The notes: generated from the sequence alone by a model not told the origin. DNA of 64,000 nt from an uncultured Candidatus Saccharibacteria bacterium (GCA_964612745.1 CAZTCH010000002.1:1009-65008), one strand, 5' to 3'. Shown: positions 1-64,000, counted from the stretch's first letter. Translations and numbers: made by a program.

Positions 1-766
1 CGGTCACAAATCGTGCAATGCGCTTTGGCGCTGCCCAGACTGCGGCGAGCGCTACAAGCAAGTACGCCAAAATCCAAATTGCACCACCGAACAGTGCCGC
101 GCGTGCAACTTCCATTGCAGTACGTTCAGCGTGAATTGCTGTGTAGTCGATAGTGCTCACTTGTGCACCTTCCATGACTACTGGTTCTTTCTGTGCTTGA
201 ATGGAAATAGTACCCTTCGCCACTGCCTTCGCGCCAAAGGTAACCATGTCTGCACCCTTTACCACGACTGGTCCAGTTATGGTGTTGTTGATGCTAATAA
301 CACCACCACCAATCCACAACTTACCAGTCACTGGAGCGTCAATGGAAATAGTACCGCCAGCAATAATCAGATCGCCACCAATTTTAGCGCGTTCGCTAAT
401 GGAAATTTTTCCACCAGCCACAATGACGTCGCCCACTACCTCGCTGTTAATGGTCAGTGTACCACCAGCAGCACGGACATCGCCACCTACTTTATTGTTC
501 AAGACGACTGTACCACCAGCCACGACTACGTCTGACTCGACAGGACCGTCTATGGTAATGCTACCACCAGCGACGTAGGCGTCACCCGAAACAGTGCTGT
601 TTACGGTAACGTTACTCCCTGCAGTGTACAAATTTTTGTAAGTCGCAGTAGTACTTAACACAACATCGCCCGTGTCGTCGGATGGGGCAGCAAAATCTGC
701 TGCAAGCGCAGGAGTCGCCACCAAGGCAAACACACTGCACAAAAAGAGAAACGCGAATTTACGCAT
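1..766 (-). CDS. Secreted beta-helix repeat protein (bactofilin/DUF583-like G-x-I-x-I repeats), C-terminus runs off window
   Basis: Manual minus-strand translation from ATG at 766: MRKFAFLFLCSVFALVATPALA signal peptide, then repeated GGxIxI..V.GDV.VAGG units. The + strand ORFs at 131-578 are compositionally odd shadows of it. Confidence 0.45.
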   Translation of the reverse strand, partial: MRKFAFLFLCSVFALVATPALAADFAAPSDDTGDVVLSTTATYKNLYTAGSNVTVNSTVSGDAYVAGGSITIDGPVESDVVVAGGTVVLNNKVGGDVRAAGGTLTINSEVVGDVIVAGGKISISERAKIGGDLIIAGGTISIDAPVTGKLWIGGGVISINNTITGPVVVKGADMVTFGAKAVAKGTISIQAQKEPVVMEGAQVSTIDYTAIHAERTAMEVARAALFGGAIWILAYLLVALAAVWAAPKRIARFVT

Positions 767-786
767 AAAATTACTGAAGAGATTAA

Positions 787-814
787 TAAAAGCTATACTG
801 TAGTATAGCTTTTT
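787..814. terminator. Palindromic hairpin aaaagctatactgtagtatagctttt with flanking T/A runs, downstream of the 845..1702 minus gene
   Basis: Perfect 10-bp stem inverted repeat seen directly. Confidence 0.5.
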
Positions 815-844
815 TGGGCAAAAAATGGAAGAAACCAACTCTTG

Positions 845-1702
845 CTAAAACAAAGTCTGCCCCTGCTCCCCTGCACCAGTTTTAGCCTTTTTTACCTTTT
901 TTACAGGCACCTCGAGTACCGGTACAGACGCCGCAGGAGGGGTTACTTGTTTTACTTCCACCACTTGTGTACCCACCCGATAGTTACAGTACTCGCAGTC
1001 TGGCGAAAGCGCGGGAAGTTCTCCCAATAAGCATGCCTTCATGCGCTCCAGTTGGCCGTCCACCCAATCGCTCGACCCTGTGTACGCAATGAGCGCGACA
1101 TCAAACTCCAAGCGAGCGTGGAATGCTGGCAAATCTTTTTTGGCGTTTACGTACACAAAGTAGCCGGTGTTGGAAACAGAAAAACCATTTTGCCGGAGCA
1201 ACCACTGGTATATTTCCATTTGCCTGCGGTACTGGTCATGCCACTTGGTGTCTTCCAACTGCACAACTGGTGCATCTTTGCTGGTGGCTTTATAGTCCAC
1301 CACCAAGAGCTCTCCTGTAGGTGTCACCCACACGTCATCAACCGCACCAAATACCAGCAAGTTTGTGGGCGCATGCAATGTTTGCACCCCCACAAAATTT
1401 TCTCGCCACTGGTCTAACTGCTCATGGCGAAATGGTACAGCGTCTATACCATACTGCTCTTGCAACGGGTGCTTTGTGCCTACTGCGCGGTGCGCGTCAA
1501 ATTCTTTTTTTAGCAGCACGTCCACGGCAATGTTCAAAGTAAAACTCGCCATGCTCGGACGTTTGCAGCCAAACCGCGCTTCCATGTAATAGCAGCGCGG
1601 ACAATCCATGAAAAAATCTATTTTGCTTCTGGACACACGAAAAGGCTCTGGGGACTGTGGATCAAAGGTGCGTGGTTTGTAGGACTTGTAAAATGCTGCC
1701 AT
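845..1702 (-). CDS. PD-(D/E)XK nuclease superfamily protein (Cas4/RecB-like fold with 4 Cys)
   Basis: D..VDD...VDYK catalytic-type motif; N-terminal CPRCYY plus C-terminal CEYCNY cysteines. Confidence 0.45.
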   Translation of the reverse strand: MAAFYKSYKPRTFDPQSPEPFRVSRSKIDFFMDCPRCYYMEARFGCKRPSMASFTLNIAVDVLLKKEFDAHRAVGTKHPLQEQYGIDAVPFRHEQLDQWRENFVGVQTLHAPTNLLVFGAVDDVWVTPTGELLVVDYKATSKDAPVVQLEDTKWHDQYRRQMEIYQWLLRQNGFSVSNTGYFVYVNAKKDLPAFHARLEFDVALIAYTGSSDWVDGQLERMKACLLGELPALSPDCEYCNYRVGTQVVEVKQVTPPAASVPVLEVPVKKVKKAKTGAGEQGQTLF

Positions 1703-1760
1703 AGGTAAAATCCGTTCTTATTCGCTGTATTATAGCACGCAGCAACAAACCAGAGCAGCG

Positions 1761-3236
1761 CTATGCAGCAGCCTCGTGTCTACCTCGGTGCTTAATCCTT
1801 CTGGGACTTACCACTCGTTTCCCACTCAAACTACGAATATCTTTCGGGTCAAAGATAGCCGCTGGGAGCACTTTCCCTGCCAGCACCTGCGCAATTTTCC
1901 ACCCACCGTACAAAGATGGCATGAGCCCCACGCCGTTACACCCTAAGTTGTACAACATGACTGGGTTTAAAGGCTCAGCACCAATAAGTCGTACACCGTT
2001 CGGTGTAAAACCCATTAAGCCATGCCACAAGAACTTATACTCCACACGGTCGTCTGTATCGCGTTTGTAGGTGTAGCGCAAAAATGTGTCTATTTGCTCC
2101 CGCGCTTCTGCAGGAAACGGGTGCTCGACGTTGTAGTTGTTCGTGTCGTCCATGAGCGCCTCTGGCCCACCAATGCAGATTAAGTTTTGCGCCCGCCCTT
2201 CGTGTACAAATGGGCGTCTGGTTAAGTAGAAGTATGGGTCTTCGGCATAAATATCCGCACCGTGATTACCCGTCGATTTTGGTAAGTAACTAATTTCTGC
2301 TGGTGGCTTCCCTTCTGCTTCCAAGTAACCAGCCATGTAGCCAACAATACCACGCACCAAGTAGTGGAATTTTTTACTGACACTTTCGCCAACGGCGTTC
2401 ACGAGTGTAATATTTTCAAAACCGTTGGTGCACAACACCACCCGTCCAGCTTCTACCACTTGTCCAGCGTGCAACAGCAACTCACCATGCGCACTGTGCA
2501 ACGTCAGCCGTGCCACTGGAGCTTGCTCTGCGAGTGTAAACCGCTCGGGGTAGGTAGCAAGTAAGTACAAAGCCAGCTCTTCGGTAAACAGCGCACTGTT
2601 CATGACCCCTTTTTGTTCAGGAAGTACTGCAAAATAATCTTCGTCTGCAGTTTCCAAAAGTTCCAAGAGCTCTGCTTTGGGCACCATTCGGTACAGTTCT
2701 TTGTAGAGTGCAGGAATTCTCGCACTGTGTACGTACGCGTCTGACACGAGCACTACCGGCGCCGAAAGTCCTGCTTTTTTTCTAAGTGCGTTATTGCGCA
2801 GATGCACCAGCAGTTCTTCTTCTGTGGCAATCGCTGCATATCCCGTAAACTTCCAGAGTGGTGTAGAAAGCTTTGCATCGGCCCGTATTTCTTCCAAAAG
2901 TTCCCAACTCGAATCAATTGCTCTTTGGGCATCTGCTGCCATTTCGAAACCAAACTCTTGGATAAGACTTTTAAAACTGCGTTCAAAGTAGGTCGCCAAA
3001 AATCCGCCATTGTGGCCCGTAGCACCGTGTGCCACTTTCCCCGCTTCTAACACCACCACAGTTTTCTGCGTATGTTTCAACGTAAAATACGCCGTTGCAA
3101 TCCCTGCAATCCCTGCTCCAACTATTGCCACGTCTACCTGCATATTTCCGGTAAGCAGGGCTTCTGGACGAGTTCGGTTTAATTGGTGTAACCAAGGAGA
3201 GTAATTTGTGTGCATAAAAAAAAGAAACCGACACAA
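1761..3236 (-). CDS. FAD-dependent oxidoreductase (DAO family); true start probably the internal MQVDVAIVGAG near 3143
   Basis: VAIVGAGIAGIATA Rossmann dinucleotide-binding motif. Confidence 0.6.
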   Translation of the reverse strand: MCRFLFFMHTNYSPWLHQLNRTRPEALLTGNMQVDVAIVGAGIAGIATAYFTLKHTQKTVVVLEAGKVAHGATGHNGGFLATYFERSFKSLIQEFGFEMAADAQRAIDSSWELLEEIRADAKLSTPLWKFTGYAAIATEEELLVHLRNNALRKKAGLSAPVVLVSDAYVHSARIPALYKELYRMVPKAELLELLETADEDYFAVLPEQKGVMNSALFTEELALYLLATYPERFTLAEQAPVARLTLHSAHGELLLHAGQVVEAGRVVLCTNGFENITLVNAVGESVSKKFHYLVRGIVGYMAGYLEAEGKPPAEISYLPKSTGNHGADIYAEDPYFYLTRRPFVHEGRAQNLICIGGPEALMDDTNNYNVEHPFPAEAREQIDTFLRYTYKRDTDDRVEYKFLWHGLMGFTPNGVRLIGAEPLNPVMLYNLGCNGVGLMPSLYGGWKIAQVLAGKVLPAAIFDPKDIRSLSGKRVVSPRRIKHRGRHEAAA

Positions 3237-3480
3237 AAAATGCGCCGATAGTAACTAATGCGTAAACGCGACTCAAGCACGCATTCAAGGCACGGGTAGT
3301 ATAGCACGAGTAGCGGGATAGGTTATAGGAGGTTAGGAATTAGATTGAAACACAGTCGAAAAAGTATTTCTAAAAGCTAGCAGCTAGTTCCTAGTCCCTA
3401 TTTACACACCTCCAGTTTCCATGGTTAAATGGTTCTATACCTACAGTCGCTACCTCCCTACTTCGTCTCATAGTCACTCT

Positions 3481-3523
3481 GGCGTGAAGACCTTAAGACT
3501 TTATAACCTGACGACTCCCCTCG
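3481..3523 (+). repeat. Copy 1 of GGCGTGAAGACCTTAAGAC...CTGACGACTC motif family, about 50 bp upstream of the 3573 start
   Basis: Near-identical strings at 5841-5886, 22406-22445 and, reverse-oriented, 49100-49133. Confidence 0.55.
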
Positions 3524-3572
3524 TTGCTCTTCTGGCTACAACCTACTCCCTACCACCTAACTCCTAATTCCT

Positions 3573-3953
3573 ATGTCCCTCACCACCACCCGCGACCACT
3601 TACTACATCTTCATAAAGCACTACTGGACTACCAGAAAACTGCGTACGAAGCCACTCACCCAGCAGTCCAGAACCCGAACCACTACTACCAACTGGTACT
3701 GGGTGATCCAGCATTTGCATGGCTCCGCACTTTATCTGCACTGGTAGTCAGCATAGACGAACTACTAGAAAAGCCAGCGGAACTGACTGATGCAAAAGAA
3801 GCAGAAATCGCTACCTACACCAGAAGACTCCTGACCATTTCTAACCAAACAGACGAGTTTAGCACCAACTACCAAGCAGCAATAGGCAATTCAGAAACAG
3901 TTGCAGCGCTCCACGCGCAAGTACTACAAGCTCTCGACACAAAAGCTGCTTAG
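3573..3953 (+). CDS. Hypothetical protein
   Basis: 126-aa ORF, followed by an intrinsic terminator at 3964-4002. Confidence 0.4.
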   Translation: MSLTTTRDHLLHLHKALLDYQKTAYEATHPAVQNPNHYYQLVLGDPAFAWLRTLSALVVSIDELLEKPAELTDAKEAEIATYTRRLLTISNQTDEFSTNYQAAIGNSETVAALHAQVLQALDTKAA

Positions 3954-3963
3954 TCTATAACAT

Positions 3964-4002
3964 AAAAGGTCACCCCTGCGCTATGCAAAGGTGACCTTTT
4001 GT
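3964..4002 (+). terminator. Rho-independent terminator (aaaggtcacc...ggtgaccttt then a T-run)
   Basis: 9-bp perfect stem plus TTTTGTATT. Confidence 0.6.
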
Positions 4003-4050
4003 ATTGTGTCTAGAAGATGCCCATCAAGACAAACTACACCGTTTGAAATT

Positions 4051-5217
4051 TTATTGTATTTTTAGCCGAATAATTTTGTCATCCCCCGCCGTGATCTTAC
4101 CCCGCCCATCGGTGTTCGATGTAGTAATGTACAAAAAGCCATCTGGCCCAAGCACCACCGCACGCAGCCTGCCGTATGTATTTCGTAACTGTACAGAAAG
4201 GTCAACTGTAGCGTCTGCATTGATCTTGCCCACATACAGAGACTGGCCACGCAAACCGGTAAAATACAATTTTCCATTTGCATACGCCATGCCTGCAGGC
4301 GCCCAAGTTTCTTTGGTGCCAGAATTAACCACCGGCGATACCATACCTACTTTTGTTTCAACCCCTCGAATCACTGGCCAGCCATAGTTTTTGCCAGACT
4401 CAATGCGGTTAAGCTCATCACTTCCTGATTGCAGACCAGAAGGCCCATGCTCAGTCGCCCAAAGCCTGCCTTGGTCGTCCCACGCAAGCCCTTGCGGATT
4501 ACGATGCCCGTAGGAATACACTGTATTTCCAAACGGATTACTTTCTGGAATAGACCCATCATCTCGCACCCGTAAAATCTTTCCTGCAAGAGAGGTAACG
4601 TCTTGTGCTAACTCCGGTTTTTCTGCGTCACCTGTGGTTATATACAAATACCCATCTGGCCCAAACGCAATCCTACCACCATCGTGATTGCTGCTCCCAG
4701 GGATATTCTCTAAAATACTTTTCCTGTCTCGTAATGTGTTGTTTTCTAAACGGTAGCTTTCCACTCTATTGGTCAGCGCACCACCAACACGCGTCGTTGC
4801 GTATACATAGACACGTTGATTATTTTGAAAATCTGGGTGCAACGCCATGCCGAGCAAGCCGCCCTCCCCCACTGCAACAACACCCGCAACAGGTATGGTT
4901 GCTTTCGTTGGAGTAATGCGCACCACACTCCCCGCGCGCTCTGTTACCAACATGCTGCCATCTGGTAAGAAAACCAGCTCCCATGGCGCACGTAAATCTT
5001 TTGCCACCACCTCTTCCACGGGCCCTGCTTGAGTGCTCGCTGGATTTACCGGAGCAATAGTCGGAAGCGTGCTTGCCGTGGGTGCAAATACAAGTGGCAA
5101 AATAGCGCCTCTATTGAACCATACCACACCCACAACAACCAAAACTAGTACCACGCTACCCAGCGCAATTTTTGTATACGTTTTCATAGAAACTACAGCT
5201 ACCGTTAACTTGTACAA
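4051..5217 (-). CDS. PQQ-dependent sugar (glucose/sorbosone) dehydrogenase, membrane anchored
   Basis: GLLGMALHPDF family signature; beta-propeller-like repeats; N-terminal TM helix. Confidence 0.6.
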   Translation of the reverse strand: MYKLTVAVVSMKTYTKIALGSVVLVLVVVGVVWFNRGAILPLVFAPTASTLPTIAPVNPASTQAGPVEEVVAKDLRAPWELVFLPDGSMLVTERAGSVVRITPTKATIPVAGVVAVGEGGLLGMALHPDFQNNQRVYVYATTRVGGALTNRVESYRLENNTLRDRKSILENIPGSSNHDGGRIAFGPDGYLYITTGDAEKPELAQDVTSLAGKILRVRDDGSIPESNPFGNTVYSYGHRNPQGLAWDDQGRLWATEHGPSGLQSGSDELNRIESGKNYGWPVIRGVETKVGMVSPVVNSGTKETWAPAGMAYANGKLYFTGLRGQSLYVGKINADATVDLSVQLRNTYGRLRAVVLGPDGFLYITTSNTDGRGKITAGDDKIIRLKIQ

Positions 5218-5265
5218 TGCAAAACTAACTTTATCTAGAAGATGCCCATCGAGACGTTTAATTGA

Positions 5266-5490
5266 TTACCAACCACGAATGGTGCCCACATAGAGAGCTT
5301 CTACCTGTTCCCGCGCCCACGGGGTCCGTCGCAAAAATTTTAAGCTCGATGCAACGCTTGGATTAACCACAAAGCAATTTATTTTAATACGCTCTCCTAA
5401 ATTAGCCCACCCATACTCCGCCACTAAAAACTCCAAAATAGCTTGGAGCGTTTTTCCATGTAGCGGGTCGTTTGTGTGGCTATTTTCCAT
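5266..5490 (-). CDS. DUF2132 (VF530-like) small protein
   Basis: LHGKTL..ILEFLV..YGW..L...I.INCF...PS..SSLKFLRRTPWAR pattern. Confidence 0.45.
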   Translation of the reverse strand: MENSHTNDPLHGKTLQAILEFLVAEYGWANLGERIKINCFVVNPSVASSLKFLRRTPWAREQVEALYVGTIRGW

Positions 5491-5519
5491 CTCAGTATTT
5501 CAGCAGTCGCAATACATGT

Positions 5520-5753
5520 TTACTTTTTCCAACGAGGAGCAAAACGGATCATGAAAGTAGCAAAGCGAGCAAACAATTTGTTTGACCCGTGTGCAACCAT
5601 GCTGTCGTACACCACTTTTTGGAATTCTTTTATGTCTGTACCTTCGTAGCACAGCTTGCCGTCTTTATAGCACAAGCTGCAGTACTTGTCGGATTCACGT
5701 TTGCCCGTATCTTTTGCAAAGGGCATCATGCAACTTTCGCAATATTGGTTCAT
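5520..5753 (-). CDS. Putative zinc-ribbon domain protein
   Basis: CESC...KYCSLC cysteine pairs in a 77-aa protein. Confidence 0.4.
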   Translation of the reverse strand: MNQYCESCMMPFAKDTGKRESDKYCSLCYKDGKLCYEGTDIKEFQKVVYDSMVAHGSNKLFARFATFMIRFAPRWKK

Positions 5754-5840
5754 ATGGTTTTAAATAGAAGAATTAGAAGAAATAGTAGAAGTAGAAGAAT
5801 TAGCCTCCCATACGGGAAAATAAGTAATTTTCAATTTTTG

Positions 5841-5886
5841 TCTGGCGTGAAGACGTTAAGACATGAAGACCTGACGACTCTTCTCC
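5841..5886 (+). repeat. Copy 2 of the GGCGTGAAGAC..TTAAGACATGAAGACCTGACGACTC motif
   Basis: Sequence identity to 3481-3523. Confidence 0.55.
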
Positions 5887-5899
5887 TTCTTACTAACGC

Positions 5900-6340
5900 C
5901 TATGCTTGCCTTTTCTCCGCAAGGCCTTCTGCGTACAACTTAAACGACTGCAAAATACTTTGCCACCCTTGTTGCTGCATGACTACAGTGTTTTCTGTTT
6001 CTGGGTCAAAGTGTTCGGTTATGCGCACACCCCCAGGCTCTTGCGCAAACAATACGCTCACTTTTCTTCCATCGTCCATGGTGTAAGCCAACTCCTTTTT
6101 TGGAACAATGTGGGTGTATGTTCCCCCAAAATCAAAACCCGCACTCCCATCTTTGGCTTCCATGCGAGCAGTCAGCTTACCACCCACTTCCAAGTTGTTT
6201 GTAGCAGTGGTAGTGTGCCAATCACTCGAGGCAGCGTTCCATTGCACAATGTGCTCTGGAGTAATCCACGCTTCCCACACTGTCTCTAGTGGAGCCACGA
6301 CACTTACTTCTACCGTCACTTGTTCATTTGTATCTGTCAT
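5900..6340 (-). CDS. SRPBCC/Aha1-like domain protein
   Basis: Aha1/START-like composition; the overlapping + ORF is an antisense artefact. Confidence 0.5.
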   Translation of the reverse strand: MTDTNEQVTVEVSVVAPLETVWEAWITPEHIVQWNAASSDWHTTTATNNLEVGGKLTARMEAKDGSAGFDFGGTYTHIVPKKELAYTMDDGRKVSVLFAQEPGGVRITEHFDPETENTVVMQQQGWQSILQSFKLYAEGLAEKRQA

Positions 6341-6375
6341 ATGTATATAGCAACGCTAAACCAAACTAATTTAAA

Positions 6376-6801
6376 TTACAAAGACAAGAAAAATGCGGTC
6401 AACATGAGCGCTACCAATTGGTAGGAAAGCATAACAAATATCTGCTTTGCCCAAAACTTCTTCTTGGTGTTTGCCCACATAACAGCAGAAATTTGTGTTG
6501 GTGCAAAGAAGCCCAACCAAAGCCAGCCAGCAACGCCGTAGGCATGAAAGCTAGGTTCGCCAGCACGCATGTAATGGATAACCATTGCCAAAACAAATGT
6601 AGACACAATGGTTAAGACTAACTGCAAGCCGTAGAACGGTGCCATTTCTTTTTGCATCTGCTCTAATTCTGCTTTGGTGGCGTTTGTCTTTTCCATTATT
6701 TGCATCCACCATTTCCCAAACATGAGCGGCGAATACCATAACGCACCAAGCACAAATTGCACGAGCACTGCCACTGCAAACCACATCGCATTTATTTCCA
6801 T
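6376..6801 (-). CDS. DUF1761 membrane protein
   Basis: WYSPLMFGKWWM motif; 4 TM segments. Confidence 0.5.
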   Translation of the reverse strand: MEINAMWFAVAVLVQFVLGALWYSPLMFGKWWMQIMEKTNATKAELEQMQKEMAPFYGLQLVLTIVSTFVLAMVIHYMRAGEPSFHAYGVAGWLWLGFFAPTQISAVMWANTKKKFWAKQIFVMLSYQLVALMLTAFFLSL

Positions 6802-6845
6802 ACAATACCTTTTTTAATTCCTACTTATACTATAGCAAACCAAAA

Positions 6846-7241
6846 CTACTCTTTGTCATTCCACGGAAAGCCCCACTGCCACTTTGGCTTTTCCCCTTTT
6901 TTGTAACAAATGCGTAAGAGCGTCACCGTAAGTAACACTGCCGGAAGCACGAACAGAAACATGACTTCGCGCCCCGAAGAGCGTTCATCTATCGTGAGCG
7001 CGCACAGCACCAGCGCCGCAACATATACCCCCACCGTAAGCCAACCCTGCCACGTCACAGGGGTCCACCCCCACCCAAACCCTTTGCGTTTGAACCACAA
7101 ATGGTTTGGATTGTTTCGGACATAGTCCATATACTGCCTAAATAGTTTCATATGTTTTACTGCCAAGTGTGTTGGCAAGATTATATATATAGTATATTCC
7201 CCCACGTACCGACCGTCTAGATGACTACGCCCATATCCCAA
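6846..7241 (-). CDS. Hypothetical membrane protein
   Basis: Hydrophobic segments; uncertain start. Confidence 0.3.
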   Translation of the reverse strand: MGYGRSHLDGRYVGEYTIYIILPTHLAVKHMKLFRQYMDYVRNNPNHLWFKRKGFGWGWTPVTWQGWLTVGVYVAALVLCALTIDERSSGREVMFLFVLPAVLLTVTLLRICYKKGEKPKWQWGFPWNDKE

Positions 7242-7292
7242 ATGGTAAAAGTACTATATGCTTACCAGTAGTAACTAACAAAGCATAACAAA

Positions 7293-7517
7293 ATGAAAGA
7301 AATGACTTGCGCCGCCATGGGTGGCCCTGCAGAATGCACAACCATAATCTCGGGTGAAACCGCCGAAGAAATGGCAGCCAACGGCACCGCTCATGTAATG
7401 GCCTCCCACCCTGACATAGCAGCTCAAATGGGCTCCATGTCCGAAGAAGAAAAAGCCGAGTGGACAACCAAACACAACGAAGCTTTTGCAGCACTTCCAG
7501 AAGTAGCAGCAGAATAA
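7293..7517 (+). CDS. DUF1059 small protein
   Basis: MKEMTCAAMGGPAEC...GETAEEM pattern; terminator follows. Confidence 0.45.
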   Translation: MKEMTCAAMGGPAECTTIISGETAEEMAANGTAHVMASHPDIAAQMGSMSEEEKAEWTTKHNEAFAALPEVAAE

Positions 7518-7522
7518 CCCCA

Positions 7523-7548
7523 CCCCGACGCCTGTCGGGGTTTTTTAT
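7523..7548 (+). terminator. Rho-independent terminator ccccgacgcctgtcggggtttttt
   Basis: GC stem plus a T-run. Confidence 0.6.
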
Positions 7549-7660
7549 TTAAAATAAAAAAATGACGCCGGTTCTTGTGTAAACACAAGTCGTGCGCCAA
7601 GCTGGCAATCCCAGCCGTATCAATACCCTTCCTCAAATTTAGTCGCGACTTACTCTGAGT

Positions 7661-8098
7661 CTAAAAAGTTTGTGCTGTGCGGATAAATCCATACGACTGG
7701 GCACCAAAGGCATGCCCACGCATGATATCTCTTAAACCTCGGTATTCCTCCGGATAACCAAGGTTAAAAGAAAATCTATTCGCCCACCAATAGTAACGAA
7801 ACCCTTCCACTTCAAGAAACTCCTGCCATCTCTCGGGGACAAACTCCACCAGCTTACAGTTATACCCCCTGCCGGCTGATGTGAGACATACGCGCATCGG
7901 CCTCTTGTCTATTCTTACTACTTTTACCCAAGGAGCGGTTAGATGCATGCCCGCTCGCACGTCTACGCTCGTCTCGCCAGTCAGATAATTCCTCTGTATA
8001 GCAAGATGGTACGCTTCTGTGTAATGAAAGCAGAAAAGATAACAACAAACCGATAGAGTCAATATGCCGTCGGCGATAGCGACTTTACTGATAGTCAC
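7661..8098 (-). CDS. Membrane-anchored hypothetical protein, paralog A (GTG start overlapping the upstream stop as GTGA)
   Basis: Shares RPM.VC....NCKLVEF.P....EQFL motif with the 8095..8727 protein. Confidence 0.45.
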   Translation of the reverse strand: MTISKVAIADGILTLSVCCYLFCFHYTEAYHLAIQRNYLTGETSVDVRAGMHLTAPWVKVVRIDKRPMRVCLTSAGRGYNCKLVEFVPERWQEFLEVEGFRYYWWANRFSFNLGYPEEYRGLRDIMRGHAFGAQSYGFIRTAQTF

Positions 8099-8727
8099 TT
8101 TACCTCCGTTGTTGGCACAGCACTAGGAGTAGGGACCACTCCTACCCCACTAGCCTCGTCCGGTTTAAGCTCGCGTTTAATCGTGAGGAACGGATAGGAC
8201 TTTCCGCTGCCGTCATACGCATAGCTTTTCAGAATGTCCGGCAGCCGGCTTTCGTCGCCGCTATAATCGTCGCGACCATGCCATGCCAGAAATTGCTCAA
8301 GACCAGCAGGGTTAAACTCGACAAGCTTGCAGTTAAGCACGCGAGAGTTTGCGTTATTGCAAACCTGCATCGGACGCAAATCAATCTTGTGTACTTTGAC
8401 CAGAAAGGGTGGTGTAATAACATACCCCGTCCTGCCAATGCGTTCAATTTTGCCCGACCTAGCATCGTATTTGTACGCCAACTCATAGTTGTCAACAAAA
8501 TCAACGCAAAGAGCGTAAAACGCGCCAACGCCGATAAGCAAGGTAACAAACAGAACCGCAACAAGTATCAGAGCCTTAACCCAAAGGCTAAACTCTGTGA
8601 ACCAGCTTGTTATGTGTTCAGCGACTTCCTCAACGGATCCTTGTTCCATGACTTCCTCCTGGATTGATTGTAAAAGTGGTAAACTACGTATTTTTTGCAA
8701 CAACGCCTGTTGCAAACTCGAAACCAA
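8095..8727 (-). CDS. Membrane-anchored hypothetical protein, paralog B (possible SPFH-like fold)
   Basis: TM helix then a conserved block shared with paralog A. Confidence 0.45.
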   Translation of the reverse strand: MVSSLQQALLQKIRSLPLLQSIQEEVMEQGSVEEVAEHITSWFTEFSLWVKALILVAVLFVTLLIGVGAFYALCVDFVDNYELAYKYDARSGKIERIGRTGYVITPPFLVKVHKIDLRPMQVCNNANSRVLNCKLVEFNPAGLEQFLAWHGRDDYSGDESRLPDILKSYAYDGSGKSYPFLTIKRELKPDEASGVGVVPTPSAVPTTEVK

Positions 8728-8878
8728 TCAACTGCGTGCTAACACCAAAAATGGTATAGTGCGCATGTGAAAAGCCTTGAAGAATGCATTATACAATAAA
8801 ATTGTACTATTGTCCATAGTAAACTTAGGTAATAATGACCATTTTTTGCAATAAAATATAGGTAGAGTAAGGGACATT

Positions 8879-8920
8879 AAAAGCCAACACTTTTCACGGC
8901 CGTGAAAAGTGTTGGCTTTT
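8879..8920. repeat. Hairpin family copy H1 aaaagccAACACTTttcacggccgtgaaAAGTGTTggctttt
   Basis: Perfect 16-bp stem, conserved loop TTCACGGCCGTGAA; immediately 5' of R1. Confidence 0.7.
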
Positions 8921-8926
8921 AAATTA

Positions 8927-8948
8927 TTACGAAGGTGACCATGGTAAC
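8927..8948. repeat. Array repeat R1 ttacgaaggtgaccatggtaac
   Basis: One of 11 copies of the 22-26 bp conserved repeat. Confidence 0.8.
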
Positions 8949-9014
8949 TACAATATCGCTACAAGACAACCCCTAAGGCTCACCGTATGAAGATTTTGAC
9001 CACGTACAAAGCAA

Positions 9015-9521
9015 TTACGCCTGCGCTGGTTTATTCAATTCTTGTTCAGCTTTTTCTGCAAGGTCTAAAAAGTCCCCCACGTCTGCCACACTCATTTCTC
9101 GGGGAACGTAATCTTTTATACAAAAGACCCCTACAGGCATATTACTCGCGCGGTCATACAAAGATTTACCTGCGTAAAATCGTATATGCGGCTCCCCTAC
9201 CACCATTGGATTGTCTGCAAAACACGGGTCGGCCAGTGTGTCGTTAATAATTAAAATAACTTGCGACAACAACGCATGTCCACAAAAAGAAATATCCCGC
9301 GGTCCCCCAGTGGACTGCAGCCCCTGCACGGACTTAAACCACTCTCGGGCTTTATCCACAAGTGCAATAGTAGAGATTGGCACACCGAATCTTTTGACTG
9401 CTTCTCTCGTAAGACAGTCGAACCTTTCTTCTGCTGCAGTGTCTAACAAATGTAAACCCTGCACTGCACAAACGCGCTCTACATCGTTCTCTGGAATTGG
9501 TGCTTTTTGCATATGTAACAA
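9015..9521 (-). CDS. GAF domain protein
   Basis: GAF-like pattern (DTAAEERF...FCGHALL). Confidence 0.55.
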   Translation of the reverse strand: MLHMQKAPIPENDVERVCAVQGLHLLDTAAEERFDCLTREAVKRFGVPISTIALVDKAREWFKSVQGLQSTGGPRDISFCGHALLSQVILIINDTLADPCFADNPMVVGEPHIRFYAGKSLYDRASNMPVGVFCIKDYVPREMSVADVGDFLDLAEKAEQELNKPAQA

Positions 9522-9685
9522 AAATGAATGAATTATATAAACATAAAAAAGTACCGCACAATCGTACGTGTACTTTTAAACCATTTTATATGTATAAATA
9601 AAAATGCCCATAGAAATTCTAGGCCTGCTTCACCAGGTCAGAGCTTCTACGAGCTTCGTTACTTACAGTATAGCAAATAAAAATG

Positions 9686-10192
9686 CTACACCACAATTTC
9701 TATCCCCACAAAAAACATAATTGCACCTTTTGTATCTAAAATTGGTGACACCAAAAGTTCTACGTCGTACAGCTCTCCACTTTTCTTTTTGTTCGTGATA
9801 TGTAATTTCACAGATGTCTTTTTTTCAGTCATCTGCTTCCACATGTCTTTGTAAAATGCTTCTGGCATATGACCGCCCCACAACTCAGAAGGGCGCTTCC
9901 CCACCGCCTCATGCATTTGGTAGCCAGTAACTTTTTCTACCGCAGCGTTTATAAATAAAATTACTCCGTGTGCGTTGGTAATAATTACTTGCTCAATAGT
10001 ACTTTCTAATATCCGGTTCAAAGTACCACACCGCACGCACTTAATCTCCGGCCCAGTAGTGCCTTGGTCTTTCGCCAACATCTTACCGCACTTCATGCAC
10101 CGAAATTCTTTCGAATCGTGCATGAGCACCTGCGGCAAAAAACTTGCACTGCTCGTAGCATCTACATTTGTATTGATATTTTTTTCTGTCAC
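9686..10192 (-). CDS. PAS domain protein with N-terminal zinc ribbon
   Basis: CMKCG....CVRCG followed by PAS-like core. Confidence 0.5.
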   Translation of the reverse strand: MTEKNINTNVDATSSASFLPQVLMHDSKEFRCMKCGKMLAKDQGTTGPEIKCVRCGTLNRILESTIEQVIITNAHGVILFINAAVEKVTGYQMHEAVGKRPSELWGGHMPEAFYKDMWKQMTEKKTSVKLHITNKKKSGELYDVELLVSPILDTKGAIMFFVGIEIVV

Positions 10193-10524
10193 ACAGTTGT
10201 GTTAAAGGCTGCCCTCTTACCGCTTGCGCACACTTTGCATTGTCGTGCTTTCTTTGCTTGCAAATTTTACCTTTGTTCTACTGGTAGTATAGTGCTACTT
10301 TTTTTGCATTACAAGCCCGTACACAAATATAGACGCACTCCACAGAGGGCAAATAAACCTTTCGCTCAAAAGTCAACACTTTTCGTTACTACGCGCGCCT
10401 GGTAACGAAAACAGTACAAAGATACATTTGCATTGGTTATTAAACCTGCAAACTGAGCATCTTCACTTCTCTTTAATGTGAAATTGTCATACTTCCTTCG
10501 CTATTAACAGTACACTATACACAT

Positions 10525-10986
10525 ATGCCACACTCATTTGCCGTGCTGCGCAAAGACCATCGCGCGGTCGAAGAGCTGTTCAAACAACTAGAAGACACAA
10601 CTGAACGAGCGGAAAAAGGTCGGACTGAACTGTTCGCGGAACTGAAAGAACTTTTGGACCAGCACACCGAAATAGAAGAAACCATTCTCTACCCTGCACT
10701 AGAGAAAGTAGAGCTCACCCACGACGCCACTTTAGAGGCAGAAGAAGAGCACAACGTGGCAAAAACATTATTAGCAGAACTGGAAGCAAGCGACCCCACC
10801 ACGGAGCACTGGACCGCCAAGCTAACCGTGCTCAGAGAAAGTATTGAGCACCATGTAGAAGAAGAGGAGAATGAATTGTTCCCACAAGCAGAGAAAGCAC
10901 TAGACCAAGACACGCTTGCTGAGCTGGAAGAGCAGCTCAATAAGGAGAAAGAAAACTCGGATAGCATTTTAGAAGAAATCTTGTAG
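10525..10986 (+). CDS. Hemerythrin-like metal-binding domain protein
   Basis: H..E...H....E spacing typical of hemerythrin HHE; only + strand gene in the array. Confidence 0.55.
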   Translation: MPHSFAVLRKDHRAVEELFKQLEDTTERAEKGRTELFAELKELLDQHTEIEETILYPALEKVELTHDATLEAEEEHNVAKTLLAELEASDPTTEHWTAKLTVLRESIEHHVEEEENELFPQAEKALDQDTLAELEEQLNKEKENSDSILEEIL

Positions 10987-10998
10987 ATAGACGAAAAA

Positions 10999-11035
10999 AC
11001 ACCCTGACATTCCCTGAATGCTAGGGTGTTTTGTA
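10999..11035 (+). terminator. Terminator hairpin caccctgacattccctgaatgctagggtg then a T-run
   Basis: Direct reading. Confidence 0.5.
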
Positions 11036-11065
11036 TTCTGGATGAATCCTAGCTTTATTTCTAGC

Positions 11066-11689
11066 CTACACACCTAGCAATATTCGCAGGTTTTCAAAAT
11101 GATGCAGAAACGAGTACAGAGCAAAATACGCATAGGCAAACCCAGGAAGCATGAACAGCAGGGCAACCAGCACTAGTCCGCCGGACCTGTTTACACTTGG
11201 CTTGTTAACAGGGTGGAAAGCTGCAATAAGCAACGCAGACCCCAAAAAGTGAGCGTATGCAGCAACGGAACCAAAAAATCCAATCAAAATAAAAGCTTGA
11301 TACCATTCGGGTAGACCCCCAACCGCATACACCAAAATAGCCAAAGCCAAATCCAGAACAAAAAAATACGCTAACTCTTTTATCAGTTTTTCTGCTGAGT
11401 TTCGATACTCCACATCTACTGCAGCCATTTTTGTGGTATCAAATGTTACCTTGTGTCTTTTTGCAACAATTCTATGTATGATCTCGTACTCAAATGCGCT
11501 CAGACCAAAAAGTAAAATAGTTGTTAGAAAAACGTTTGGCAAAATACTGTTGAGGTACGGTGTAATAGTCGCAAAGAAAAACAAACCTGTGCAATAGGCC
11601 AACACCCTCACAGACACAACCAAGTACCCACTCAAAACCGCCACGGCTTTACTCTTTTCAAAATCCGAACTCACAATCTCCTGCTCCAT
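11066..11689 (-). CDS. Hypothetical polytopic membrane protein
   Basis: Multiple hydrophobic helices. Confidence 0.4.
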   Translation of the reverse strand: MEQEIVSSDFEKSKAVAVLSGYLVVSVRVLAYCTGLFFFATITPYLNSILPNVFLTTILLFGLSAFEYEIIHRIVAKRHKVTFDTTKMAAVDVEYRNSAEKLIKELAYFFVLDLALAILVYAVGGLPEWYQAFILIGFFGSVAAYAHFLGSALLIAAFHPVNKPSVNRSGGLVLVALLFMLPGFAYAYFALYSFLHHFENLRILLGV

Positions 11690-11743
11690 AAATAAAATAT
11701 CTTAAAACTTCTGCTGACTATTTAAGTATACCCCCATAGCTAC

Positions 11744-11765
11744 TTACGAAGATGGCCATGGTAAC
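11744..11765. repeat. Array repeat R2 ttacgaagatggccatggtaac (2 mismatches), 3 bp after the NUDIX stop
   Basis: Sequence match. Confidence 0.7.
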
Positions 11766-11770
11766 ATCTG

Positions 11771-12268
11771 TTATCTAAAATCGTTTGGATTAAAATAATC
11801 TTTAAGACCATTTGTTTGCTCGCAAAGTTCAATAGAGTTAAGCTCCTCTTTTGAAAAAAATCCGACTTCTTCACACTCGTCTGTAGGGGTAAACTCCAAA
11901 CTTTCTATCTCAATCTGATAAGCCAATACGAGGGAGTAATACCAATCCATGCTCCTACTATTTTCAAATCGCCATGTCCAAGCATACACTGGTTTTTCAG
12001 AAATCTTTTTTATCTGCATACCCGTCTCCTCCTCAATCTCACGCTTAAGTCCATTTTTTATATCTTCGCCAAAATCTAACCCTCCTCCTGGAAGCTCCCA
12101 CTCCCCACCTAGCTTTTGAGATTCTTTGAGTAATAGAATTTTACCTTCTTTAACAAAAATACCTTTTACAGAAACTCTGTAAAAGCTGTCGGGGAAATCT
12201 TTAGATTTATGAAGTGATGTCATATGTTTAATACTCGTATTATTAGCAATAATAGCACACAAACGCAA
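11771..12268 (-). CDS. NUDIX hydrolase
   Basis: Nudix box GGGLDFGEDIKNGLKREIEEETGM. Confidence 0.7.
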   Translation of the reverse strand: MRLCAIIANNTSIKHMTSLHKSKDFPDSFYRVSVKGIFVKEGKILLLKESQKLGGEWELPGGGLDFGEDIKNGLKREIEEETGMQIKKISEKPVYAWTWRFENSRSMDWYYSLVLAYQIEIESLEFTPTDECEEVGFFSKEELNSIELCEQTNGLKDYFNPNDFR

Positions 12269-12462
12269 TTTAGAATTTTGTGGTAATACCTACGTCGCCC
12301 TTCAACGAACCACTGTATAGCTTAGTGATCGTCGTCATGACGGCAGCCCTCTTTGGCTGTACTCATACTCAACCCAGCCTGGTCAGAATATCAATTTGGA
12401 TACTTAAAATTCTTTATCCATCTCTACAATTTTTAGCTCATCAGCAGAGAATAATCTTTTCG

Positions 12463-12484
12463 TTACGAAGGTGACCATGGTTGC
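12463..12484. repeat. Array repeat R3 ttacgaaggtgaccatggttgc (3' end degenerate)
   Basis: Sequence match. Confidence 0.65.
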
Positions 12485-12588
12485 GGTGACAAAAAGTTTC
12501 TTAGTTTTTTGTCGCAATAAAAAATGCCCGAAGTCTTTTTAAGAACTCCGGGCCAACATCGTGTTCGGGTATTATCTGGATAGCAATT

Positions 12589-13182
12589 CTATAACTCTAT
12601 TGCTTTCCAAAAACCACCTTCAATTGGAAGCTTGCCAGTCCTACACCAGCTGGTAAGCACATCACTATAGTACGCCTCCCAAGCCTGCATTTGAACTTGC
12701 GCCCACATATCTGAATCCTCCACAAGCGAGTTGGGGCAACCTGCTTTATTGTGAACATTTAGATACAAATACCTACTAGTACGAGAGCGAATATACCAGT
12801 AGATACATTTTTGGGGCTGGCTTGGCAAGGAACATCCTTTAAGGGTGTAAGCCTTAGTTTTGCCACAGTCGATGATTCCTCGTAGATTCGCAACCCCTTT
12901 CCGAACCAAAGCTTGATAGCCGTGTACAATGTCTAAGTCGTTCTGAGAGAGACCACGCGACAGCTCCGGCGATTGTCCATAAAAAGGGAGAAACATTGCA
13001 AAATTCAGGATGCCGGATTTTTGCCCGGATCGAACAATGTCACAGAGTTCCCCGCTCATGTACGGCACGGAAGTGCAAGTGGCACCCACAAAGACTGGCT
13101 TTCCTAGCGTTAGGAGCCTAGTAAGAGTAAGCACCATGCCATCGGGGGAAACCACTTTCTCTTTACGAAATTTCATATCCAC
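12589..13182 (-). CDS. Hypothetical protein (cassette cargo)
   Basis: 197-aa ORF between R3 and R4. Confidence 0.35.
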   Translation of the reverse strand: MDMKFRKEKVVSPDGMVLTLTRLLTLGKPVFVGATCTSVPYMSGELCDIVRSGQKSGILNFAMFLPFYGQSPELSRGLSQNDLDIVHGYQALVRKGVANLRGIIDCGKTKAYTLKGCSLPSQPQKCIYWYIRSRTSRYLYLNVHNKAGCPNSLVEDSDMWAQVQMQAWEAYYSDVLTSWCRTGKLPIEGGFWKAIEL

Positions 13183-13380
13183 CTCCTCGAAGTTTGAATT
13201 CTAATATTAAATCATATTTTCTAACTTTAGTCAAGTCTTTGACGCTCAATACGACTTCTAATACACTCGGATTACAAAAAATACGATCTGCAATCCTATT
13301 TTTGCAAAAATCGAAATATGATCCGGGAATTTTTAGGGTGCCATAAAGAAAATACGCACGTAACCGATTTAGTGCCTCGC

Positions 13381-13402
13381 TTACGAAGATGACCATGGTA
13401 AC
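13381..13402. repeat. Array repeat R4 ttacgaagatgaccatggtaac
   Basis: Sequence match; the 93-aa ORF 13163..13444 reads through it and is probably spurious. Confidence 0.75.
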
Positions 13403-13453
13403 GGGTTCCATACTTACTAAGGCGGGCACATGACAGAAAAACACCTAACACTA

Positions 13454-13493
13454 AAAGCCAACACTTTTCACGGCCGGGAAAAGTATTGGCTTG
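13454..13493. repeat. Hairpin family copy H2 (imperfect) aaaagccaacacttttcacggccgggaaaagtattggctt
   Basis: Same loop and stem ends as H1. Confidence 0.6.
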
Positions 13494-13550
13494 AAAGTTG
13501 GGTTAGTTGCAAGCAAATCCTCCCCCACTCCCACAAATTTACCAAATTTA

Positions 13551-13592
13551 AAAAGCCACTAGTTTTCACGGCCGTGAAAACTAGTGGCTTTT
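13551..13592. repeat. Hairpin family copy H3 aaaagccACTAGTTttcacggccgtgaaAACTAGTggctttt
   Basis: Stem differs from H1 by compensatory changes on both arms. Confidence 0.7.
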
Positions 13593-13616
13593 GGCGCTAG
13601 GCACGCATGGTAGAGA

Positions 13617-14006
13617 CTAGGACATTTTTGTGCACAGTTCAACCAAAAAGCCGTTTATGTCCGCAACATAGGCAATTGTTTGCCCCCACGGTTTTTGCTC
13701 TGGCTCTTTCACAACCTTTGCACCTGCTTGAGTTGCTTTGCTAAATGCAGCCGCAAGGTCTTCTACCACAAATGCAATTTCTGCTGGAGGTGGTAACATG
13801 CCTGCATCACTCTTTGCAATCGCCACGCCGTTGTACTCCGCTATGCTGTATGATGCAAACGCAAGCGTGGTGCCACCAGTTTCTAACTCGGCATAGTCTT
13901 TTTCTGGAGTAATAAATTTTTGGGCAAACCCAAACGCGTCAACATAAAAAGCAATCGTCTTTTCGACATCTGCTACGTAAAGAATTGTGTATCCGTATGT
14001 AATCAT
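13617..14006 (-). CDS. VOC/glyoxalase-bleomycin resistance family protein
   Basis: Two beta-alpha-beta-beta-beta modules. Confidence 0.6.
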   Translation of the reverse strand: MITYGYTILYVADVEKTIAFYVDAFGFAQKFITPEKDYAELETGGTTLAFASYSIAEYNGVAIAKSDAGMLPPPAEIAFVVEDLAAAFSKATQAGAKVVKEPEQKPWGQTIAYVADINGFLVELCTKMS

Positions 14007-14046
14007 ATTGGTATTTTACCACAACGCACACAGCTCTACATCTTGG

Positions 14047-14068
14047 TTACGAAGGTGATCATTGTAAC
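14047..14068. repeat. Array repeat R5 ttacgaaggtgatcattgtaac (preceded by TTGG)
   Basis: Sequence match; about 5 bp after the AlkD-like stop. Confidence 0.7.
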
Positions 14069-14073
14069 CATGT

Positions 14074-14844
14074 CTAGCGCTGGGCGTGTTTAAGAATCCA
14101 CGTAGTATGCTCGTTTTTGGAACGCGACCAGCGCGCGACAACTTTTTGCGCTTCTTTGGGATTCACTTTCAGCCAGTCGCGCAAATGATTTGCCACAGAC
14201 TTTTTTACGAACTTCACACTGTCTTCTTTGAGTAATTCGAGTATTTCCAAAACTGGTTTCGGGTTTTCGCTCCACACGTCCAGCTTGGGTGCCCAAGGTA
14301 GTTTTGGACGCAAGCCTTCGCTGGCAAGCCGCCGCAAATGAAAATTTTTACTCTTTGCCCACCGCGCACACACCGCAAGCGTTTGCACTGGGTAGGCACG
14401 AGCAAAAGGACGGATAGCGTACTCCCCCGTGTTCCGCTTAGTTATTTCTTCTAGAACTTGCATGGAAACCCGAAAGTGCGCCACACCGTATTTTTCTACA
14501 AACTTACCCACGGGCATGAGCCAGTAGTAGTTAGTGAACATGCCGGTCTCGTGTGGATTTTCCGGACCTAAAATCTGCATGAGCACTGCCAGTGCTGCAG
14601 GATATGACTCTGGCAAATACCGCTGCAAGTTGTCTGCAATAATTTCTACCCGCGCTGTATATGTTTTGCCTACCACTTCTTTTTTCACACTCGCACAAAA
14701 CGCTTTTTTCTGAAACTCGGGATACACCACAACCAACTTGTCTGCCAACAATAGTGCCAGACTCTCCCCAAACGCATCGGTAATAGAATATTTCCCCGTT
14801 TCCGGATTTTTAAAACTATGCTTCTGCACCTCTTGTTTCGCCAT
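14074..14844 (-). CDS. DNA alkylation repair enzyme (AlkD/AlkC-like HEAT-repeat glycosylase family)
   Basis: HEAT-like repeat composition (C-terminal VKFVKKSVANHLRDWLK). Confidence 0.5.
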   Translation of the reverse strand: MAKQEVQKHSFKNPETGKYSITDAFGESLALLLADKLVVVYPEFQKKAFCASVKKEVVGKTYTARVEIIADNLQRYLPESYPAALAVLMQILGPENPHETGMFTNYYWLMPVGKFVEKYGVAHFRVSMQVLEEITKRNTGEYAIRPFARAYPVQTLAVCARWAKSKNFHLRRLASEGLRPKLPWAPKLDVWSENPKPVLEILELLKEDSVKFVKKSVANHLRDWLKVNPKEAQKVVARWSRSKNEHTTWILKHAQR

Positions 14845-14930
14845 ACTACTCCCCTGCTTTACTTACTTCTACTGTACCACACCCTTCAACCCTAATGAAG
14901 GCGGGCTTATATCAGAAAAGCACACAAATC

Positions 14931-14970
14931 AAAAGCCAACACTTTTCACGGCCGTGAAAAGTGTTGGCTT
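14931..14970. repeat. Hairpin family copy H4 aaaagccaacacttttcacggccgtgaaaagtgttggctt, followed by a degenerate R-like gaagaaggtgaaaggtaagcc
   Basis: Identical to the H1 core. Confidence 0.7.
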
Positions 14971-15026
14971 GAAGAAGGTGAAAGGTAAGCCAAAAACGAG
15001 CATTCGCACTCCAAAATTACCTGCAT

Positions 15027-15070
15027 GAAAAAGCCATCAGTATTCACGGCCGTGAATACTGATGGCTTTT
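15027..15070. repeat. Hairpin family copy H5 aaaaagccATCAGTAttcacggccgtgaaTACTGATggctttt
   Basis: Third distinct covarying stem variant. Confidence 0.7.
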
Positions 15071-15556
15071 AGTTTTATGATTGGGATGGGTGTAGATAGA
15101 GCGTGCACGGTAACGGGCTAGGCGCGCAATCCAGGGTTTTTTGCTGCGAGTTGGAGTACTTTTTTTTAGTCCCACAAGATTCACGTCTTCCAGCTTTTTA
15201 AACCGTATGCAGCTTTTACCCACACTAACCTTGCCTAGTTCTGTTGCATGCTTTTCGGCAATGTACTGACCTGCCTCCAAAGCACACACATACACGCTTA
15301 CGTACTGCTTCTGGTTGGCCAGCGCAACAACGGGCCACTGCACTGTCTCTTTTTTGTGATTCAAGTATGGGAAACTACCATACCCCAGCATGTTAGACGC
15401 CATGTGAGGCTTTAGTTTTGGCACAGCCTTTTGGATAAATTCGTGCAAAAACAAAATAAGCTCTTTCCGCTCTGCCGGAACCGCCGCAAGATACTCTTTA
15501 ACCGATTTCGCTTCTACGGGTTTAAACATGTTCATATGTACTGGGTTAGCCAACAA
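15044..15556 (-). CDS. DUF1801 (YdhG-like) domain protein
   Basis: N-terminal composition; C-terminus overlaps hairpin H5. Confidence 0.4.
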   Translation of the reverse strand: MLANPVHMNMFKPVEAKSVKEYLAAVPAERKELILFLHEFIQKAVPKLKPHMASNMLGYGSFPYLNHKKETVQWPVVALANQKQYVSVYVCALEAGQYIAEKHATELGKVSVGKSCIRFKKLEDVNLVGLKKSTPTRSKKPWIARLARYRARSIYTHPNHKTKSHQYSRP

Positions 15557-15616
15557 TGCGTACAGTATATCCTAAAAATTACGTTCGAAGTATTGCCAGC
15601 ATGCCCCTACCTTTGG

Positions 15617-15638
15617 TTACGAAGGTGACCATGGTAAC
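15617..15638. repeat. Array repeat R6 ttacgaaggtgaccatggtaac (perfect, preceded by TTGG)
   Basis: Sequence match. Confidence 0.8.
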
Positions 15639-15643
15639 AGATT

Positions 15644-16204
15644 CTAGCTTTGCAGGTGGGACACGTCGTTCCAAAACATAATGCGCCACTTCCCTTTTTC
15701 TTCGTTAAACATACATTTTGAAATGCCACAATTATCCATGACGAGAGATTCATCAAAACTTTGGAGCAAGCTTTCAGTCAGCCCATCACCCAACATACAG
15801 TACGCAACCAAAGCTTTAAAAAATGCAGCATGACCTACAAGAACATTGTGTTTTGTTGAAAGACTTTCCAGAAAGGTCTTTGTCTCTATCAAGCGTGCAT
15901 GCAACTCCGAGTAACCTTCTGCGTAGCCATAGGCGCCATCGGTAAACTTACCGCGACGCTCCTTTAGACATACTTTTACTTGGGACCGCACACCAGTTAC
16001 TTTTTCTATCTCCGCCGCGGTCTGAGCCGCTCTGGTAATTCCTGAATGGTAGATTGAATCAATAGCAGCATGCCCAAAACGCTTCGCAACCAAAGTTGCC
16101 TCTGAAGCACCTTTTTCAGTCAGCGGATCTTCCGCCCCTGCAAAATTAGTATCTACATTCGACATGCATTCACCATGCCGAATGAAATAATAGTATTTTC
16201 TCAT
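15644..16204 (-). CDS. Histidine phosphatase (phosphoglycerate-mutase-like) family protein
   Basis: IRHGE catalytic RHG motif. Confidence 0.6.
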   Translation of the reverse strand: MRKYYYFIRHGECMSNVDTNFAGAEDPLTEKGASEATLVAKRFGHAAIDSIYHSGITRAAQTAAEIEKVTGVRSQVKVCLKERRGKFTDGAYGYAEGYSELHARLIETKTFLESLSTKHNVLVGHAAFFKALVAYCMLGDGLTESLLQSFDESLVMDNCGISKCMFNEEKGKWRIMFWNDVSHLQS

Positions 16205-16225
16205 TTCTTGCCTTGTTCTTATTGG

Positions 16226-16247
16226 TTACGAAGGTGACCATGGTAAC
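16226..16247. repeat. Array repeat R7 ttacgaaggtgaccatggtaac (perfect)
   Basis: Sequence match. Confidence 0.8.
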
Positions 16248-16251
16248 AATA

Positions 16252-17049
16252 TTATAGACTAACCAACTTATGCTTTACTTTGCTGCCCAACCACTTTTGA
16301 CTTAGCTTTTCATAATGCTCTGTTAAGTCAGTCACCCTCAGATCAATTTTCTTGCGTCTACTTAGTACCTTTTCAATCTCCGGATGTTTTTGCAAGTATG
16401 ATTTTAATTTAGCGGGCACAATGTCATCTTGGGATATTATCTGTATGCCCTTGCCAACAACGCTGCGAATCCCTCTCTTCAATATCGGATAATGAGTACA
16501 ACCTAATACTATCGCCTCAACTTTTTGCTTTAAAAGCGGTTTCAGATATTCACGAAGGATTGGCCCTGCCCACTGCAACCCATCGTTCTCGATAAGTGGA
16601 ACTAGTAAGGGCGCTGCTTGCTGATACACCTTCACATTCGGCTTTATTTTTTTAAATTCTTCCACAATAGCATTCGAGCTAACTGTGGCTTGCGTTGCCA
16701 ATACGCCAATACGACTACTACCTATCTGAACAGCTGTTTCAACCGTGGGAACAATTACACCTAACACCCTTCTATCCGGATAATACTTTGGTAAATATTC
16801 ACGTTGTATCCTACGTAATGCTCTTGTTGAAGCAGTGTTACAAGCCAAGATAATTAACTTGCAATCATTCTGAAACAAATACTCAACAGCTTCCAATGTA
16901 AACTGATATATTGTTTCTTGTGACCGACCACCATAAGGTACTCGCTTAGTGTCTCCTAAGTAAAGATAATCATACTGAGGTAGCTGCTTCGAAATACTTT
17001 TTAGTAAAAGCAAACCGCCTACACCACTGTCAAATATGCCTATTTTCAT
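16252..17049 (-). CDS. murI: Glutamate racemase
   Basis: IFDSGVGGL motif; the ORF-track N-terminus MVTFVTKNK is translation of repeat R8, so the true start is at MKIGIFDSG. Confidence 0.7.
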   Translation of the reverse strand: MKIGIFDSGVGGLLLLKSISKQLPQYDYLYLGDTKRVPYGGRSQETIYQFTLEAVEYLFQNDCKLIILACNTASTRALRRIQREYLPKYYPDRRVLGVIVPTVETAVQIGSSRIGVLATQATVSSNAIVEEFKKIKPNVKVYQQAAPLLVPLIENDGLQWAGPILREYLKPLLKQKVEAIVLGCTHYPILKRGIRSVVGKGIQIISQDDIVPAKLKSYLQKHPEIEKVLSRRKKIDLRVTDLTEHYEKLSQKWLGSKVKHKLVSL

Positions 17050-17074
17050 TCCGGTATCATACCATAAAATTAAC

Positions 17075-17506
17075 TTATTTTTGGTTACGAAGGTGACCAT
17101 GATAACGGGGGTTGAACTGTTGTGGAAAGCGCTTGGTTGATATGCCTAACTTGTTCAAAATCAGCCCCGATACCTTAAAACAAAGAGGATACAGCAACAC
17201 GACAATTGCGATGTTCACATATTCATTCGCAAAAAGCTCTGGCCCTGCTAAAAGAGCCAGCAGCGCTAAGCATCCGAAATACAAAGTATGATATAGCAAT
17301 CTACCAAGCATACCCCAACGCCCCACCCGGGCTTCGAAAAATGCCACAGTATACAGCAGCAGTGTGAAGACCAAAATATACACCCAATACTGACTGACGA
17401 GCCGCACAACAATCCCCCACACTATTCTGTACCCCTCACGCAATCCAGTGTCCATTAAAGATGGTAAAGCCTGAGCCACCTGCGCTACTTCATTTGTTTG
17501 TTGCAT
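17075..17506 (-). CDS. Hypothetical membrane protein (C-terminus reads through R8)
   Basis: Hydrophobic helices. Confidence 0.35.
   Translation of the reverse strand: MQQTNEVAQVAQALPSLMDTGLREGYRIVWGIVVRLVSQYWVYILVFTLLLYTVAFFEARVGRWGMLGRLLYHTLYFGCLALLALLAGPELFANEYVNIAIVVLLYPLCFKVSGLILNKLGISTKRFPQQFNPRYHGHLRNQK
17085..17106. repeat. Array repeat R8 ttacgaaggtgaccatgataac
   Basis: Sequence match. Confidence 0.75.
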
Positions 17507-17517
17507 ATCCTATTTGG

Positions 17518-17539
17518 TTACGAAGGTCACCATGGTAAT
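17518..17539. repeat. Array repeat R9 ttacgaaggtcaccatggtaat
   Basis: Sequence match. Confidence 0.7.
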
Positions 17540-17563
17540 CAAAACTCAGAATGAAGCACTTAG

Positions 17564-18145
17564 CTAACCACTAGAAACAGCCTCGCCACTAACAATCTTT
17601 TCTAAAACCTTACGCGCTTTCTCTGAATGCCCCAAAGCAAGCTTACGAATTACTCCTAAATTTTCCGGATTGTTCATAGGAAGCGTACTTGTTGCAGAAA
17701 ATAAAAAATTTAAACTTGCTACCACCTCAGCAAGAGTTTTAACTATGTCCTCATTCTGAGTACTTAATGCCAATGGCGTACTTAAACCATTTAAAGCCTG
17801 TGAAATGTTTGAAATATGCTGGTTAAATCGGTGCGACGTGTCTTTGGTCACCCACCCCGGAGAGTATTCTTCCATTGTACTATATATTAACTTTGCATCA
17901 AGGTTACTCCCATCGTGCAAACTAATTTGCCCAAGATAGTCTTGCATGGCAACATTAATTAACGTCAAAAGACTAACGGCAAGATCGTGCACTTTTTCGT
18001 TCCTTAAGGTTTCAATATCAATCTTCTTTTGCTTCCTATATAACCAAACACCGGAGTATGCAATTATTAAACCAGCAAATAAAGTTCCCACAAATGTATT
18101 ATCTGCAGTCTGTGCTAGAGCATTAGAAAATGTATTTATATCCAT
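17564..18145 (-). CDS. Hypothetical protein with N-terminal TM helix
   Basis: ORF only. Confidence 0.35.
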   Translation of the reverse strand: MDINTFSNALAQTADNTFVGTLFAGLIIAYSGVWLYRKQKKIDIETLRNEKVHDLAVSLLTLINVAMQDYLGQISLHDGSNLDAKLIYSTMEEYSPGWVTKDTSHRFNQHISNISQALNGLSTPLALSTQNEDIVKTLAEVVASLNFLFSATSTLPMNNPENLGVIRKLALGHSEKARKVLEKIVSGEAVSSG

Positions 18146-18190
18146 AAGCGACTAATATACAATCAAGTAACAGTACCACTCACGTGCATC

Positions 18191-19126
18191 CTACCTTTGG
18201 TTATGAATGTCACCATGGTAACGGACATGGGAGCTTATATTTTTGGGGAGGAGTTTCTGTGCTAGTAATTCAAAAGTAATGCCTGCGGCCTTGGCAGCTT
18301 TGGGTAGTAAGCTTTCCGAAGTGAGTCCTACGCCACAAGGGGTGTTTATCTCCAAAATATAGAGCACACCATCTTGCAATATAAAATCAGCCCGAGAATA
18401 ACTACCCAGCTGTAAATCTTTGTGAATTTTAAGAGAAATAGCCTGCGCTTTCTTTTGAACCCCCACATCTACAGAAGGAGCGAATGGAATTTCTTTAGCC
18501 ATGCCTGAATACTTGCTTTTGTAATCAAACCACTTTCCATTTGGCGGTACAATCTCAACCACGGGGAGTGCTTTTCCATTTAACACTCCAACTGTTATTT
18601 CAACACCAATAAGCTGCTTCTCCGCATACACACGACAGGGAAGTTGGAGGATTTTCTTCACCAAAAAGCCAGAGAGGTCTTTTAGCTTGTGTAATATTAC
18701 TACTTCATGAGACGAACCCCCATAAGTAGCCTTAAGAACGCAGGGAAAACCAAACTTAATTATATCTTGCTTTGTTTTAACAATTTTCCATGGAGCAGTT
18801 ACAATACTATTTCTATCACAATATTGCTTAAAAAGAATCTTATCAAAAGCAATCTTTGCTCCTTTGGGCTCTGAACCAACATAAGGTATTTTAGAAGACT
18901 TTAGGAATCTGTAGAGAGTACCATCCTCCCCTTCTCTGCCGTGCATTACCGGGAAGGCTACATCACACACTTTTATGGCAGAACGTAACTCAGAATAACC
19001 TCGTTTAAAGTCAAACACCTGCACTGCGTGGCCATTTGATATCAATGCCTTTTTAACCATACTTGCTGAAAGCAAGGAAATTTTTCGCTCTGATGAAGAT
19101 CCGCCAGTAATAATCAAAATATTCAT
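18191..19126 (-). CDS. ddl: D-alanine--D-alanine ligase-like ATP-grasp enzyme
   Basis: N-terminal MNILIITGGSSSERKISLLSA and ATP-grasp-like C-terminal half. Confidence 0.6.
   Translation of the reverse strand: MNILIITGGSSSERKISLLSASMVKKALISNGHAVQVFDFKRGYSELRSAIKVCDVAFPVMHGREGEDGTLYRFLKSSKIPYVGSEPKGAKIAFDKILFKQYCDRNSIVTAPWKIVKTKQDIIKFGFPCVLKATYGGSSHEVVILHKLKDLSGFLVKKILQLPCRVYAEKQLIGVEITVGVLNGKALPVVEIVPPNGKWFDYKSKYSGMAKEIPFAPSVDVGVQKKAQAISLKIHKDLQLGSYSRADFILQDGVLYILEINTPCGVGLTSESLLPKAAKAAGITFELLAQKLLPKNISSHVRYHGDIHNQR
18201..18222. repeat. Array repeat R10 ttatgaatgtcaccatggtaac
   Basis: Sequence match. Confidence 0.65.
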
Positions 19127-19202
19127 ACAGTAACCATACCAAAAAATCGCCAGCCAAGCGATTCTATACAAAAAAACTACCAAATCTCAGTAATTTGATT
19201 GG

Positions 19203-19224
19203 TTACGAAGGTGACCATCGTAAC
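19203..19224. repeat. Array repeat R11 ttacgaaggtgaccatcgtaac, 30 bp from the tRNA-Gln 3' end
   Basis: Sequence match. Confidence 0.75.
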
Positions 19225-19254
19225 GAGGGTTGGATTTTTTTATTCATACTTTTT

Positions 19255-19328
19255 TGGCTGGGGTACTAGGATTCGAACCTAGGATGACGGGACCAGAACC
19301 CGTTGCCTTACCGCTTGGCTATACCCCA
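19255..19328 (-). tRNA. tRNA-Gln (anticodon CUG), CCA encoded
   Basis: Minus-strand cloverleaf: UGGGGUA acceptor with U1-A72, GGUUCGAAUCC T-arm, UUCUGGU anticodon loop, G73-CCA. Close to the canonical bacterial tRNA-Gln. Confidence 0.85.
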
Positions 19329-19354
19329 TTGTTACCACAGGTATGACACTTACG

Positions 19355-19511
19355 TGCCTTATCCCGACTCCGAGTCGGGACCATACCCACTGCACAAAAA
19401 CATGTGCGGGAACCCCAGCCAAAAAAATACGAATGTCTATATTTTGTTATGAAAGAAGTGCTGCATGTCCGTTGCCTTATCCCGACTCGGAGTCGGGACT
19501 GTACCCCATCC
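19355..19511. repeat. Two copies of G(T)TGCCTTATCCCGACTC(C/G)GAGTCGGGAC..TACCC hairpin repeat adjacent to the tRNA
   Basis: Units at 19355-19390 and 19471-19511, each with perfect hairpin cccgactc.gagtcggg. Confidence 0.55.
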
Positions 19512-19617
19512 AACTATAAAAAATTCGAAAGTATTTATAGGAAAAGTACCGGAAATTGCTAAAGTATTATACAATACATAGGTTAAATTGCAACTAAATT
19601 AAATTAGCTAGAAACCC

Positions 19618-20067
19618 ATGCAAAACGAACCTCAGACAGCCCAAAACTACCAAAACCACAGAAAATTTGTAGTTGCCTTCCACGCGGTGGTGTCCACCCT
19701 GCTTGTACTTGGCCTTATTTTCTCCATTGTCGCTCTTGTAAAAGCTTTTGGAGACGCAGGTATTCCTTGGACAGAACTTGCCCTTGTCGCCCTTGCGTTG
19801 GGTAGCAGCATTCTTATGTGGTACGCTCGTGCCTTCCCTGTTGGCGTACAAGACCGCGTCATTCGCCTAGAAGAGTCGTTACGCGCCCAAACACTAACCG
19901 GCAAACCACTCGACCCTGCTCTGACCATGTCGCAAGTAATTGCACTGCGCTTTGCATCTGACGAAGAATACGCAGCTCTTGTTACCCGCGCAGTTGCAGA
20001 AAAGCTAACCAACGACCAAATAAAGCAAGCTGTTAAGAACTGGCGCGCCGACAACGCCCGTATTTAA
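19618..20067 (+). CDS. Hypothetical membrane protein
   Basis: Two TM helices. Confidence 0.4.
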   Translation: MQNEPQTAQNYQNHRKFVVAFHAVVSTLLVLGLIFSIVALVKAFGDAGIPWTELALVALALGSSILMWYARAFPVGVQDRVIRLEESLRAQTLTGKPLDPALTMSQVIALRFASDEEYAALVTRAVAEKLTNDQIKQAVKNWRADNARI

Positions 20068-20100
20068 ATTTGCCGAACACTTTTTTGTCATACTAAACCT

Positions 20101-20535
20101 ATGCCACAAGAAATTATAGATTACCTTGCCACACAACGAGTAGGAGTACTTGCAGTAGAAATGCCGGACGGGTCACCACACGGAGCAACTCTGCATTTTG
20201 CTACTAACACAGAAGCAAATGAGTTCTATTTTCGCACCTCCCCTGCTTACAAAAAAATGGAATCGCTTGCAGAGCGCACAACTACACGCGCATCGTTTGT
20301 TGTTGGCACCACAGAAGCAGAAATGAAAACCTTTCAGCTTGATGGCGTGCTTAGAAAAATTACAGCAGAAGAACAAGCAGCATTTGAGGCAGCTTATCTC
20401 GGCAAGCTCACCGAAAAAAAGGGTAAATCTTCGGACGGTGTGGGATTAGTTTTTACCCCCACATGGTGGCGCTTTACCGACTGGACCAAACCAGAAGGAA
20501 AATTCGTTCTGAGTTCGGAGACCACGAGCAATTAG
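20101..20535 (+). CDS. Pyridoxamine 5'-phosphate oxidase-like FMN-binding protein
   Basis: PNPOx-like split-barrel composition. Confidence 0.5.
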   Translation: MPQEIIDYLATQRVGVLAVEMPDGSPHGATLHFATNTEANEFYFRTSPAYKKMESLAERTTTRASFVVGTTEAEMKTFQLDGVLRKITAEEQAAFEAAYLGKLTEKKGKSSDGVGLVFTPTWWRFTDWTKPEGKFVLSSETTSN

Positions 20536-20584
20536 ATTCTTTAAGCACCTCTTCGCAACTCAATATTATACTAACCATACCCAT

Positions 20585-21172
20585 ATGAGCACTGAACGTG
20601 GCTGGCAAAACTACTACGAACAAACTAAAGACAATCCACCAAGTGTGCTATTAGCAGAAGCTCTTTCTCTTTGCCCACAAAAATCATCGGCTTTAGATTT
20701 GGGGGCTGGCGCATTGAAGGATTCAAAATATTTACTCAGCCAAGGGTTTGAACACGTCACAGCCGTAGACAGCTCACAGGCACCGGAACAACTAATCGAA
20801 GGACTGTCAAAAGATAAATTCGAATACGTCATCGTCCCTTTTGACGAGTTCTCGTTTCCAGAAAATGAGTACGACTTAGTCAGCGCACAATTTTCCCTCC
20901 CGTTTAACCCACCAGCAAGTTTCGATGCAGTATTTGCAAGCATTAAAAACTCACTCAAACAAGGTGGCGTTTTTACAGGACAACTATTTGGAGAAGAAGA
21001 TGAGTGGAACACGCCCGAAACTAAACTTACTTTCCACAGCAAAAACAGAGTAGAACAGCTGCTTTCTGGTATGGATATTAGCAAGCTCGAAGAAACAATC
21101 AGAGACGGTACACTCGCGAACGGACAAGCAAAGCATTGGCATTTGTTTAACATTATTGCGCGAAAAAAATAG
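20585..21172 (+). CDS. Class I SAM-dependent methyltransferase
   Basis: LDLGAGALKD motif I. Confidence 0.55.
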   Translation: MSTERGWQNYYEQTKDNPPSVLLAEALSLCPQKSSALDLGAGALKDSKYLLSQGFEHVTAVDSSQAPEQLIEGLSKDKFEYVIVPFDEFSFPENEYDLVSAQFSLPFNPPASFDAVFASIKNSLKQGGVFTGQLFGEEDEWNTPETKLTFHSKNRVEQLLSGMDISKLEETIRDGTLANGQAKHWHLFNIIARKK

Positions 21173-21662
21173 ATTGGTCACCACAGCCACAAACACACTT
21201 GTTGTGAAGACTACCAGAAATGGCAAAGGTATTTTTACTGCGCGCAAGTTTAGTGCGGGGCAAACACTGTACGAAGTCACTGGCAAACGGTTTCACTACA
21301 CTACGTTACTTACCCACGGTGGCACGTTTCTGGACAACTGCTTCCGGCTTTCTGAAAACTACTACCAAAGCCCAGAAGGACAGATTGGTGTGTACCAAAA
21401 CCATTCGTGCACACCGAACGCACGTGTGGTCAAACAACACGGCAAACTGTTGGTGGTAGCAGTGGAAGATATTGAGAAAAACACAGAGGTACTTATTGAC
21501 TACTCCACCATTACGGCAAGTGACGACATTTGGACCATGCGCTGTAACTGCGGAGCAAAAGGTTGCAGAAAAGTGGTACGGAACTGGACCAAGCTTCCCC
21601 GCGCGACAAAAGAGTACTACATAAAATCACAAATTTTGCCTCGCTACATTCAGAAGTTGTAA
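21156..21662 (+). CDS. SET domain protein (putative lysine methyltransferase)
   Basis: NHSCTPNA ... Y plus Cys-rich post-SET CNCGAKGC. Confidence 0.55.
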   Translation: MREKNRLVTTATNTLVVKTTRNGKGIFTARKFSAGQTLYEVTGKRFHYTTLLTHGGTFLDNCFRLSENYYQSPEGQIGVYQNHSCTPNARVVKQHGKLLVVAVEDIEKNTEVLIDYSTITASDDIWTMRCNCGAKGCRKVVRNWTKLPRATKEYYIKSQILPRYIQKL

Positions 21663-21796
21663 AAGTAACTCAAAAGTCAAAGAGAACAATTTAACTCCCC
21701 TAACCCCTCTTTGGAAAAGAGGGGGAACAGATGGTGCCCATCTTCTGCTCAAAAATGACATACATTTACTAGAGTGATATACTAAATATGTAGATA

Positions 21797-22063
21797 TTGC
21801 ATACGAACATGAGTGACACAAATTTTCAACCAATCTTTGAGTACCTAGACGAACGATTTTCTAAACTAGAAGATCGCCTTGGCTCTATAGAAGAAAAAAT
21901 TGGCACGCTACAAACATCGACCGATGGTCTCACCAAAATCGTCAAAGACTATCAAGATGAGCATATTATTTTAAGATGCAGAGTAGAACTATTGGAAGCA
22001 TGGGCGAAAACTGTTTCCGCAAAAGTGGGAATCCCACTACCTCAAGGGTTACTTTCTGATTAA
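21797..22063 (+). CDS. Hypothetical coiled-coil protein
   Basis: 88-aa ORF. Confidence 0.3.
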   Translation: MHTNMSDTNFQPIFEYLDERFSKLEDRLGSIEEKIGTLQTSTDGLTKIVKDYQDEHIILRCRVELLEAWAKTVSAKVGIPLPQGLLSD

Positions 22064-22134
22064 AAATCCATTAACTACATATCTTGCAGATACTAAAGAC
22101 AAAGATAGCCTTTGTCTTTTTCTTTTTGAAAGAC

Positions 22135-22410
22135 AAGAACAGATGGGTGCCATCAAGAGAAACTCCAAATCCCAAGCACCAAATATCAAATAAATTACAA
22201 TCCGCCAGCTGGCGGACAAAATTCAAATCAAAACTGTAAACTGAAATGCAATTTAGTTATGAGTTTATAGTTGCAGTTTTGCGTTCCTGTCGTTAGATGG
22301 GCACCATCTGACACCATGCTCGTAGTTATGGTTTGAGGGCGCATCGACACAAATAAGTATAAAACTTACCTGTCAGATGGTGCCCATCTAACTCTACCGT
22401 TTTTCTTGCG
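22135..22410. mobile_element. MITE-like repeat copy A: AC-rich word arms plus long hairpin cagatgggcaccatctgaca...tgtcagatggtgcccatct
   Basis: Shares arm words (ccaaatcccaagcaccaaatatcaaataaatt; agttgcagttttgcgtt) with copies at 36.8, 38.1 and 48.0 kb. Confidence 0.5.
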
Positions 22411-22425
22411 TGAAGACCTTAAGAC

Positions 22426-23247
22426 ATGACGGCGTTCGACTCGTACTCGGTTGCTGTTGATAAATCCCGCTTGACTAACAGTTTTTTTCCTGTAATGGTA
22501 CAGGTAGTATTAACAAAAATGCATATGCAGCCAAACAGTCAAAAGAGTTCGGGAGGATTTTTTCAGGACAACAAGAACGCCCTTATTGTTGCCGCAATAG
22601 TCGTTATTATTATTGCTGTCTACTTTGTGACACGGGACACCGCCAAAGTAGGCGTGCAAGACCAAAAAGAGAACACAGAAACCAGCGAAAGCATGGAAGT
22701 TGACGGAGACAAGATGGCAGATGACGCCAAAATGGAAGGCTCGGACACAGCTAAGCAACCAAAGCCAGAAAGCGACACAACAAGCCAGACTGGTGACGCA
22801 GTTACCTTTACCGGTACCCTTATGGCCTCTACCAACCCAGCCAAAGGTAACTATGTCGTAGACAGCAATCGTGGCATGGTGTACATCCAAAGCAGCCGTG
22901 ACATGAGCGCGCTAGTAGGCAAAGCAGTAAAAGGCACTGCCACTGGTAGCATTACCAACTTTAGCAATGTCATGCTAACCCCAGCAGACGCCGCTCCAGA
23001 CGCCATGCAAGACAAAGGTGGTTCTGCAGAAATGCCAGACATGACCGCTAAGCCAGAAGTCACTTTTAGCGGTATCTTGCAAGAAAGTGCAGACAAGAGC
23101 AAAGGCGCATACAGCATTACCTCTGGTAAAACAGTGGTATATGTCATGACTAGCAAAAACCATGCAGATCACGTGGGCAAAGAAGTCACTTTGACCGCAC
23201 AAGGCACCTTACAAGCATTCCACCACGCAATGATCGCTGCAAAGTAA
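22426..23247 (+). CDS. Hypothetical membrane-anchored protein with internal tandem duplication; true start likely downstream near the MHMQPN methionines
   Basis: Two homologous ~50-aa units (FTGTLMAST... / FSGILQESA...). Confidence 0.4.
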   Translation: MTAFDSYSVAVDKSRLTNSFFPVMVQVVLTKMHMQPNSQKSSGGFFQDNKNALIVAAIVVIIIAVYFVTRDTAKVGVQDQKENTETSESMEVDGDKMADDAKMEGSDTAKQPKPESDTTSQTGDAVTFTGTLMASTNPAKGNYVVDSNRGMVYIQSSRDMSALVGKAVKGTATGSITNFSNVMLTPADAAPDAMQDKGGSAEMPDMTAKPEVTFSGILQESADKSKGAYSITSGKTVVYVMTSKNHADHVGKEVTLTAQGTLQAFHHAMIAAK

Positions 23248-23342
23248 GATGTATCGTTACGCACAAACCACTCTCATCCGAGGGTGGTTTTTTCTATATC
23301 ACACCATGTTACACTACCAATAGATACTAACACTACAAAACA

Positions 23343-23915
23343 ATGCGCACACAACCCACAGAAACATACGTTGTGATCGTCGTTCCCCCAAAACACATAC
23401 AAACGCTGGTGCACGATTTTCGCAACCATTTTAAAGACACAAGCGAGTACAAACTACCGCCGCACATTACACTGCTCCCGCCTTTCCAACTTGCTCCCAC
23501 GCATGGCAAAGAGTTAATTGGCGTCATTCGGAGCATTGCGGCAGCCACCTCCCCAATGGACGCGTTACTGACACACACCGGAGTGTTCGAAAACAGACCC
23601 CCTGTGTGGTTCTGTGGGTTTTCACCCAGCACCACCCGCTCGCTTCGGTCGCTCCACAAAAAACTACTCAAAGCTATAGTTGCACTACACAGCGAACACA
23701 CACTGGCATACAAAACTGGTCCCAAACACAACGTGTTCAACCCCCACATGACCTTGATAGAAAAAGTGCCCAAAGCGAACAAAAAAAGCATCGCCGCACT
23801 TATTGAACCGCTTATACACCCCTTTAGCTTTGCAGTAGGCAGCATTGAGCTGTACAAGCGCCAGAGCGACGACAAAACCTACACACGGGTACAAAAATTC
23901 ACTTTGCGTGGTTAA
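23343..23915 (+). CDS. thpR: 2'-5' RNA ligase / 2H phosphoesterase
   Basis: Two H-x-T-x motifs (PHITLL, PHMTLI). Confidence 0.6.
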   Translation: MRTQPTETYVVIVVPPKHIQTLVHDFRNHFKDTSEYKLPPHITLLPPFQLAPTHGKELIGVIRSIAAATSPMDALLTHTGVFENRPPVWFCGFSPSTTRSLRSLHKKLLKAIVALHSEHTLAYKTGPKHNVFNPHMTLIEKVPKANKKSIAALIEPLIHPFSFAVGSIELYKRQSDDKTYTRVQKFTLRG

Positions 23916-23979
23916 ATAGCTCTGTTTGCCATTCGCCCAAATCCTGCTATAGTAAGAAAAATTAAGTATTCAGACATTC

Positions 23980-24624
23980 ATGAACAAACGAAACACCCTT
24001 TTGGGTACTTGGGTTGTGCTTGCCGCAATCTTTACCACAGTTATCGGCCTCGTCTACGTTGCAACCCAACAAACATACAGACAAACTGCCAATGACCCAC
24101 AAATCGAAATAACCGAAGAAATTTCTGCTGCTATTGCCAAAGGCGCACCTGCGGACCAACTTATCCCCTCTGCTGGCGGCACAGACATCAAAACCAGCCT
24201 TTCTGCCTTTGCCATGATTTTTGACAAAGACAGCAAAGTGCTTGGCTCCTCTGCCAAACTGAACGACTCTGACCCAATTCCTCCAAAAGCAGTGTTCGAA
24301 GCTGCTGCAAAAAATGGTCGCACCATGATAACGTGGGAACCAGAAAAAGGTACTCGTGTTGCAGCAGTCATTACCAGCGTAAAAAGCGGTGAAGACACTG
24401 TCTACGTCCTTGCAGGAAAGAACATCCGTGAAGTAGAAAAGCGCACTGTTGGTTTGCTCTACGCAGTTATTACCGCATGGGTAATCTCCCTTCTGCTTTC
24501 TTGGCTGTTGGTACGCGCTATCGACACCCTTGCCAAGTTTTATGCTGGTGCTCCAAGCATCGAGCAAACGGAAGTAGTCATAATCGAAGAAACAACCACT
24601 CCACCACAAGAACCACTGCTGTAA
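23980..24624 (+). CDS. Hypothetical secreted/membrane protein
   Basis: N- and C-terminal TM segments; terminator at 24644-24669. Confidence 0.4.
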   Translation: MNKRNTLLGTWVVLAAIFTTVIGLVYVATQQTYRQTANDPQIEITEEISAAIAKGAPADQLIPSAGGTDIKTSLSAFAMIFDKDSKVLGSSAKLNDSDPIPPKAVFEAAAKNGRTMITWEPEKGTRVAAVITSVKSGEDTVYVLAGKNIREVEKRTVGLLYAVITAWVISLLLSWLLVRAIDTLAKFYAGAPSIEQTEVVIIEETTTPPQEPLL

Positions 24625-24643
24625 TTTTCTGACTTACACAACA

Positions 24644-24669
24644 AACACCGCCTTCGGGCGGTGTTTTTG
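24644..24669 (+). terminator. Rho-independent terminator caccgccttcgggcggtgttttt
   Basis: Direct reading. Confidence 0.6.
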
Positions 24670-24709
24670 CATGAAGACTGCTATACTATAGGTATAAGGA
24701 GCTACAGAA

Positions 24710-25615
24710 ATGAAAAATGAAAAACCGATAAAAAGAATAGACGTGGTCGCACCAGCTACTGCAGCCAAAAAGAGTGGCAAACCACAAGTAAAAATAACAA
24801 AACGACACTTAAAGAAGCTTATGGGCGGGCAAGATAACTTGTTTTCCCCGAGCCGTATTTGGCGTATTGTATCCGAGTTTGCAGACGGATTCCGCTTTAT
24901 TGCCCAGTTCGAACATGCAGTGAGCTTTTTTGGTTCTGCTCGCTGGGGTGCAGAACACGATGTGTATCGCGATGCACAAAAGCTGGGGTACCTCCTTGCC
25001 AAAGACGGCTTTGCGGTTGTGACTGGCGGGGGCCCTGGCATTATGGAAGCTGCCAACCAAGGCGCGCGCGAAGCAGGTGGAAAATCTGTTGGGCTCAACA
25101 TTCAACTCCCTTTGGAGCAACGGGTAAACCGCTACGTTACCGAAAGCGAGTCGTTCCACTACTTCTTTACTCGCAAAGTCATGTTGGCTTCTGTGTCGCA
25201 GATATACATTTTCTTCCCTGGGGGCTTTGGCACACTCGACGAACTCTTTGAAATCCTCACACTTATCCAAACCCGCAAAATTACTGGCGCGTACGTTATT
25301 TTGGTAGACAAAGACTTTTGGGCCCCGCTACTGAAGTGGATAGACACCACTGTCTTAAAAGAACACGGCGGTATCTCCCCTGAAGATACGAAGCTCTACT
25401 ACTTAGTCGAACATGCAGAAGCAGCGCATAACTACATTCAAAAACTTATTTTAAATGGAGCATTCCAGTCCGAACGAGCAGTACACCTCGAGCACAACCC
25501 TATTGGCGTGCAAATGGCAGACTCGGCTCCTGGCTATCTCAAGCCGCTCCAAGCTACTAGCTTTGTGAAAAAACCTCGTACCAGAACCACCAGCGTTAAA
25601 AAGAAAACTGACTAA
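24710..25615 (+). CDS. LOG family protein (TIGR00730, cytokinin riboside 5'-monophosphate phosphoribohydrolase-like)
   Basis: [17 protein letters not shown] and [11 protein letters not shown] motifs. Confidence 0.65.
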
Positions 25616-25618
25616 GTC

Positions 25619-25834
25619 ATGAAAATCAAAGAACATTACTCCCGCTCGGTAGTAAAAGCCATTACCTACCGAGCAATCATACTGTTTACCGATAGTTTAA
25701 TTATCTTTTTTGCCACCAAGCAGTACGACACCACGCTAAAAGTTATTGCGTGGTCCAACCTTGCCAGTACTGTGCTCTATTTTTGCCACGAGCGCCTCTG
25801 GGATAACATTCAGTGGGGGAAGAGAAAAGCGTAG
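25619..25834 (+). CDS. DUF2061 small membrane protein
   Basis: 71 aa; TM plus ERLWDNIQWG tail. Confidence 0.4.
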   Translation: MKIKEHYSRSVVKAITYRAIILFTDSLIIFFATKQYDTTLKVIAWSNLASTVLYFCHERLWDNIQWGKRKA

Positions 25835-25865
25835 ACCACTGAAAAGAAGCAGTACAGAAATAACA

Positions 25866-25988
25866 AACTACAAAAATCAAAACTCAAACAAGTTCCAATA
25901 CACAATGTCCAAAATAAGAAAGTGTATTTGTTTGGGATTTTGAATATTGTAATTTATTTGTTATTTCGTGCTTGTGATTTGGAATTTC
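25866..25988. repeat. ~125-bp repeat, inverted copy of 55343-55468
   Basis: Reverse complement matches 55343-55468 with only a few mismatches by eye. Confidence 0.7.
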
Positions 25989-26028
25989 TTTTACTGACTC
26001 CTAACTCCTAATTCCTAATTCCTAGCTT

Positions 26029-27777
26029 CTACTTGGTCCTTGTCGGTGGCACATTTAAGTACGACAGGATAAACTCTGCCAGCTGCCCCCACGCTGGAGC
26101 TGCGGTACTTTCTGCGAACTGCACCGTGCGCGGGTGGTTTACCCGAACGAGCATCACAAATTTCGGGTCTTCTACCGGGGCGTATCCCACAAATGTTCCA
26201 ATGTTATTGTCTGGGTCATATCCCCCACCTTCTTTTTTCGCAACTTGCGCTGTTCCAGTTTTTCCCGCGACATAATACCCTTTTACCCCTGCTCGCTTGC
26301 CATGTCCGCGTTCAACCACGCCTACCAACATAGCAGACACTGCAGCAGCAGTTTGCGGCTTCACAATCTGCGCAGATTCAGGCAAAACAGTTGGCACAGT
26401 CTCCCCTTCTGGGGTGATTTGCGATGCCACCACATGTGGCGTTGGCATTTTCCCGCCGTTTGCCAGTGCAGCATACGCCCGCACCATTTGCAGCGGGGTT
26501 ACTGAAATACCCTGCCCGAAACTAGCAGTATGGTAGTTCACCGTAATATTCCCTTTTAGGTTAGACAAACTCCCCGCAACTTCTGGCAAATCCACACCAG
26601 TCAGTTCGCCAAAACCAAATTTTTTCGTATACTTTAGAAAATCTGCATTACCAACTTTATTTTTCACAAAAATCATCCCTGTGTTCAAAGACTCTTCCAA
26701 GACTTGGGACATAGTCTGCACACCGTGCGCTTTGTTGTCTGAGTTGCGAATAGTGTACCCATCCACTTCCACTGACCCCGTGTCGGTAAATGTCGTATCT
26801 GGCCCAACTACCCCTTCGTCCACACCCGCAGCCATGGTAACCGCTTTGAACACTGACCCTGGTTCGTAGCCCGCCGTAGTGCACTGACTATTGAACACAG
26901 ACTGGTCAGTTACTTTGTTGTACTGGTTTGGGTCGTAGCTCGGGTTACTCGCCATGGCTAAAATAGCCCCTGTCTTTGGGTCCATAACAATCGCACAGCC
27001 GCTGTCTGCTAAGTTGTCGGTTACTGCTTTTGCCAACACCCGCTCAGCTTGCATTTGTATACTGCGGTCAATGGTGAGGAGTAATTGGTTGCCATTGCGC
27101 GCTGGAGCAAACTCGGTGCCAGAACCAAACAACCAACGTCGGGCAATCGAAGTATCTGCCCGCGCCGCCCCAGACACCCCAGCTAAAGTAGTATCATATT
27201 CCCGTTCCAACCCGTAGACCCCCACTTTTTGTGACCCCGAATCTTCACGGTACCCCAAAAACCCGACAATATGGCTCAAGAACTCATGCTCAGGATAGAA
27301 CCGAACTACTTCTGTGTCGAACCGCACCCCCGTCAGTTGTAGCGCTTCCACCGCTGCACGCTCAGCCACGGTAATATTTCGTTTGAGTGGTACGTAGACT
27401 TTGTCTTGGTTGTTACGAATGCGTCCTTCGACATCCGCCTCCACGAGCCCTAAGGCTTGTGCCAATACCCGCGCAGCCACCGCTGGTTGTGCAATCTCTT
27501 TCGGTACGACATATACCAGTGGCGCTTCGACATTGGTTGCCACTGGCACGGCTTCTGGACTTAACTGATCAAATATTTTAATATCGCCCCGCGCTGGAGC
27601 AAGCTTCGCAAAAAAGGCGTGCTGGTCTTCCGCAACACCACGGTAGTACGAACTAGAAGACACCTGCAGCACCGACAAACGAAACACAAGCATTGCGAAC
27701 AGAACAAAAAAGAGCCCGCCCAATAGACGCACCCTCCCCACATAGAGACTTGGTTTTACTTCGTGCTTTCCAGACAT
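26029..27777 (-). CDS. ftsI: Penicillin-binding protein transpeptidase (FtsI/PBP2 class)
   Basis: SVFK (SxxK), SDN-like and KTG motifs; N-terminal TM; dcw context. Confidence 0.75.
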   Translation of the reverse strand: MSGKHEVKPSLYVGRVRLLGGLFFVLFAMLVFRLSVLQVSSSSYYRGVAEDQHAFFAKLAPARGDIKIFDQLSPEAVPVATNVEAPLVYVVPKEIAQPAVAARVLAQALGLVEADVEGRIRNNQDKVYVPLKRNITVAERAAVEALQLTGVRFDTEVVRFYPEHEFLSHIVGFLGYREDSGSQKVGVYGLEREYDTTLAGVSGAARADTSIARRWLFGSGTEFAPARNGNQLLLTIDRSIQMQAERVLAKAVTDNLADSGCAIVMDPKTGAILAMASNPSYDPNQYNKVTDQSVFNSQCTTAGYEPGSVFKAVTMAAGVDEGVVGPDTTFTDTGSVEVDGYTIRNSDNKAHGVQTMSQVLEESLNTGMIFVKNKVGNADFLKYTKKFGFGELTGVDLPEVAGSLSNLKGNITVNYHTASFGQGISVTPLQMVRAYAALANGGKMPTPHVVASQITPEGETVPTVLPESAQIVKPQTAAAVSAMLVGVVERGHGKRAGVKGYYVAGKTGTAQVAKKEGGGYDPDNNIGTFVGYAPVEDPKFVMLVRVNHPRTVQFAESTAAPAWGQLAEFILSYLNVPPTRTK

Positions 27778-27781
27778 ACTT

Positions 27782-28234
27782 TTAGCGCATACTTACTGTT
27801 TCTACTTTGGCACTCTTTATAAACTCTGGTGTTCCCACCGGTACAAACCCTTCTGCACCAGCTGCAATCCCGCGCATACGCACGCCTGCAGTAACCTCTG
27901 CAATTTGCACTTGCAACTGACGCTGCGCAGACTTTTGCTTTTCTAGCTCATTTTGCTGTTGTCGCAACGAAAACGCAGACCCTTCTAACCCATTCACCGA
28001 AAACAAATACAACCCAAACAGCACCACGTTGGAAATAGCGAGTGCTACCACAAACATGCGAGCGTAGAGTGGGCCGAATCTGTTGACTGTCGGAGCAACT
28101 GCTTTGGCGCTTGTGCGCACCGGAACTACCACAGAACGAGAAGTACGAGTGGTGCTGGCAAGGTCTTTTGTAATTTCAAAGGAAGGTAGTTGGACACCGA
28201 CGGTACTGGAACTAATTGTTGGGGCTAGTGACAT
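27782..28234 (-). CDS. Cell division protein FtsL-like (TM plus coiled coil)
   Basis: Position between rsmH and ftsI. Confidence 0.4.
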   Translation of the reverse strand: MSLAPTISSSTVGVQLPSFEITKDLASTTRTSRSVVVPVRTSAKAVAPTVNRFGPLYARMFVVALAISNVVLFGLYLFSVNGLEGSAFSLRQQQNELEKQKSAQRQLQVQIAEVTAGVRMRGIAAGAEGFVPVGTPEFIKSAKVETVSMR

Positions 28235-28276
28235 ACGTTTGAAGGTTTTGATTTTACGAGTTGCTTTTGAACTGCT

Positions 28277-29224
28277 TTATATTTTTCGTATCGCTCGAAG
28301 CTTGGCAGAGAGTGAGCGACTATTTCGCTCTTGTTCTCCTACTCCGGCAATAATTGGTTTTTTCGTTATACTTTGCGCAGCTGGAGTTTGACCACACTGG
28401 CAAATAGGGAAATCTTTCGGGCAAATACACCCAGTTGTTGCTGCTTTAAAAAATTGTTTAACTATCCTGTCTTCGAGTGAATGGAATGTTACGACTGCCA
28501 GCACCCCACCTGGTGCAAGAATATCGAGCGCTGCAGGTAAAAACGCTTCAAGGTTTTCTAGTTCAGCATTGACTGCAATGCGCAGCGCTTGAAATATGCG
28601 CCGGACAGAGTCTTGGGCTCGGAACCGAACCCGCGCTGGAACCCCTTTGGTAATCGCTTCTACCAACTGCGGCGTGCGGGTAATGGCTTCTCCTGCTCGC
28701 TGCTGTACAATTTGTTTGGCAATGAGTGGAGCGTATCGTTCTTCACTGTAGTGTTTAAACAGGTGCGCCAACTCAGCTTCGGTAGATTCAGCCAGCAAGA
28801 ATGCTGCAGTAGGTTTACCGGACGACTGGTCAAAGCGCATGTCCAACGGTTCGTCCCGCTGGAAGCTAATGCCTCTCCCTGACTGGTCGAGTTCGTAACT
28901 GGACAAGCCAATGTCTGCCACAATCCCCTGTACCGGACCAAAGTCGTGACTGTGCGCCACATGCCCAATTTGGGAAAAGTTGCTATGCACCAACACCAAC
29001 CGATCTTGCGCACTCCCCGAAAGAGTCTGCTTTGCATGAGCCAGTGCGTCATGGTCAAGGTCTAGTGCCAGCACTCGCCCACTTGGAGCTGTGCGAGCAA
29101 GCAATGCCTCGGTATAACCACCGCCACCGAGCGTAGCATCAACAAACTGTTGTGCAGGCTGTGGGTCGAGTAGTTCTAACACTTCTTCTAAAAGAACAGG
29201 AATGTGATGGTAATCTTGAGTCAT
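28277..29224 (-). CDS. rsmH: 16S rRNA (cytosine1402-N4)-methyltransferase
   Basis: HIPVLLEEVLE..FVDATLGGGGY..VLALDLD motifs. Confidence 0.85.
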   Translation of the reverse strand: MTQDYHHIPVLLEEVLELLDPQPAQQFVDATLGGGGYTEALLARTAPSGRVLALDLDHDALAHAKQTLSGSAQDRLVLVHSNFSQIGHVAHSHDFGPVQGIVADIGLSSYELDQSGRGISFQRDEPLDMRFDQSSGKPTAAFLLAESTEAELAHLFKHYSEERYAPLIAKQIVQQRAGEAITRTPQLVEAITKGVPARVRFRAQDSVRRIFQALRIAVNAELENLEAFLPAALDILAPGGVLAVVTFHSLEDRIVKQFFKAATTGCICPKDFPICQCGQTPAAQSITKKPIIAGVGEQERNSRSLSAKLRAIRKI

Positions 29225-29313
29225 AGTACATGTAATCAGAGAAGCATATAAGCAATAAGGGTCTGTCTTTTATTTCAGCGCTTGCATGTTTGTATGCTTG
29301 TTTGTTTACATGG

Positions 29314-29745
29314 CTACACCCCAAGGCTGCCAAGTGCTTCTGCGATAGCAGTGCTTTCTTTTTCTGTTTCTGCTTTGTATGCGGTCCACTTCTCTTCGCT
29401 CCAAAGTTCGATGCGGTTATACAAACCCGCAAACACAACTCGTTTTTGCATACCCCCAAACTCTTTTAAATAGCTCGGGATACCAATGCGACCTTGCTTG
29501 TCTATGTCGCATTCCATAGCACCCGCCAACATGAGCCTGGAAAAAGCTCTTGTATTTGCAGTAGAAATTGGGAGACTCGCTAACTTCTCTGCCATGATTT
29601 TCCATTCTTGGCTGGGGTACAAAAACAACGAATTGTCTAAACCGCGGGTAATAACCACTTTACCTTCTAAAGACGCACGAAACTTGGTAGGCACTGCTAC
29701 CCTACCTTTTTCATCTATGGAAGCTTCGTATTCGCCAATAAACAT
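29314..29745 (-). CDS. mraZ: Transcriptional regulator MraZ (ORF track extends upstream to 29874; likely start MFIGEY)
   Basis: Duplicated MraZ motif DEKGRVAVP / DKQGRIGIP. Confidence 0.7.
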   Translation of the reverse strand: MFIGEYEASIDEKGRVAVPTKFRASLEGKVVITRGLDNSLFLYPSQEWKIMAEKLASLPISTANTRAFSRLMLAGAMECDIDKQGRIGIPSYLKEFGGMQKRVVFAGLYNRIELWSEEKWTAYKAETEKESTAIAEALGSLGV

Positions 29746-30000
29746 GTACGGGTTATTCTTTGGTGCGCTTATTTCTACAGATTTCTCTGCAGAATAGAGG
29801 TGGTTTTTGAAAGCAAATGGTAGGTGTTGGTAAGTTATCCACTCTTTGAACCACTTATCCCCACTTTTATCCACTTTCTACCACTACAAATCCAGTATAC
29901 CCCACAAAAACCCTCAGGGTCAAAGGTTTCACACCAACAAAAAACCGCTCTCTTGAGCGGTAATTTAACAGTCAGAATAAAGTACTTCACATTATCCCCA

Positions 30001-30024
30001 CCCCTTGGTAAGTTATGGTATTTT
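30001..30024. repeat. 24-bp perfect direct repeat ccccttggtaagttatggtatttt (copy 1)
   Basis: Identical to 31520-31543. Confidence 0.75.
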
Positions 30025-30195
30025 GGTTTTCACCTGACTCACTCTCGGACTGGGATTCCTGTTTATTTGGTTCTGTTACGACAGCTTATCCACCAATAGT
30101 TTTATGAAGTAGACCAAAAAAACTTCACATTATCCCCATCTGGTTGTGCAACCATAATACTGGTATAATATTATCAATTACGATACCCTACAAAT

Positions 30196-30456
30196 ATGGC
30201 CATCTCACAATTCGACAACAAGCAAGAGCTTACCCAATCCGACGTTGAAGGGTTTCTTTTGGTCTTAAATAATGGCGACAAGGCCGCTTTGGACAAGATT
30301 ATTGAACGCTGGGATTTTAAGGATGCAACAAGCTTCCTTAGATTTGTCATGGCTGTGATGCTTAAGGCAGAAAACAACAAACTATTTTTCGAGGTCCAAG
30401 GGATTCAAACCGGTGCCACTCCTAGCGATGACCTTTTAACACCTAAAAACATCTAA
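30196..30456 (+). CDS. Hypothetical protein
   Basis: 86-aa ORF. Confidence 0.35.
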   Translation: MAISQFDNKQELTQSDVEGFLLVLNNGDKAALDKIIERWDFKDATSFLRFVMAVMLKAENNKLFFEVQGIQTGATPSDDLLTPKNI

Positions 30457-30462
30457 CGCTCT

Positions 30463-30813
30463 ATGGCCACCCCCCCTAAAACTACCTACGAACCTGAAGC
30501 ACAATTTGATACCGACAAACAACTGAAGCTAGACAACGTTCACGATGTGATTCAGCATCCTGATAAGTTTGCGCAAGTATTCGTTAGCGCAGCAAATACT
30601 CAAGTCAAAATCAAGCAACTAATTAGGAAAGAAATAAAAGAAAGCCTAACTTTAGACCCCGATTTAATTAAGCATGTCAAAGGTTTAATTAAAGATCAGT
30701 TTAAGGAAGATTGGCGAGCGTTCCTGAAATCTACTGGTGGCAAAATTGCTTTTGGTATATGGACTATTGGACTATTGATATTAGGAGCATGGCTGGGACA
30801 TGTTTGGAAATAA
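30463..30813 (+). CDS. Hypothetical protein with C-terminal TM helix
   Basis: 116-aa ORF, terminator at 30816-30840. Confidence 0.4.
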   Translation: MATPPKTTYEPEAQFDTDKQLKLDNVHDVIQHPDKFAQVFVSAANTQVKIKQLIRKEIKESLTLDPDLIKHVKGLIKDQFKEDWRAFLKSTGGKIAFGIWTIGLLILGAWLGHVWK

Positions 30814-30840
30814 AAAACTGCCGACTGGCGGTTTTTGTTT

Positions 30841-31330
30841 TATCCACAGGTACGCAGCAAAAAACTAATGTTATAATGTATATAGTAGTTGATTGGGTTC
30901 GTGGTTGTTCCCAAAGCAATGCTCATTTACAAATCATCAATCCATTTCTTTCCCGGCGTAGGTTCTTAAAAACAACCAACGCCACGTTAAGTGGCAATCA
31001 AACATTTTACATATTGTTCAATGTGCATTGCTACCTACGTCGGGTAAGGTATGGATTTTTTCATACCCCACGGTCTGGCCAGGTATCTCATGAGAACCGG
31101 ATTGACATTAAAGCTAGAAATAGCAGAACCTCTTTCCCATGGCCGTAGTCTACCGTGCAAGCAAACGCTTGCCCAACGGTAAGGTTATCTATGCTAAGAA
31201 TTATGGTAAGAAAGCTTTTCCAATGCGGTTTAACCGTAAGAAAAAGCCTACCCCTAAATCTTAGTAGGTAGACCTTATCTTGTTTCAAGCAAAACATCCC
31301 TATCAATTGTACGGGGTGTTTTGTTTTTTT
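30841..31330 (+). ncRNA. Candidate structured non-coding RNA of unknown class; ORF-free unit bounded by two intrinsic terminators
   Basis: No credible ORF (the overlapping ORFs are W/C-rich). Upstream terminator at 30816-30840. Strong downstream terminator aaaacatccc..ggggtgttttgttttttt at 31291-31330. Internal long-range complementarity (ccggcgtaggttct / gagaaccgg). Confidence 0.3.
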
Positions 31331-31519
31331 CACCATTTCTGGCAAGGGCTTATAATTACATAGTTACACTCCCTTGTCAAAAACCCTACTATAACAACTT
31401 TAAATTAAATTTTTATGATTTGTTTCGGTGTGGCAGTACCTACATGTAGGTTACCACACTATGCCGCTACCCACTAGCATACTTATCCACAAATTACTTG
31501 CTATAAAAGGATAAGCGGG

Positions 31520-31543
31520 CCCCTTGGTAAGTTATGGTATTTT
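31520..31543. repeat. 24-bp perfect direct repeat ccccttggtaagttatggtatttt (copy 2)
   Basis: Identical to 30001-30024. Confidence 0.75.
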
Positions 31544-32030
31544 ACTTTTTTGGTTTGGGGATTTTAAGACTATTTCGCAAGGAAAATGCTGCAATTCCGA
31601 ATGCCACAGAGACGTTGAGTGACTCTTTTTTGCCAAACTGCGGAATTTCTACAAACACGTCACATTGCTTTTGCAGAGCTTTGGGAATCCCAGAGACTTC
31701 TTCCCCCAACACAAGCAAAACAGGCCCTGTAGGCTTGTACAGTTGCAAAGGTGTAGCCTGTAGCCCTTTGGGCAAATTGTTTTCCAGTCCCACCACAACT
31801 AAATGTGGAACATCTCGGCGCAGCTTGCGAATAAGTAGCGTTGCGGACTTGCCGTATCGCCACGACACCAATGTATCTGCACCCAAAGCCACTTTGGAAA
31901 GCTTTTCGTCTGGCGGGTGCCCTGTGTACCCACTCAAGAGCAACTCGGTCACCCCAAACACCTCACTGGTCCTGAAAATAGAACCAACGTTGTGCAGCGA
32001 ACGTATGTTGTGCGCGAGGACGTAGAGCAT
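31542..32030 (-). CDS. SpoU/TrmH-family RNA 2'-O-methyltransferase (TrmL-like)
   Basis: SPOUT motifs LVLGEEVSGIP and ESLNVSVAFGIA. Confidence 0.6.
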   Translation of the reverse strand: MLYVLAHNIRSLHNVGSIFRTSEVFGVTELLLSGYTGHPPDEKLSKVALGADTLVSWRYGKSATLLIRKLRRDVPHLVVVGLENNLPKGLQATPLQLYKPTGPVLLVLGEEVSGIPKALQKQCDVFVEIPQFGKKESLNVSVAFGIAAFSLRNSLKIPKPKK

Positions 32031-32039
32031 AGGACATTA

Positions 32040-32200
32040 AAGCATACAAACATACAAACATCTAAACACAGGGAGAATTTTTAATTTTTAATTTTTAATT
32101 TTTTTAGAACTAAACTCTAAACTAATCAGTGTGTATCTGGAAAATTGAAAATTGTAAAATTAAAAATTGTCCGCCTGTTTACATGTTTACATGTTTAAAT
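32040..32200. repeat. Degenerate micro-tandem word repeats (catacaaa x2, tttttaat x3, aaaattg x3, gtttacat/gtttaaat x4) upstream of trmH-like gene
   Basis: Direct reading. Confidence 0.6.
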
Positions 32201-32202
32201 GT

Positions 32203-32736
32203 TTAAATGCCTTCCCGCTTCTTCATGTCTTTCCGCACCCAGAAGAGTATTGCGACAAGCGCGAGCCAGTTCAGGCCAAACACCCACGGGTTCGCCCACG
32301 AAAGTCCCCTACCAGCAAACGTAAAGTCGGACAAAGGAAATAAAAATGGAGTACTAAAGAAGTCAGGGTGCGTTGGGATATCCATGAGCACATGCACTCC
32401 CCATGCAACAAGTGGCCACCAGACTACAGACATCTTTTTGTATGCCCGTACTGCGCACACCACCGCAAATACTAGCAAAAACAACACAAAGCTGTGGGTG
32501 TAGTTATAGCTCTGTATGGCCCACGCAAACACCCAATGCTGGGGTACAGGGAAAAACAAACTCGCAGAAAAGCTTGTTTGGGTCAGTAAAAAATAGAGTT
32601 GTACTGGTAAAAACGGAATCACATCTGGCAGCATGCCCACGACCAAACCCCACAAAGCCTTTTTGGGCTTGCCTTCTTTTTGTGCTTTTGGGTAACTAAG
32701 GGCAAAGCCCCAGAGGCCATGAGAAAATACGTCCAT
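32203..32736 (-). CDS. DUF457 membrane-bound metal-dependent hydrolase (YdjM-like)
   Basis: MDVFSHGLWG start with His-containing TM helices. Confidence 0.45.
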   Translation of the reverse strand: MDVFSHGLWGFALSYPKAQKEGKPKKALWGLVVGMLPDVIPFLPVQLYFLLTQTSFSASLFFPVPQHWVFAWAIQSYNYTHSFVLFLLVFAVVCAVRAYKKMSVVWWPLVAWGVHVLMDIPTHPDFFSTPFLFPLSDFTFAGRGLSWANPWVFGLNWLALVAILFWVRKDMKKREGI

Positions 32737-32747
32737 GAAAATATGAA

Positions 32748-32830
32748 GTCGTAACGTCTTAACGTCTTAACGTCTTAACGTCTTAACGCTCAAAGCCTAC
32801 TGTATAGACTTTGAATAACTACTAAGAACT
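32748..32830. repeat. Tandem cgtcttaa x4 (inverse of the TTAAGACG core of the GAAGAC/TTAAGAC motif family) plus actaag word repeats
   Basis: Direct reading. Confidence 0.6.
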
Positions 32831-32835
32831 AAGTA

Positions 32836-33222
32836 CTAAGCACTAGCCTGCTGATTTCTTGCGAGGACTTGGCGTACTTTTTCTATGATATTGTCGATAG
32901 ACTGGTCACTTTTGAGCAAATAGTCAGTTCCCCCAGCTTCCATAATCTTAGAAAAAGTTTCCATGTCTGCCATGTTAGTTAGTACCACTGCAGGAATTTG
33001 GGAAGTCTCTGCGTCTGCTTTTATTTCCCACAACACGCCAATGCCATCGAGCTTTGGCATCATAATGTCCAGCAGTGCTACGTCTGGCTTGATTTCTTTT
33101 ATCTTGGCAATGGCTTCTTCGCCGTCGTATGCTGGGTGCACTTCGAAACCAGCTTCGGTAAAACCAGAAACTAAAGACCCGGACAAGAGTTTATCGTCTT
33201 CTGCAATAACAATTTTTGTCAT
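32836..33222 (-). CDS. Response regulator receiver domain protein (CheY-like)
   Basis: IVIAEDD...LLDIMMPKLDG phospho-acceptor region. Confidence 0.75.
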   Translation of the reverse strand: MTKIVIAEDDKLLSGSLVSGFTEAGFEVHPAYDGEEAIAKIKEIKPDVALLDIMMPKLDGIGVLWEIKADAETSQIPAVVLTNMADMETFSKIMEAGGTDYLLKSDQSIDNIIEKVRQVLARNQQASA

Positions 33223-33333
33223 ATGTCACATTCACAGATACACAGATACCGCAGATAACACAGATGTACGAAACGCTCATGGGCGCAACATCCGGACAAT
33301 CTACTAAATCGATATACCTGTGATTAGATTAAT

Positions 33334-34995
33334 TTATAAAGGTAAGCTGAAGGAGAAGGTTGTACCCATGTTCTCCCCTGGGCTTTCGGCCCAAATCTGC
33401 CCGCCGTGTGCTTCAATAATACCCTTGGTCACCACCAACCCAAGACCAGTCCCCTTGCGAGCATTGTCCACATTTTTAAGCTGGCGGAACTTGGAGAACA
33501 GCATGGACAAGTCTTCTTTCGGCACACCAACTCCAGAGTCTTTTACCGAAACAATGCCAATCTTCTTCTGTTGGTCTTGTGTAAAGGTAACCATGACCTC
33601 CCCACCATCGGTGTATTTGATGGCGTTTGAAAGCAGGTTTTCCAGCGCTTGGCTTATGCGTATTTTATCACACTTTAAGACAAATTTCTCTGGCAAAGTC
33701 ACCTTAATCTCCAAGTGTTTACTTTCTGCCAAAGCACGAAATGTCTGTACTTGCTCTTGAATAATGGCAACTATGTCGTATTCCTGAATATTCAGGTCAA
33801 ACTTCCCTGCTTCGATTTTCGCCACATCGAGCAAGTCGTTGACCAATTCCAACATATTACGGCTTGCAGCGCCAATGGTAACTGCAGTTTCTTTCACCTT
33901 TTGTTCGTCTGCCTTCCCTGCGCCAACTGCTTTTTCGAGAGATTCACTCGACCAACGCACCGCAGTCAGTGGCGCGCGTAGTTCGTGCACCATCATAGCA
34001 GTAAAGTCTTGACGCACTTTTTCCAAATCTTTTTCGGTGGTAATGTCGTGGAAAACCACAGCGGCACCAAGCTGATCCCCTTGTTGGCTTCGCACTGGAG
34101 TAATAGTCATTTGCAACACGTGATTCCGCAGTTGCACTTCTGGTACCACAATTGGCTCGTGCATCCCCACCGCTTGCTCAATCTTTGTTCGCAAATCCAC
34201 ATGCCCTGCCAACGCGTCCACCACGTCATACATGGTTGCTTGTTGGTCGCCCGTTATTTCCAACAGTTTCCGTACTGCAGGGTTAGACACCAAAATCTGG
34301 TTGCGCATGTCTACCATGAGCACACCATCGGTCATGGAGTTAATAACAGACACCAACTTCCCTTTTTCACTTTCCAGCATGGCTTGCAGTTTGCTTACTG
34401 CAGTGGCTGCTTGGTTGGTAATAGAGTACAAAATAGACGCTTGCGCATCACCATACTGCCCTTTTTCATGCGAGGCAACGGTAATAAGCCCAACTAACTT
34501 GTCGCCAATAACGACTGGTAAGTTAAAGTACGACTGCAGGCTCACCCGCATGTTGTCGTCCAAGATGTTACCAGTCACACTCTCGTCTAGCGCCTCTTGC
34601 TTATACTCTTTATTTAAAATAGTAGATACCGCCAACAGCATCTTGGCTTTTACTTCATCCAAAAATGAATGCGGGACGGTGTTGTTCACATGACACTTAA
34701 AAATAAGTTGGTCACTGTCTTCCTGTACCACCATGTACGACACCGTGTCGTACTCGAGTAGGTTGCCTAAACTACTGGTAATAATTTCTACGGTCTTGCC
34801 TGTGTCCAAGGTGTACCCAATACGTTCGCCAATCTCTTTTAACACCTGAATTTGGTACAGCCGCTGCTGCAGTTCGTGTGCTTGCCCTACCTGCCCTTGC
34901 AATCGCGCTCTGTCTTTTAGGGAATATCGAACAAAGACCGCAATCATTACGGCCAACAAAATAAAATCAATTATAAGAACAAAGTACAGCAGCAT
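33334..34995 (-). CDS. Sensor histidine kinase (TM, GAF, PAS, HisKA, HATPase_c)
   Basis: H-box HELRAPL; N, G1 (DSGVGV) and G2 (GTGLGL) boxes. Confidence 0.8.
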   Translation of the reverse strand: MLLYFVLIIDFILLAVMIAVFVRYSLKDRARLQGQVGQAHELQQRLYQIQVLKEIGERIGYTLDTGKTVEIITSSLGNLLEYDTVSYMVVQEDSDQLIFKCHVNNTVPHSFLDEVKAKMLLAVSTILNKEYKQEALDESVTGNILDDNMRVSLQSYFNLPVVIGDKLVGLITVASHEKGQYGDAQASILYSITNQAATAVSKLQAMLESEKGKLVSVINSMTDGVLMVDMRNQILVSNPAVRKLLEITGDQQATMYDVVDALAGHVDLRTKIEQAVGMHEPIVVPEVQLRNHVLQMTITPVRSQQGDQLGAAVVFHDITTEKDLEKVRQDFTAMMVHELRAPLTAVRWSSESLEKAVGAGKADEQKVKETAVTIGAASRNMLELVNDLLDVAKIEAGKFDLNIQEYDIVAIIQEQVQTFRALAESKHLEIKVTLPEKFVLKCDKIRISQALENLLSNAIKYTDGGEVMVTFTQDQQKKIGIVSVKDSGVGVPKEDLSMLFSKFRQLKNVDNARKGTGLGLVVTKGIIEAHGGQIWAESPGENMGTTFSFSLPL

Positions 34996-35052
34996 GAACT
35001 ATGCGAAAACCAACATTAGTTGCGCACCACCAGCATGAACAAAAACACAAGC

Positions 35053-35322
35053 CTAGATACTATCGAGGCCTGGGTATTTTTCGAGCAATGTATTCAAGGT
35101 CATTTGAGCGATCTGCCCAGACAAGGTCATATATTCGTTCGCCACACCTTTCAAGACGAGTCGCGGGTCACCGGAAATAGCGGTCACCTCACCAGCATCG
35201 TCAATGGTAAGCCCTGGCACTTTGCGCGCTTTGTCCAACGCAATGTTTGGGCCAAGCATGACCATTTGCTTTTTAATCAAATCGGACAACATTTTCTTGT
35301 AATTGGAAATATCTTCAGTCAT
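35053..35322 (-). CDS. Hypothetical small protein
   Basis: 89-aa ORF. Confidence 0.3.
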   Translation of the reverse strand: MTEDISNYKKMLSDLIKKQMVMLGPNIALDKARKVPGLTIDDAGEVTAISGDPRLVLKGVANEYMTLSGQIAQMTLNTLLEKYPGLDSI

Positions 35323-35362
35323 ACACTATTGGTTAGTATTACTTGAATTATACCACACAGCG

Positions 35363-36736
35363 CTAGCCACCCCGCTTGAAATCTGCGACACGAAACTCTT
35401 TCATACGTCCAAAGCCCACAGAGTCACGAATAATGTTTCGCGCGAAAAATGCTGGTGCTGGCAAAATAACATCGTCCGCCCTGTTGTAGTTGGGCACACC
35501 CGCAAGTGCGGATCGCATTTGCATGGACTTCGGTGCTATTCCTCCATACTTTGCGTTAATCTTATCGAGCGCTGTCCCGAGCGAACGCTTTTTGTCTACC
35601 GCAGCAAACAAACTGAGCTGGGTCGCAGCAGAAACTGGCACAAGCCCAAAAGCAGTCACCCCAATCCGGTAGATTTGATTTGGCCACTGCCCTGCAGTTT
35701 CCCGAAAGATTGCCGCGCGTGCTGCTCGAAAGATTTCGTTACCTGCATCGACAGGTGCGTCAAACGTTGCTTTCCCACCAGCAAATTGGTAGTCCTTGTC
35801 GGTAATCCACGCGCCAACAGCAGAAGCACCCTGTCCCAGCCCACGCAACCGCCGTGCTACCATTTCGGACAACCGAGACAGTACCCGCTCTGCCACCAAA
35901 GGCTGCTTACGAAATTCCTGTGCCACAGTGTACATATGCCCCACCGAACGCAGTGGTGTTGGCGTGGCGAAACCTTCCTGCCACGAGCCACGTAACTGAC
36001 CCATGGACCACATATGCTGCCCCATAACCGGACCAAACCACTGCCGCAAGTGCGATACTGGACACCGGCGCAAATCTTGCAAAGTACGAATGCCGTACAA
36101 ACCAAGCCTGCGCGCTTGCCTGTTACCAATTCCGGGAATATCGGTTAGGGTAATGTTTTGATACAACCATTCACGGTCTTGTGGTCGTACCACCACTAAG
36201 CCATCTGGCTTTTTCATATCAGACGCTATTTTGGCCACCAACTTGTCTTCGGCTATCCCTACCGAGCACCGCAAGTAGTCTCCCACTTCACGCGTTATCC
36301 GCTGTTTAATCTCTTTCGCTAACGCTTCCGCTTCTGCAAACGGGTCAGCTAACTGCCACTCCATTACGCCTTCCGCAGTCAACACTTTCGTTTTCACGTT
36401 ACAGACTTTGGTAATGTCTAAAAAAGCTTCGTCTATGCTGTACCTATCTACTGCATCGGTGTACTCTTCGAGGAGGCTAATAAACTTCGCGGTATACGTG
36501 CGGTAACGGTCTGGGTTGGTTTTAGTTAATACAATCTGCGGACACAACTTATTTGCTTCCCACACAGGCGTGCCCGTTTTCACGCCCCACCGCTTCGCTT
36601 CTACTGAAGGAGCGATGATGATTCCGCCCAAATGTTCGCACACACCCAAAGGCTTCCCGCGCCACGCCGGATTGTCTTGCTGCTCGCACGACGCAAAGTA
36701 GCTGTTCATGTCGATGTGAAGGACAATAGGTTGCAT
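35363..36736 (-). CDS. dinB: DNA polymerase IV (Y-family); ORF track extends upstream to 36811, the start taken is MQPIVLHIDMNSYFAS
   Basis: N-terminal HIDMNSYFASCE catalytic motif and Y-family body. Confidence 0.75.
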   Translation of the reverse strand: MQPIVLHIDMNSYFASCEQQDNPAWRGKPLGVCEHLGGIIIAPSVEAKRWGVKTGTPVWEANKLCPQIVLTKTNPDRYRTYTAKFISLLEEYTDAVDRYSIDEAFLDITKVCNVKTKVLTAEGVMEWQLADPFAEAEALAKEIKQRITREVGDYLRCSVGIAEDKLVAKIASDMKKPDGLVVVRPQDREWLYQNITLTDIPGIGNRQARRLGLYGIRTLQDLRRCPVSHLRQWFGPVMGQHMWSMGQLRGSWQEGFATPTPLRSVGHMYTVAQEFRKQPLVAERVLSRLSEMVARRLRGLGQGASAVGAWITDKDYQFAGGKATFDAPVDAGNEIFRAARAAIFRETAGQWPNQIYRIGVTAFGLVPVSAATQLSLFAAVDKKRSLGTALDKINAKYGGIAPKSMQMRSALAGVPNYNRADDVILPAPAFFARNIIRDSVGFGRMKEFRVADFKRGG

Positions 36737-36744
36737 AGAAAAAT

Positions 36745-37015
36745 AAATTCCAAATCTCAAGCACCAAATAACAAATAAATTCCAAAATCCAAAGTAAAAA
36801 TCAAAACTCAAAAGTCAAAACGCAAAACTGCAACTCAAAAATGTAACAACTTTTCTTCTACAGGAGCCCTTGATGGGCATCTTCTCACATAATTCTGTTG
36901 AAATATCTGCAGCGTACACAACGCTCGTGGTGCGTTACAAAGTTTTTGTGAGAAGATGCCCATCAAGACATGCTTTGCACTTTCTATTTCGGATTTGAAA
37001 ATTAGAAATTAAAAA
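36745..37015. mobile_element. MITE-like repeat copy B with 21-bp perfect inverted repeat cttgatgggcatcttctcaca (36869-36889 / 36948-36968) and AC-rich word arms
   Basis: Whole element is the reverse complement of the copy at 47915-48165, including the loop. Confidence 0.6.
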
Positions 37016-37111
37016 TTACCAAGAGCTCTGCTCTTGATAATGGTATACTATCGTCCACCTTTTGGCAAACAAAAAAACACGGGTGACCGTGTTTTGTGTA
37101 AGTACCTATTT

Positions 37112-37486
37112 TTACGCAGCAAGTTCTTTCCGGCGAGCGATGTGGCGCTTGTGGTGGAAAAAGATTATGACCGAAGCAAGCACAACGTACCCAACTGCCA
37201 TGTTCGGGTCCACCAAGACTTTGTACCCTACCAATAACCCTGTTATGAGCACATCACCCAAAAGCTCAAGCACAAGCCAGAGCACCAACACTATGAGTGC
37301 TTCAAGCACCGTAATAGCACCCAACTGGCGCACTGCAAACACAGCTGCTACCCCCACCACCACCCAGTACACTGCGTGAATCAAAAACGAAGTCTCCCAC
37401 GCAGCAAAAGAGTAAAACACCGATTTTGTAACAACCAAAAATGCTGCTAAACCCAACCCATACCCAAACAGTTTTACATAGGTCAT
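37112..37486 (-). CDS. Hypothetical membrane protein
   Basis: 4 TM helices. Confidence 0.35.
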   Translation of the reverse strand: MTYVKLFGYGLGLAAFLVVTKSVFYSFAAWETSFLIHAVYWVVVGVAAVFAVRQLGAITVLEALIVLVLWLVLELLGDVLITGLLVGYKVLVDPNMAVGYVVLASVIIFFHHKRHIARRKELAA

Positions 37487-37513
37487 ATCAGTAGTATTCT
37501 AGAAGCAGAAATC

Positions 37514-38056
37514 TTAGGCAGCTTTCTTTGCCAATGCACGTCGTGTCGGACGGACTGTCTTTGGGCTTGCCACATGTGCGCGTCGACGAATGGTCTTCGT
37601 ACTCGCTGCAGGTAAACTGCTGGACTGCATGTACTCAGTTTCCACTTCCCCACCACCTTGTCGCATTGCCACCACTTCGTCTGTGGTTACACCATGAGAT
37701 GTTTTTGTTCGGCGGAGAATAAAACTCGCCATGCTTTGTGTGGTTCTGTCTTCGTAAATTGCAGCGTACCAGATAAGTCCCAACCAAACACCGTACCATG
37801 CACCAAAAGAAACAGCGACAGCAGTGGTAATAACCCCCAAGGCTTGTGCATACAAACTAGAAATATCTGCACCAAGCAAAAATGCAGCAATAAAGGCAGC
37901 GCGTTGTACCATCAAAAACAACAGCACCCCTAAGACCATAGCAAGAAAAATGTAGAAAGATTTTCTTGTATTTTCGTTCATGACTTTTGTTTCACTATTA
38001 AAGTTGTAATTTGATTTTATTATACCACATTTTAAAAAACTTAACTCAAAATGCAA
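37514..38056 (-). CDS. Hypothetical membrane protein
   Basis: TM helices; start uncertain. Confidence 0.35.
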   Translation of the reverse strand: MHFELSFLKCGIIKSNYNFNSETKVMNENTRKSFYIFLAMVLGVLLFLMVQRAAFIAAFLLGADISSLYAQALGVITTAVAVSFGAWYGVWLGLIWYAAIYEDRTTQSMASFILRRTKTSHGVTTDEVVAMRQGGGEVETEYMQSSSLPAASTKTIRRRAHVASPKTVRPTRRALAKKAA

Positions 38057-38156
38057 AAGTCAAAAGTAAAAACTGCAACTAAAAACTGTAAACTGAGATA
38101 CTTTCTGTAGTTCACAATTTTTGAGTTGCAGTTTTGCGTTTTCAGTTTTGACTTTT
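38054..38156. mobile_element. MITE-like copy C: ~40-bp terminal inverted repeats (caaaagtcaaaagtaaaaactgcaactaaaaactg / tttttgagttgcagttttgcgttttcagttttgactttt) around a short core, lacking the central hairpin module
   Basis: Arms are mutual reverse complements and match the arms of copies B and D. Confidence 0.55.
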
Positions 38157-38159
38157 TAG

Positions 38160-38235
38160 TTTCCTTTTTTGACCTAAGCCTTATCCGTAGATATCCGTAG
38201 GTATCCGTAGATTCGTAGGTATCCGTATATCAGCG
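38160..38235. repeat. Micro-tandem repeat atccgtag(g/a)t x5 (degenerate)
   Basis: Direct reading. Confidence 0.6.
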
Positions 38236-39252
38236 TTATTTTATACTGAGTATGCTTCGTTTGTAACTGTCCAAATTATCGAGCGCTACACCAGTACCTT
38301 TTGCGACACACAAGAGCGGATCTTCTGCCACAAAACATGGCACGCCAATTGCTTCGGAAATATACCGATCAAGGTTGCGCAGTTGTGCGGTCCCACCAGT
38401 CATAACCATACCTTTGTCTATAATGTCTGCAACAAGTTCTGGTGGGGTGTCTTGCAAAACTGTTTTAATCGCACGTACTATCTCCTGTAAGTCTTCTGTA
38501 ATTGCTTCTACCACTTCGTTCGTAGACACCGTGAGCGTGCGTGGCAAACCCGTGACGCCATCACGCCCCTTGGTTTCCATGACTTCTTCTTCGGGTAATG
38601 CTTGCGCACTGCCAATAGTAATTTTGATTTCTTCTGCGGTTCTGTCGCCAATGGCAAGCCCATGGCGCTTACGCACAAAGTCTACAATGCTCTGGTCTAG
38701 CCGGTTCCCTGCGACACGTACCGAAGTGGAATTCACAATACCACCCAAAGACAACACTGCCACATCGGTAGTCCCGCCACCAATATCAATCACCAAATTT
38801 CCTGCAGCACTGCCAATTGGAATCCCCGCCCCTATTGCCGCAGCAACTGTTTCTTTAATAACAAACGCTTGGCGAGCCCCCGCAGCACGAGCCGCGTCCA
38901 ACACCGCACGACGTTCAGTCGAAGTCACACCCCCTGGCACACTAATCATAACTTCTGGCCGCACCAATCGGAACCCTGGCAACGCTTTGTTAATAAAATA
39001 ACGCAGCATTGCTTCAGTCACTCGATAGTCTGCAATCACCCCGTCTCGCATTGGCCTTCGGGCAACAATGGTTTCTGGTGTTCTACCCAACATGTCTTTT
39101 GCCTCTTGTCCCACAGCTAAGACACGGTTGTCGTCGAGCGTAATAGCTACAACGGTGGGCTCATTGATTACAATCCCTTGATGGGGCAAAAATACCAGCG
39201 TATTTGCTGTACCCAAGTCTATCCCAACTTTGTTTTGAAACCATTTAGACAT
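38236..39252 (-). CDS. mreB: Rod shape-determining protein MreB (ORF track extends upstream to 39321)
   Basis: IGIDLGTANT phosphate-1 motif and actin-fold body. Confidence 0.85.
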   Translation of the reverse strand: MSKWFQNKVGIDLGTANTLVFLPHQGIVINEPTVVAITLDDNRVLAVGQEAKDMLGRTPETIVARRPMRDGVIADYRVTEAMLRYFINKALPGFRLVRPEVMISVPGGVTSTERRAVLDAARAAGARQAFVIKETVAAAIGAGIPIGSAAGNLVIDIGGGTTDVAVLSLGGIVNSTSVRVAGNRLDQSIVDFVRKRHGLAIGDRTAEEIKITIGSAQALPEEEVMETKGRDGVTGLPRTLTVSTNEVVEAITEDLQEIVRAIKTVLQDTPPELVADIIDKGMVMTGGTAQLRNLDRYISEAIGVPCFVAEDPLLCVAKGTGVALDNLDSYKRSILSIK

Positions 39253-39423
39253 ATGCTTCTTCAAGTTACACCTGTAGGCAGAAAGAGCTGTTTTTGCAGT
39301 ACTTTTCAGAGCTTCCCACAAACCACACGACCTCTACATGCATCTAGTATACCAAACCCTACCAGTTTGTAGTAGAGCCCAAAAGTGACTATACTATATT
39401 GAGATTATATTTATTTTTTCCTC

Positions 39424-40719
39424 ATGAAAGTTCGATACCGCTACACACTTATCGCCCTTGGCATTGCCACCTTCCTTATTCTTGCCCCATCCCTATTACT
39501 CTATGTACAGGGCAAACGGTGGACGACAAAACCAACACAGTCTCCCAAAACAGGCATTATCTCTATCGAAACAGAGCCGAATAATGCCACTGTCTTTGTA
39601 AACTCCACAGAAGAGCTCACCACCCCTGGCGCAGTCCGGTTTCTTCCTACTGGCAGATACGACACCCGTATAACCAAAGAAGGTTACAAAACATGGGAAA
39701 AAACTTTGTCGGTTATTGCCGGACGCGTGACCCACGCCAACCCAAACCCAGCCAAGCTCGCACTGGTGAAAGACACGCAACCTCAAACAATCGCTACAAA
39801 CGTCACTCATGCAGCAAGTAGCGACGAGCACATTGCGTACACTACAACCGGAAAAAAACTGGTTATTACTGACCGCACCGGAAGCACTGCAGAGTCCACA
39901 ACCTTACCAGCAGAAGCAACAACGCTGCAAACAGGAGCACAAAAAAATCAGTTCATAGTGACTGGACCAGCGTATGCATGGGTGGTTGCGCCCAACACAG
40001 CACCAATACAACTCCCCGCAAACTTTTCGGAAGGAACCACCTTCCCTACTGTAGATGCAGTCGTACACCTTACCCCCACAGGCGACCTACTCTACACCAC
40101 CCTCGCACAACCAAACAATGTAAAAATCTTAGCTCGAAAAGTGAAAGGTTTTACGCTGCACAGTTCGGATGTCTACTACCTCGCCGCAAAAGAAACGCAA
40201 CAAGACAAACCACAACAACTCCTACTCATACATGGCACACTCAAAGAAGGAGCAGTTATTGGCATGCAGGAATTTAGCACAAACCTGAACGATACAGAGA
40301 GCAGCGTGTTTCTCGACGAAGGCAAAAGCGTGTACATACTCCAAGCAAACACATTGTACCGACTCGCGGAAAATGCAAAGCAAATCGCAACGGGAGTGAC
40401 CAGTGCCAGCACTACCTCTGGAAACCTGACCTACACGACCCCGAGCGAATTTTGGTCTTACTCCAGCACGAGTGACAGCTCGTCACTAATCTCTCGTTCC
40501 TCGCAGCCCTTTAGCACGTACTTGATTGCCCCAAACAAGCAGTACGTTCTCGCTGCACCAGACAAAGAGCTGGTAGCCTTAGAAATAAATGCGGAGTTTG
40601 GGCAAAACCGTTACACCTTGGATACCGCCACAGACAAACTATCCCCGATTGCATTTATGCAAAATACCCACGCTCTGTACCTCTCAGGGACGACTCTAAA
40701 ACTGATTGAGCTATTTTAA
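39424..40719 (+). CDS. PEGA domain-containing membrane-anchored protein
   Basis: N-terminal TM then PEGA-like IETEPNNATVFVN..G..P. Confidence 0.45.
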   Translation: MKVRYRYTLIALGIATFLILAPSLLLYVQGKRWTTKPTQSPKTGIISIETEPNNATVFVNSTEELTTPGAVRFLPTGRYDTRITKEGYKTWEKTLSVIAGRVTHANPNPAKLALVKDTQPQTIATNVTHAASSDEHIAYTTTGKKLVITDRTGSTAESTTLPAEATTLQTGAQKNQFIVTGPAYAWVVAPNTAPIQLPANFSEGTTFPTVDAVVHLTPTGDLLYTTLAQPNNVKILARKVKGFTLHSSDVYYLAAKETQQDKPQQLLLIHGTLKEGAVIGMQEFSTNLNDTESSVFLDEGKSVYILQANTLYRLAENAKQIATGVTSASTTSGNLTYTTPSEFWSYSSTSDSSSLISRSSQPFSTYLIAPNKQYVLAAPDKELVALEINAEFGQNRYTLDTATDKLSPIAFMQNTHALYLSGTTLKLIELF

Positions 40720-41135
40720 CGTTCCGCGTGTGCATCCAGCGCTTGGTTAACCATTCGGTCAGCGTCTTTGTTAAACTCGCGCCTCACGTGTTCAAACGTT
40801 ACTTCCGTAAAATTATTTTTTAGTTGGATTACTTTTGCAGCCAATACTTGTAGTGTTGGCTCTTTTATTTTGTACCGGCCCTGCATTTGTCGCACGATCA
40901 GTTCGCTATCCATGTACACGGCAACCGCTTGCGCACCAAGGTCTTTTGCTGTTTCCAGTGCTTTTACCAGTGCACTGTACTCCGCTACGTTGTTGGTAGC
41001 GATGCCAATGTATGACCCATGTTCAAAAATAACTTCAGAAGTTTCTGCGTTACGAATGACTACTCCAATTGCTGCGTGCCCTGGGTTACCCCGTGACCCA
41101 CCATCAGTATGTACTGTTACTTTTTGTATATGCAT
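40716..41135 (-). CDS. rnhA: Ribonuclease HI
   Basis: TDGGSRGNPG motif and DEDD-type RNase H residues. Confidence 0.8.
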   Translation of the reverse strand: MHIQKVTVHTDGGSRGNPGHAAIGVVIRNAETSEVIFEHGSYIGIATNNVAEYSALVKALETAKDLGAQAVAVYMDSELIVRQMQGRYKIKEPTLQVLAAKVIQLKNNFTEVTFEHVRREFNKDADRMVNQALDAHAER

Positions 41136-41140
41136 ATATT

Positions 41141-42874
41141 TTAGTGTACCTCAGTTTCTGCGAGGCGTATATCTATAACTCGACACTTCAACTTCCGCAC
41201 CCCATTCCACGCATCTGCCATCAACTCTACGACGACATCGCAGCGTGTCTCCAGTGGGAACATGTCGGCGATGTGCGCCATGCTAAATCCTATTCCCGCC
41301 AGTGGCACCCCACCCACGTCGAATACCACCTGCACGTGCGTAGACTCTTTACCCACTTTACGCGCTTGCTGCAACACCGCTCCGCGCAGCAAAAACACCG
41401 GCTTCGGGTTACCAGCTCCAAATGGTGCCAAACGCTCGAGCTGGTCAAAACAATCCAGTGTGAGATCTTCTACTCCCAGTACTGCGTCAACATCTATCCC
41501 TTTTTCGGATTCGAACCCTGCTGCAGTTTCGGCATAGCGAGCGATAGCAATACGAAATGCTTCTAAGTTTTCTGGTAAGAGACTCAAACCAGCTGCTTCT
41601 TTGTGGCCGCCATATTTTACTAAATACTCACTCGTCGCTTGTAGCGCAGCCACCACGTCAAATTCACCCCACGTGCGCGCCGAACCAGTGCACATATCTG
41701 TAGCTGCTTCTAGTACAATGACTGGCTTCATGAACTCGGTTGCCAAGCGGCCCGCAGCTATCCCCACAATCCCTTTAGGCCAATCTGTCCCTGCGAGCAC
41801 CAATACTTTGCGTTCACCTTGCAGCTGTGCTTGCTCTCTTGCTTCAGAAATAAGCCGACTGGTAAGCTCTTGCCTTCGTGTATTCACTTTGTCCAGCACC
41901 AGCGCTGCTTGCCCTGCCACTACAGGGTCACGAGCAAGGAGTGTGTCTAGCGCGATGTTTGCGTGCTCCAGTCGCCCTGCTGCGTTAATCCGCGGTGCAA
42001 GCAAAAACCCCAACGTGTACGTCGTGAGTTCGCTTGCTGCATCCTTAACCGCCAGCCCGAGGATGGCACGCAACCCTGCCCATTTAGTACGCGCCAGCAC
42101 TTTTAAGCCATACTTCACAAAAATACGATTTTCGCCAAGGAGACTATGACAATCTGCCACTGTTCCTATCGCTACCAAATCGAGCAGCCACTTATCCCAA
42201 TTGGCTACGTATTGCTCTTCGGAAATCCCTTTCAGTTTTACGACCTTCGCTTTTTCGTCTAAGAGCGCCTTCGCCAGTTTGTACGCCACACCCACACCAG
42301 TAATCTGATGGTCAGGATACTGCTCGGTTGGATTTTTTGGATTAATCAAAGCGTACGGTGTCGGCACTTCCCCCGTAATTTCGTGGTGGTCGGTAATAAT
42401 CAAATCGATTCCCTGCTTTTTACACCACTCCGCGACGTCCACCGAGTTAGTCCCACAGTCTACCGTTATAACCACTTGCGCACCATCTGCTTGGATTTTT
42501 TCGAATGCTTCAATGTTCAAGCCGTACCCTTCGGTAAAACGGTCAGGAATATAGCTCCCAATATCTACCCCCAAATACCGAAAGGTTTGGGTCAACACAG
42601 CGTTAGCCGTTACGGCATCTGCGTCGTAGTCACTGTAAATGACTATGCGCTCGCCTGATTCTATAGCTTTCCAAATTCTATCCACCGCCACGCGCATAGA
42701 CAAAAATGCGTAGGGGTCGTACTGGTCAGCGTAATCAATCTCCAAAAAGTGTTTAGTTTCACTTGCCGTCACCCCTCGCTGCCACAACAGCGTGGCAACC
42801 AGTGGAGTCACAGCCTCATATTCTGCCAAAACCGCCGCTGCAGGTATTTCTTTTTGCTTCCAAATCTTTGCCAT
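41141..42874 (-). CDS. recJ: Single-stranded-DNA-specific exonuclease RecJ
   Basis: DHH motifs (YSDYDADAV; ITDHH) plus DHHA1 region. Confidence 0.8.
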   Translation of the reverse strand: MAKIWKQKEIPAAAVLAEYEAVTPLVATLLWQRGVTASETKHFLEIDYADQYDPYAFLSMRVAVDRIWKAIESGERIVIYSDYDADAVTANAVLTQTFRYLGVDIGSYIPDRFTEGYGLNIEAFEKIQADGAQVVITVDCGTNSVDVAEWCKKQGIDLIITDHHEITGEVPTPYALINPKNPTEQYPDHQITGVGVAYKLAKALLDEKAKVVKLKGISEEQYVANWDKWLLDLVAIGTVADCHSLLGENRIFVKYGLKVLARTKWAGLRAILGLAVKDAASELTTYTLGFLLAPRINAAGRLEHANIALDTLLARDPVVAGQAALVLDKVNTRRQELTSRLISEAREQAQLQGERKVLVLAGTDWPKGIVGIAAGRLATEFMKPVIVLEAATDMCTGSARTWGEFDVVAALQATSEYLVKYGGHKEAAGLSLLPENLEAFRIAIARYAETAAGFESEKGIDVDAVLGVEDLTLDCFDQLERLAPFGAGNPKPVFLLRGAVLQQARKVGKESTHVQVVFDVGGVPLAGIGFSMAHIADMFPLETRCDVVVELMADAWNGVRKLKCRVIDIRLAETEVH

Positions 42875-43245
42875 ACGAGTAGTCTACCACACTTTAATAA
42901 AGCATTTAGAATAAGCCATATTTATACAACTTAATTGACATAATATGTATTATATGCTATAATATTTTTAATAATTTAACAATATCGTTAAATTTATTCC
43001 CAAAAGGAGCGATGCGATGCAATTGGAACATGACTTCACCTACGTTAGAACAGACGATGGACAACATCTTTTATCCCGCAAGTGCAGCACCTGCGGACTC
43101 GAGCAACAAGCAAACCAAGACACTTTCCCACAACCGGATGTGGAGTGTAATGGTTAATAAAAGGTTCCAACAGCAACAACAAAGAAGAGGCTATTCTCAT
43201 AGTCTCTTCTTTCATTTCCACGCATTATGGACATAACTCACGATT

Positions 43246-44847
43246 CTAAGTCAACGCTCGGAGCAGGCTCACCGCGGTCATTTCAGGCGGTTTTTCTAAG
43301 CCCATAAGGGCAAGCACGGTCGGTGCCACGTCACTTACTACTCCATCTGGAACTACGGTAGCCAATGAAGCATAATCTGGGCGCTCTTCTCTTATACGCC
43401 GCAAATCTTCTGCCACTAAAATAAATGGAATAGGATTGGTAGTGTGGTCTTTATCTATTTGCCCTGTTTTTACATTGACCATTTGCTCTATGTTGCCGTG
43501 GTCTGCAGTAATAATAAGGGCCCAGTCGTTCGCCAAAGCAGCTTCTGCCAGTTTCCCCATAGCGTCATCTATCGCCGCGACTGCTTGTATCCCCGCTTCC
43601 AAATTTCCGGTATGCCCCACCATGTCGGCGTTCGCATAGTTGGCCAAAATAAAATTCAGCTGTGGGTCTGCAAATTTTTCGAGCAGTACTTCGGTGAGAG
43701 CGGGTGCTGCCATTTGTGGCTGGTCAGAATAGTTGTTGCTATTGGAAGGACTGCGCACAATTTGCCTATCCTCCCCTGGGAGTGGGTCCGTGACGCCGCA
43801 ATTAAAGAACGCGGTCACGTGGGCGTATTTCTCACTTTCGGCTGCGTGAAATTGCTTTAATCCTTTTGCAGATAAATATTCTGCTAAGTTACCGTCGAGT
43901 ATTGGTGCAGAGTACGCCACGTGCACAGGCAGCCCTTGGCGATACTCCGTCATGGTGGCAAAATAAATGTTTTGCAACACCCGAATCTGCGAAGCCAACG
44001 GTGTGCGTACAGTTTCTACAAATGCTTGCGTGAGCTGCAGTGCTCGATCTTGGCGGAAATTAAAAAAGATAATTGCATCGCCATCGGCAATTTTGCCCAC
44101 CGCATGACCTTGCTCATCTACCAACACACTCGGTGGGATCATTTCGTCGTACACACCACTCGCATACTGGCCTTGGACACAGCTCTCTGCCCCTGCTGCT
44201 TCCACCCCCACACCTTCGACTAATGCGCGGTACGTCTGTTCGATTTGGTTCCAGTGTCCACCCCGATCCATTGCATAAAACCTACCCGTAATAGTCGCAA
44301 TCTTACCCACTCCAATCTCTGCAATTTTTTGCTCGAGCCTAGCTATATCTTGCAATGCTACTCGTTCTGGTGTGTCTCTGCCATCCAAAAAGATATGCAC
44401 AAACACACGGGAGATCCCCCGCATTTCCGCCAAAGCCAAAAGAGCAAATAGATGGTCAATAGACCCGTGCACGCCACCTGAGCTCGTTATGCCCATCAGG
44501 TGTAAAGCCGAGTTGTTAGCCCGAGCGTGCTCACACGCCCCCACGAGCGCTGGATTGCTATAGAAGCTGTCGTCCTGAATAGCAGCATTTATACGGGGTA
44601 AATCTTGCGCCACAATACGCCCTGCACCCATGTTTAAATGCCCCACTTCGGAGTTGCCCATCTCACCCCATGGCAAACCAACGAGAGGTCCAGATGCTTG
44701 CAAAGTCGTAGAAGGAAACTGCCCTACGAGATTATCGATGTGTGGCGTACCTGCTAACGATATGGCATTGCCCCGCGAAGGACTTGCCACGCCAAAGCCA
44801 TCCAACACAACGAGCGCTACTTTTGTATATTGTTTTGGTGTTACCAT
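43246..44847 (-). CDS. gpmI: 2,3-bisphosphoglycerate-independent phosphoglycerate mutase
   Basis: VALVVLDGFG start, SEVGHLNMGAGR, TADHGN motifs. Confidence 0.85.
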   Translation of the reverse strand: MVTPKQYTKVALVVLDGFGVASPSRGNAISLAGTPHIDNLVGQFPSTTLQASGPLVGLPWGEMGNSEVGHLNMGAGRIVAQDLPRINAAIQDDSFYSNPALVGACEHARANNSALHLMGITSSGGVHGSIDHLFALLALAEMRGISRVFVHIFLDGRDTPERVALQDIARLEQKIAEIGVGKIATITGRFYAMDRGGHWNQIEQTYRALVEGVGVEAAGAESCVQGQYASGVYDEMIPPSVLVDEQGHAVGKIADGDAIIFFNFRQDRALQLTQAFVETVRTPLASQIRVLQNIYFATMTEYRQGLPVHVAYSAPILDGNLAEYLSAKGLKQFHAAESEKYAHVTAFFNCGVTDPLPGEDRQIVRSPSNSNNYSDQPQMAAPALTEVLLEKFADPQLNFILANYANADMVGHTGNLEAGIQAVAAIDDAMGKLAEAALANDWALIITADHGNIEQMVNVKTGQIDKDHTTNPIPFILVAEDLRRIREERPDYASLATVVPDGVVSDVAPTVLALMGLEKPPEMTAVSLLRALT

Positions 44848-44855
44848 AAAAAACG

Positions 44856-46100
44856 TTATTCAAGCGCGCGAATACCGGGAAGTTCTTTACCCGCTAGATA
44901 TTCCAACAAAGCTCCACCACCTGTCGACACATGATCTACATAACTTGCTTGCCCTGCCTGCCTGACCGCGTCCACTGTTTCACCACCACCCACCACTGCA
45001 AAGGCTCTACCAGTTCCGACTCCACCAACCACACGGGCCAGCGCCATCGTCGCATGATGAAACGGAGGATGCTCAAAAAATCCAAGCGGCCCGTTCCAAA
45101 TAACTGTTTTTGCTTGCTTGAGCACTTTCGCAAAGGCTAATATAGTTTTTGGTCCTGCGTCTAAAATAAGCTCACTCTTTTTTACTTCGTGAGGTGCACA
45201 CGTTCGAATAGAAGACTTTTCTAACTTAGCGTTCGCAACCACAACATCTACCGGCAACACTAATTTGCCTTTAAAGTTTTTATCCATTTGCCATGCAAGC
45301 TTCACCGCTTCACTTTCAGCTTTCGATTTCCCTATCTCATATCCCCGTGCCGCAAAAAACAAGTTTGCCAACCCACCACCAACTAAAATAGTATCGGCAC
45401 GCTGCCCAAGGTTTTGTAATGTTTTAGCTTTATCAGAAATTTTTGCCCCGCCCATCATGACTACAAATGGGCTCTTTGGGCGATGCAATAACTTTTGCAA
45501 CCCTTTAATCTCTTGCTCCAGCAACAACCCAGCAAACGAAGCAGCTGCATATTTCGGAATACCAGTAATGGAAGCTGCACGCCGATGATCAACCGCAAAC
45601 GCTTCGTTCACGTAGGCCTCACCAAGACTCGCCAACATCCGTGCGAACTTAGTGTCATTCGCTTCTTCTTCTGGATAGAACCGAATATTTTCAAGCAAAA
45701 CCAAACTCCCCAAAGGAAGTGCAGTAAGTGTTTCTCGTTCTGCTTCTTGTGTTATATCTCCGGTAAAAAAGAATAACTTCTTCAGCGCTTGTTCACCTGA
45801 TATGCTCTTTCCTTCTTGTAGTGGCACCGAAAGCAACTCTGCCAGCTTCTTCGCGACAGGCAACAGAGAATACTTTTTTACCCACGCACCATCTGGACGA
45901 CCTAAGTGACCACACAAAATAACTGTGCAACCCCTCTCTCGCAAGTAGGCAATGGTTGGCAAGATTGCACGAATCCGAAAATCGTCAGACACCTGCCCTG
46001 CGTCAGACAATGGCGTATTGATGTCGACACGCATGACTACTGTCTTGTTTTTGATTTTGCTAGACCTGAGATATGTTATTGCCATAATATAAGATACCAA
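44856..46100 (-). CDS. pgk: Phosphoglycerate kinase
   Basis: RVDINTPL N-terminus and GGGA hinge motifs. Confidence 0.85.
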   Translation of the reverse strand: MVSYIMAITYLRSSKIKNKTVVMRVDINTPLSDAGQVSDDFRIRAILPTIAYLRERGCTVILCGHLGRPDGAWVKKYSLLPVAKKLAELLSVPLQEGKSISGEQALKKLFFFTGDITQEAERETLTALPLGSLVLLENIRFYPEEEANDTKFARMLASLGEAYVNEAFAVDHRRAASITGIPKYAAASFAGLLLEQEIKGLQKLLHRPKSPFVVMMGGAKISDKAKTLQNLGQRADTILVGGGLANLFFAARGYEIGKSKAESEAVKLAWQMDKNFKGKLVLPVDVVVANAKLEKSSIRTCAPHEVKKSELILDAGPKTILAFAKVLKQAKTVIWNGPLGFFEHPPFHHATMALARVVGGVGTGRAFAVVGGGETVDAVRQAGQASYVDHVSTGGGALLEYLAGKELPGIRALE

Positions 46101-46123
46101 TATACTAATAAATACGAATATAA

Positions 46124-46546
46124 CTAATACGTACCAATGGGATTTCGAAAGTTATCAATCCGAACAACCCGTGTTGGTTTAATATACTTATTTCTAAAAT
46201 TAACAAGAAGCGCCAACTTCAGCTGAGTCTCCTGCAAGTACCTTTGCGTTTGCTCATAGTCACTCTTCGTAAGCATTCGCTTACTTTTCATCTCAATCAC
46301 AATTTTGTTATCGATAACAAAATCTACTCTATTTCCACTTTCCCCTACTCGCAGTTCGCGTGCATATGCAAGCTTGGCGCTTCTTAAGCATTCTTCAAAC
46401 AGGTCACCATATTGCTTCTCGCGCGCATACGCCCCTAATTCGTTATGCACTTTAAACAACAACCCAGTCACTACATACGATAATTCACCGTACAAGAGCT
46501 TTGAAGATTGCATGGTAGTAGTACCTATTCGTATCATTAGTACCAA
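46124..46546 (-). CDS. GxxExxY protein (PD-(D/E)XK fold family), inserted between pgk and gap
   Basis: LLYGELSYVVTG (G-x-x-E-x-x-Y) and D..IEMK motif. Confidence 0.6.
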   Translation of the reverse strand: MVLMIRIGTTTMQSSKLLYGELSYVVTGLLFKVHNELGAYAREKQYGDLFEECLRSAKLAYARELRVGESGNRVDFVIDNKIVIEMKSKRMLTKSDYEQTQRYLQETQLKLALLVNFRNKYIKPTRVVRIDNFRNPIGTY

Positions 46547-46563
46547 TTCGTTGATTGGTATCT

Positions 46564-47595
46564 TTATTTGCTTCCGACATGAATCACTTGTTCAACTAAT
46601 CGATTGCTATAGCCAAACTCATTGTCGTACCACGCAATCACTTTTACAAAGTTTCCATCGACTACTTGTGTCAGTGCTAAATCCACAATACACGAAGCTG
46701 CGTTTCCAACTATGTCAGATGAAACAATAGGTTCATTCGTTACTTCCAAAATACCTTTAAACCGAGGAGAAGCTGCGGCTGCAGATAGCACCTGATTGAT
46801 TTCTTCTTTGCTGGTGCGCTTACCGAGTAACAAGGTAAAGTCAGACAAACTTCCGACTGGTGTTGGCACACGAATAGCTAACCCGTCGAATTTTCCTTTC
46901 AAATCTGGCAATGCTTGTGTTGCAGAAATTGCAGCACCGGTCGTAGTCGGAATAATATTCACCGCTGCAGCACGAGCACGGCGCAAATCGCCACTCTTTC
47001 CCCCTGGTGGCAAACCATCTATTAAGTTCTGCTCTGCAGTGTAACTATGAATAGTGGTCATGAAAGCTTTTTCGATACCAAAGGCATCATGTAGCACACT
47101 CATGACTGGAGTAATACAGTTAGTAGTGCAAGAAGCATTACTTATAATTGGTTGACCAGTATATTCTGCGTCATTTACGCCAAGTACGATGGTTGGAGTC
47201 ACCCCTTCGTCTTTTGCTGGTGCAGAAATAACGACATGCCGCGCCCCTGCGGTAATGTGTGCTCCAGCTTTTTCGCTGTCGGTAAACCGACCAGTGCATT
47301 CAATAACCACATCTACTGCCATTGCCTTCCAAGGCAAATTCACTGGCTCTTTCTCGCCGAGGATTGGATATTCTTTTCCATCTACACTGATTGCGCTTTC
47401 CGTATGGGTTACGGTGCGATGGTATGGGCCGTAGTTGGAATCGTACTTAAGCAAATGAGCCAATACTTCAGGGCTGGTAAAGTCATTAATCGCCACAATC
47501 TCCAGTTCTGGCTTTTCCAGCGCCAACTTAAACGCTTGACGACCGATGCGTCCAAAACCATTTATACCTACACGAATCTTCTTCTGTTCTGACAT
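46564..47595 (-). CDS. gap: Type I glyceraldehyde-3-phosphate dehydrogenase
   Basis: INGFGRIGR NAD motif and ASCTTNC active site. Confidence 0.9.
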   Translation of the reverse strand: MSEQKKIRVGINGFGRIGRQAFKLALEKPELEIVAINDFTSPEVLAHLLKYDSNYGPYHRTVTHTESAISVDGKEYPILGEKEPVNLPWKAMAVDVVIECTGRFTDSEKAGAHITAGARHVVISAPAKDEGVTPTIVLGVNDAEYTGQPIISNASCTTNCITPVMSVLHDAFGIEKAFMTTIHSYTAEQNLIDGLPPGGKSGDLRRARAAAVNIIPTTTGAAISATQALPDLKGKFDGLAIRVPTPVGSLSDFTLLLGKRTSKEEINQVLSAAAASPRFKGILEVTNEPIVSSDIVGNAASCIVDLALTQVVDGNFVKVIAWYDNEFGYSNRLVEQVIHVGSK

Positions 47596-47611
47596 ACTTG
47601 TTCTGTGTTAC

Positions 47612-47836
47612 TTAATTTTCTAGTAAATAGCTCGGTACTTTGAGCTTCCCCGTTGTTGCCTGCTTGACCTTCTTATCATGCTGCGGCAACTCGACATAAT
47701 CAGTGGAAACAAACAAAGCCCCTCGCCAATACAATACCGTACCCAGCGCAAAGAGCGCAACTGTGAAAAATGCATACATGCGAAATCGGACATTGATGTC
47801 CCGAACCGACGAGCCCGCCATACCTGAGCTAAACAT
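47612..47836 (-). CDS. Small hypothetical membrane protein
   Basis: 74 aa, one TM. Confidence 0.25.
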   Translation of the reverse strand: MFSSGMAGSSVRDINVRFRMYAFFTVALFALGTVLYWRGALFVSTDYVELPQHDKKVKQATTGKLKVPSYLLEN

Positions 47837-47914
47837 AGTGGTTGTTAGTTAATAAATGTTAAAAGAAATAGGCAAATAACTTATAGTTATCTCACTCTCT
47901 AGAGATGAGAATAA

Positions 47915-48165
47915 CTGAGAAGTCAAAATTCAAAAGTCAAAACTACAACTATAAACTGAAAACTATGTACGGAGCGTGTCCTGATGGGCATCTTCTCACA
48001 AAATCTTTGTAGCGCACTGCGGGCACTGTTTATACTACAGATATTTTAATAGAAGTATGTGAGAAGATGCCCATCAAGGGCTCGTGCATAAGAAAAGTTT
48101 TTAAATTTTTGAGTTGCAGTTTTGCGTTTTGATTTTTGAGTTTCTAGTTTTGTGGTTTTCCCACC
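47915..48165. mobile_element. MITE-like repeat copy D with perfect inverted repeat gatgggcatcttctcaca (47983-48000 / 48058-48075) and ~57-nt loop
   Basis: Arms and loop are the reverse complement of copy B. Confidence 0.6.
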
Positions 48166-48182
48166 CCCTGCACCCCTGACGT

Positions 48183-49058
48183 TCAGGCGTGACGACTCAC
48201 TACATTCATTGTTCCAAACTGTGCTATTTTTTTTGCAGCGGCTGCAGTTACGGCAGCAATAGCTGGCTTAAATAAAACCCGAGGGTCAACCTCTTCTGGT
48301 TGCGTCTTCAGAGACAACCGAAGGGCATCGGTAAATGCAATGCGTAGTTCGGTGTCTATATTTATTATAGCAACCCCTGCAGCAATGGATGCACGAATAA
48401 CTTCCGCATCTACCCCACTGGCCCCATGAAGCACTAAAGGAATACCCACGCGCTCTGATACTTGAGCAATGCGCTTAATATCTACCTGCGGTACTACCCC
48501 ACCACGAATTTTAATCACCCCATGCACAGTCCCAAATGCACCTGCCAAAGTATCTACACCAGTCGCCTTATAAAACTGCTCTGCTTCTTCTGGCTCAGTA
48601 AGCAAGCTCTCCGCTTCGGACACAGCGACCCAATCCTCACTCCCCCGAATTTTTCCAATCTCCCCTTGCACCCACGCACCGTGCGCATGCGCAAACTCCA
48701 CCATCGCTTTGGTATCACGCACATTCTCTTCGTATGCAAGCTTCGAGTGGTCAATCATGACACTCGAAAAGCCCAATTCAATCCCTCGCTTGAGTTGGTC
48801 CATGTCTTTCCCGTGATCCATGTGTATCGCAATAGGCACACTTGCAGCTTCGGCAACAGTCGCAAGAATCTCATAGAGTGTCGGCAGTCCTGCATAGGCA
48901 ATTGCCCCTTCCGAAACTTCCATAATAACCGGCACACCCGCAGCTTCTGCTGCAGCAACAATACCTCTGGTAATTTCCAAGTTCATGGTGTTGAATGCAG
49001 GATACGCAAACTTCCCCACGACATCAGAAGCAAATAGTTCTTTTATGTGTACGAGCAT
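48183..49058 (-). CDS. fba: Class II fructose-bisphosphate aldolase
   Basis: AFNTMNLE start; IHMDHG and HGASG zinc-binding motifs. Confidence 0.8.
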   Translation of the reverse strand: MLVHIKELFASDVVGKFAYPAFNTMNLEITRGIVAAAEAAGVPVIMEVSEGAIAYAGLPTLYEILATVAEAASVPIAIHMDHGKDMDQLKRGIELGFSSVMIDHSKLAYEENVRDTKAMVEFAHAHGAWVQGEIGKIRGSEDWVAVSEAESLLTEPEEAEQFYKATGVDTLAGAFGTVHGVIKIRGGVVPQVDIKRIAQVSERVGIPLVLHGASGVDAEVIRASIAAGVAIINIDTELRIAFTDALRLSLKTQPEEVDPRVLFKPAIAAVTAAAAKKIAQFGTMNVVSRHA

Positions 49059-49099
49059 AGGAGTTAGCGCTTAGAAATTAGGTGTTAGTAAGAAGGCAA

Positions 49100-49133
49100 G
49101 AGTCGTCACGTCTTCATGTCTTAAAGTTGAACG
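49100..49133 (-). repeat. Copy 4 (reverse orientation) of the GAAGAC/TTAAGAC motif family, upstream of fba
   Basis: Reverse complement cgttcaactttaagacatgaagacgtgacgactc. Confidence 0.5.
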
Positions 49134-49262
49134 AACGGACAAAGGGTAGAGAACAGAGAGTAGAATAACATTTATTTTTATAACTAACTCCTACCACCTA
49201 CCCTTCGGCCGTGAGCTCAGGGTCGAGCGGCAACCTAATTCCTAACTCCTAGCAGCTATAAT

Positions 49263-50294
49263 TTAGTCTTTTTTCTTATCCACCAGCTTTTGCACTTTGG
49301 CTTTGTCTTTCGCAGTCACAATTGGCACTACCCGAAACGAAGACAAACGTTCGAGCTTGGCTTCCAATTGGTGCCGAGTCAACAACCCTTCCAACGGGCC
49401 CACTTTTTGCACCACACTCCCTGCATTTACCGGACCCCAGCGAAGCGCTTCTGCATGACTCTTGCCATAGATAAGCGCAGCGATATAGGCAGTGGTAAAA
49501 CTATCACCCGCGCCAGTAGCTTCTACCCGTGGCCCAGGGAATTCAGATACATAGAAAAATCCTTCGTCACTGTGCGAATACGCACCTCGACGACCGTCCG
49601 TTAACGTAATCGCCTTTGGTCCCAAAGCACGCAACCGTTTACACAGCTCTTCTGGGTCGCGTGTATCACTACCCACCCAACGCTGTGCCTCTTCTACGTT
49701 TACAGACAACACACTGGTTCGCTCTAAAATAGGTTTGTTTACTTTTATTCCCGCCTTCAATTGGTACGTCCCAGGGTTAAACCCAAGAGAGACCTTGTAC
49801 GCATCTAAGTATTCAGCAAGTGGGGCGTATATTTTCTGAAACCCTTCCGGCATACTCGTTAAATACACCCACTTACTACGCGCGAGCTTGGGGAAGTGGT
49901 ACTGCCTATGTTCGTGGTATACAAAAATTGTTCGCTCCCCGTCATGCGAAAGCACCATGTGGTAGTTGGTGCCATGTTCTTTATCAAAATACAAATAGTC
50001 AGTGGAGACCCCTTCTTGGCTCATGCGGTGTTTAATCTCTCGCCCACCCGCATCATCTCCGGTGATGCAAAAATATGCAGTACGCAACCCGAGCCGAGAT
50101 GAGCCTATTGCATTATTAGAAGCATTTCCCGCAACACTTTTAAAGAATTTTTGCACAGGGAGCTTATCCCCCCAGTTAATAATTGCTTTTAAGTCACCGT
50201 CAATCCGCTTTACTTCTACATCGTCCCCAAATAAAAACGAATCTATAACAGGATCGCCAATAGCGATAATATCAAATTTTGGTTTTCCAAACAT
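49263..50294 (-). CDS. PfkB-family carbohydrate kinase
   Basis: C-terminal GAGDSFTTAYIAAL ATP-binding signature. Confidence 0.65.
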   Translation of the reverse strand: MFGKPKFDIIAIGDPVIDSFLFGDDVEVKRIDGDLKAIINWGDKLPVQKFFKSVAGNASNNAIGSSRLGLRTAYFCITGDDAGGREIKHRMSQEGVSTDYLYFDKEHGTNYHMVLSHDGERTIFVYHEHRQYHFPKLARSKWVYLTSMPEGFQKIYAPLAEYLDAYKVSLGFNPGTYQLKAGIKVNKPILERTSVLSVNVEEAQRWVGSDTRDPEELCKRLRALGPKAITLTDGRRGAYSHSDEGFFYVSEFPGPRVEATGAGDSFTTAYIAALIYGKSHAEALRWGPVNAGSVVQKVGPLEGLLTRHQLEAKLERLSSFRVVPIVTAKDKAKVQKLVDKKKD

Positions 50295-50295
50295 A

Positions 50296-51285
50296 CTACT
50301 TCCCTTTCCGCTTAAGAACTTTTTTTACGGCTGCGACAATTGCAGGACCGTCCATTTCATATTTCTGCAATAACTGCTCTGGGTTACCACTCTCACCAAA
50401 TGAGTCTTGCATCCCTACCCGCTCTACGGGAACCGGATAGGCAGACGCTAAGAACTCACAAACTGCAGAGCCCAAACCACCAGCCACTTGGTGTTCTTCC
50501 ACCGTCACCACTGCCCCGCACTGTGTTGCCGCTTGCAAAATAGTTGCAGTATCCAGGGGTTTAATTGTGTGACTATTCACAACCATAGCTTCTATACCCT
50601 CACGAGCAAGTACCGCCGCGGCAAACAGCGCACCGTACAACACAGGCCCTGCGCCAATAATAACCACATCGGTGCCTGTGCGAAACACTTGTGCTTTGCC
50701 AATTGCAAACGGCATTGCGTCAGTCACCATAAGTGGCGTGGCTTCACGTGTTAACCGCAAATACGCTGGGCCGACGAGCGTAGCAAGCGCTTGGGTCGCT
50801 TGGCCCGCCTGAATAGCATCACACGGTACTACCACCGTCATATGTGGCAACACACGCACCAGCGCAATATCTTCCAGGGCTTGGTGTGTTGCACCATCTG
50901 GGCCCACCGAAAGCCCCGTGTGGCAACCAACCACTTTGACATTTGCTTTGCTATAACACACGCTCACCCGTAATTGATCCCAATTTCTGCCAGGGCTAAA
51001 CGTGGCATAGCTCGTCACAAAGGGCACTAAACCAGAGAGTGCCAAACCTGCTGCTACCCCCATCATATTTTGTTCCGCTACACCCATTTCAAAAAATCGT
51101 TCTGGGTAGCTTTCCGCAAATGCAGTGACTTTTGTGGAGTCTTTTAAGTCTGCAGTCAAAGCAACCACTTTTTCATTTTGCCCGCCGACCAAAGCCAAAG
51201 CCGTTCCAAAACCACTGCGAGTTGGAGTTTGGGTAATGTCTGGGTGACCAATCTTCGGTTGTAAAGCTTTATGTAATTTGCTCAT
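50296..51285 (-). CDS. Transketolase C-terminal subunit
   Basis: Pyrimidine-binding and C-terminal domains; the separate N-terminal half lies at 53074-53937. Confidence 0.8.
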   Translation of the reverse strand: MSKLHKALQPKIGHPDITQTPTRSGFGTALALVGGQNEKVVALTADLKDSTKVTAFAESYPERFFEMGVAEQNMMGVAAGLALSGLVPFVTSYATFSPGRNWDQLRVSVCYSKANVKVVGCHTGLSVGPDGATHQALEDIALVRVLPHMTVVVPCDAIQAGQATQALATLVGPAYLRLTREATPLMVTDAMPFAIGKAQVFRTGTDVVIIGAGPVLYGALFAAAVLAREGIEAMVVNSHTIKPLDTATILQAATQCGAVVTVEEHQVAGGLGSAVCEFLASAYPVPVERVGMQDSFGESGNPEQLLQKYEMDGPAIVAAVKKVLKRKGK

Positions 51286-51286
51286 A

Positions 51287-53050
51287 CTATTCTATGCCGT
51301 CAGAGTTTTTCTTTATATCTTGTTCACCAGTAATCAAACGTGCGACTACATCTTTATGTTTTTGATAATAAAACGCCACCACCAACAGAATTATGCCAAG
51401 TAACATGAAAGAAACAACGCGATACTCTAAATCCAGCGTCTGCACGTCAAACAAGAACACCTTCAACACAGCAAGTACAAATAACAACATGGCAAACCTG
51501 CGCAACACCCGCAAGAATGGCACCATACCTGCCACAGTCATGCACGCTGCATACACTATCCACCACACGCTCAACAACAAGTTTCGGGTATTGAGTAAAT
51601 CAACCCCATGGTAATAAAATACTATTTCACCAGATACAGCCAACCACAGCAGCGCCGCAGGCACTACCACAAGTGTCGAGCCAAACTGTGCATCTGCGTC
51701 ATTATGCAAATGCTTCTTTAACACAACAGCAAAGGTTGTCAGTTCAGCTATAACAGCCAGCTCAAGGGCAAAACGTGCATTCAAAAAGAGTGGTAATGCT
51801 TGCTCTGAAAAATTAATACTGACGATGGTCACCACTCCAAAAATACTTGCAATCACACCCCAAAACCACAATTCTTTTCTACGTAACGCAATTCCTGCAC
51901 CAAAAAGCAATGCGCTCACCAAAAGCACATACCAGCTTTGTACTACCCCATCGAATTGCCACATGACCGCAAACAATAAGAACTTCACTATGGTGAATAC
52001 TAAGGTATGGTTCAAAACTGTAGCCTCAAGTCTATCGACCAGCGCATACGCCATACAAGTACTAATTGCCAACAAGAGCAATATCGTTGTTCGGGCTTCA
52101 GCCATAACGCCAAGGGGTAGATAGCTCAACGCAACAGATACCAGAACTCCTAAAATACCATAGACTACAGCTAATTTTTCAGTATCGCTATCCTTCACCG
52201 GCCCTGTTTCTTTGAGCTTGCGATATATGAATGCAAGCACCATACTCACCAAGAAATAATTGCTAATAATAAACACAACAGTTGGTGTATTGGCATCGCC
52301 GGCCCAGCCTTGCCAAAACACATGTGCCACGCTTCCAAAAATACCTAAGAACAATAACTCAGGCCAAAAATAGAGTGACTGCATTGCAAGTAAGCCCACC
52401 GTCACCAAAGACAGATATGCATACAAAGCCACTGTATGACCCGAACTAAAGTACAGCAAAAATGGAGAAAGATATGCACCGACCATACTCACCAGCGCAA
52501 GAATGCGCGACCGCTGTAAAGCTGCCAAACACGCGCCGAGAACAGTTACAGCCACCATACCCAAAAACCCTACTGGTTCGGTGACTTTTTCGTAGAACTG
52601 ATACGAAGCAAACACGGTAAAATACAAAATCGCCAACCCGCCACCAGAAAGAATTTCTGCATATCGAGGAAATTTTTCTCTCCAGAGTAGTGCCAAAGTA
52701 ACAAACAGCAGGCCAATACCAAGCCCTGTCCCAATCCGCGCCCACTCTGTAACCCAACCTTGGTTAATAGCAAATTTATAGAAAAATGCGAAAGCAAATA
52801 GTAAGGCAACCACACCCACACCACCCACCCATTGGGCAAAGCTAATTTTCGAATCCGGAACAGTTGGGAGCGGCGCGGATACCGGCGCAACACGCGCCTC
52901 AGGCATGACAGAAGGGTGTGTAGCAGCTTGCGCAGTAGAAGCAGTGACAGGTTGCTTTTGCTGTGCACGCTCCAATACCACCACCCGTTCAGATAGCTTT
53001 GTTATACTCCATATGCACCAAATAATCGCCACTAGCAAAATGAATGTCAT
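51287..53050 (-). CDS. DUF2339-like large polytopic membrane protein, inserted between the two transketolase halves
   Basis: More than 14 hydrophobic helices; low-complexity A/P/V linker after the first TM. Confidence 0.45.
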   Translation of the reverse strand: MTFILLVAIIWCIWSITKLSERVVVLERAQQKQPVTASTAQAATHPSVMPEARVAPVSAPLPTVPDSKISFAQWVGGVGVVALLFAFAFFYKFAINQGWVTEWARIGTGLGIGLLFVTLALLWREKFPRYAEILSGGGLAILYFTVFASYQFYEKVTEPVGFLGMVAVTVLGACLAALQRSRILALVSMVGAYLSPFLLYFSSGHTVALYAYLSLVTVGLLAMQSLYFWPELLFLGIFGSVAHVFWQGWAGDANTPTVVFIISNYFLVSMVLAFIYRKLKETGPVKDSDTEKLAVVYGILGVLVSVALSYLPLGVMAEARTTILLLLAISTCMAYALVDRLEATVLNHTLVFTIVKFLLFAVMWQFDGVVQSWYVLLVSALLFGAGIALRRKELWFWGVIASIFGVVTIVSINFSEQALPLFLNARFALELAVIAELTTFAVVLKKHLHNDADAQFGSTLVVVPAALLWLAVSGEIVFYYHGVDLLNTRNLLLSVWWIVYAACMTVAGMVPFLRVLRRFAMLLFVLAVLKVFLFDVQTLDLEYRVVSFMLLGIILLVVAFYYQKHKDVVARLITGEQDIKKNSDGIE

Positions 53051-53073
53051 GTGTGTAAATACGTATTAAATCG

Positions 53074-53937
53074 TTAGTCGTGTTCAGATTGAATCTTACC
53101 TTGCAGCGAACGAAGCTCTTTCAGCGCTACTGCAGCTTGCACCTTATTCGGTGGAGCCCCATGCCAGCGATAATCACCTTCCATAAAATCCACACCCTTC
53201 CCTGGAATGGTGTGCGCAATAATTACTGTTGGCTTTTCGTATATCGCTTTTGCTTCTTGGAGTGCGTCAATCACTTGTTGCAAATTATGTCCATCCACTT
53301 CGAGTACATGCCAACCAAACGCTTCGTATTTCGCACGAAGGCTTTCCAGTGGCAAGACATCTTCGGTGTACCCATCAATCTGAATATTGTTACGGTCGAT
53401 AATAGCAGTCATGTTATGCAGCTTATGGCTACCTGCAAACAATACTGCTTCCCAAATCTGCCCTTCTTGTTGTTCGCCATCGGACATGATTGCATATACT
53501 CGTTGACGCGAATGTTGCAGTCGAAGCGCAAGCGCCATTCCAACAGCCTGACTCAAACCTTGCGCGAGCGGACCACTAGTTGTCTCCACTCCAGGCAACG
53601 CGAGATTATGTGGGTGCCCTTGTAACCGTGTCTCAAATTTTCGAAGCGTCTGTAACTCGGCTCTTTCAAAGTATCCTGCATGAGCTAAGGTTGCGTATAA
53701 AACTGGACAAATATGCCCACAGGACAAAACAACCCGATCTCGGCCATCCCAGAGAGGGTTGTTTGGGTCATGCTGAAGCACGCGAAAATAAAGCGCAGTA
53801 AACACATCCGCCATTCCTAATGGACCGGCACTATGTCCACTTTCTGCTGCGAGCAACATAGATATAATATCTTGCCGTATCTCGCTTGCTTTGTAGGTTA
53901 ACTCTGTGATTGGAAGATTGTAAGGATTCATGCGCAC
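53074..53937 (-). CDS. Transketolase N-terminal (TPP-binding) subunit
   Basis: GHSAGPLGMAD and GDG thiamine-diphosphate motifs. Confidence 0.8.
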   Translation of the reverse strand: MRMNPYNLPITELTYKASEIRQDIISMLLAAESGHSAGPLGMADVFTALYFRVLQHDPNNPLWDGRDRVVLSCGHICPVLYATLAHAGYFERAELQTLRKFETRLQGHPHNLALPGVETTSGPLAQGLSQAVGMALALRLQHSRQRVYAIMSDGEQQEGQIWEAVLFAGSHKLHNMTAIIDRNNIQIDGYTEDVLPLESLRAKYEAFGWHVLEVDGHNLQQVIDALQEAKAIYEKPTVIIAHTIPGKGVDFMEGDYRWHGAPPNKVQAAVALKELRSLQGKIQSEHD

Positions 53938-53997
53938 AAAAAAATACCACTACTATACAGTATACAACATGTATCTGCATTCGTGTGGTACTTTGTA

Positions 53998-54639
53998 CTA
54001 CTTCTGAAGACTACTTTGCAAATCTTGAAAATTTCTCACTGGCTCTGTACCCAAAGCGGAACCCACAACCAGTAAATCTGCTCCAGCAGCAGCTACGGCC
54101 GCGCAGTTTTCTTTTTTTACACCACCATCCACTTCAATTACCGCATTCGGCAACAACGCTCGCAACTCCGCAATGCGCGACAGCGCACTTGGCAACATAG
54201 CTTGTCCTTGTCTCCCAGGGGGAATGGTCATGAGTGTAAACTGTTGTGCAATATCAGCCAACGGCACCACAGCTGCAAGTGGTGTTTCTGGATTTACCCC
54301 AACCCCCGCTTGCAAACCGAGACTTTGAATTTGCAACAACGCAGTCCTCAGCTCTGCCGCTGTCGGATACGCTTCTATATGCACAATTATTGTAGAAAAG
54401 CCGACCAATTGGTAGTCAAAAAAGTCGCTAGGCGCCACAGCCATAATGTGTGCTTCCCACTGAAACGCTGGGTTCAGTAGCTCAACGTCTTTTACTTGTA
54501 CCGTCTCGGTCTGCACAAACTGCCCATCGCAAAAATCCACCTGAATTCGCTGCGCTTCGGGTAAATGCTCCAAGTCTTCCGCTTTATTTTTGAAAGCTGG
54601 AACTGTTTGTTCTAAAATTGCTGGAACTAATAATGCCAT
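53998..54639 (-). CDS. rpe: Ribulose-phosphate 3-epimerase (ORF track extends upstream to 54678)
   Basis: DFCDGQFV, GVGVNPETP, MTIPPGRQGQAM and IEVDGGV motifs. Confidence 0.7.
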   Translation of the reverse strand: MALLVPAILEQTVPAFKNKAEDLEHLPEAQRIQVDFCDGQFVQTETVQVKDVELLNPAFQWEAHIMAVAPSDFFDYQLVGFSTIIVHIEAYPTAAELRTALLQIQSLGLQAGVGVNPETPLAAVVPLADIAQQFTLMTIPPGRQGQAMLPSALSRIAELRALLPNAVIEVDGGVKKENCAAVAAAGADLLVVGSALGTEPVRNFQDLQSSLQK

Positions 54640-54740
54640 AGTGTATGTAACCACGGATACACAGATTGCACGGATCACACAGATATAAGTGCCTTTTTGA
54701 TTGGCAGTATCTGTGAAATCTGTGTATCTGTGGTTTGTAT
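54640..54740. repeat. Degenerate cacagata / atctgtg word repeats in both orientations upstream of rpe
   Basis: Direct reading; same words as 33225-33300. Confidence 0.5.
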
Positions 54741-54744
54741 AATT

Positions 54745-55188
54745 TTACCTCTCCAACGCACTCACTTTCTTGACTCTCCGAATATGGCGCTTCTCTTTCG
54801 ACCAAGGTGTATTGAGCCAAACCTGTACAATCTTGAGCGCCATCGCAGGTGTAATATAATCAGACGGCAAACAAAGCACATTGGTGTGGTCATCGTTGCG
54901 GCTCGCACGCGCCTCTTTGACATTCCAGACCAAGCCAGCACGCACCCCTGCAAACTTGTTTGCTGCAATACACATCCCTTGCCCACTCCGACAAATCAAA
55001 ATACCAAAATCTGTTGTTGGATTTTTAGACACTTTTGCTGCCACCTTTTTTGCGTAATCTGGGTAGTCGTCGTCTGGCACGAGAGCACTGGGCCCCATGT
55101 CGGACACTCGCCCACCTTCTTGCGCAAGGTTGGAGGTAATAAATTCTTTTAATTGAAACCCACCGTGGTCAGATGCGATGTATAACAT
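54745..55188 (-). CDS. rpiB: Ribose-5-phosphate isomerase B
   Basis: MLYIASDHGG start and ICRSGQGMCIAANK active-site region. Confidence 0.8.
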   Translation of the reverse strand: MLYIASDHGGFQLKEFITSNLAQEGGRVSDMGPSALVPDDDYPDYAKKVAAKVSKNPTTDFGILICRSGQGMCIAANKFAGVRAGLVWNVKEARASRNDDHTNVLCLPSDYITPAMALKIVQVWLNTPWSKEKRHIRRVKKVSALER

Positions 55189-55300
55189 AAAATGAGGACA
55201 GAGGTTAGAGAATAGAGGGTAGAGAGTAGAAAGAATGCAGAGGGCTAAGGGCTAAGGGCTAAGAAAAAATACAATTTCTAATTTTCAATTTTTAATTTTT

Positions 55301-55514
55301 CTTTCTCGTTACTCGCAACTAGTTACTCGTTACTACTTTTGGGAAATTCCAAATCACAAGCACGAAATATCAAATAAATTACAATATCCAAAATCCCAAA
55401 CGAATACACTTTCTTATTTTGGACATTGATGCATTGGAACTTGTTTGTTATTTGATTTTTGTCATTTGTGTTTTTTATCTTTCTCGCAACTCGCAACTAG
55501 TTACTCGTCACTAT
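55301..55514. repeat. ~142-bp segment (55337-55478; inverted copy of 25866-25988) bracketed by 36-bp imperfect direct repeats ctttctcg..actcgcaactagttactcgt.act at 55301-55336 and 55479-55514
   Basis: Direct reading of both direct repeats and of the inverted homolog. Confidence 0.65.
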
Positions 55515-55515
55515 A

Positions 55516-56205
55516 TTACCAGCTGGCATTAATCATTTGGTTAAAATCTTTCGGAAGCAGACTCGCGCCACCAACGAGCAGGCCGTCGATATTCGGTTGA
55601 GACAAATACTCTCCAGCATTTGTCGCATTTGCACTTCCGCCGTATAGCACCTTTGCTGGTTTGAACTGTGTGCGAATAAAAATAGCAATTTTTTCTGCGT
55701 GGTCAGGTGTGGCTGGTTTTCCCGCACCAATAGCCCAGACTGGCTCATATGCCACGACCACCTGAGTCGAATCTACTCCTTTTAATGCAGACTTTAACTG
55801 TGTGCGCAACACATCTGCTACTTCTAACTCATCTTGCTTCACACTAGTACCATGGCCAACACACACCACTGGAGTAATCCCCACCGACAAGAGCGCTTCT
55901 ACTTTTTTATGAATCCCTTCTTCGGTTTCACCCGTATTGCGCCGTTCACTATGACCAACCAAACAATACTTTACCTTCAAACTTTTGAGAGTCAGTGGCG
56001 ACACTTGTCCCGTATGCGCACCTTTATTTTCCCAAAAACAATCTTGCGCACCTAAGCGAGGAAATGTCACGACAGACAAAAACACAGATGGAGGGCAAAT
56101 AACCGCTTCATGCTTGGACTTTGTGTCTATCTTCTGCGCAAGTCGGACTGCTTCTTGCTTTGTCAGTGGATTTAACTTCCAATTTGCAATTATCAATTTT
56201 TTCAT
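55516..56205 (-). CDS. tpiA: Triosephosphate isomerase
   Basis: IANWKLN start, VGHSERR and AYEPVWAIGAG motifs. Confidence 0.85.
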   Translation of the reverse strand: MKKLIIANWKLNPLTKQEAVRLAQKIDTKSKHEAVICPPSVFLSVVTFPRLGAQDCFWENKGAHTGQVSPLTLKSLKVKYCLVGHSERRNTGETEEGIHKKVEALLSVGITPVVCVGHGTSVKQDELEVADVLRTQLKSALKGVDSTQVVVAYEPVWAIGAGKPATPDHAEKIAIFIRTQFKPAKVLYGGSANATNAGEYLSQPNIDGLLVGGASLLPKDFNQMINASW

Positions 56206-56221
56206 AGGAGTTCTTCTGTGA

Positions 56222-57208
56222 TTAGCTTTTCAAAAACAGCGCAGTTTGCTCTGGTGGTACTGGGTTTATCGGAATTCCTGTAGCGTATTCAAACCCTGCC
56301 CAAATAGAAATACGAGGGAACACAGTTAAGTGCCAATGGTAACTCCCCTCTTCGTGCATGGTGTGCTGCGTCTTGGCAGGTGGCATAGTATGCACATAGA
56401 AGTTCAACGCAGGATCCCCCAGCTTCACGTACAGCTGACCGAGCACGGTCTTGAGCACGTACGCCAAATGCCCACGCTCTACTGCGTCAATATCTTCAAA
56501 TCGCGCAGCATGCTTTTTCGGTAAAATCCACGTCTCAAAGGGCTGCCGTGAGGCATATGCAGACAATACGACAAAGTGTTCTGTTTCTAGTACTATCCTA
56601 TCTTTTACGCTAAGCTCTTCGCGGATAATGTCACAGTATATGCACGTATGATTCAGCTGGTGGTAGTGATAGCACCCCGACACCTCTGCGTGAATATGCG
56701 GTGGCAACAGAGGCACCGCCAAAAGTTGGTAGTGTGGATGCACGAGCGAAGCACCAGCATCTCTGCCGTGATTATGAAACGCTTGGACATATGCCACGTG
56801 TTCGTCTTCCAACATGGCTTTTTGTCGGGCAATAATCATCTGCAAAGACAAATCGATTGTTGCAGCAGATTGGAGCGCAATAGGCTCATTATGCCTTCGC
56901 GTTACCACCACTTCGTGGTCGCCATACCCTGCTTGATTTACATAAAAATCTTTGTGCCTGTAGGTAGTGGTGTGCTCGAGTGCCTGAAATTTATTTTCTA
57001 TTACTCTGGCTTGCCACTCGCGCCCAGCTGGGCTGCGCATAACTTCCACATTCAACGCTTCTTTCCCTGGGCAAAATACACATGCTGGGTCGTGGTCCGG
57101 CAACCCTGCCATGACACTATGCGCTTTGTAATCCTCTGGTCGCTTCGCCCTACCAGGAGCAATAAGCACCCATTGTTTGGTGATTGGATTTTGCCTGAAT
57201 TGACTCAT
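56222..57208 (-). CDS. galT: Galactose-1-phosphate uridylyltransferase-like (HIT superfamily)
   Basis: CVFCPG zinc knuckle and HPHYQ HIT-like histidine motif. Confidence 0.6.
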   Translation of the reverse strand: MSQFRQNPITKQWVLIAPGRAKRPEDYKAHSVMAGLPDHDPACVFCPGKEALNVEVMRSPAGREWQARVIENKFQALEHTTTYRHKDFYVNQAGYGDHEVVVTRRHNEPIALQSAATIDLSLQMIIARQKAMLEDEHVAYVQAFHNHGRDAGASLVHPHYQLLAVPLLPPHIHAEVSGCYHYHQLNHTCIYCDIIREELSVKDRIVLETEHFVVLSAYASRQPFETWILPKKHAARFEDIDAVERGHLAYVLKTVLGQLYVKLGDPALNFYVHTMPPAKTQHTMHEEGSYHWHLTVFPRISIWAGFEYATGIPINPVPPEQTALFLKS

Positions 57209-57314
57209 AAAAATCTGTGCTTTTCAAAATTTGTTTTATCCCGCCTTCGCTAAAGCTTCGGCGGGTTCTGTTTTTCGAATCCTCTCCCTAATTCTTCTGT
57301 TTCTTCTAACTCTT

Positions 57315-57704
57315 CTATTTCTTCTTCCCCGCCTCCCTATTCAAATAATTCTGCAACACAATCTGTGCTGCTAAGCTATCGGTGCGGTCGTGCCCTGTAG
57401 GCACTTGTTCAGCCATAACAGAAGAGAGCCTTTCATCCATAAGTATAACAGGTACGCTCACTACCCGCTCAAGCGCTACTTTAAAATTTTCCACTTCTTC
57501 AGTCTTTTTTGTTTTTTGTCCGCTCATACCAAGTGGAAAACCCAAGACAATACTCTCCAGCTCCAGCTCAGTAAGCAGTTTTGGAAGCTCATGCCAAAAC
57601 TGTGTAGGAGAATACACAGCTAATTCCCGCGCCAGCATGTGTAGCTCGTCTGAAACTGCAATCCCAATCCGTTTTGTGCCAAAATCAATACCTAAAATTC
57701 GCAT
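57315..57704 (-). CDS. ruvX: Putative pre-16S rRNA nuclease / Holliday junction resolvase-like
   Basis: MRILGIDFGTKRIGIAVSD start (RNase H-like YqgF family). Confidence 0.75.
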   Translation of the reverse strand: MRILGIDFGTKRIGIAVSDELHMLARELAVYSPTQFWHELPKLLTELELESIVLGFPLGMSGQKTKKTEEVENFKVALERVVSVPVILMDERLSSVMAEQVPTGHDRTDSLAAQIVLQNYLNREAGKKK

Positions 57705-57715
57705 AGTGCCTCTGT

Positions 57716-58942
57716 TTACTTCTTTTCACCCAGCGTAACCCGAACTTGCTTTTCAACTCCATCGCGGAATACCACAAGTGCGACAGTGCTCCCAACCTCA
57801 AAATTACGGAGAGCATTTGCCAACGTGTGGTCTTCGGTAATATCCACCCCTTCGACACTCAGAATTATATCTCGCTCCTGCAAACCAGCTTGCGCTGCAG
57901 GGCTATTGGGTATTATTGCTGGTCCTGATTCACTTCCACTCACCAGCAAAGCGCCATACGTTTTAGCCAGATTCTCTTTTTTGGCGAGTGCTGGAGTTAT
58001 AAGTGTGTACTGCACACCGAGAAATGGCCGAGTAATTTTCCCCGTTTTGCGGAAACTATCCAGCGCGCGTGCTGCGTCAGAAGATGGGATAGCAAACCCC
58101 ACCAACTGCCCTTCGCGGTCAATAGCTGTGTTTATACCAATCACTTGCCCAACTATGTTCAGCAAAGGACCACCAGAGTTGCCCGGGTTAATAGCAGCAT
58201 CTGTTTGAATCACTCCTTCCAGCTGTTCACTCCCGCCACTGCCTCCTGCAGTAATACTTCGCCCAATACCAGAGACAACCCCTGTAGTCACCGTATTGGC
58301 GTATTGCCCCAACGAATTCCCAATAGCAACTACACGTTGCCCAATCTCGAGCTTTGATGCATCCGCCAACTCCAAGTAAGGCGTATTGGTAGCCTCAATT
58401 TTCACAATGGCCAAATCGTTCACAGGGTCTCGAGTCAACACTTTCGCCTCGTACTCGGTACCGTCGTTTAAGACAATCGTATATTGCGCTGTCTCGTCAC
58501 TCACTACGTGTTTATTTGTCAGAATTAATCCATCATTCGAAACCAAAAAGCCACTCCCCGCCCCCACCTGTTGAATATTGGGCTCTGTATTTTTTGGTTG
58601 CTGCTGCGGGGGTACTATTCCAAAAAACTGAGAGAAAGGATCGAAACCAAAAGGAAAGGCATTAGACTGCACTTGTTTGCTCACGTCTTTACTCACCACG
58701 ATAGAGACCACCGCAGGGCTCGTTTTTTTGACCACATCAATAACCGCAGACCCCTCTTCCACCACAACAGTCTGCCCTGCAGAATGATTTGGGTTTACGT
58801 TCGTGCCAAACCCACGCATCGCCCCAATATACCCCCCGAAAAAACCAGCAACGACACTTACGAGAAGCCCAGCAGCAAGGTACTGCTTGGCAAACTTCGG
58901 CATATGTATTTTTTCTGACTCTTCGTGTATTTCTTCGTTCAT
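57716..58942 (-). CDS. htrA: HtrA/DegP-family serine protease with PDZ domain
   Basis: TNKHVV (His), D, GNSGGPL (Ser) triad motifs; C-terminal PDZ; N-terminal TM. Confidence 0.8.
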   Translation of the reverse strand: MNEEIHEESEKIHMPKFAKQYLAAGLLVSVVAGFFGGYIGAMRGFGTNVNPNHSAGQTVVVEEGSAVIDVVKKTSPAVVSIVVSKDVSKQVQSNAFPFGFDPFSQFFGIVPPQQQPKNTEPNIQQVGAGSGFLVSNDGLILTNKHVVSDETAQYTIVLNDGTEYEAKVLTRDPVNDLAIVKIEATNTPYLELADASKLEIGQRVVAIGNSLGQYANTVTTGVVSGIGRSITAGGSGGSEQLEGVIQTDAAINPGNSGGPLLNIVGQVIGINTAIDREGQLVGFAIPSSDAARALDSFRKTGKITRPFLGVQYTLITPALAKKENLAKTYGALLVSGSESGPAIIPNSPAAQAGLQERDIILSVEGVDITEDHTLANALRNFEVGSTVALVVFRDGVEKQVRVTLGEKK

Positions 58943-59005
58943 ACTCCTTATGAAACTAGTTCTTATTTACATTACTACAAGAGAATAGCGATCTTATTTC
59001 ACTAC

Positions 59006-60541
59006 TCACTCAACCAACTCGCCACCAAAAATCTTCAGCGCATCACCCAATACTTCGGCAACCGGCACATCAGCCTCTTCACGTTCAACAAAGGTAGCAC
59101 CCACGCGCACTGCAGTCCCAAAAATCGCCTGCGCTACTTCCGCAATCATCAAGCGGTTTTTTGCTGACTCTAACCGCTCTTTATGAAAGAGATACTTCAC
59201 ACCCAGGACAATCAAATCTCCTTCCACAGATACTATAGGCGAATCTTTAATAAGCGTAGCCAACGGTCCATTTATATCTTTTAGCTTGTCACAAACCTCT
59301 GGCCAGCGTTCACGCACGACACTTTCTTGCAGTGCAGTAGCACCAACTGTAGGCACAGGCACCTCCGCGACAATGTGTGCTACTGGTGGAGCAGTAACTG
59401 GCGGTACGGGTGGCGCTTCTCTCTTTGGCTCAATCTTGAATGGCGCCCCAGTATCTGTAGAAGCTACCGATGGTGCTACAGGAGCAGCTTTCGCAACCGC
59501 TTGCACTGGAGTAAATTTGACTGTTGCTTCAAGAGCCGCAACAAGGAGCGGCAGTGTAGGATCAGGCGTAGCTGCTAATTCTTTGTACGATCGCATGAAC
59601 TGACGCAGTAAAAAGAGCAGTTCGGGCTCAGAAAACTCTCCTCCCCCACCACGCAAACGTGTTTCCAGCAACTCCCGAATATACAAAAGCAAGTCTCTGT
59701 TTACCGCTACCATATCAAAATAGCGCGTGCTCAGCGTGTCGAAAAATGGAGGCAGTGCTTCTCCAGTACCCGCACGAATAATCCGCAAGAGCTCCTGAAA
59801 CACACTACTGTCAGTTACGCCAAGTAATCGAGCTACTTCATCCGCTGTTGGGCTCGTACCCAAAGACAACACCTGATCGAGCAACGTCAATGCATCGCGC
59901 ATGCCGCCTGCTGCTGCAAGAGCAATAAGATTCAAAGCTTCGGTAGGCAACTGTTTCTTTTCTGCATCCAACACAAACTGCACCTGTGCAACTAATTCTG
60001 CAGTGGAAAATTTTAAGAAATCAAAACGCTGCGCTCTAGAACTAATTGTGGCAGGCACTTTACCAATTTCTGTTGTGGCCAGAACAAATATAGTTCGCTC
60101 CGGAGGCTCTTCTAAAGTTTTCAAAAGTGCATTCCACGCCCCACGAGATAACATGTGCGCTTCATCTATAATATAGACTTTATAGCGCCCCATAGTAGGC
60201 TGGTAACGTACCGTTTCAATCAGTGCTCGAATGTTATCTACACCGGTATTAGATGCAGCGTCCACCTCCACTAAATCCAAAAAGGTACCCGCATCAAGAT
60301 GCGCGCACACAGCACAAGACAAACACGCTTCACCCGTCGTACCCTGCTGACAGTTCAATGCACGAGCAAGCACGCGAGCAAGAGTAGTTTTACCCAACCC
60401 TCTACTTCCACAAAAAAGATACGCGTGTGCAGGAGCTTCTGCCACTACTGCATTACGCAATGTTTGGACAATATGCGGCTGGCCTACCACCTCAGAAAAC
60501 CGCCGAGGTCTATATGTTCGGTACAATGCAGGCATACGCAA
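59006..60541 (-). CDS. dnaX: DNA polymerase III subunit gamma/tau
   Basis: Walker A GSRGLGKTT, zinc module CLSCAVC, DEAH-like IIDEAHML. Confidence 0.8.
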   Translation of the reverse strand: MRMPALYRTYRPRRFSEVVGQPHIVQTLRNAVVAEAPAHAYLFCGSRGLGKTTLARVLARALNCQQGTTGEACLSCAVCAHLDAGTFLDLVEVDAASNTGVDNIRALIETVRYQPTMGRYKVYIIDEAHMLSRGAWNALLKTLEEPPERTIFVLATTEIGKVPATISSRAQRFDFLKFSTAELVAQVQFVLDAEKKQLPTEALNLIALAAAGGMRDALTLLDQVLSLGTSPTADEVARLLGVTDSSVFQELLRIIRAGTGEALPPFFDTLSTRYFDMVAVNRDLLLYIRELLETRLRGGGGEFSEPELLFLLRQFMRSYKELAATPDPTLPLLVAALEATVKFTPVQAVAKAAPVAPSVASTDTGAPFKIEPKREAPPVPPVTAPPVAHIVAEVPVPTVGATALQESVVRERWPEVCDKLKDINGPLATLIKDSPIVSVEGDLIVLGVKYLFHKERLESAKNRLMIAEVAQAIFGTAVRVGATFVEREEADVPVAEVLGDALKIFGGELVE

Positions 60542-60684
60542 AAAAGTAATTTAAAACCAAGAAATACGAGCTGTTTTTCTCTACCCACCAACCAGTAACA
60601 AGCCGGACTGCCCAATAAAACAGCAAGCACCCTCCACAGCACAGTATATCATATTGCCCACACCCCTACCCACACACGTGGTTT

Positions 60685-61374
60685 TTAGCGCTTGAACACG
60701 AAGAACTTATACCCTGCAAAATTCCACACAAGTGAGATAAACACCGCCGCAAATTTTGCTATATTTTTTGCTAAAGAAGCAGAAAAATCAGGCATCAACC
60801 AAAGCAAGACAGAGGCAATTGCAAACAACGCAAGGCTGTTAATCACTACCCCAACGACGCTCACCAAAATAAATTTGGCAAACTGACCCATCTCAAAAGG
60901 AGCGCTTACCCCCGCAGTCTTATGGAACAAGCCTAAGTTGACTGCGAGAATCAATTGTAAGAACAAAAACCCTGCTAATACCACCCAGTAAAACTGCGTT
61001 GTATAGTTGAATGCAACCGGCACACCGTAGGACGCAAGTAATGGTGCGGCAGAAGGCAATACCGCTAAACAAAAAGTAACAAACCCAAGACCACCGACCA
61101 AGACCGCGCCAATAAACTGGTACACCAGAGAATGCATTTGCTGCGCCGCAAATGCCCAATACTTATTCCAGAGGTAACTTTGAATAATCGCGGCACATAC
61201 ACCAATAATATTTAGCACTGCAAGCTTTGGACCTGACTGCACTCCAAATGAGAGAGTGACTAAGTTTAGAAGCAAAAAATCTAATGCAGCGTTCATGGCA
61301 CCAATGCCTGCAAAACGCACAAGCTGAAACACAACTGGTCGACGGGTGAGCAACTGCTCAATCATTTGTAACAT
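60685..61374 (-). CDS. Tandem GtrA-like domain membrane protein
   Basis: Two units each with 4 TM helices and a NKYWAF / YKFFVFK terminal motif. Confidence 0.45.
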   Translation of the reverse strand: MLQMIEQLLTRRPVVFQLVRFAGIGAMNAALDFLLLNLVTLSFGVQSGPKLAVLNIIGVCAAIIQSYLWNKYWAFAAQQMHSLVYQFIGAVLVGGLGFVTFCLAVLPSAAPLLASYGVPVAFNYTTQFYWVVLAGFLFLQLILAVNLGLFHKTAGVSAPFEMGQFAKFILVSVVGVVINSLALFAIASVLLWLMPDFSASLAKNIAKFAAVFISLVWNFAGYKFFVFKR

Positions 61375-61473
61375 ACTATTTGTTTATAAATAAAAACAAG
61401 ATAACGCTCTAACAAACAGGAAAGAAAAAATCTAGCGTGTCGTTACATTGTTATCTTGAAATATATTGAAAGT

Positions 61474-62139
61474 TTAGAGTTCTTCCTCTTCAGGAAGTAC
61501 AGAGGCTGTAGCCGCTGGAGCTACTGCTCCATCGCTTGCGCTGTGACTTTCGTCAGAAGAGTCGGACTCGGAAATAAGTTCGTGTGGCTGTCCTTGCCCC
61601 TTCTTAATCACATTTTCAACTGCTGCCCACACCACTTGCGGGTTCGCTTCTGGGACAATAATGGTTACTTCGTCTCCAGGTTCTGCTTTGAAATAGGTCA
61701 GAGATGCCAAGAGCACTCGATATGGATGACCTTCTGCCAACACGCGAAAATCACCGCGCTCATCCTGCACCAAAATACCCATCATCTTACGGCGTTCGAT
61801 TGGACCAATTTGTTTGTATATAAACGATCCGTCATCGGCAATAGTCAGTTTGAGCACGTCACCTTCGACAAGTTTACTCTTTGAGGCATAGTTAGCAGGC
61901 ACTGGATATTGCTTGCCGTCTGGACCAAGCATGTTTTGCCCGTCAAAGACACCTTCGATTACTTTGCCGCCGCCACTCATAGATAGTGCTGCAGCTTTTG
62001 CTGCAATAAGATCTGCACTGGCTGCACGAACCGGCGCGCCACCTAAGACATCCCGCAACAATTGCTTTGCAGACTGCAGGTTCTTTTCCGCAGATTCAAT
62101 CATTTGGCTAAGTAAAGCCAAATTCTCTAACTTGTCCAT
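61474..62139 (-). CDS. Hypothetical protein (N-terminal coiled coil, acidic C-terminus)
   Basis: ORF only. Confidence 0.35.
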   Translation of the reverse strand: MDKLENLALLSQMIESAEKNLQSAKQLLRDVLGGAPVRAASADLIAAKAAALSMSGGGKVIEGVFDGQNMLGPDGKQYPVPANYASKSKLVEGDVLKLTIADDGSFIYKQIGPIERRKMMGILVQDERGDFRVLAEGHPYRVLLASLTYFKAEPGDEVTIIVPEANPQVVWAAVENVIKKGQGQPHELISESDSSDESHSASDGAVAPAATASVLPEEEEL

Positions 62140-62237
62140 ATCTTTTTATTTATGTTTCAACGAGTATTATAACAGTATATACAGTATATCACGTCTCATA
62201 ATAATGGCAAGTACAGAAAAACCGCTACCTAGTAGCA

Positions 62238-63620
62238 TCAATAATCCCTATACAAAGCACGCGCCCGAGCTTCATCCCCGCTTCCAACCAAATAGCTTTC
62301 TATTTCAGTCTGGTCCGCACCAGCATTTTCTCCGTAAAATAATGCTTTATTAAAACACTCTCTCGCTTTTTTCTCATTACCAATTTTCTGGTACATTTCC
62401 CCTGCTTGCCCGTAAAAATAAGCACCGTTTCTACCCTGTGCGTCACGCTCATAGCTTGCAGCAGCCAACGCGTATGCTGCGTTACCCAACTCAGACGCAC
62501 CTTCACCCATTAAGCTATCAGCAACAGACTCCCACTGTTCAGACCGAACTAAATCGGGAGATGCAAGATACGAATGGTATGTCTGCTTGCTCTTTTCCAA
62601 TCTATTTTCCATGGAAGCTAAGTATGTATGTTTAGCCTCTAAAGCTGCGATGGTTTTCTGATTAGCCAATAAAATTGGGCTACTTTGCACCCTCTTTTCT
62701 TCTCTGTGAATAACCTCTTCTGGTAAGTACATATAGGGTTTGTCTGCTTCTTCCCAAAAATCGGCACGTGCGTGCACTTTTTCCAATGGAATATTGTAAG
62801 CCTCAGCCTTCTCCAGCTCACCCTTTTGCGCATGGTACTCCCGCAAGCGCTGGTTCAGAGCAAAAACCTGCTCCCTACCCTTCTGAATTTTATCGTGAAT
62901 TGCACTACCGTCATAATGCACGCTCCCATCTACAAATCTGACCGTTTGTCCTTTAAACCCAAAAGACTCGTGAAACGGAGCAGAAGTGCCAGGGCTCAGT
63001 TGCGTATATCCCATCCCGCTTTCTATACTGCCAACCATCAGCTGTACTCGACCCCCAGCGCCAACTTGGAATGACCGCTCCACCGCGATTTCGTGGCACC
63101 GCAAACCAAGGCCTTTCAGTCCACGCCCTCGAGACTTCATCTCATCAACAAACACCCTCGGTCGCCTGTCGGGTACGACATCGCCATAATTCTTTTTTGG
63201 GTTCTCGACTATGCCCTCCTCAACCTTTATATCTCGGAGTTGCTCTAGCTTGCCCGTGTCCAAAACTTCCAACTCAATATAGGCGAGCTGCTCTCCTTCG
63301 GCGCTCACCAGCACAAATCTTGGTTGAATCCCTGAATACGGGTCAAATGTTACTGAAACTTTTTCTACCTGACCTGTTTCTTTCTGTATAACCGTAGTTT
63401 CTCCAACTTTTGGGCCAAAGGGACTACGCTCAACATACTCAGTCAAAAACTCTGGTTGAATACCAGAAAGTAGATCAGCAGAGTCAGGTGCCAATACAGG
63501 ACAGCCCTTATTGTGCCCGCCTAACTTTGGCCGAGAACAAAACAGACAAGCAGGTTCTGCTGTTTCTACAGTTTGACCGTAGTACTGGGAAATATCATAG
63601 CCACCTTCTCGCATGAGCAA
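62238..63620 (-). CDS. Hypothetical protein with C-terminal TPR-like repeats and N-terminal C..C....C cluster
   Basis: ORF only. Confidence 0.35.
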   Translation of the reverse strand: MLMREGGYDISQYYGQTVETAEPACLFCSRPKLGGHNKGCPVLAPDSADLLSGIQPEFLTEYVERSPFGPKVGETTVIQKETGQVEKVSVTFDPYSGIQPRFVLVSAEGEQLAYIELEVLDTGKLEQLRDIKVEEGIVENPKKNYGDVVPDRRPRVFVDEMKSRGRGLKGLGLRCHEIAVERSFQVGAGGRVQLMVGSIESGMGYTQLSPGTSAPFHESFGFKGQTVRFVDGSVHYDGSAIHDKIQKGREQVFALNQRLREYHAQKGELEKAEAYNIPLEKVHARADFWEEADKPYMYLPEEVIHREEKRVQSSPILLANQKTIAALEAKHTYLASMENRLEKSKQTYHSYLASPDLVRSEQWESVADSLMGEGASELGNAAYALAAASYERDAQGRNGAYFYGQAGEMYQKIGNEKKARECFNKALFYGENAGADQTEIESYLVGSGDEARARALYRDY

Positions 63621-63700
63621 ACAATTTAAAGAAAATCTAACTGATGCATACGCAGTATGAACACGCCTCTATTGCGAGTGCCTAGAAATTAACTCTATCC

Positions 63701-63982
63701 TTAGAGGCTTTTTTCTACTCCAGCCGAGCCTGCCGCAAGCATATCCGCTACCATACTGGTTTCTAAAATTTCTGCTTCTACTTGTGCTCGTGGTCTGCCG
63801 TGCTTGAGCCTGCTTAACTGCCGAATCGCTTCCGCAACTTCTTTCTGCCTGTCGGTTGGTTTCGGCAGCGCGTACGTTGCCATATTAAATGGCTTCGATG
63901 CAGTCCCATTGAGCATCAGTTTAATAAAGCCGTTAAACCGTTCTACATTCACTAAATCAAACTCGTTAAACGTCGGACTCAT
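63701..63982 (-). CDS. Hypothetical small protein
   Basis: 93-aa ORF. Confidence 0.3.
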   Translation of the reverse strand: MSPTFNEFDLVNVERFNGFIKLMLNGTASKPFNMATYALPKPTDRQKEVAEAIRQLSRLKHGRPRAQVEAEILETSMVADMLAAGSAGVEKSL

Positions 63983-64000
63983 TTCTTTGGCAATACTCTC

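Follow-up and report, generated by a model that had tools for sequence, protein, structure and literature searches.

Intergenic hairpins resembling REPINs in a Saccharibacteria-labelled genome: anatomy, variation among relatives and candidate enzymes

A 64-kb stretch of DNA (hereafter the window), which comes from an ultra-small bacterium of a CPR, Saccharibacteria-labelled lineage and not from a cyanobacterium, contains three copies of a family of intergenic hairpins, typically about 100 bp long, with perfectly matched arms of about 22 bp and a freely varying spacer of about 57 nt. The best fit, which is held tentatively, is that these hairpins are REPIN-like elements moved by a trans-acting enzyme. 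It draws on the anatomy of the hairpins, covariation in their stems, their fixed spacing, their presence or absence in close relatives, one flipped spacer, the lack of target-site duplications, and the occurrence of a RAYT in the lineage. Each hairpin would be an inverted doublet of a REP-like site of about 22 bp with the core TT(A)GATGGGCAYCWTCTNACA, spaced about 75 bp from start to start, and the spacer would carry no information beyond its length. The unit would be non-autonomous, and an enzyme acting in trans and recognising hairpins would duplicate, excise, and possibly flip it at low frequency and with no target duplication. The most plausible enzyme would be an HUH/Y1 (RAYT or IS200-like) transposase of the kind encoded by the lineage, and we infer that movement proceeds via a hairpin intermediate and by such a Y1 enzyme. 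Between events the copies would stay in place and be inherited vertically, and the solo a-core-a^c sites and the D1 sites would be single-site relatives or remnants that could act as breakpoints for gene gain, loss, or rearrangement. The earlier note had described a MITE-like family; a real repeated intergenic hairpin family occurring in either orientation was recovered, but the proposed unit of about 270 bp was not upheld, and the enzyme link is unproven.

Hairpins and modules in the window

The window was found to contain three hairpins of about 100 bp, four solo arm-like sites, and one arms-only heptamer palindrome. The features are as follows.

4008-4030, minus strand: solo site GTCTTGATGGGCATCTTCTAGAC, form a-core-a^c, downstream of the GSDH gene
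4051-5217, minus strand: glucose/sorbosone dehydrogenase (GSDH) gene, PF07995
5233-5255, minus strand: solo site GTCTCGATGGGCATCTTCTAGAT, upstream of the GSDH gene
8925-19224, minus strand: D1 array, 11 sites GTTAC-CATGGTCACCTTC-GTAACC, one orientation throughout
19255-19328, minus strand: tRNA-Gln(CTG), end of the D1 array (Rfam)
21725-21748, minus strand: solo site GCAGAAGATGGGCACCATCTGTTC
22141-22160, plus strand: degenerate solo arm CAGATGGGTGCCATCAAGAG, at the edge of the mosaic holding hairpin copy 3
22160-22451, plus strand: composite mosaic A-B-hairpin-D
22292-22392: hairpin copy 3, G type; arms 22292-22313 (GTTAGATGGGCACCATCTGACA) and 22371-22392 (exact complement), 57-nt spacer
36745-36846, plus strand: module A (AAATTCCAAATCTCAAGCACCAAATAACAAATAAATT) and module B left arm, beside hairpin copy 1 (36745-36793; 36796-36842)
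36869-36967: hairpin copy 1, V1 type; arms 36869-36889 and 36947-36967 (CTTGATGGGCATCTTCTCACA and its exact complement), spacer 36890-36946, 57 nt
38034-38170: hairpin-free module B palindrome (heptamer TCAAAAG/CAGTTTT); arms 38034-38085 and 38119-38170
47913-48150: module B arms around hairpin copy 2 (nested); arms 47913-47961 and 48104-48150
47980-48078: hairpin copy 2, V1 type; arms 47980-48000 and 48058-48078, 57-nt loop
22160-22208, 25903-25995, 55343-55428: further copies of module A

The 21-mer CTTGATGGGCATCTTCTCACA was located at 36869-36889 (+), 36947-36967 (-), 47980-48000 (+, one mismatch, at the outermost base pair), and 48058-48078 (-), giving four matches in the window versus 0.00 expected from 100 shuffles, which bears out the 21-bp perfect hairpin with a loop of about 57 nt that the earlier note had reported at two loci. 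Copies 1 and 2 are, as had also been claimed, mutually reverse-complementary over a region spanning the spacer and one flank (179 nt at 86%; 167 nt at 87% in the minus-strand comparison). The related hairpin placed within 22135-22410 corresponds to copy 3, whose arms are exact complements and whose spacer shows homology with the spacers of L010, L012, L014, L015, and L016.

The AC-rich arms, which had been taken as part of the element, consist of heptamer tandem repeats (TCAAAAC/CAAAACG) that make inverted repeats, and they proved separable from the hairpin. The copy reported as having only arms is the palindrome at 38034-38170, in which 52-nt arms, 77% complementary, lie 33 nt apart; since this palindrome is free of a hairpin, module B exists independently. 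Hairpins that have no AC-rich arms were found in CAZCTL01, JAHFJI01, and metagenome contigs. The hairpin is positioned within or adjoining the module B palindrome in either orientation, and the mosaic at 22160-22451 is about 75% identical, in opposite orientation, to L012:424-695 and L015:1266-1470. The unit of about 270 bp is a mosaic of separate modules and not one element. BIMEs of E. coli are likewise mosaic intergenic repeats, and mosaic regions are on record in Neisseria (PMC3733652). As in those regions, independent modules (A, B, hairpin, D, E, and F) vary in combination, order, and orientation by locus and by relative; unlike BIMEs, the modules here comprise AT-rich heptamer, octamer, and nonamer tandem repeats together with a spaced doublet.

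A search of 30 ORFs against Pfam, together with reading of the translations of most other ORFs outside about 24-31 kb, revealed no transposase or recombinase in the window, in line with what had been stated earlier for transposases. With Rfam 15, tRNA-Gln was the sole match in the window above the gathering threshold and the hairpins matched no Rfam family; at E <= 1 they matched only sub-threshold models of eukaryotic miRNA precursors, which amount to generic hairpins.

Stem and spacer anatomy and variation among relatives

A total of 23 copies were collected from four related genomes and a few metagenome contigs. Perfect stems of 19-23 bp were present in 22 of them, and the stem of the remaining copy (L023) measured 16 bp. 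Pairing was 83-100% at positions -3 to +17 and 9-26% immediately beyond, a sharp boundary, and stem length is limited to about two helical turns. Two to three Watson-Crick pair types were observed at each of seven stem positions. Of 230 cells that the search patterns did not constrain, 207 pair, versus 133 +/- 6 in shuffled sets, and 207 was reached in none of 5000 shuffles; three of four GC-rich chance hits were non-complementary at such positions. Spacer length was 55-62 nt in all 23 copies, mostly 57-58 nt, and total core length was 92-94 nt in 21 of the 23. The spacers showed no excess of folding (most |z| < 1), no conserved fold, and a position-specific signal of at most 0.46 bit. They were unalignable across subfamilies and 65-91% identical within subfamilies whose arms are identical, and paralogous spacers differed by 9-35% while the arms remained perfect.

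Arms start with GTTAG, CTTG, or CCTAG, and D1 sites with GGTTAC. By inspection, the A-type arm is a 9+3+9 palindrome, the G-type arm is nearly so, and the V1-type arm is not palindromic alone. No GTAG or CGTC tetranucleotide adjoined the stem ends of the collected copies, and no direct repeat of at least 3 nt was present there. This lack of a target-site duplication matches the expectation for HUH/Y1 transposition. In the window, the six paired arms have no mismatch in the 18-nt core and three solo sites have three mismatches each, with no intermediates, although the sample is small. The truncated or degenerate state of the solo sites, unlike that of the perfect paired arms, favours the REPIN-like explanation, as does the nesting of hairpins in, or their position next to, another palindrome. 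Copy number is modest, with three copies in 64 kb and 10 perfect copies in the best-sampled MAG.

Hairpin content differs between genomes with 90-95% identity, in that a copy found in one may be missing from another beside otherwise conserved genes. The aldolase-GAPDH spacer of L007 has no hairpin. Relative to an identical flank junction, the spacer of L014 is flipped versus that of L015. The differences in position between genomes fit non-autonomous mobile DNA that makes no target-site duplications, and the filled and empty sites in close relatives, along with the a-core-a^c singlets, are consistent with excision and insertion. The earlier note had proposed non-autonomous mobility, and had named identical positions in all relatives combined with missing duplications as grounds against it. 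Duplications are indeed missing and positions vary, but at least one copy was found at an orthologous site. This copy occurs in two fairly distant genomes (L006 and L013), with the arms and 3-4 adjacent nt 100% identical, the spacer about 79% identical, and the left flank unalignable; the family cannot be put down to recent selfish DNA alone. Its conserved arms, and the perfect arms beside diverging paralogous spacers, are signs that selection acts on the arms where they stand.

Judged from sequence, the hairpin might instead be a structural element used by the host and not mobile, such as an RNase III site, a 5' or intercistronic stabiliser, or paired protein-binding DNA sites, in which the arms would be held by selection in place and the spacer would merely set the geometry. 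This is considered unlikely. In its favour, the L006/L013 hairpin ends 12-17 nt ahead of a start codon, and, according to ORF coordinates, several copies (L003, L005, L007, L011, and the window copy at 22296) lie about 12-35 nt upstream of start codons or fill gaps between co-transcribed genes. The sharply limited stem length also fits, REPs are known as working RNA elements (PMC3733652), and occurrence in both orientations is no objection because the symmetric arms allow the stem to form from either transcribed strand. It is weakened by the presence or absence of copies between 90-95% identical genomes with conserved neighbours, by the variety of copy settings (divergent, tandem, and 3') next to unrelated housekeeping genes, by the lack of an Rfam match or conserved spacer fold, and by the bracketing of a variable gene by solo sites.

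Likeness to REPINs and candidate enzymes

The closest known system is that of REPINs, or REP dimers (Bertels & Rainey 2011, PMC3116915, PMC3337134; Di Nocera et al. 2013, PMC3733652). Both consist of inverted short repeats at a preferred spacing, which is 71 bp for Pseudomonas GI and about 75 bp here; spacings of 71 bp and 110 bp occur in SBW25 (PMC3116915). In both, the spacer is conserved less than the repeats or is alike in length with a different sequence, the conserved ends base-pair to give a single long hairpin, and conservation is higher in doublets than in singlets. REP dimers with spacers of like length and unlike sequence, and dimers nested in longer palindromes, are on record (PMC3733652), the latter including Anabaena GTAG-15. 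Palindromic a-core-a^c singlets are also shared, a form ascribed to excision in the REPIN literature (PMC3337134), as are strain-variable content, the lack of target-site duplication, and a lineage encoding RAYT-type Y1 transposases. Unlike REPINs, the elements here have no GTAG/CGTC tag, their V1-type arms are non-palindromic alone, the stem is perfect and sharply bounded with the spacer outside the pairing, copy number is low, and the sole RAYT lineage found has a different flanking palindrome. CPR/Patescibacteria are absent from the host phyla listed for REP superfamilies in PMC3733652. The non-palindromic V1 arms, the missing tag, and the modest copy number count against the REPIN-like reading, and so does arm conservation in place, which a host function would fit too.

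In the closest relative, a Y1_Tnp (RAYT-like) gene lies 1.3 kb from a hairpin. Its protein scored 41 bits versus a gathering score of 23, has the HUH motif NHFHL and the tyrosine motif YIHNNP, and belongs to a family widespread in CPR bacteria, several members of which are labelled RayT by JGI. Hairpin-recognising Y1 chemistry, as in IS200/IS605 and RAYT 'REPtrons', would insert without duplication and could excise DNA between direct sites, and the RAYT of the relative, as in REPtrons, forms a compact unit, about 700 bp long and bounded on both sides by palindromes. Unlike in REPtrons, these terminal palindromes (AAAGGGTNACCCTTT) belong to a family distinct from the hairpin arms. In four of four contexts, AAAAGGGTNACCCTTTT doublets flank the RAYT-like gene or its homologues (86%, 73%, and 70%), and no GATGGGCA site was found in 20 kb at one RAYT locus. 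The IS200/IS605-type enzyme suggested earlier is a reasonable guess, but because the RAYT is flanked by AAAAGGGTNACCCTTTT and not by GATGGGCA arms, the enzyme link is unproven and the linkage that defines REPIN-RAYT systems was not observed in these contexts.

Solo sites, the D1 array and terminal inverted repeats

Solo and D1 sites mark places where gene content differs between close relatives. The 22-mers TCTAGAAGATGCCCATC[A/G]AGAC at 4009-4030 and 5234-5255 lie on both sides of the GSDH gene, as the earlier note had observed of its short derivatives, and the sites at 4008-4030 and 5233-5255 are direct repeats enclosing a 1.2-kb segment. A relative about 90% identical (L016) has one site at that locus and no GSDH gene. 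The D1 sites, each about 23-24 bp and with the same architecture as the hairpin arm, start at 8925, 11742, 12461, 13379, 14045, 15615, 16224, 17083, 17516, 18199, and 19201, at or adjoining gaps between minus-strand genes.

Less likely still than a host element is the reading in which the sites of about 23 bp (arms, solo, and D1) are recombination or strand-transfer sites bounding single-gene cassettes, integron-like but lacking an integron integrase and run by a Xer-like tyrosine recombinase or a Y1 enzyme, with hairpins as inverted site pairs around an invertible spacer. The GSDH locus, the L014/L015 flip, and the eleven co-oriented D1 sites next to tRNA-Gln (8.9-19.2 kb) would fit, and the array genes are 57-84% identical at the protein level and reordered, versus about 95% for flanking core genes. 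Four of four examined homology breakpoints in the hypervariable array fall at D1 edges. By inspection, D1 has a possible 8-7-8 layout and the arm a possible 7-7-7 layout, resembling the core sites of tyrosine recombinases; an XerC/D-like gene starts 250 bp from the hairpin in L002, and in L029 a RAYT gene occurs near the same tRNA-Gln in a syntenic region. Against this, one breakpoint falls inside murI and not in an intergenic region, ordinary recombination at short repeats explains the breakpoints equally well, and deletion between 22-nt direct repeats also yields the GSDH pattern. No integrase was found in the window, the recombinase of L002 fits an ordinary XerC/D (228 bits; 133 bits for integron integrase versus a cut-off of 265), and the hairpins are dispersed among housekeeping genes and not arrayed.

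Integron attC sites carry R'' (RYYYAAC) at the 5' side and R' (GTTRRRY) at the 3' side of an imperfect stem with extrahelical bases. The hairpins resemble them in being hairpin-forming sites with a variable centre, and GTTAGAT/ATCTAAC fits GTTRRRY/RYYYAAC; a gene between two direct sites versus one site in a relative, and co-oriented sites between short genes, recall attC cassettes. Here, however, the order is reversed (5' GTTAGAT ... ATCTAAC 3'), stems are perfect with no extrahelical bases, no IntI is present, and the array sites (D1) measure only about 24 bp. The more specific proposal that solo GATGGGCA and D1 sites are working strand-transfer sites, at which a single-gene cassette with one site is excised and re-inserted and of which spaced hairpins are inverted pairs with a flippable 57-bp spacer, is doubtful and less probable again. 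If true, this ultra-small CPR genome would carry, next to tRNA-Gln, a cassette platform of integron-like type that has no integrase and may be operated by a domesticated Y1 (RAYT) enzyme acting on single-stranded DNA.

The least probable reading is a classical MITE of the TIR type, about 100 bp long, whose arms would be bound by the DDE transposase of an IS elsewhere (cf. Correia, Nezha). In Correia elements the interior is conserved and a TA is duplicated. The hairpins share with Correia/NEMIS-type MITEs, which are named in a review (PMC3184786), a similar size (about 100-150 bp), terminal inverted repeats of about 20-26 bp (21-23 bp here), 5' UTR or intercistronic sites, a possible role as RNase III substrates, and no known host transposase; they also occur in either orientation at strain-variable positions, and a TA adjoins the core of 12-13 of the 23 copies. 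However, no insertion sequence with GATGGGCA-type ends was found in about 250 kb from five related genomes (the window plus about 190 kb of relatives' loci), the TA is palindromic, lies within the stem, and is missing from the CTT...AAG class, no consistent duplication is seen, the interior is free to vary and unconserved between subfamilies, and arm changes are all compensated, with the opposite arm matching them at seven positions, a pattern that transposase-TIR binding does not predict.

Hairpin doublets and their hosts

The perfect inverted repeats that the earlier note had described were recovered. The 21-mer CTTGATGGGCATCTTCTCACA occurs four times in the window, in two inverted pairs (36869/36947 and 47980/48058) where none would be expected by chance, and each pair encloses a spacer of 57 nt. 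Copy 2 is indeed copy 1 in reverse complement, and the match takes in the spacer and one flank (86% over 179 nt, 87% over 167 nt). The related third hairpin was also found, with arms consisting of GTTAGATGGGCACCATCTGACA and its complement; these differ from the arms of the first type at five positions, each of which is mirrored in the partner arm.

Hairpin copies in the window
36869-36967, copy 1, V1 type
47980-48078, copy 2, V1 type
22292-22392, copy 3, G type

A census of one genome per GTDB species was performed using a pattern in which both arms were required and three stem positions could vary. It returned 15 loci confined to three MAGs, labelled Saccharibacteria (CAZZBG01, the closest relative, and CAZCTL01) and Doudnabacteria (JAHFJI01). 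CAZZBG01 is syntenic with the window at 90-95% DNA identity, and window proteins are 56-78% identical to those of CAZCTL01. Proteins common to JAHFJI01 (loci L003, L008, and L013) and CAZCTL01 (L006 and L007) are 60-89% identical, and the two share one orthologous hairpin locus; these identities place the hosts in one fairly narrow CPR lineage whose phylum-level labels disagree. At least one of the labels on JAHFJI01 and CAZCTL01 must be wrong. A looser pattern applied to JGI metagenomes added five further members and four GC-rich chance matches, three of which were non-complementary at the free positions. The GC-rich metagenome contig k87-97661 (L018) has, at 919-1018, perfectly matched inverted arms longer than 30 bp that share the family's GATGGGCATCTTCTCG core and enclose a 64-nt spacer; its unrelated composition and its context led to its being treated as outside the family. 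Viral contigs gave no match to the hairpin family, and a phage origin was therefore rejected. When window proteins were searched for population variants, the sole match was a 1.1-kb contig identical to the window. The collection scans accepted only arms with a perfect core, so that the sample leans towards intact copies, and the mismatch-tolerant search (Hamming scan) was confined to the window and the fetched loci. Many hairpins lie at MAG contig ends; the repeats disrupt MAG assemblies, whose contigs often end there.

Anatomy of the hairpin across 23 copies
Stem length: 19-23 bp and perfect in 22/23 copies; the exception, L023, has 16 bp
Pairing at positions -3 to +17: 83-100%
Pairing immediately outside -3 to +17: 9-26%
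Covarying positions: -3, -1, 8, 10, 14, 15, and 16 (n=7), with 2-3 Watson-Crick pair types each
Free positions (unfixed by the pattern) that are paired: 207/230, versus 133 +/- 6 in shuffled sets; 0/5000 shuffles reach 207
Stem base: GATGGGCA / TGCCCATC, its invariance being imposed by the search pattern
Spacer length: 55-62 nt, mostly 57-58
Spacer folding: absolute z below 1 for most copies, with two outliers
Spacer position-specific signal: at most 0.46 bit
Spacer similarity: alignment possible only inside subfamilies

The features kept across these copies are therefore the pairing of arm with arm, the distance from one arm to the other, and a stem base of specific sequence. Covariation in this REPIN-like doublet is unusually clean, and its spacer is constrained in length and free in sequence. 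Each arm of the A type (GTTAGATGG-GCA-CCATCTAAC) is also a 9+3+9 palindrome, and the V1-type arm is not. Relatives with short loops were observed in the related loci L029 (13136-13171, CAATGGGCACCATTGCGC-AGC-GCGCAATGGTGCCCATTG), L023 (60-105), and L004 (5823-5861), their arms (CAATGGGCACCATTGCGC or GATGGGCATCTTCTCGA, for example) lying about 3 nt apart, which indicates that the family exists as tight doublets too.

Several other readings were rejected. A coding mini-gene was dismissed because the ATG in the arm leads to MGTI-stop in A- and G-type copies and to an unrelated run-on ORF in V1, and because the spacer length is not divisible by three. A hidden promoter (a -35-like TCTGACA with a -10 in the spacer) was set aside since the spacer has no position-specific signal and a consensus scan was at background. 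An intrinsic terminator does not fit, as the T-run is absent, the loop is much too large, and some copies have divergent genes on either side. No known RNA family matched, and attC sites have the motifs in reverse order, the stems here being perfect. Derivation of the spacer from target DNA, or its spacer-like acquisition, was rejected because spacers within a subfamily are homologous across different loci.

Intergenic mosaics and differences between genomes

The ~270-bp MITE proposed in the earlier note did not survive as a single element, for the hairpin and the AC-rich arms each occur without the other. The hairpin stands without modules A, B, D, E, and F in CAZCTL01, JAHFJI01, and metagenome contigs, and the palindrome reported to lack a hairpin is real (38034-38170, made of AC-rich heptamer tandem repeats).

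Modules common to the window and CAZZBG01
Module A: AAATTCCAAATCTCAAGCACCAAATA...
Module B: heptamer palindrome
Module D: GGCGTGAAGACNTTAAGAC...
Module E: AGGAATT heptamers
Module F: CCTTCGGCCGTGAGCTCAGGGTCGA

The order and orientation of modules A-F vary in the window and in CAZZBG01, and an A-B-hairpin-D composite is repeated at ~75% identity (window 22160-22451 and the related loci L012 and L015). Copy 2 is nested within module B, and copy 3 lies 7 nt from it. This arrangement is exactly like that of Anabaena REP dimers, which are inserted within longer AT-rich palindromes; mosaic repeat regions have also been described in Neisseria (Di Nocera et al., PMC3733652). The intergenic regions here are mosaics of fast-turnover repeat modules. 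Cyanobacterial STRR, SDR, and Nezha repeats of a heterocystous cyanobacterium, a reading prompted by the heptamers, were rejected because HIP1 is absent and the related loci are all from CPR MAGs.

Short tandem repeats are abundant in the intergenic DNA (32748-32788, 38182-38227, 5765-5803 / 57288-57325, 32035-32209, and 55194-55335). They include an 8-mer (GTCTTAAC, x5), a 10-mer (TATCCGTAGA, x4.8), and a 9-mer (TAGAAGAAT, x4) that recurs in inverted form 51 kb away; an AT-rich palindrome of 74 nt and the heptamers AGGGCTA and CTCGTTA were also observed. Genomes of CPR/Patescibacteria are regarded as streamlined and repeat-poor, and a small CPR genome would not usually have so many short tandem repeats.

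Empty sites, which the earlier note had suggested looking for, were found. At window ~5800 there is no hairpin and the related locus L016 (90-95% identical) has a full one; at ~49100 the window has only a short, different spacer and L012 has D-hairpin-B-A. The adjoining genes are ~95% identical in both cases. Copy 2 lies between GAPDH-ORF74 and aldolase in the window, L007 has no element there, and a hairpin fills the PGK-enolase gap of L007 instead. In L014 and L015, two paralogous loci of a single genome, the hairpins match strand for strand (91% over 101 nt), whereas the common flank aligns on opposite strands (88%) and meets the hairpin at an identical junction, TAAC|GGYG. This means that the spacer is flipped relative to its surroundings, either by arm-arm recombination or because a symmetric unit entered one precise point either way round. 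At the orthologous loci L006 and L013, which lie 5' of a T4SS-pilin-like gene (protein ~60% identical), the arms together with 3-4 nt show 100% identity, spacer identity is ~79%, and the left flank is unalignable; copies can therefore persist for long, with arms under strong constraint.

Single sites and gene turnover

Alongside the hairpin arms and the AAAGGGTNACCCTTT site type, solo sites and D1 sites were distinguished. Solo sites, lone arm-like sites of a-core-a^c form (GTCT-TGATGGGCATCTTCT-AGAC), include the short derivatives said earlier to bracket a dehydrogenase gene, which do surround the glucose/sorbosone dehydrogenase (GSDH) gene. L016 has one site and no gene where the window has site-GSDH-site.

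Solo sites in the window (22-23 nt)
4008-4030, beside GSDH
5233-5255, beside GSDH
21725-21748
22141-22160

The D1 family (GTTAC-CATGGTCACCTTC-GTAACC) has the architecture of the hairpin arm and grades into it (GTTACGATGGTCACCTTCGTAACC at 19201 in the window, GTTACGATGGCCATCTTCGCAACC in L016). Eleven co-oriented sites (GTTACCATGGTCACCTTCGTAACC) form an array at 8925-19224, in or near the gaps of minus-strand genes and ending at tRNA-Gln (19255-19328); elsewhere (L002, L004, and L029) D1 sites are arranged in tandem pairs and in inverted doublets that abut. Core genes flanking the array have a protein identity of ~95% between the window and L016, versus only three array genes in common (84%, 57%, and 83% identical), in changed order. 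At all four breakpoints aligned (4/4), the homology between the window and L016 stops at a D1 edge. The murI gene, complete in the window, is reduced in L016 to its first ~60 nt abutting a D1 pair (L016:5238-5300 compared with window 16998-17049), a loss by deletion or replacement ending at D1. Breakpoints at D1 edges mark these sites as rearrangement hotspots, whether through a site-specific reaction or through recombination between short repeats. The presence of sites at all examined breakpoints and around a strain-specific gene suggests that the single-site relatives help shape gene content in these symbionts.

Read-through of D1 was observed to lengthen two ORFs of the window (17075-17506 and 18191-19183) by C-terminal tails such as RYHGHLRNQ, and the murI ORF at 16252-17100 gains the false N-terminus MVTFVTK; such spurious tails are a hazard for automatic annotation. 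A 40-nt perfect palindrome, AAAAGCCAACACTTTTCACGGCCGTGAAAAGTGTTGGCTTTT, was observed in five copies; it has variants, for example CCACTAGTTTTCACGGCCGTGAAAACTAGTGG, in which changes are compensated. It resembles a bidirectional terminator and is itself a repeat family, often adjoining D1.

Copies of the AAAAGCCAACACTTTTCACGGCCGTGAAAAGTGTTGGCTTTT palindrome in the window
8862-8920
13436-13494
13534-13592
14914-14972
15012-15070

Candidate enzymes and origin of the hairpin

A Pfam scan of 30 ORFs and a reading of most of the other ORF translations found no transposase or recombinase in the window; the lack of a transposase had been noted. Genes adjoining hairpins are housekeeping genes (Pth, AspRS, NusA, ClpP, enolase, NusB, HU, RsgA, MGMT, and GroEL), except in the related locus L002, where the gene of a XerC/D-like recombinase begins at a distance of 250 bp from a V1 hairpin. 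Beyond this gene, and 1.3 kb away from the hairpin, L002:6980-7579 (= L026:7938-8537) encodes a 199-aa Y1_Tnp protein with the motifs NHFHL (HUH) and YIHNNP (Tyr), which scored 41 bits with Pfam Y1_Tnp (gathering score 23) and 39 bits with NCBIfam REP_Tyr_transpos, below the cut-off of 80. This family, resembling the Y1-type transposases tied to REP repeats (RAYTs), is common in CPR bacteria; most of its protein clusters are represented on a single contig, and JGI often gives it the name RayT. The search for a transposase elsewhere, as the earlier note had proposed, thus yielded a RAYT-like gene near a hairpin, but one flanked by a different palindrome, and it was rejected as the flanking partner of the hairpin on that ground. 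The gene and its 86%, 73%, and 70% homologues occupy four neighbourhoods (L002, L028, L029, and L033), each with AAAAGGGTNACCCTTTT doublets on both sides, as compact ~700-bp units; in L033 this palindrome also occurs 2.8 kb away from the gene, and in L029 no GATGGGCA site was found within 20 kb. The AAAAGGGTNACCCTTTT palindrome is the RAYT's own REP. Weaker links of the RAYT to the hairpin and D1 sites are a GG(G)-TNA/GCA-(C)CC centre common to all three palindrome families and the position of the L029 RAYT near the same tRNA-Gln, in a region syntenic with the window's D1 array.

The hairpin is most readily, if tentatively, taken as a REPIN-like doublet mobilised by a Y1 enzyme, a reading given slightly less than an even chance. 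It was placed first because the hairpin matches REP dimers and REPINs in anatomy and behaviour (PMC3116915, PMC3733652, PMC3337134): inverted doublets have family-specific spacing, the spacer is poorly conserved or conserved in length only, the conserved ends form a long hairpin by pairing, single copies are either degenerate or built as a-palindrome-a^c, and copies vary from strain to strain with no target-site duplication. The label denotes a mode of working and not family membership, since the RAYT found is not flanked by the hairpin's repeats and the GTAG/CGTC tag is lacking. REP superfamilies with no dedicated transposase are on record, as are RAYTs whose flanking repeats bear no relation to the dispersed ones (PMC3733652). 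That the strongly constrained arms form an RNA or DNA structure used by the host is unlikely, and that the ~23-bp sites, found at breakpoints and around GSDH, are recombination sites bounding cassettes is somewhat less likely again; both are compatible with the REPIN-like reading. A DDE-type MITE is improbable: the check for target-site duplications gave none, the sole candidate being a palindromic TA within the stem of one class, which is missing from the CTT...AAG stem class.

CPR/Patescibacteria are not among the phyla listed in the REP/REPIN surveys consulted. If the hairpin is REPIN-like, these bacteria would offer a compact test system for REPIN-RAYT co-evolution, with a ~1 Mb genome (the typical CPR size), a few dozen copies, and an apparently single-copy RAYT, and could show whether a RAYT acts on repeats that do not flank its own gene.

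A terminator-like hairpin, AAAAGGTCACC...GGTGACCTTTT, was also observed at window 3966-4001 and L016 ~754-790. It has the AAGGTSACC core seen in D1 and is similar to the RAYT-flanking palindrome, the motif GGTNACC being common to all three.
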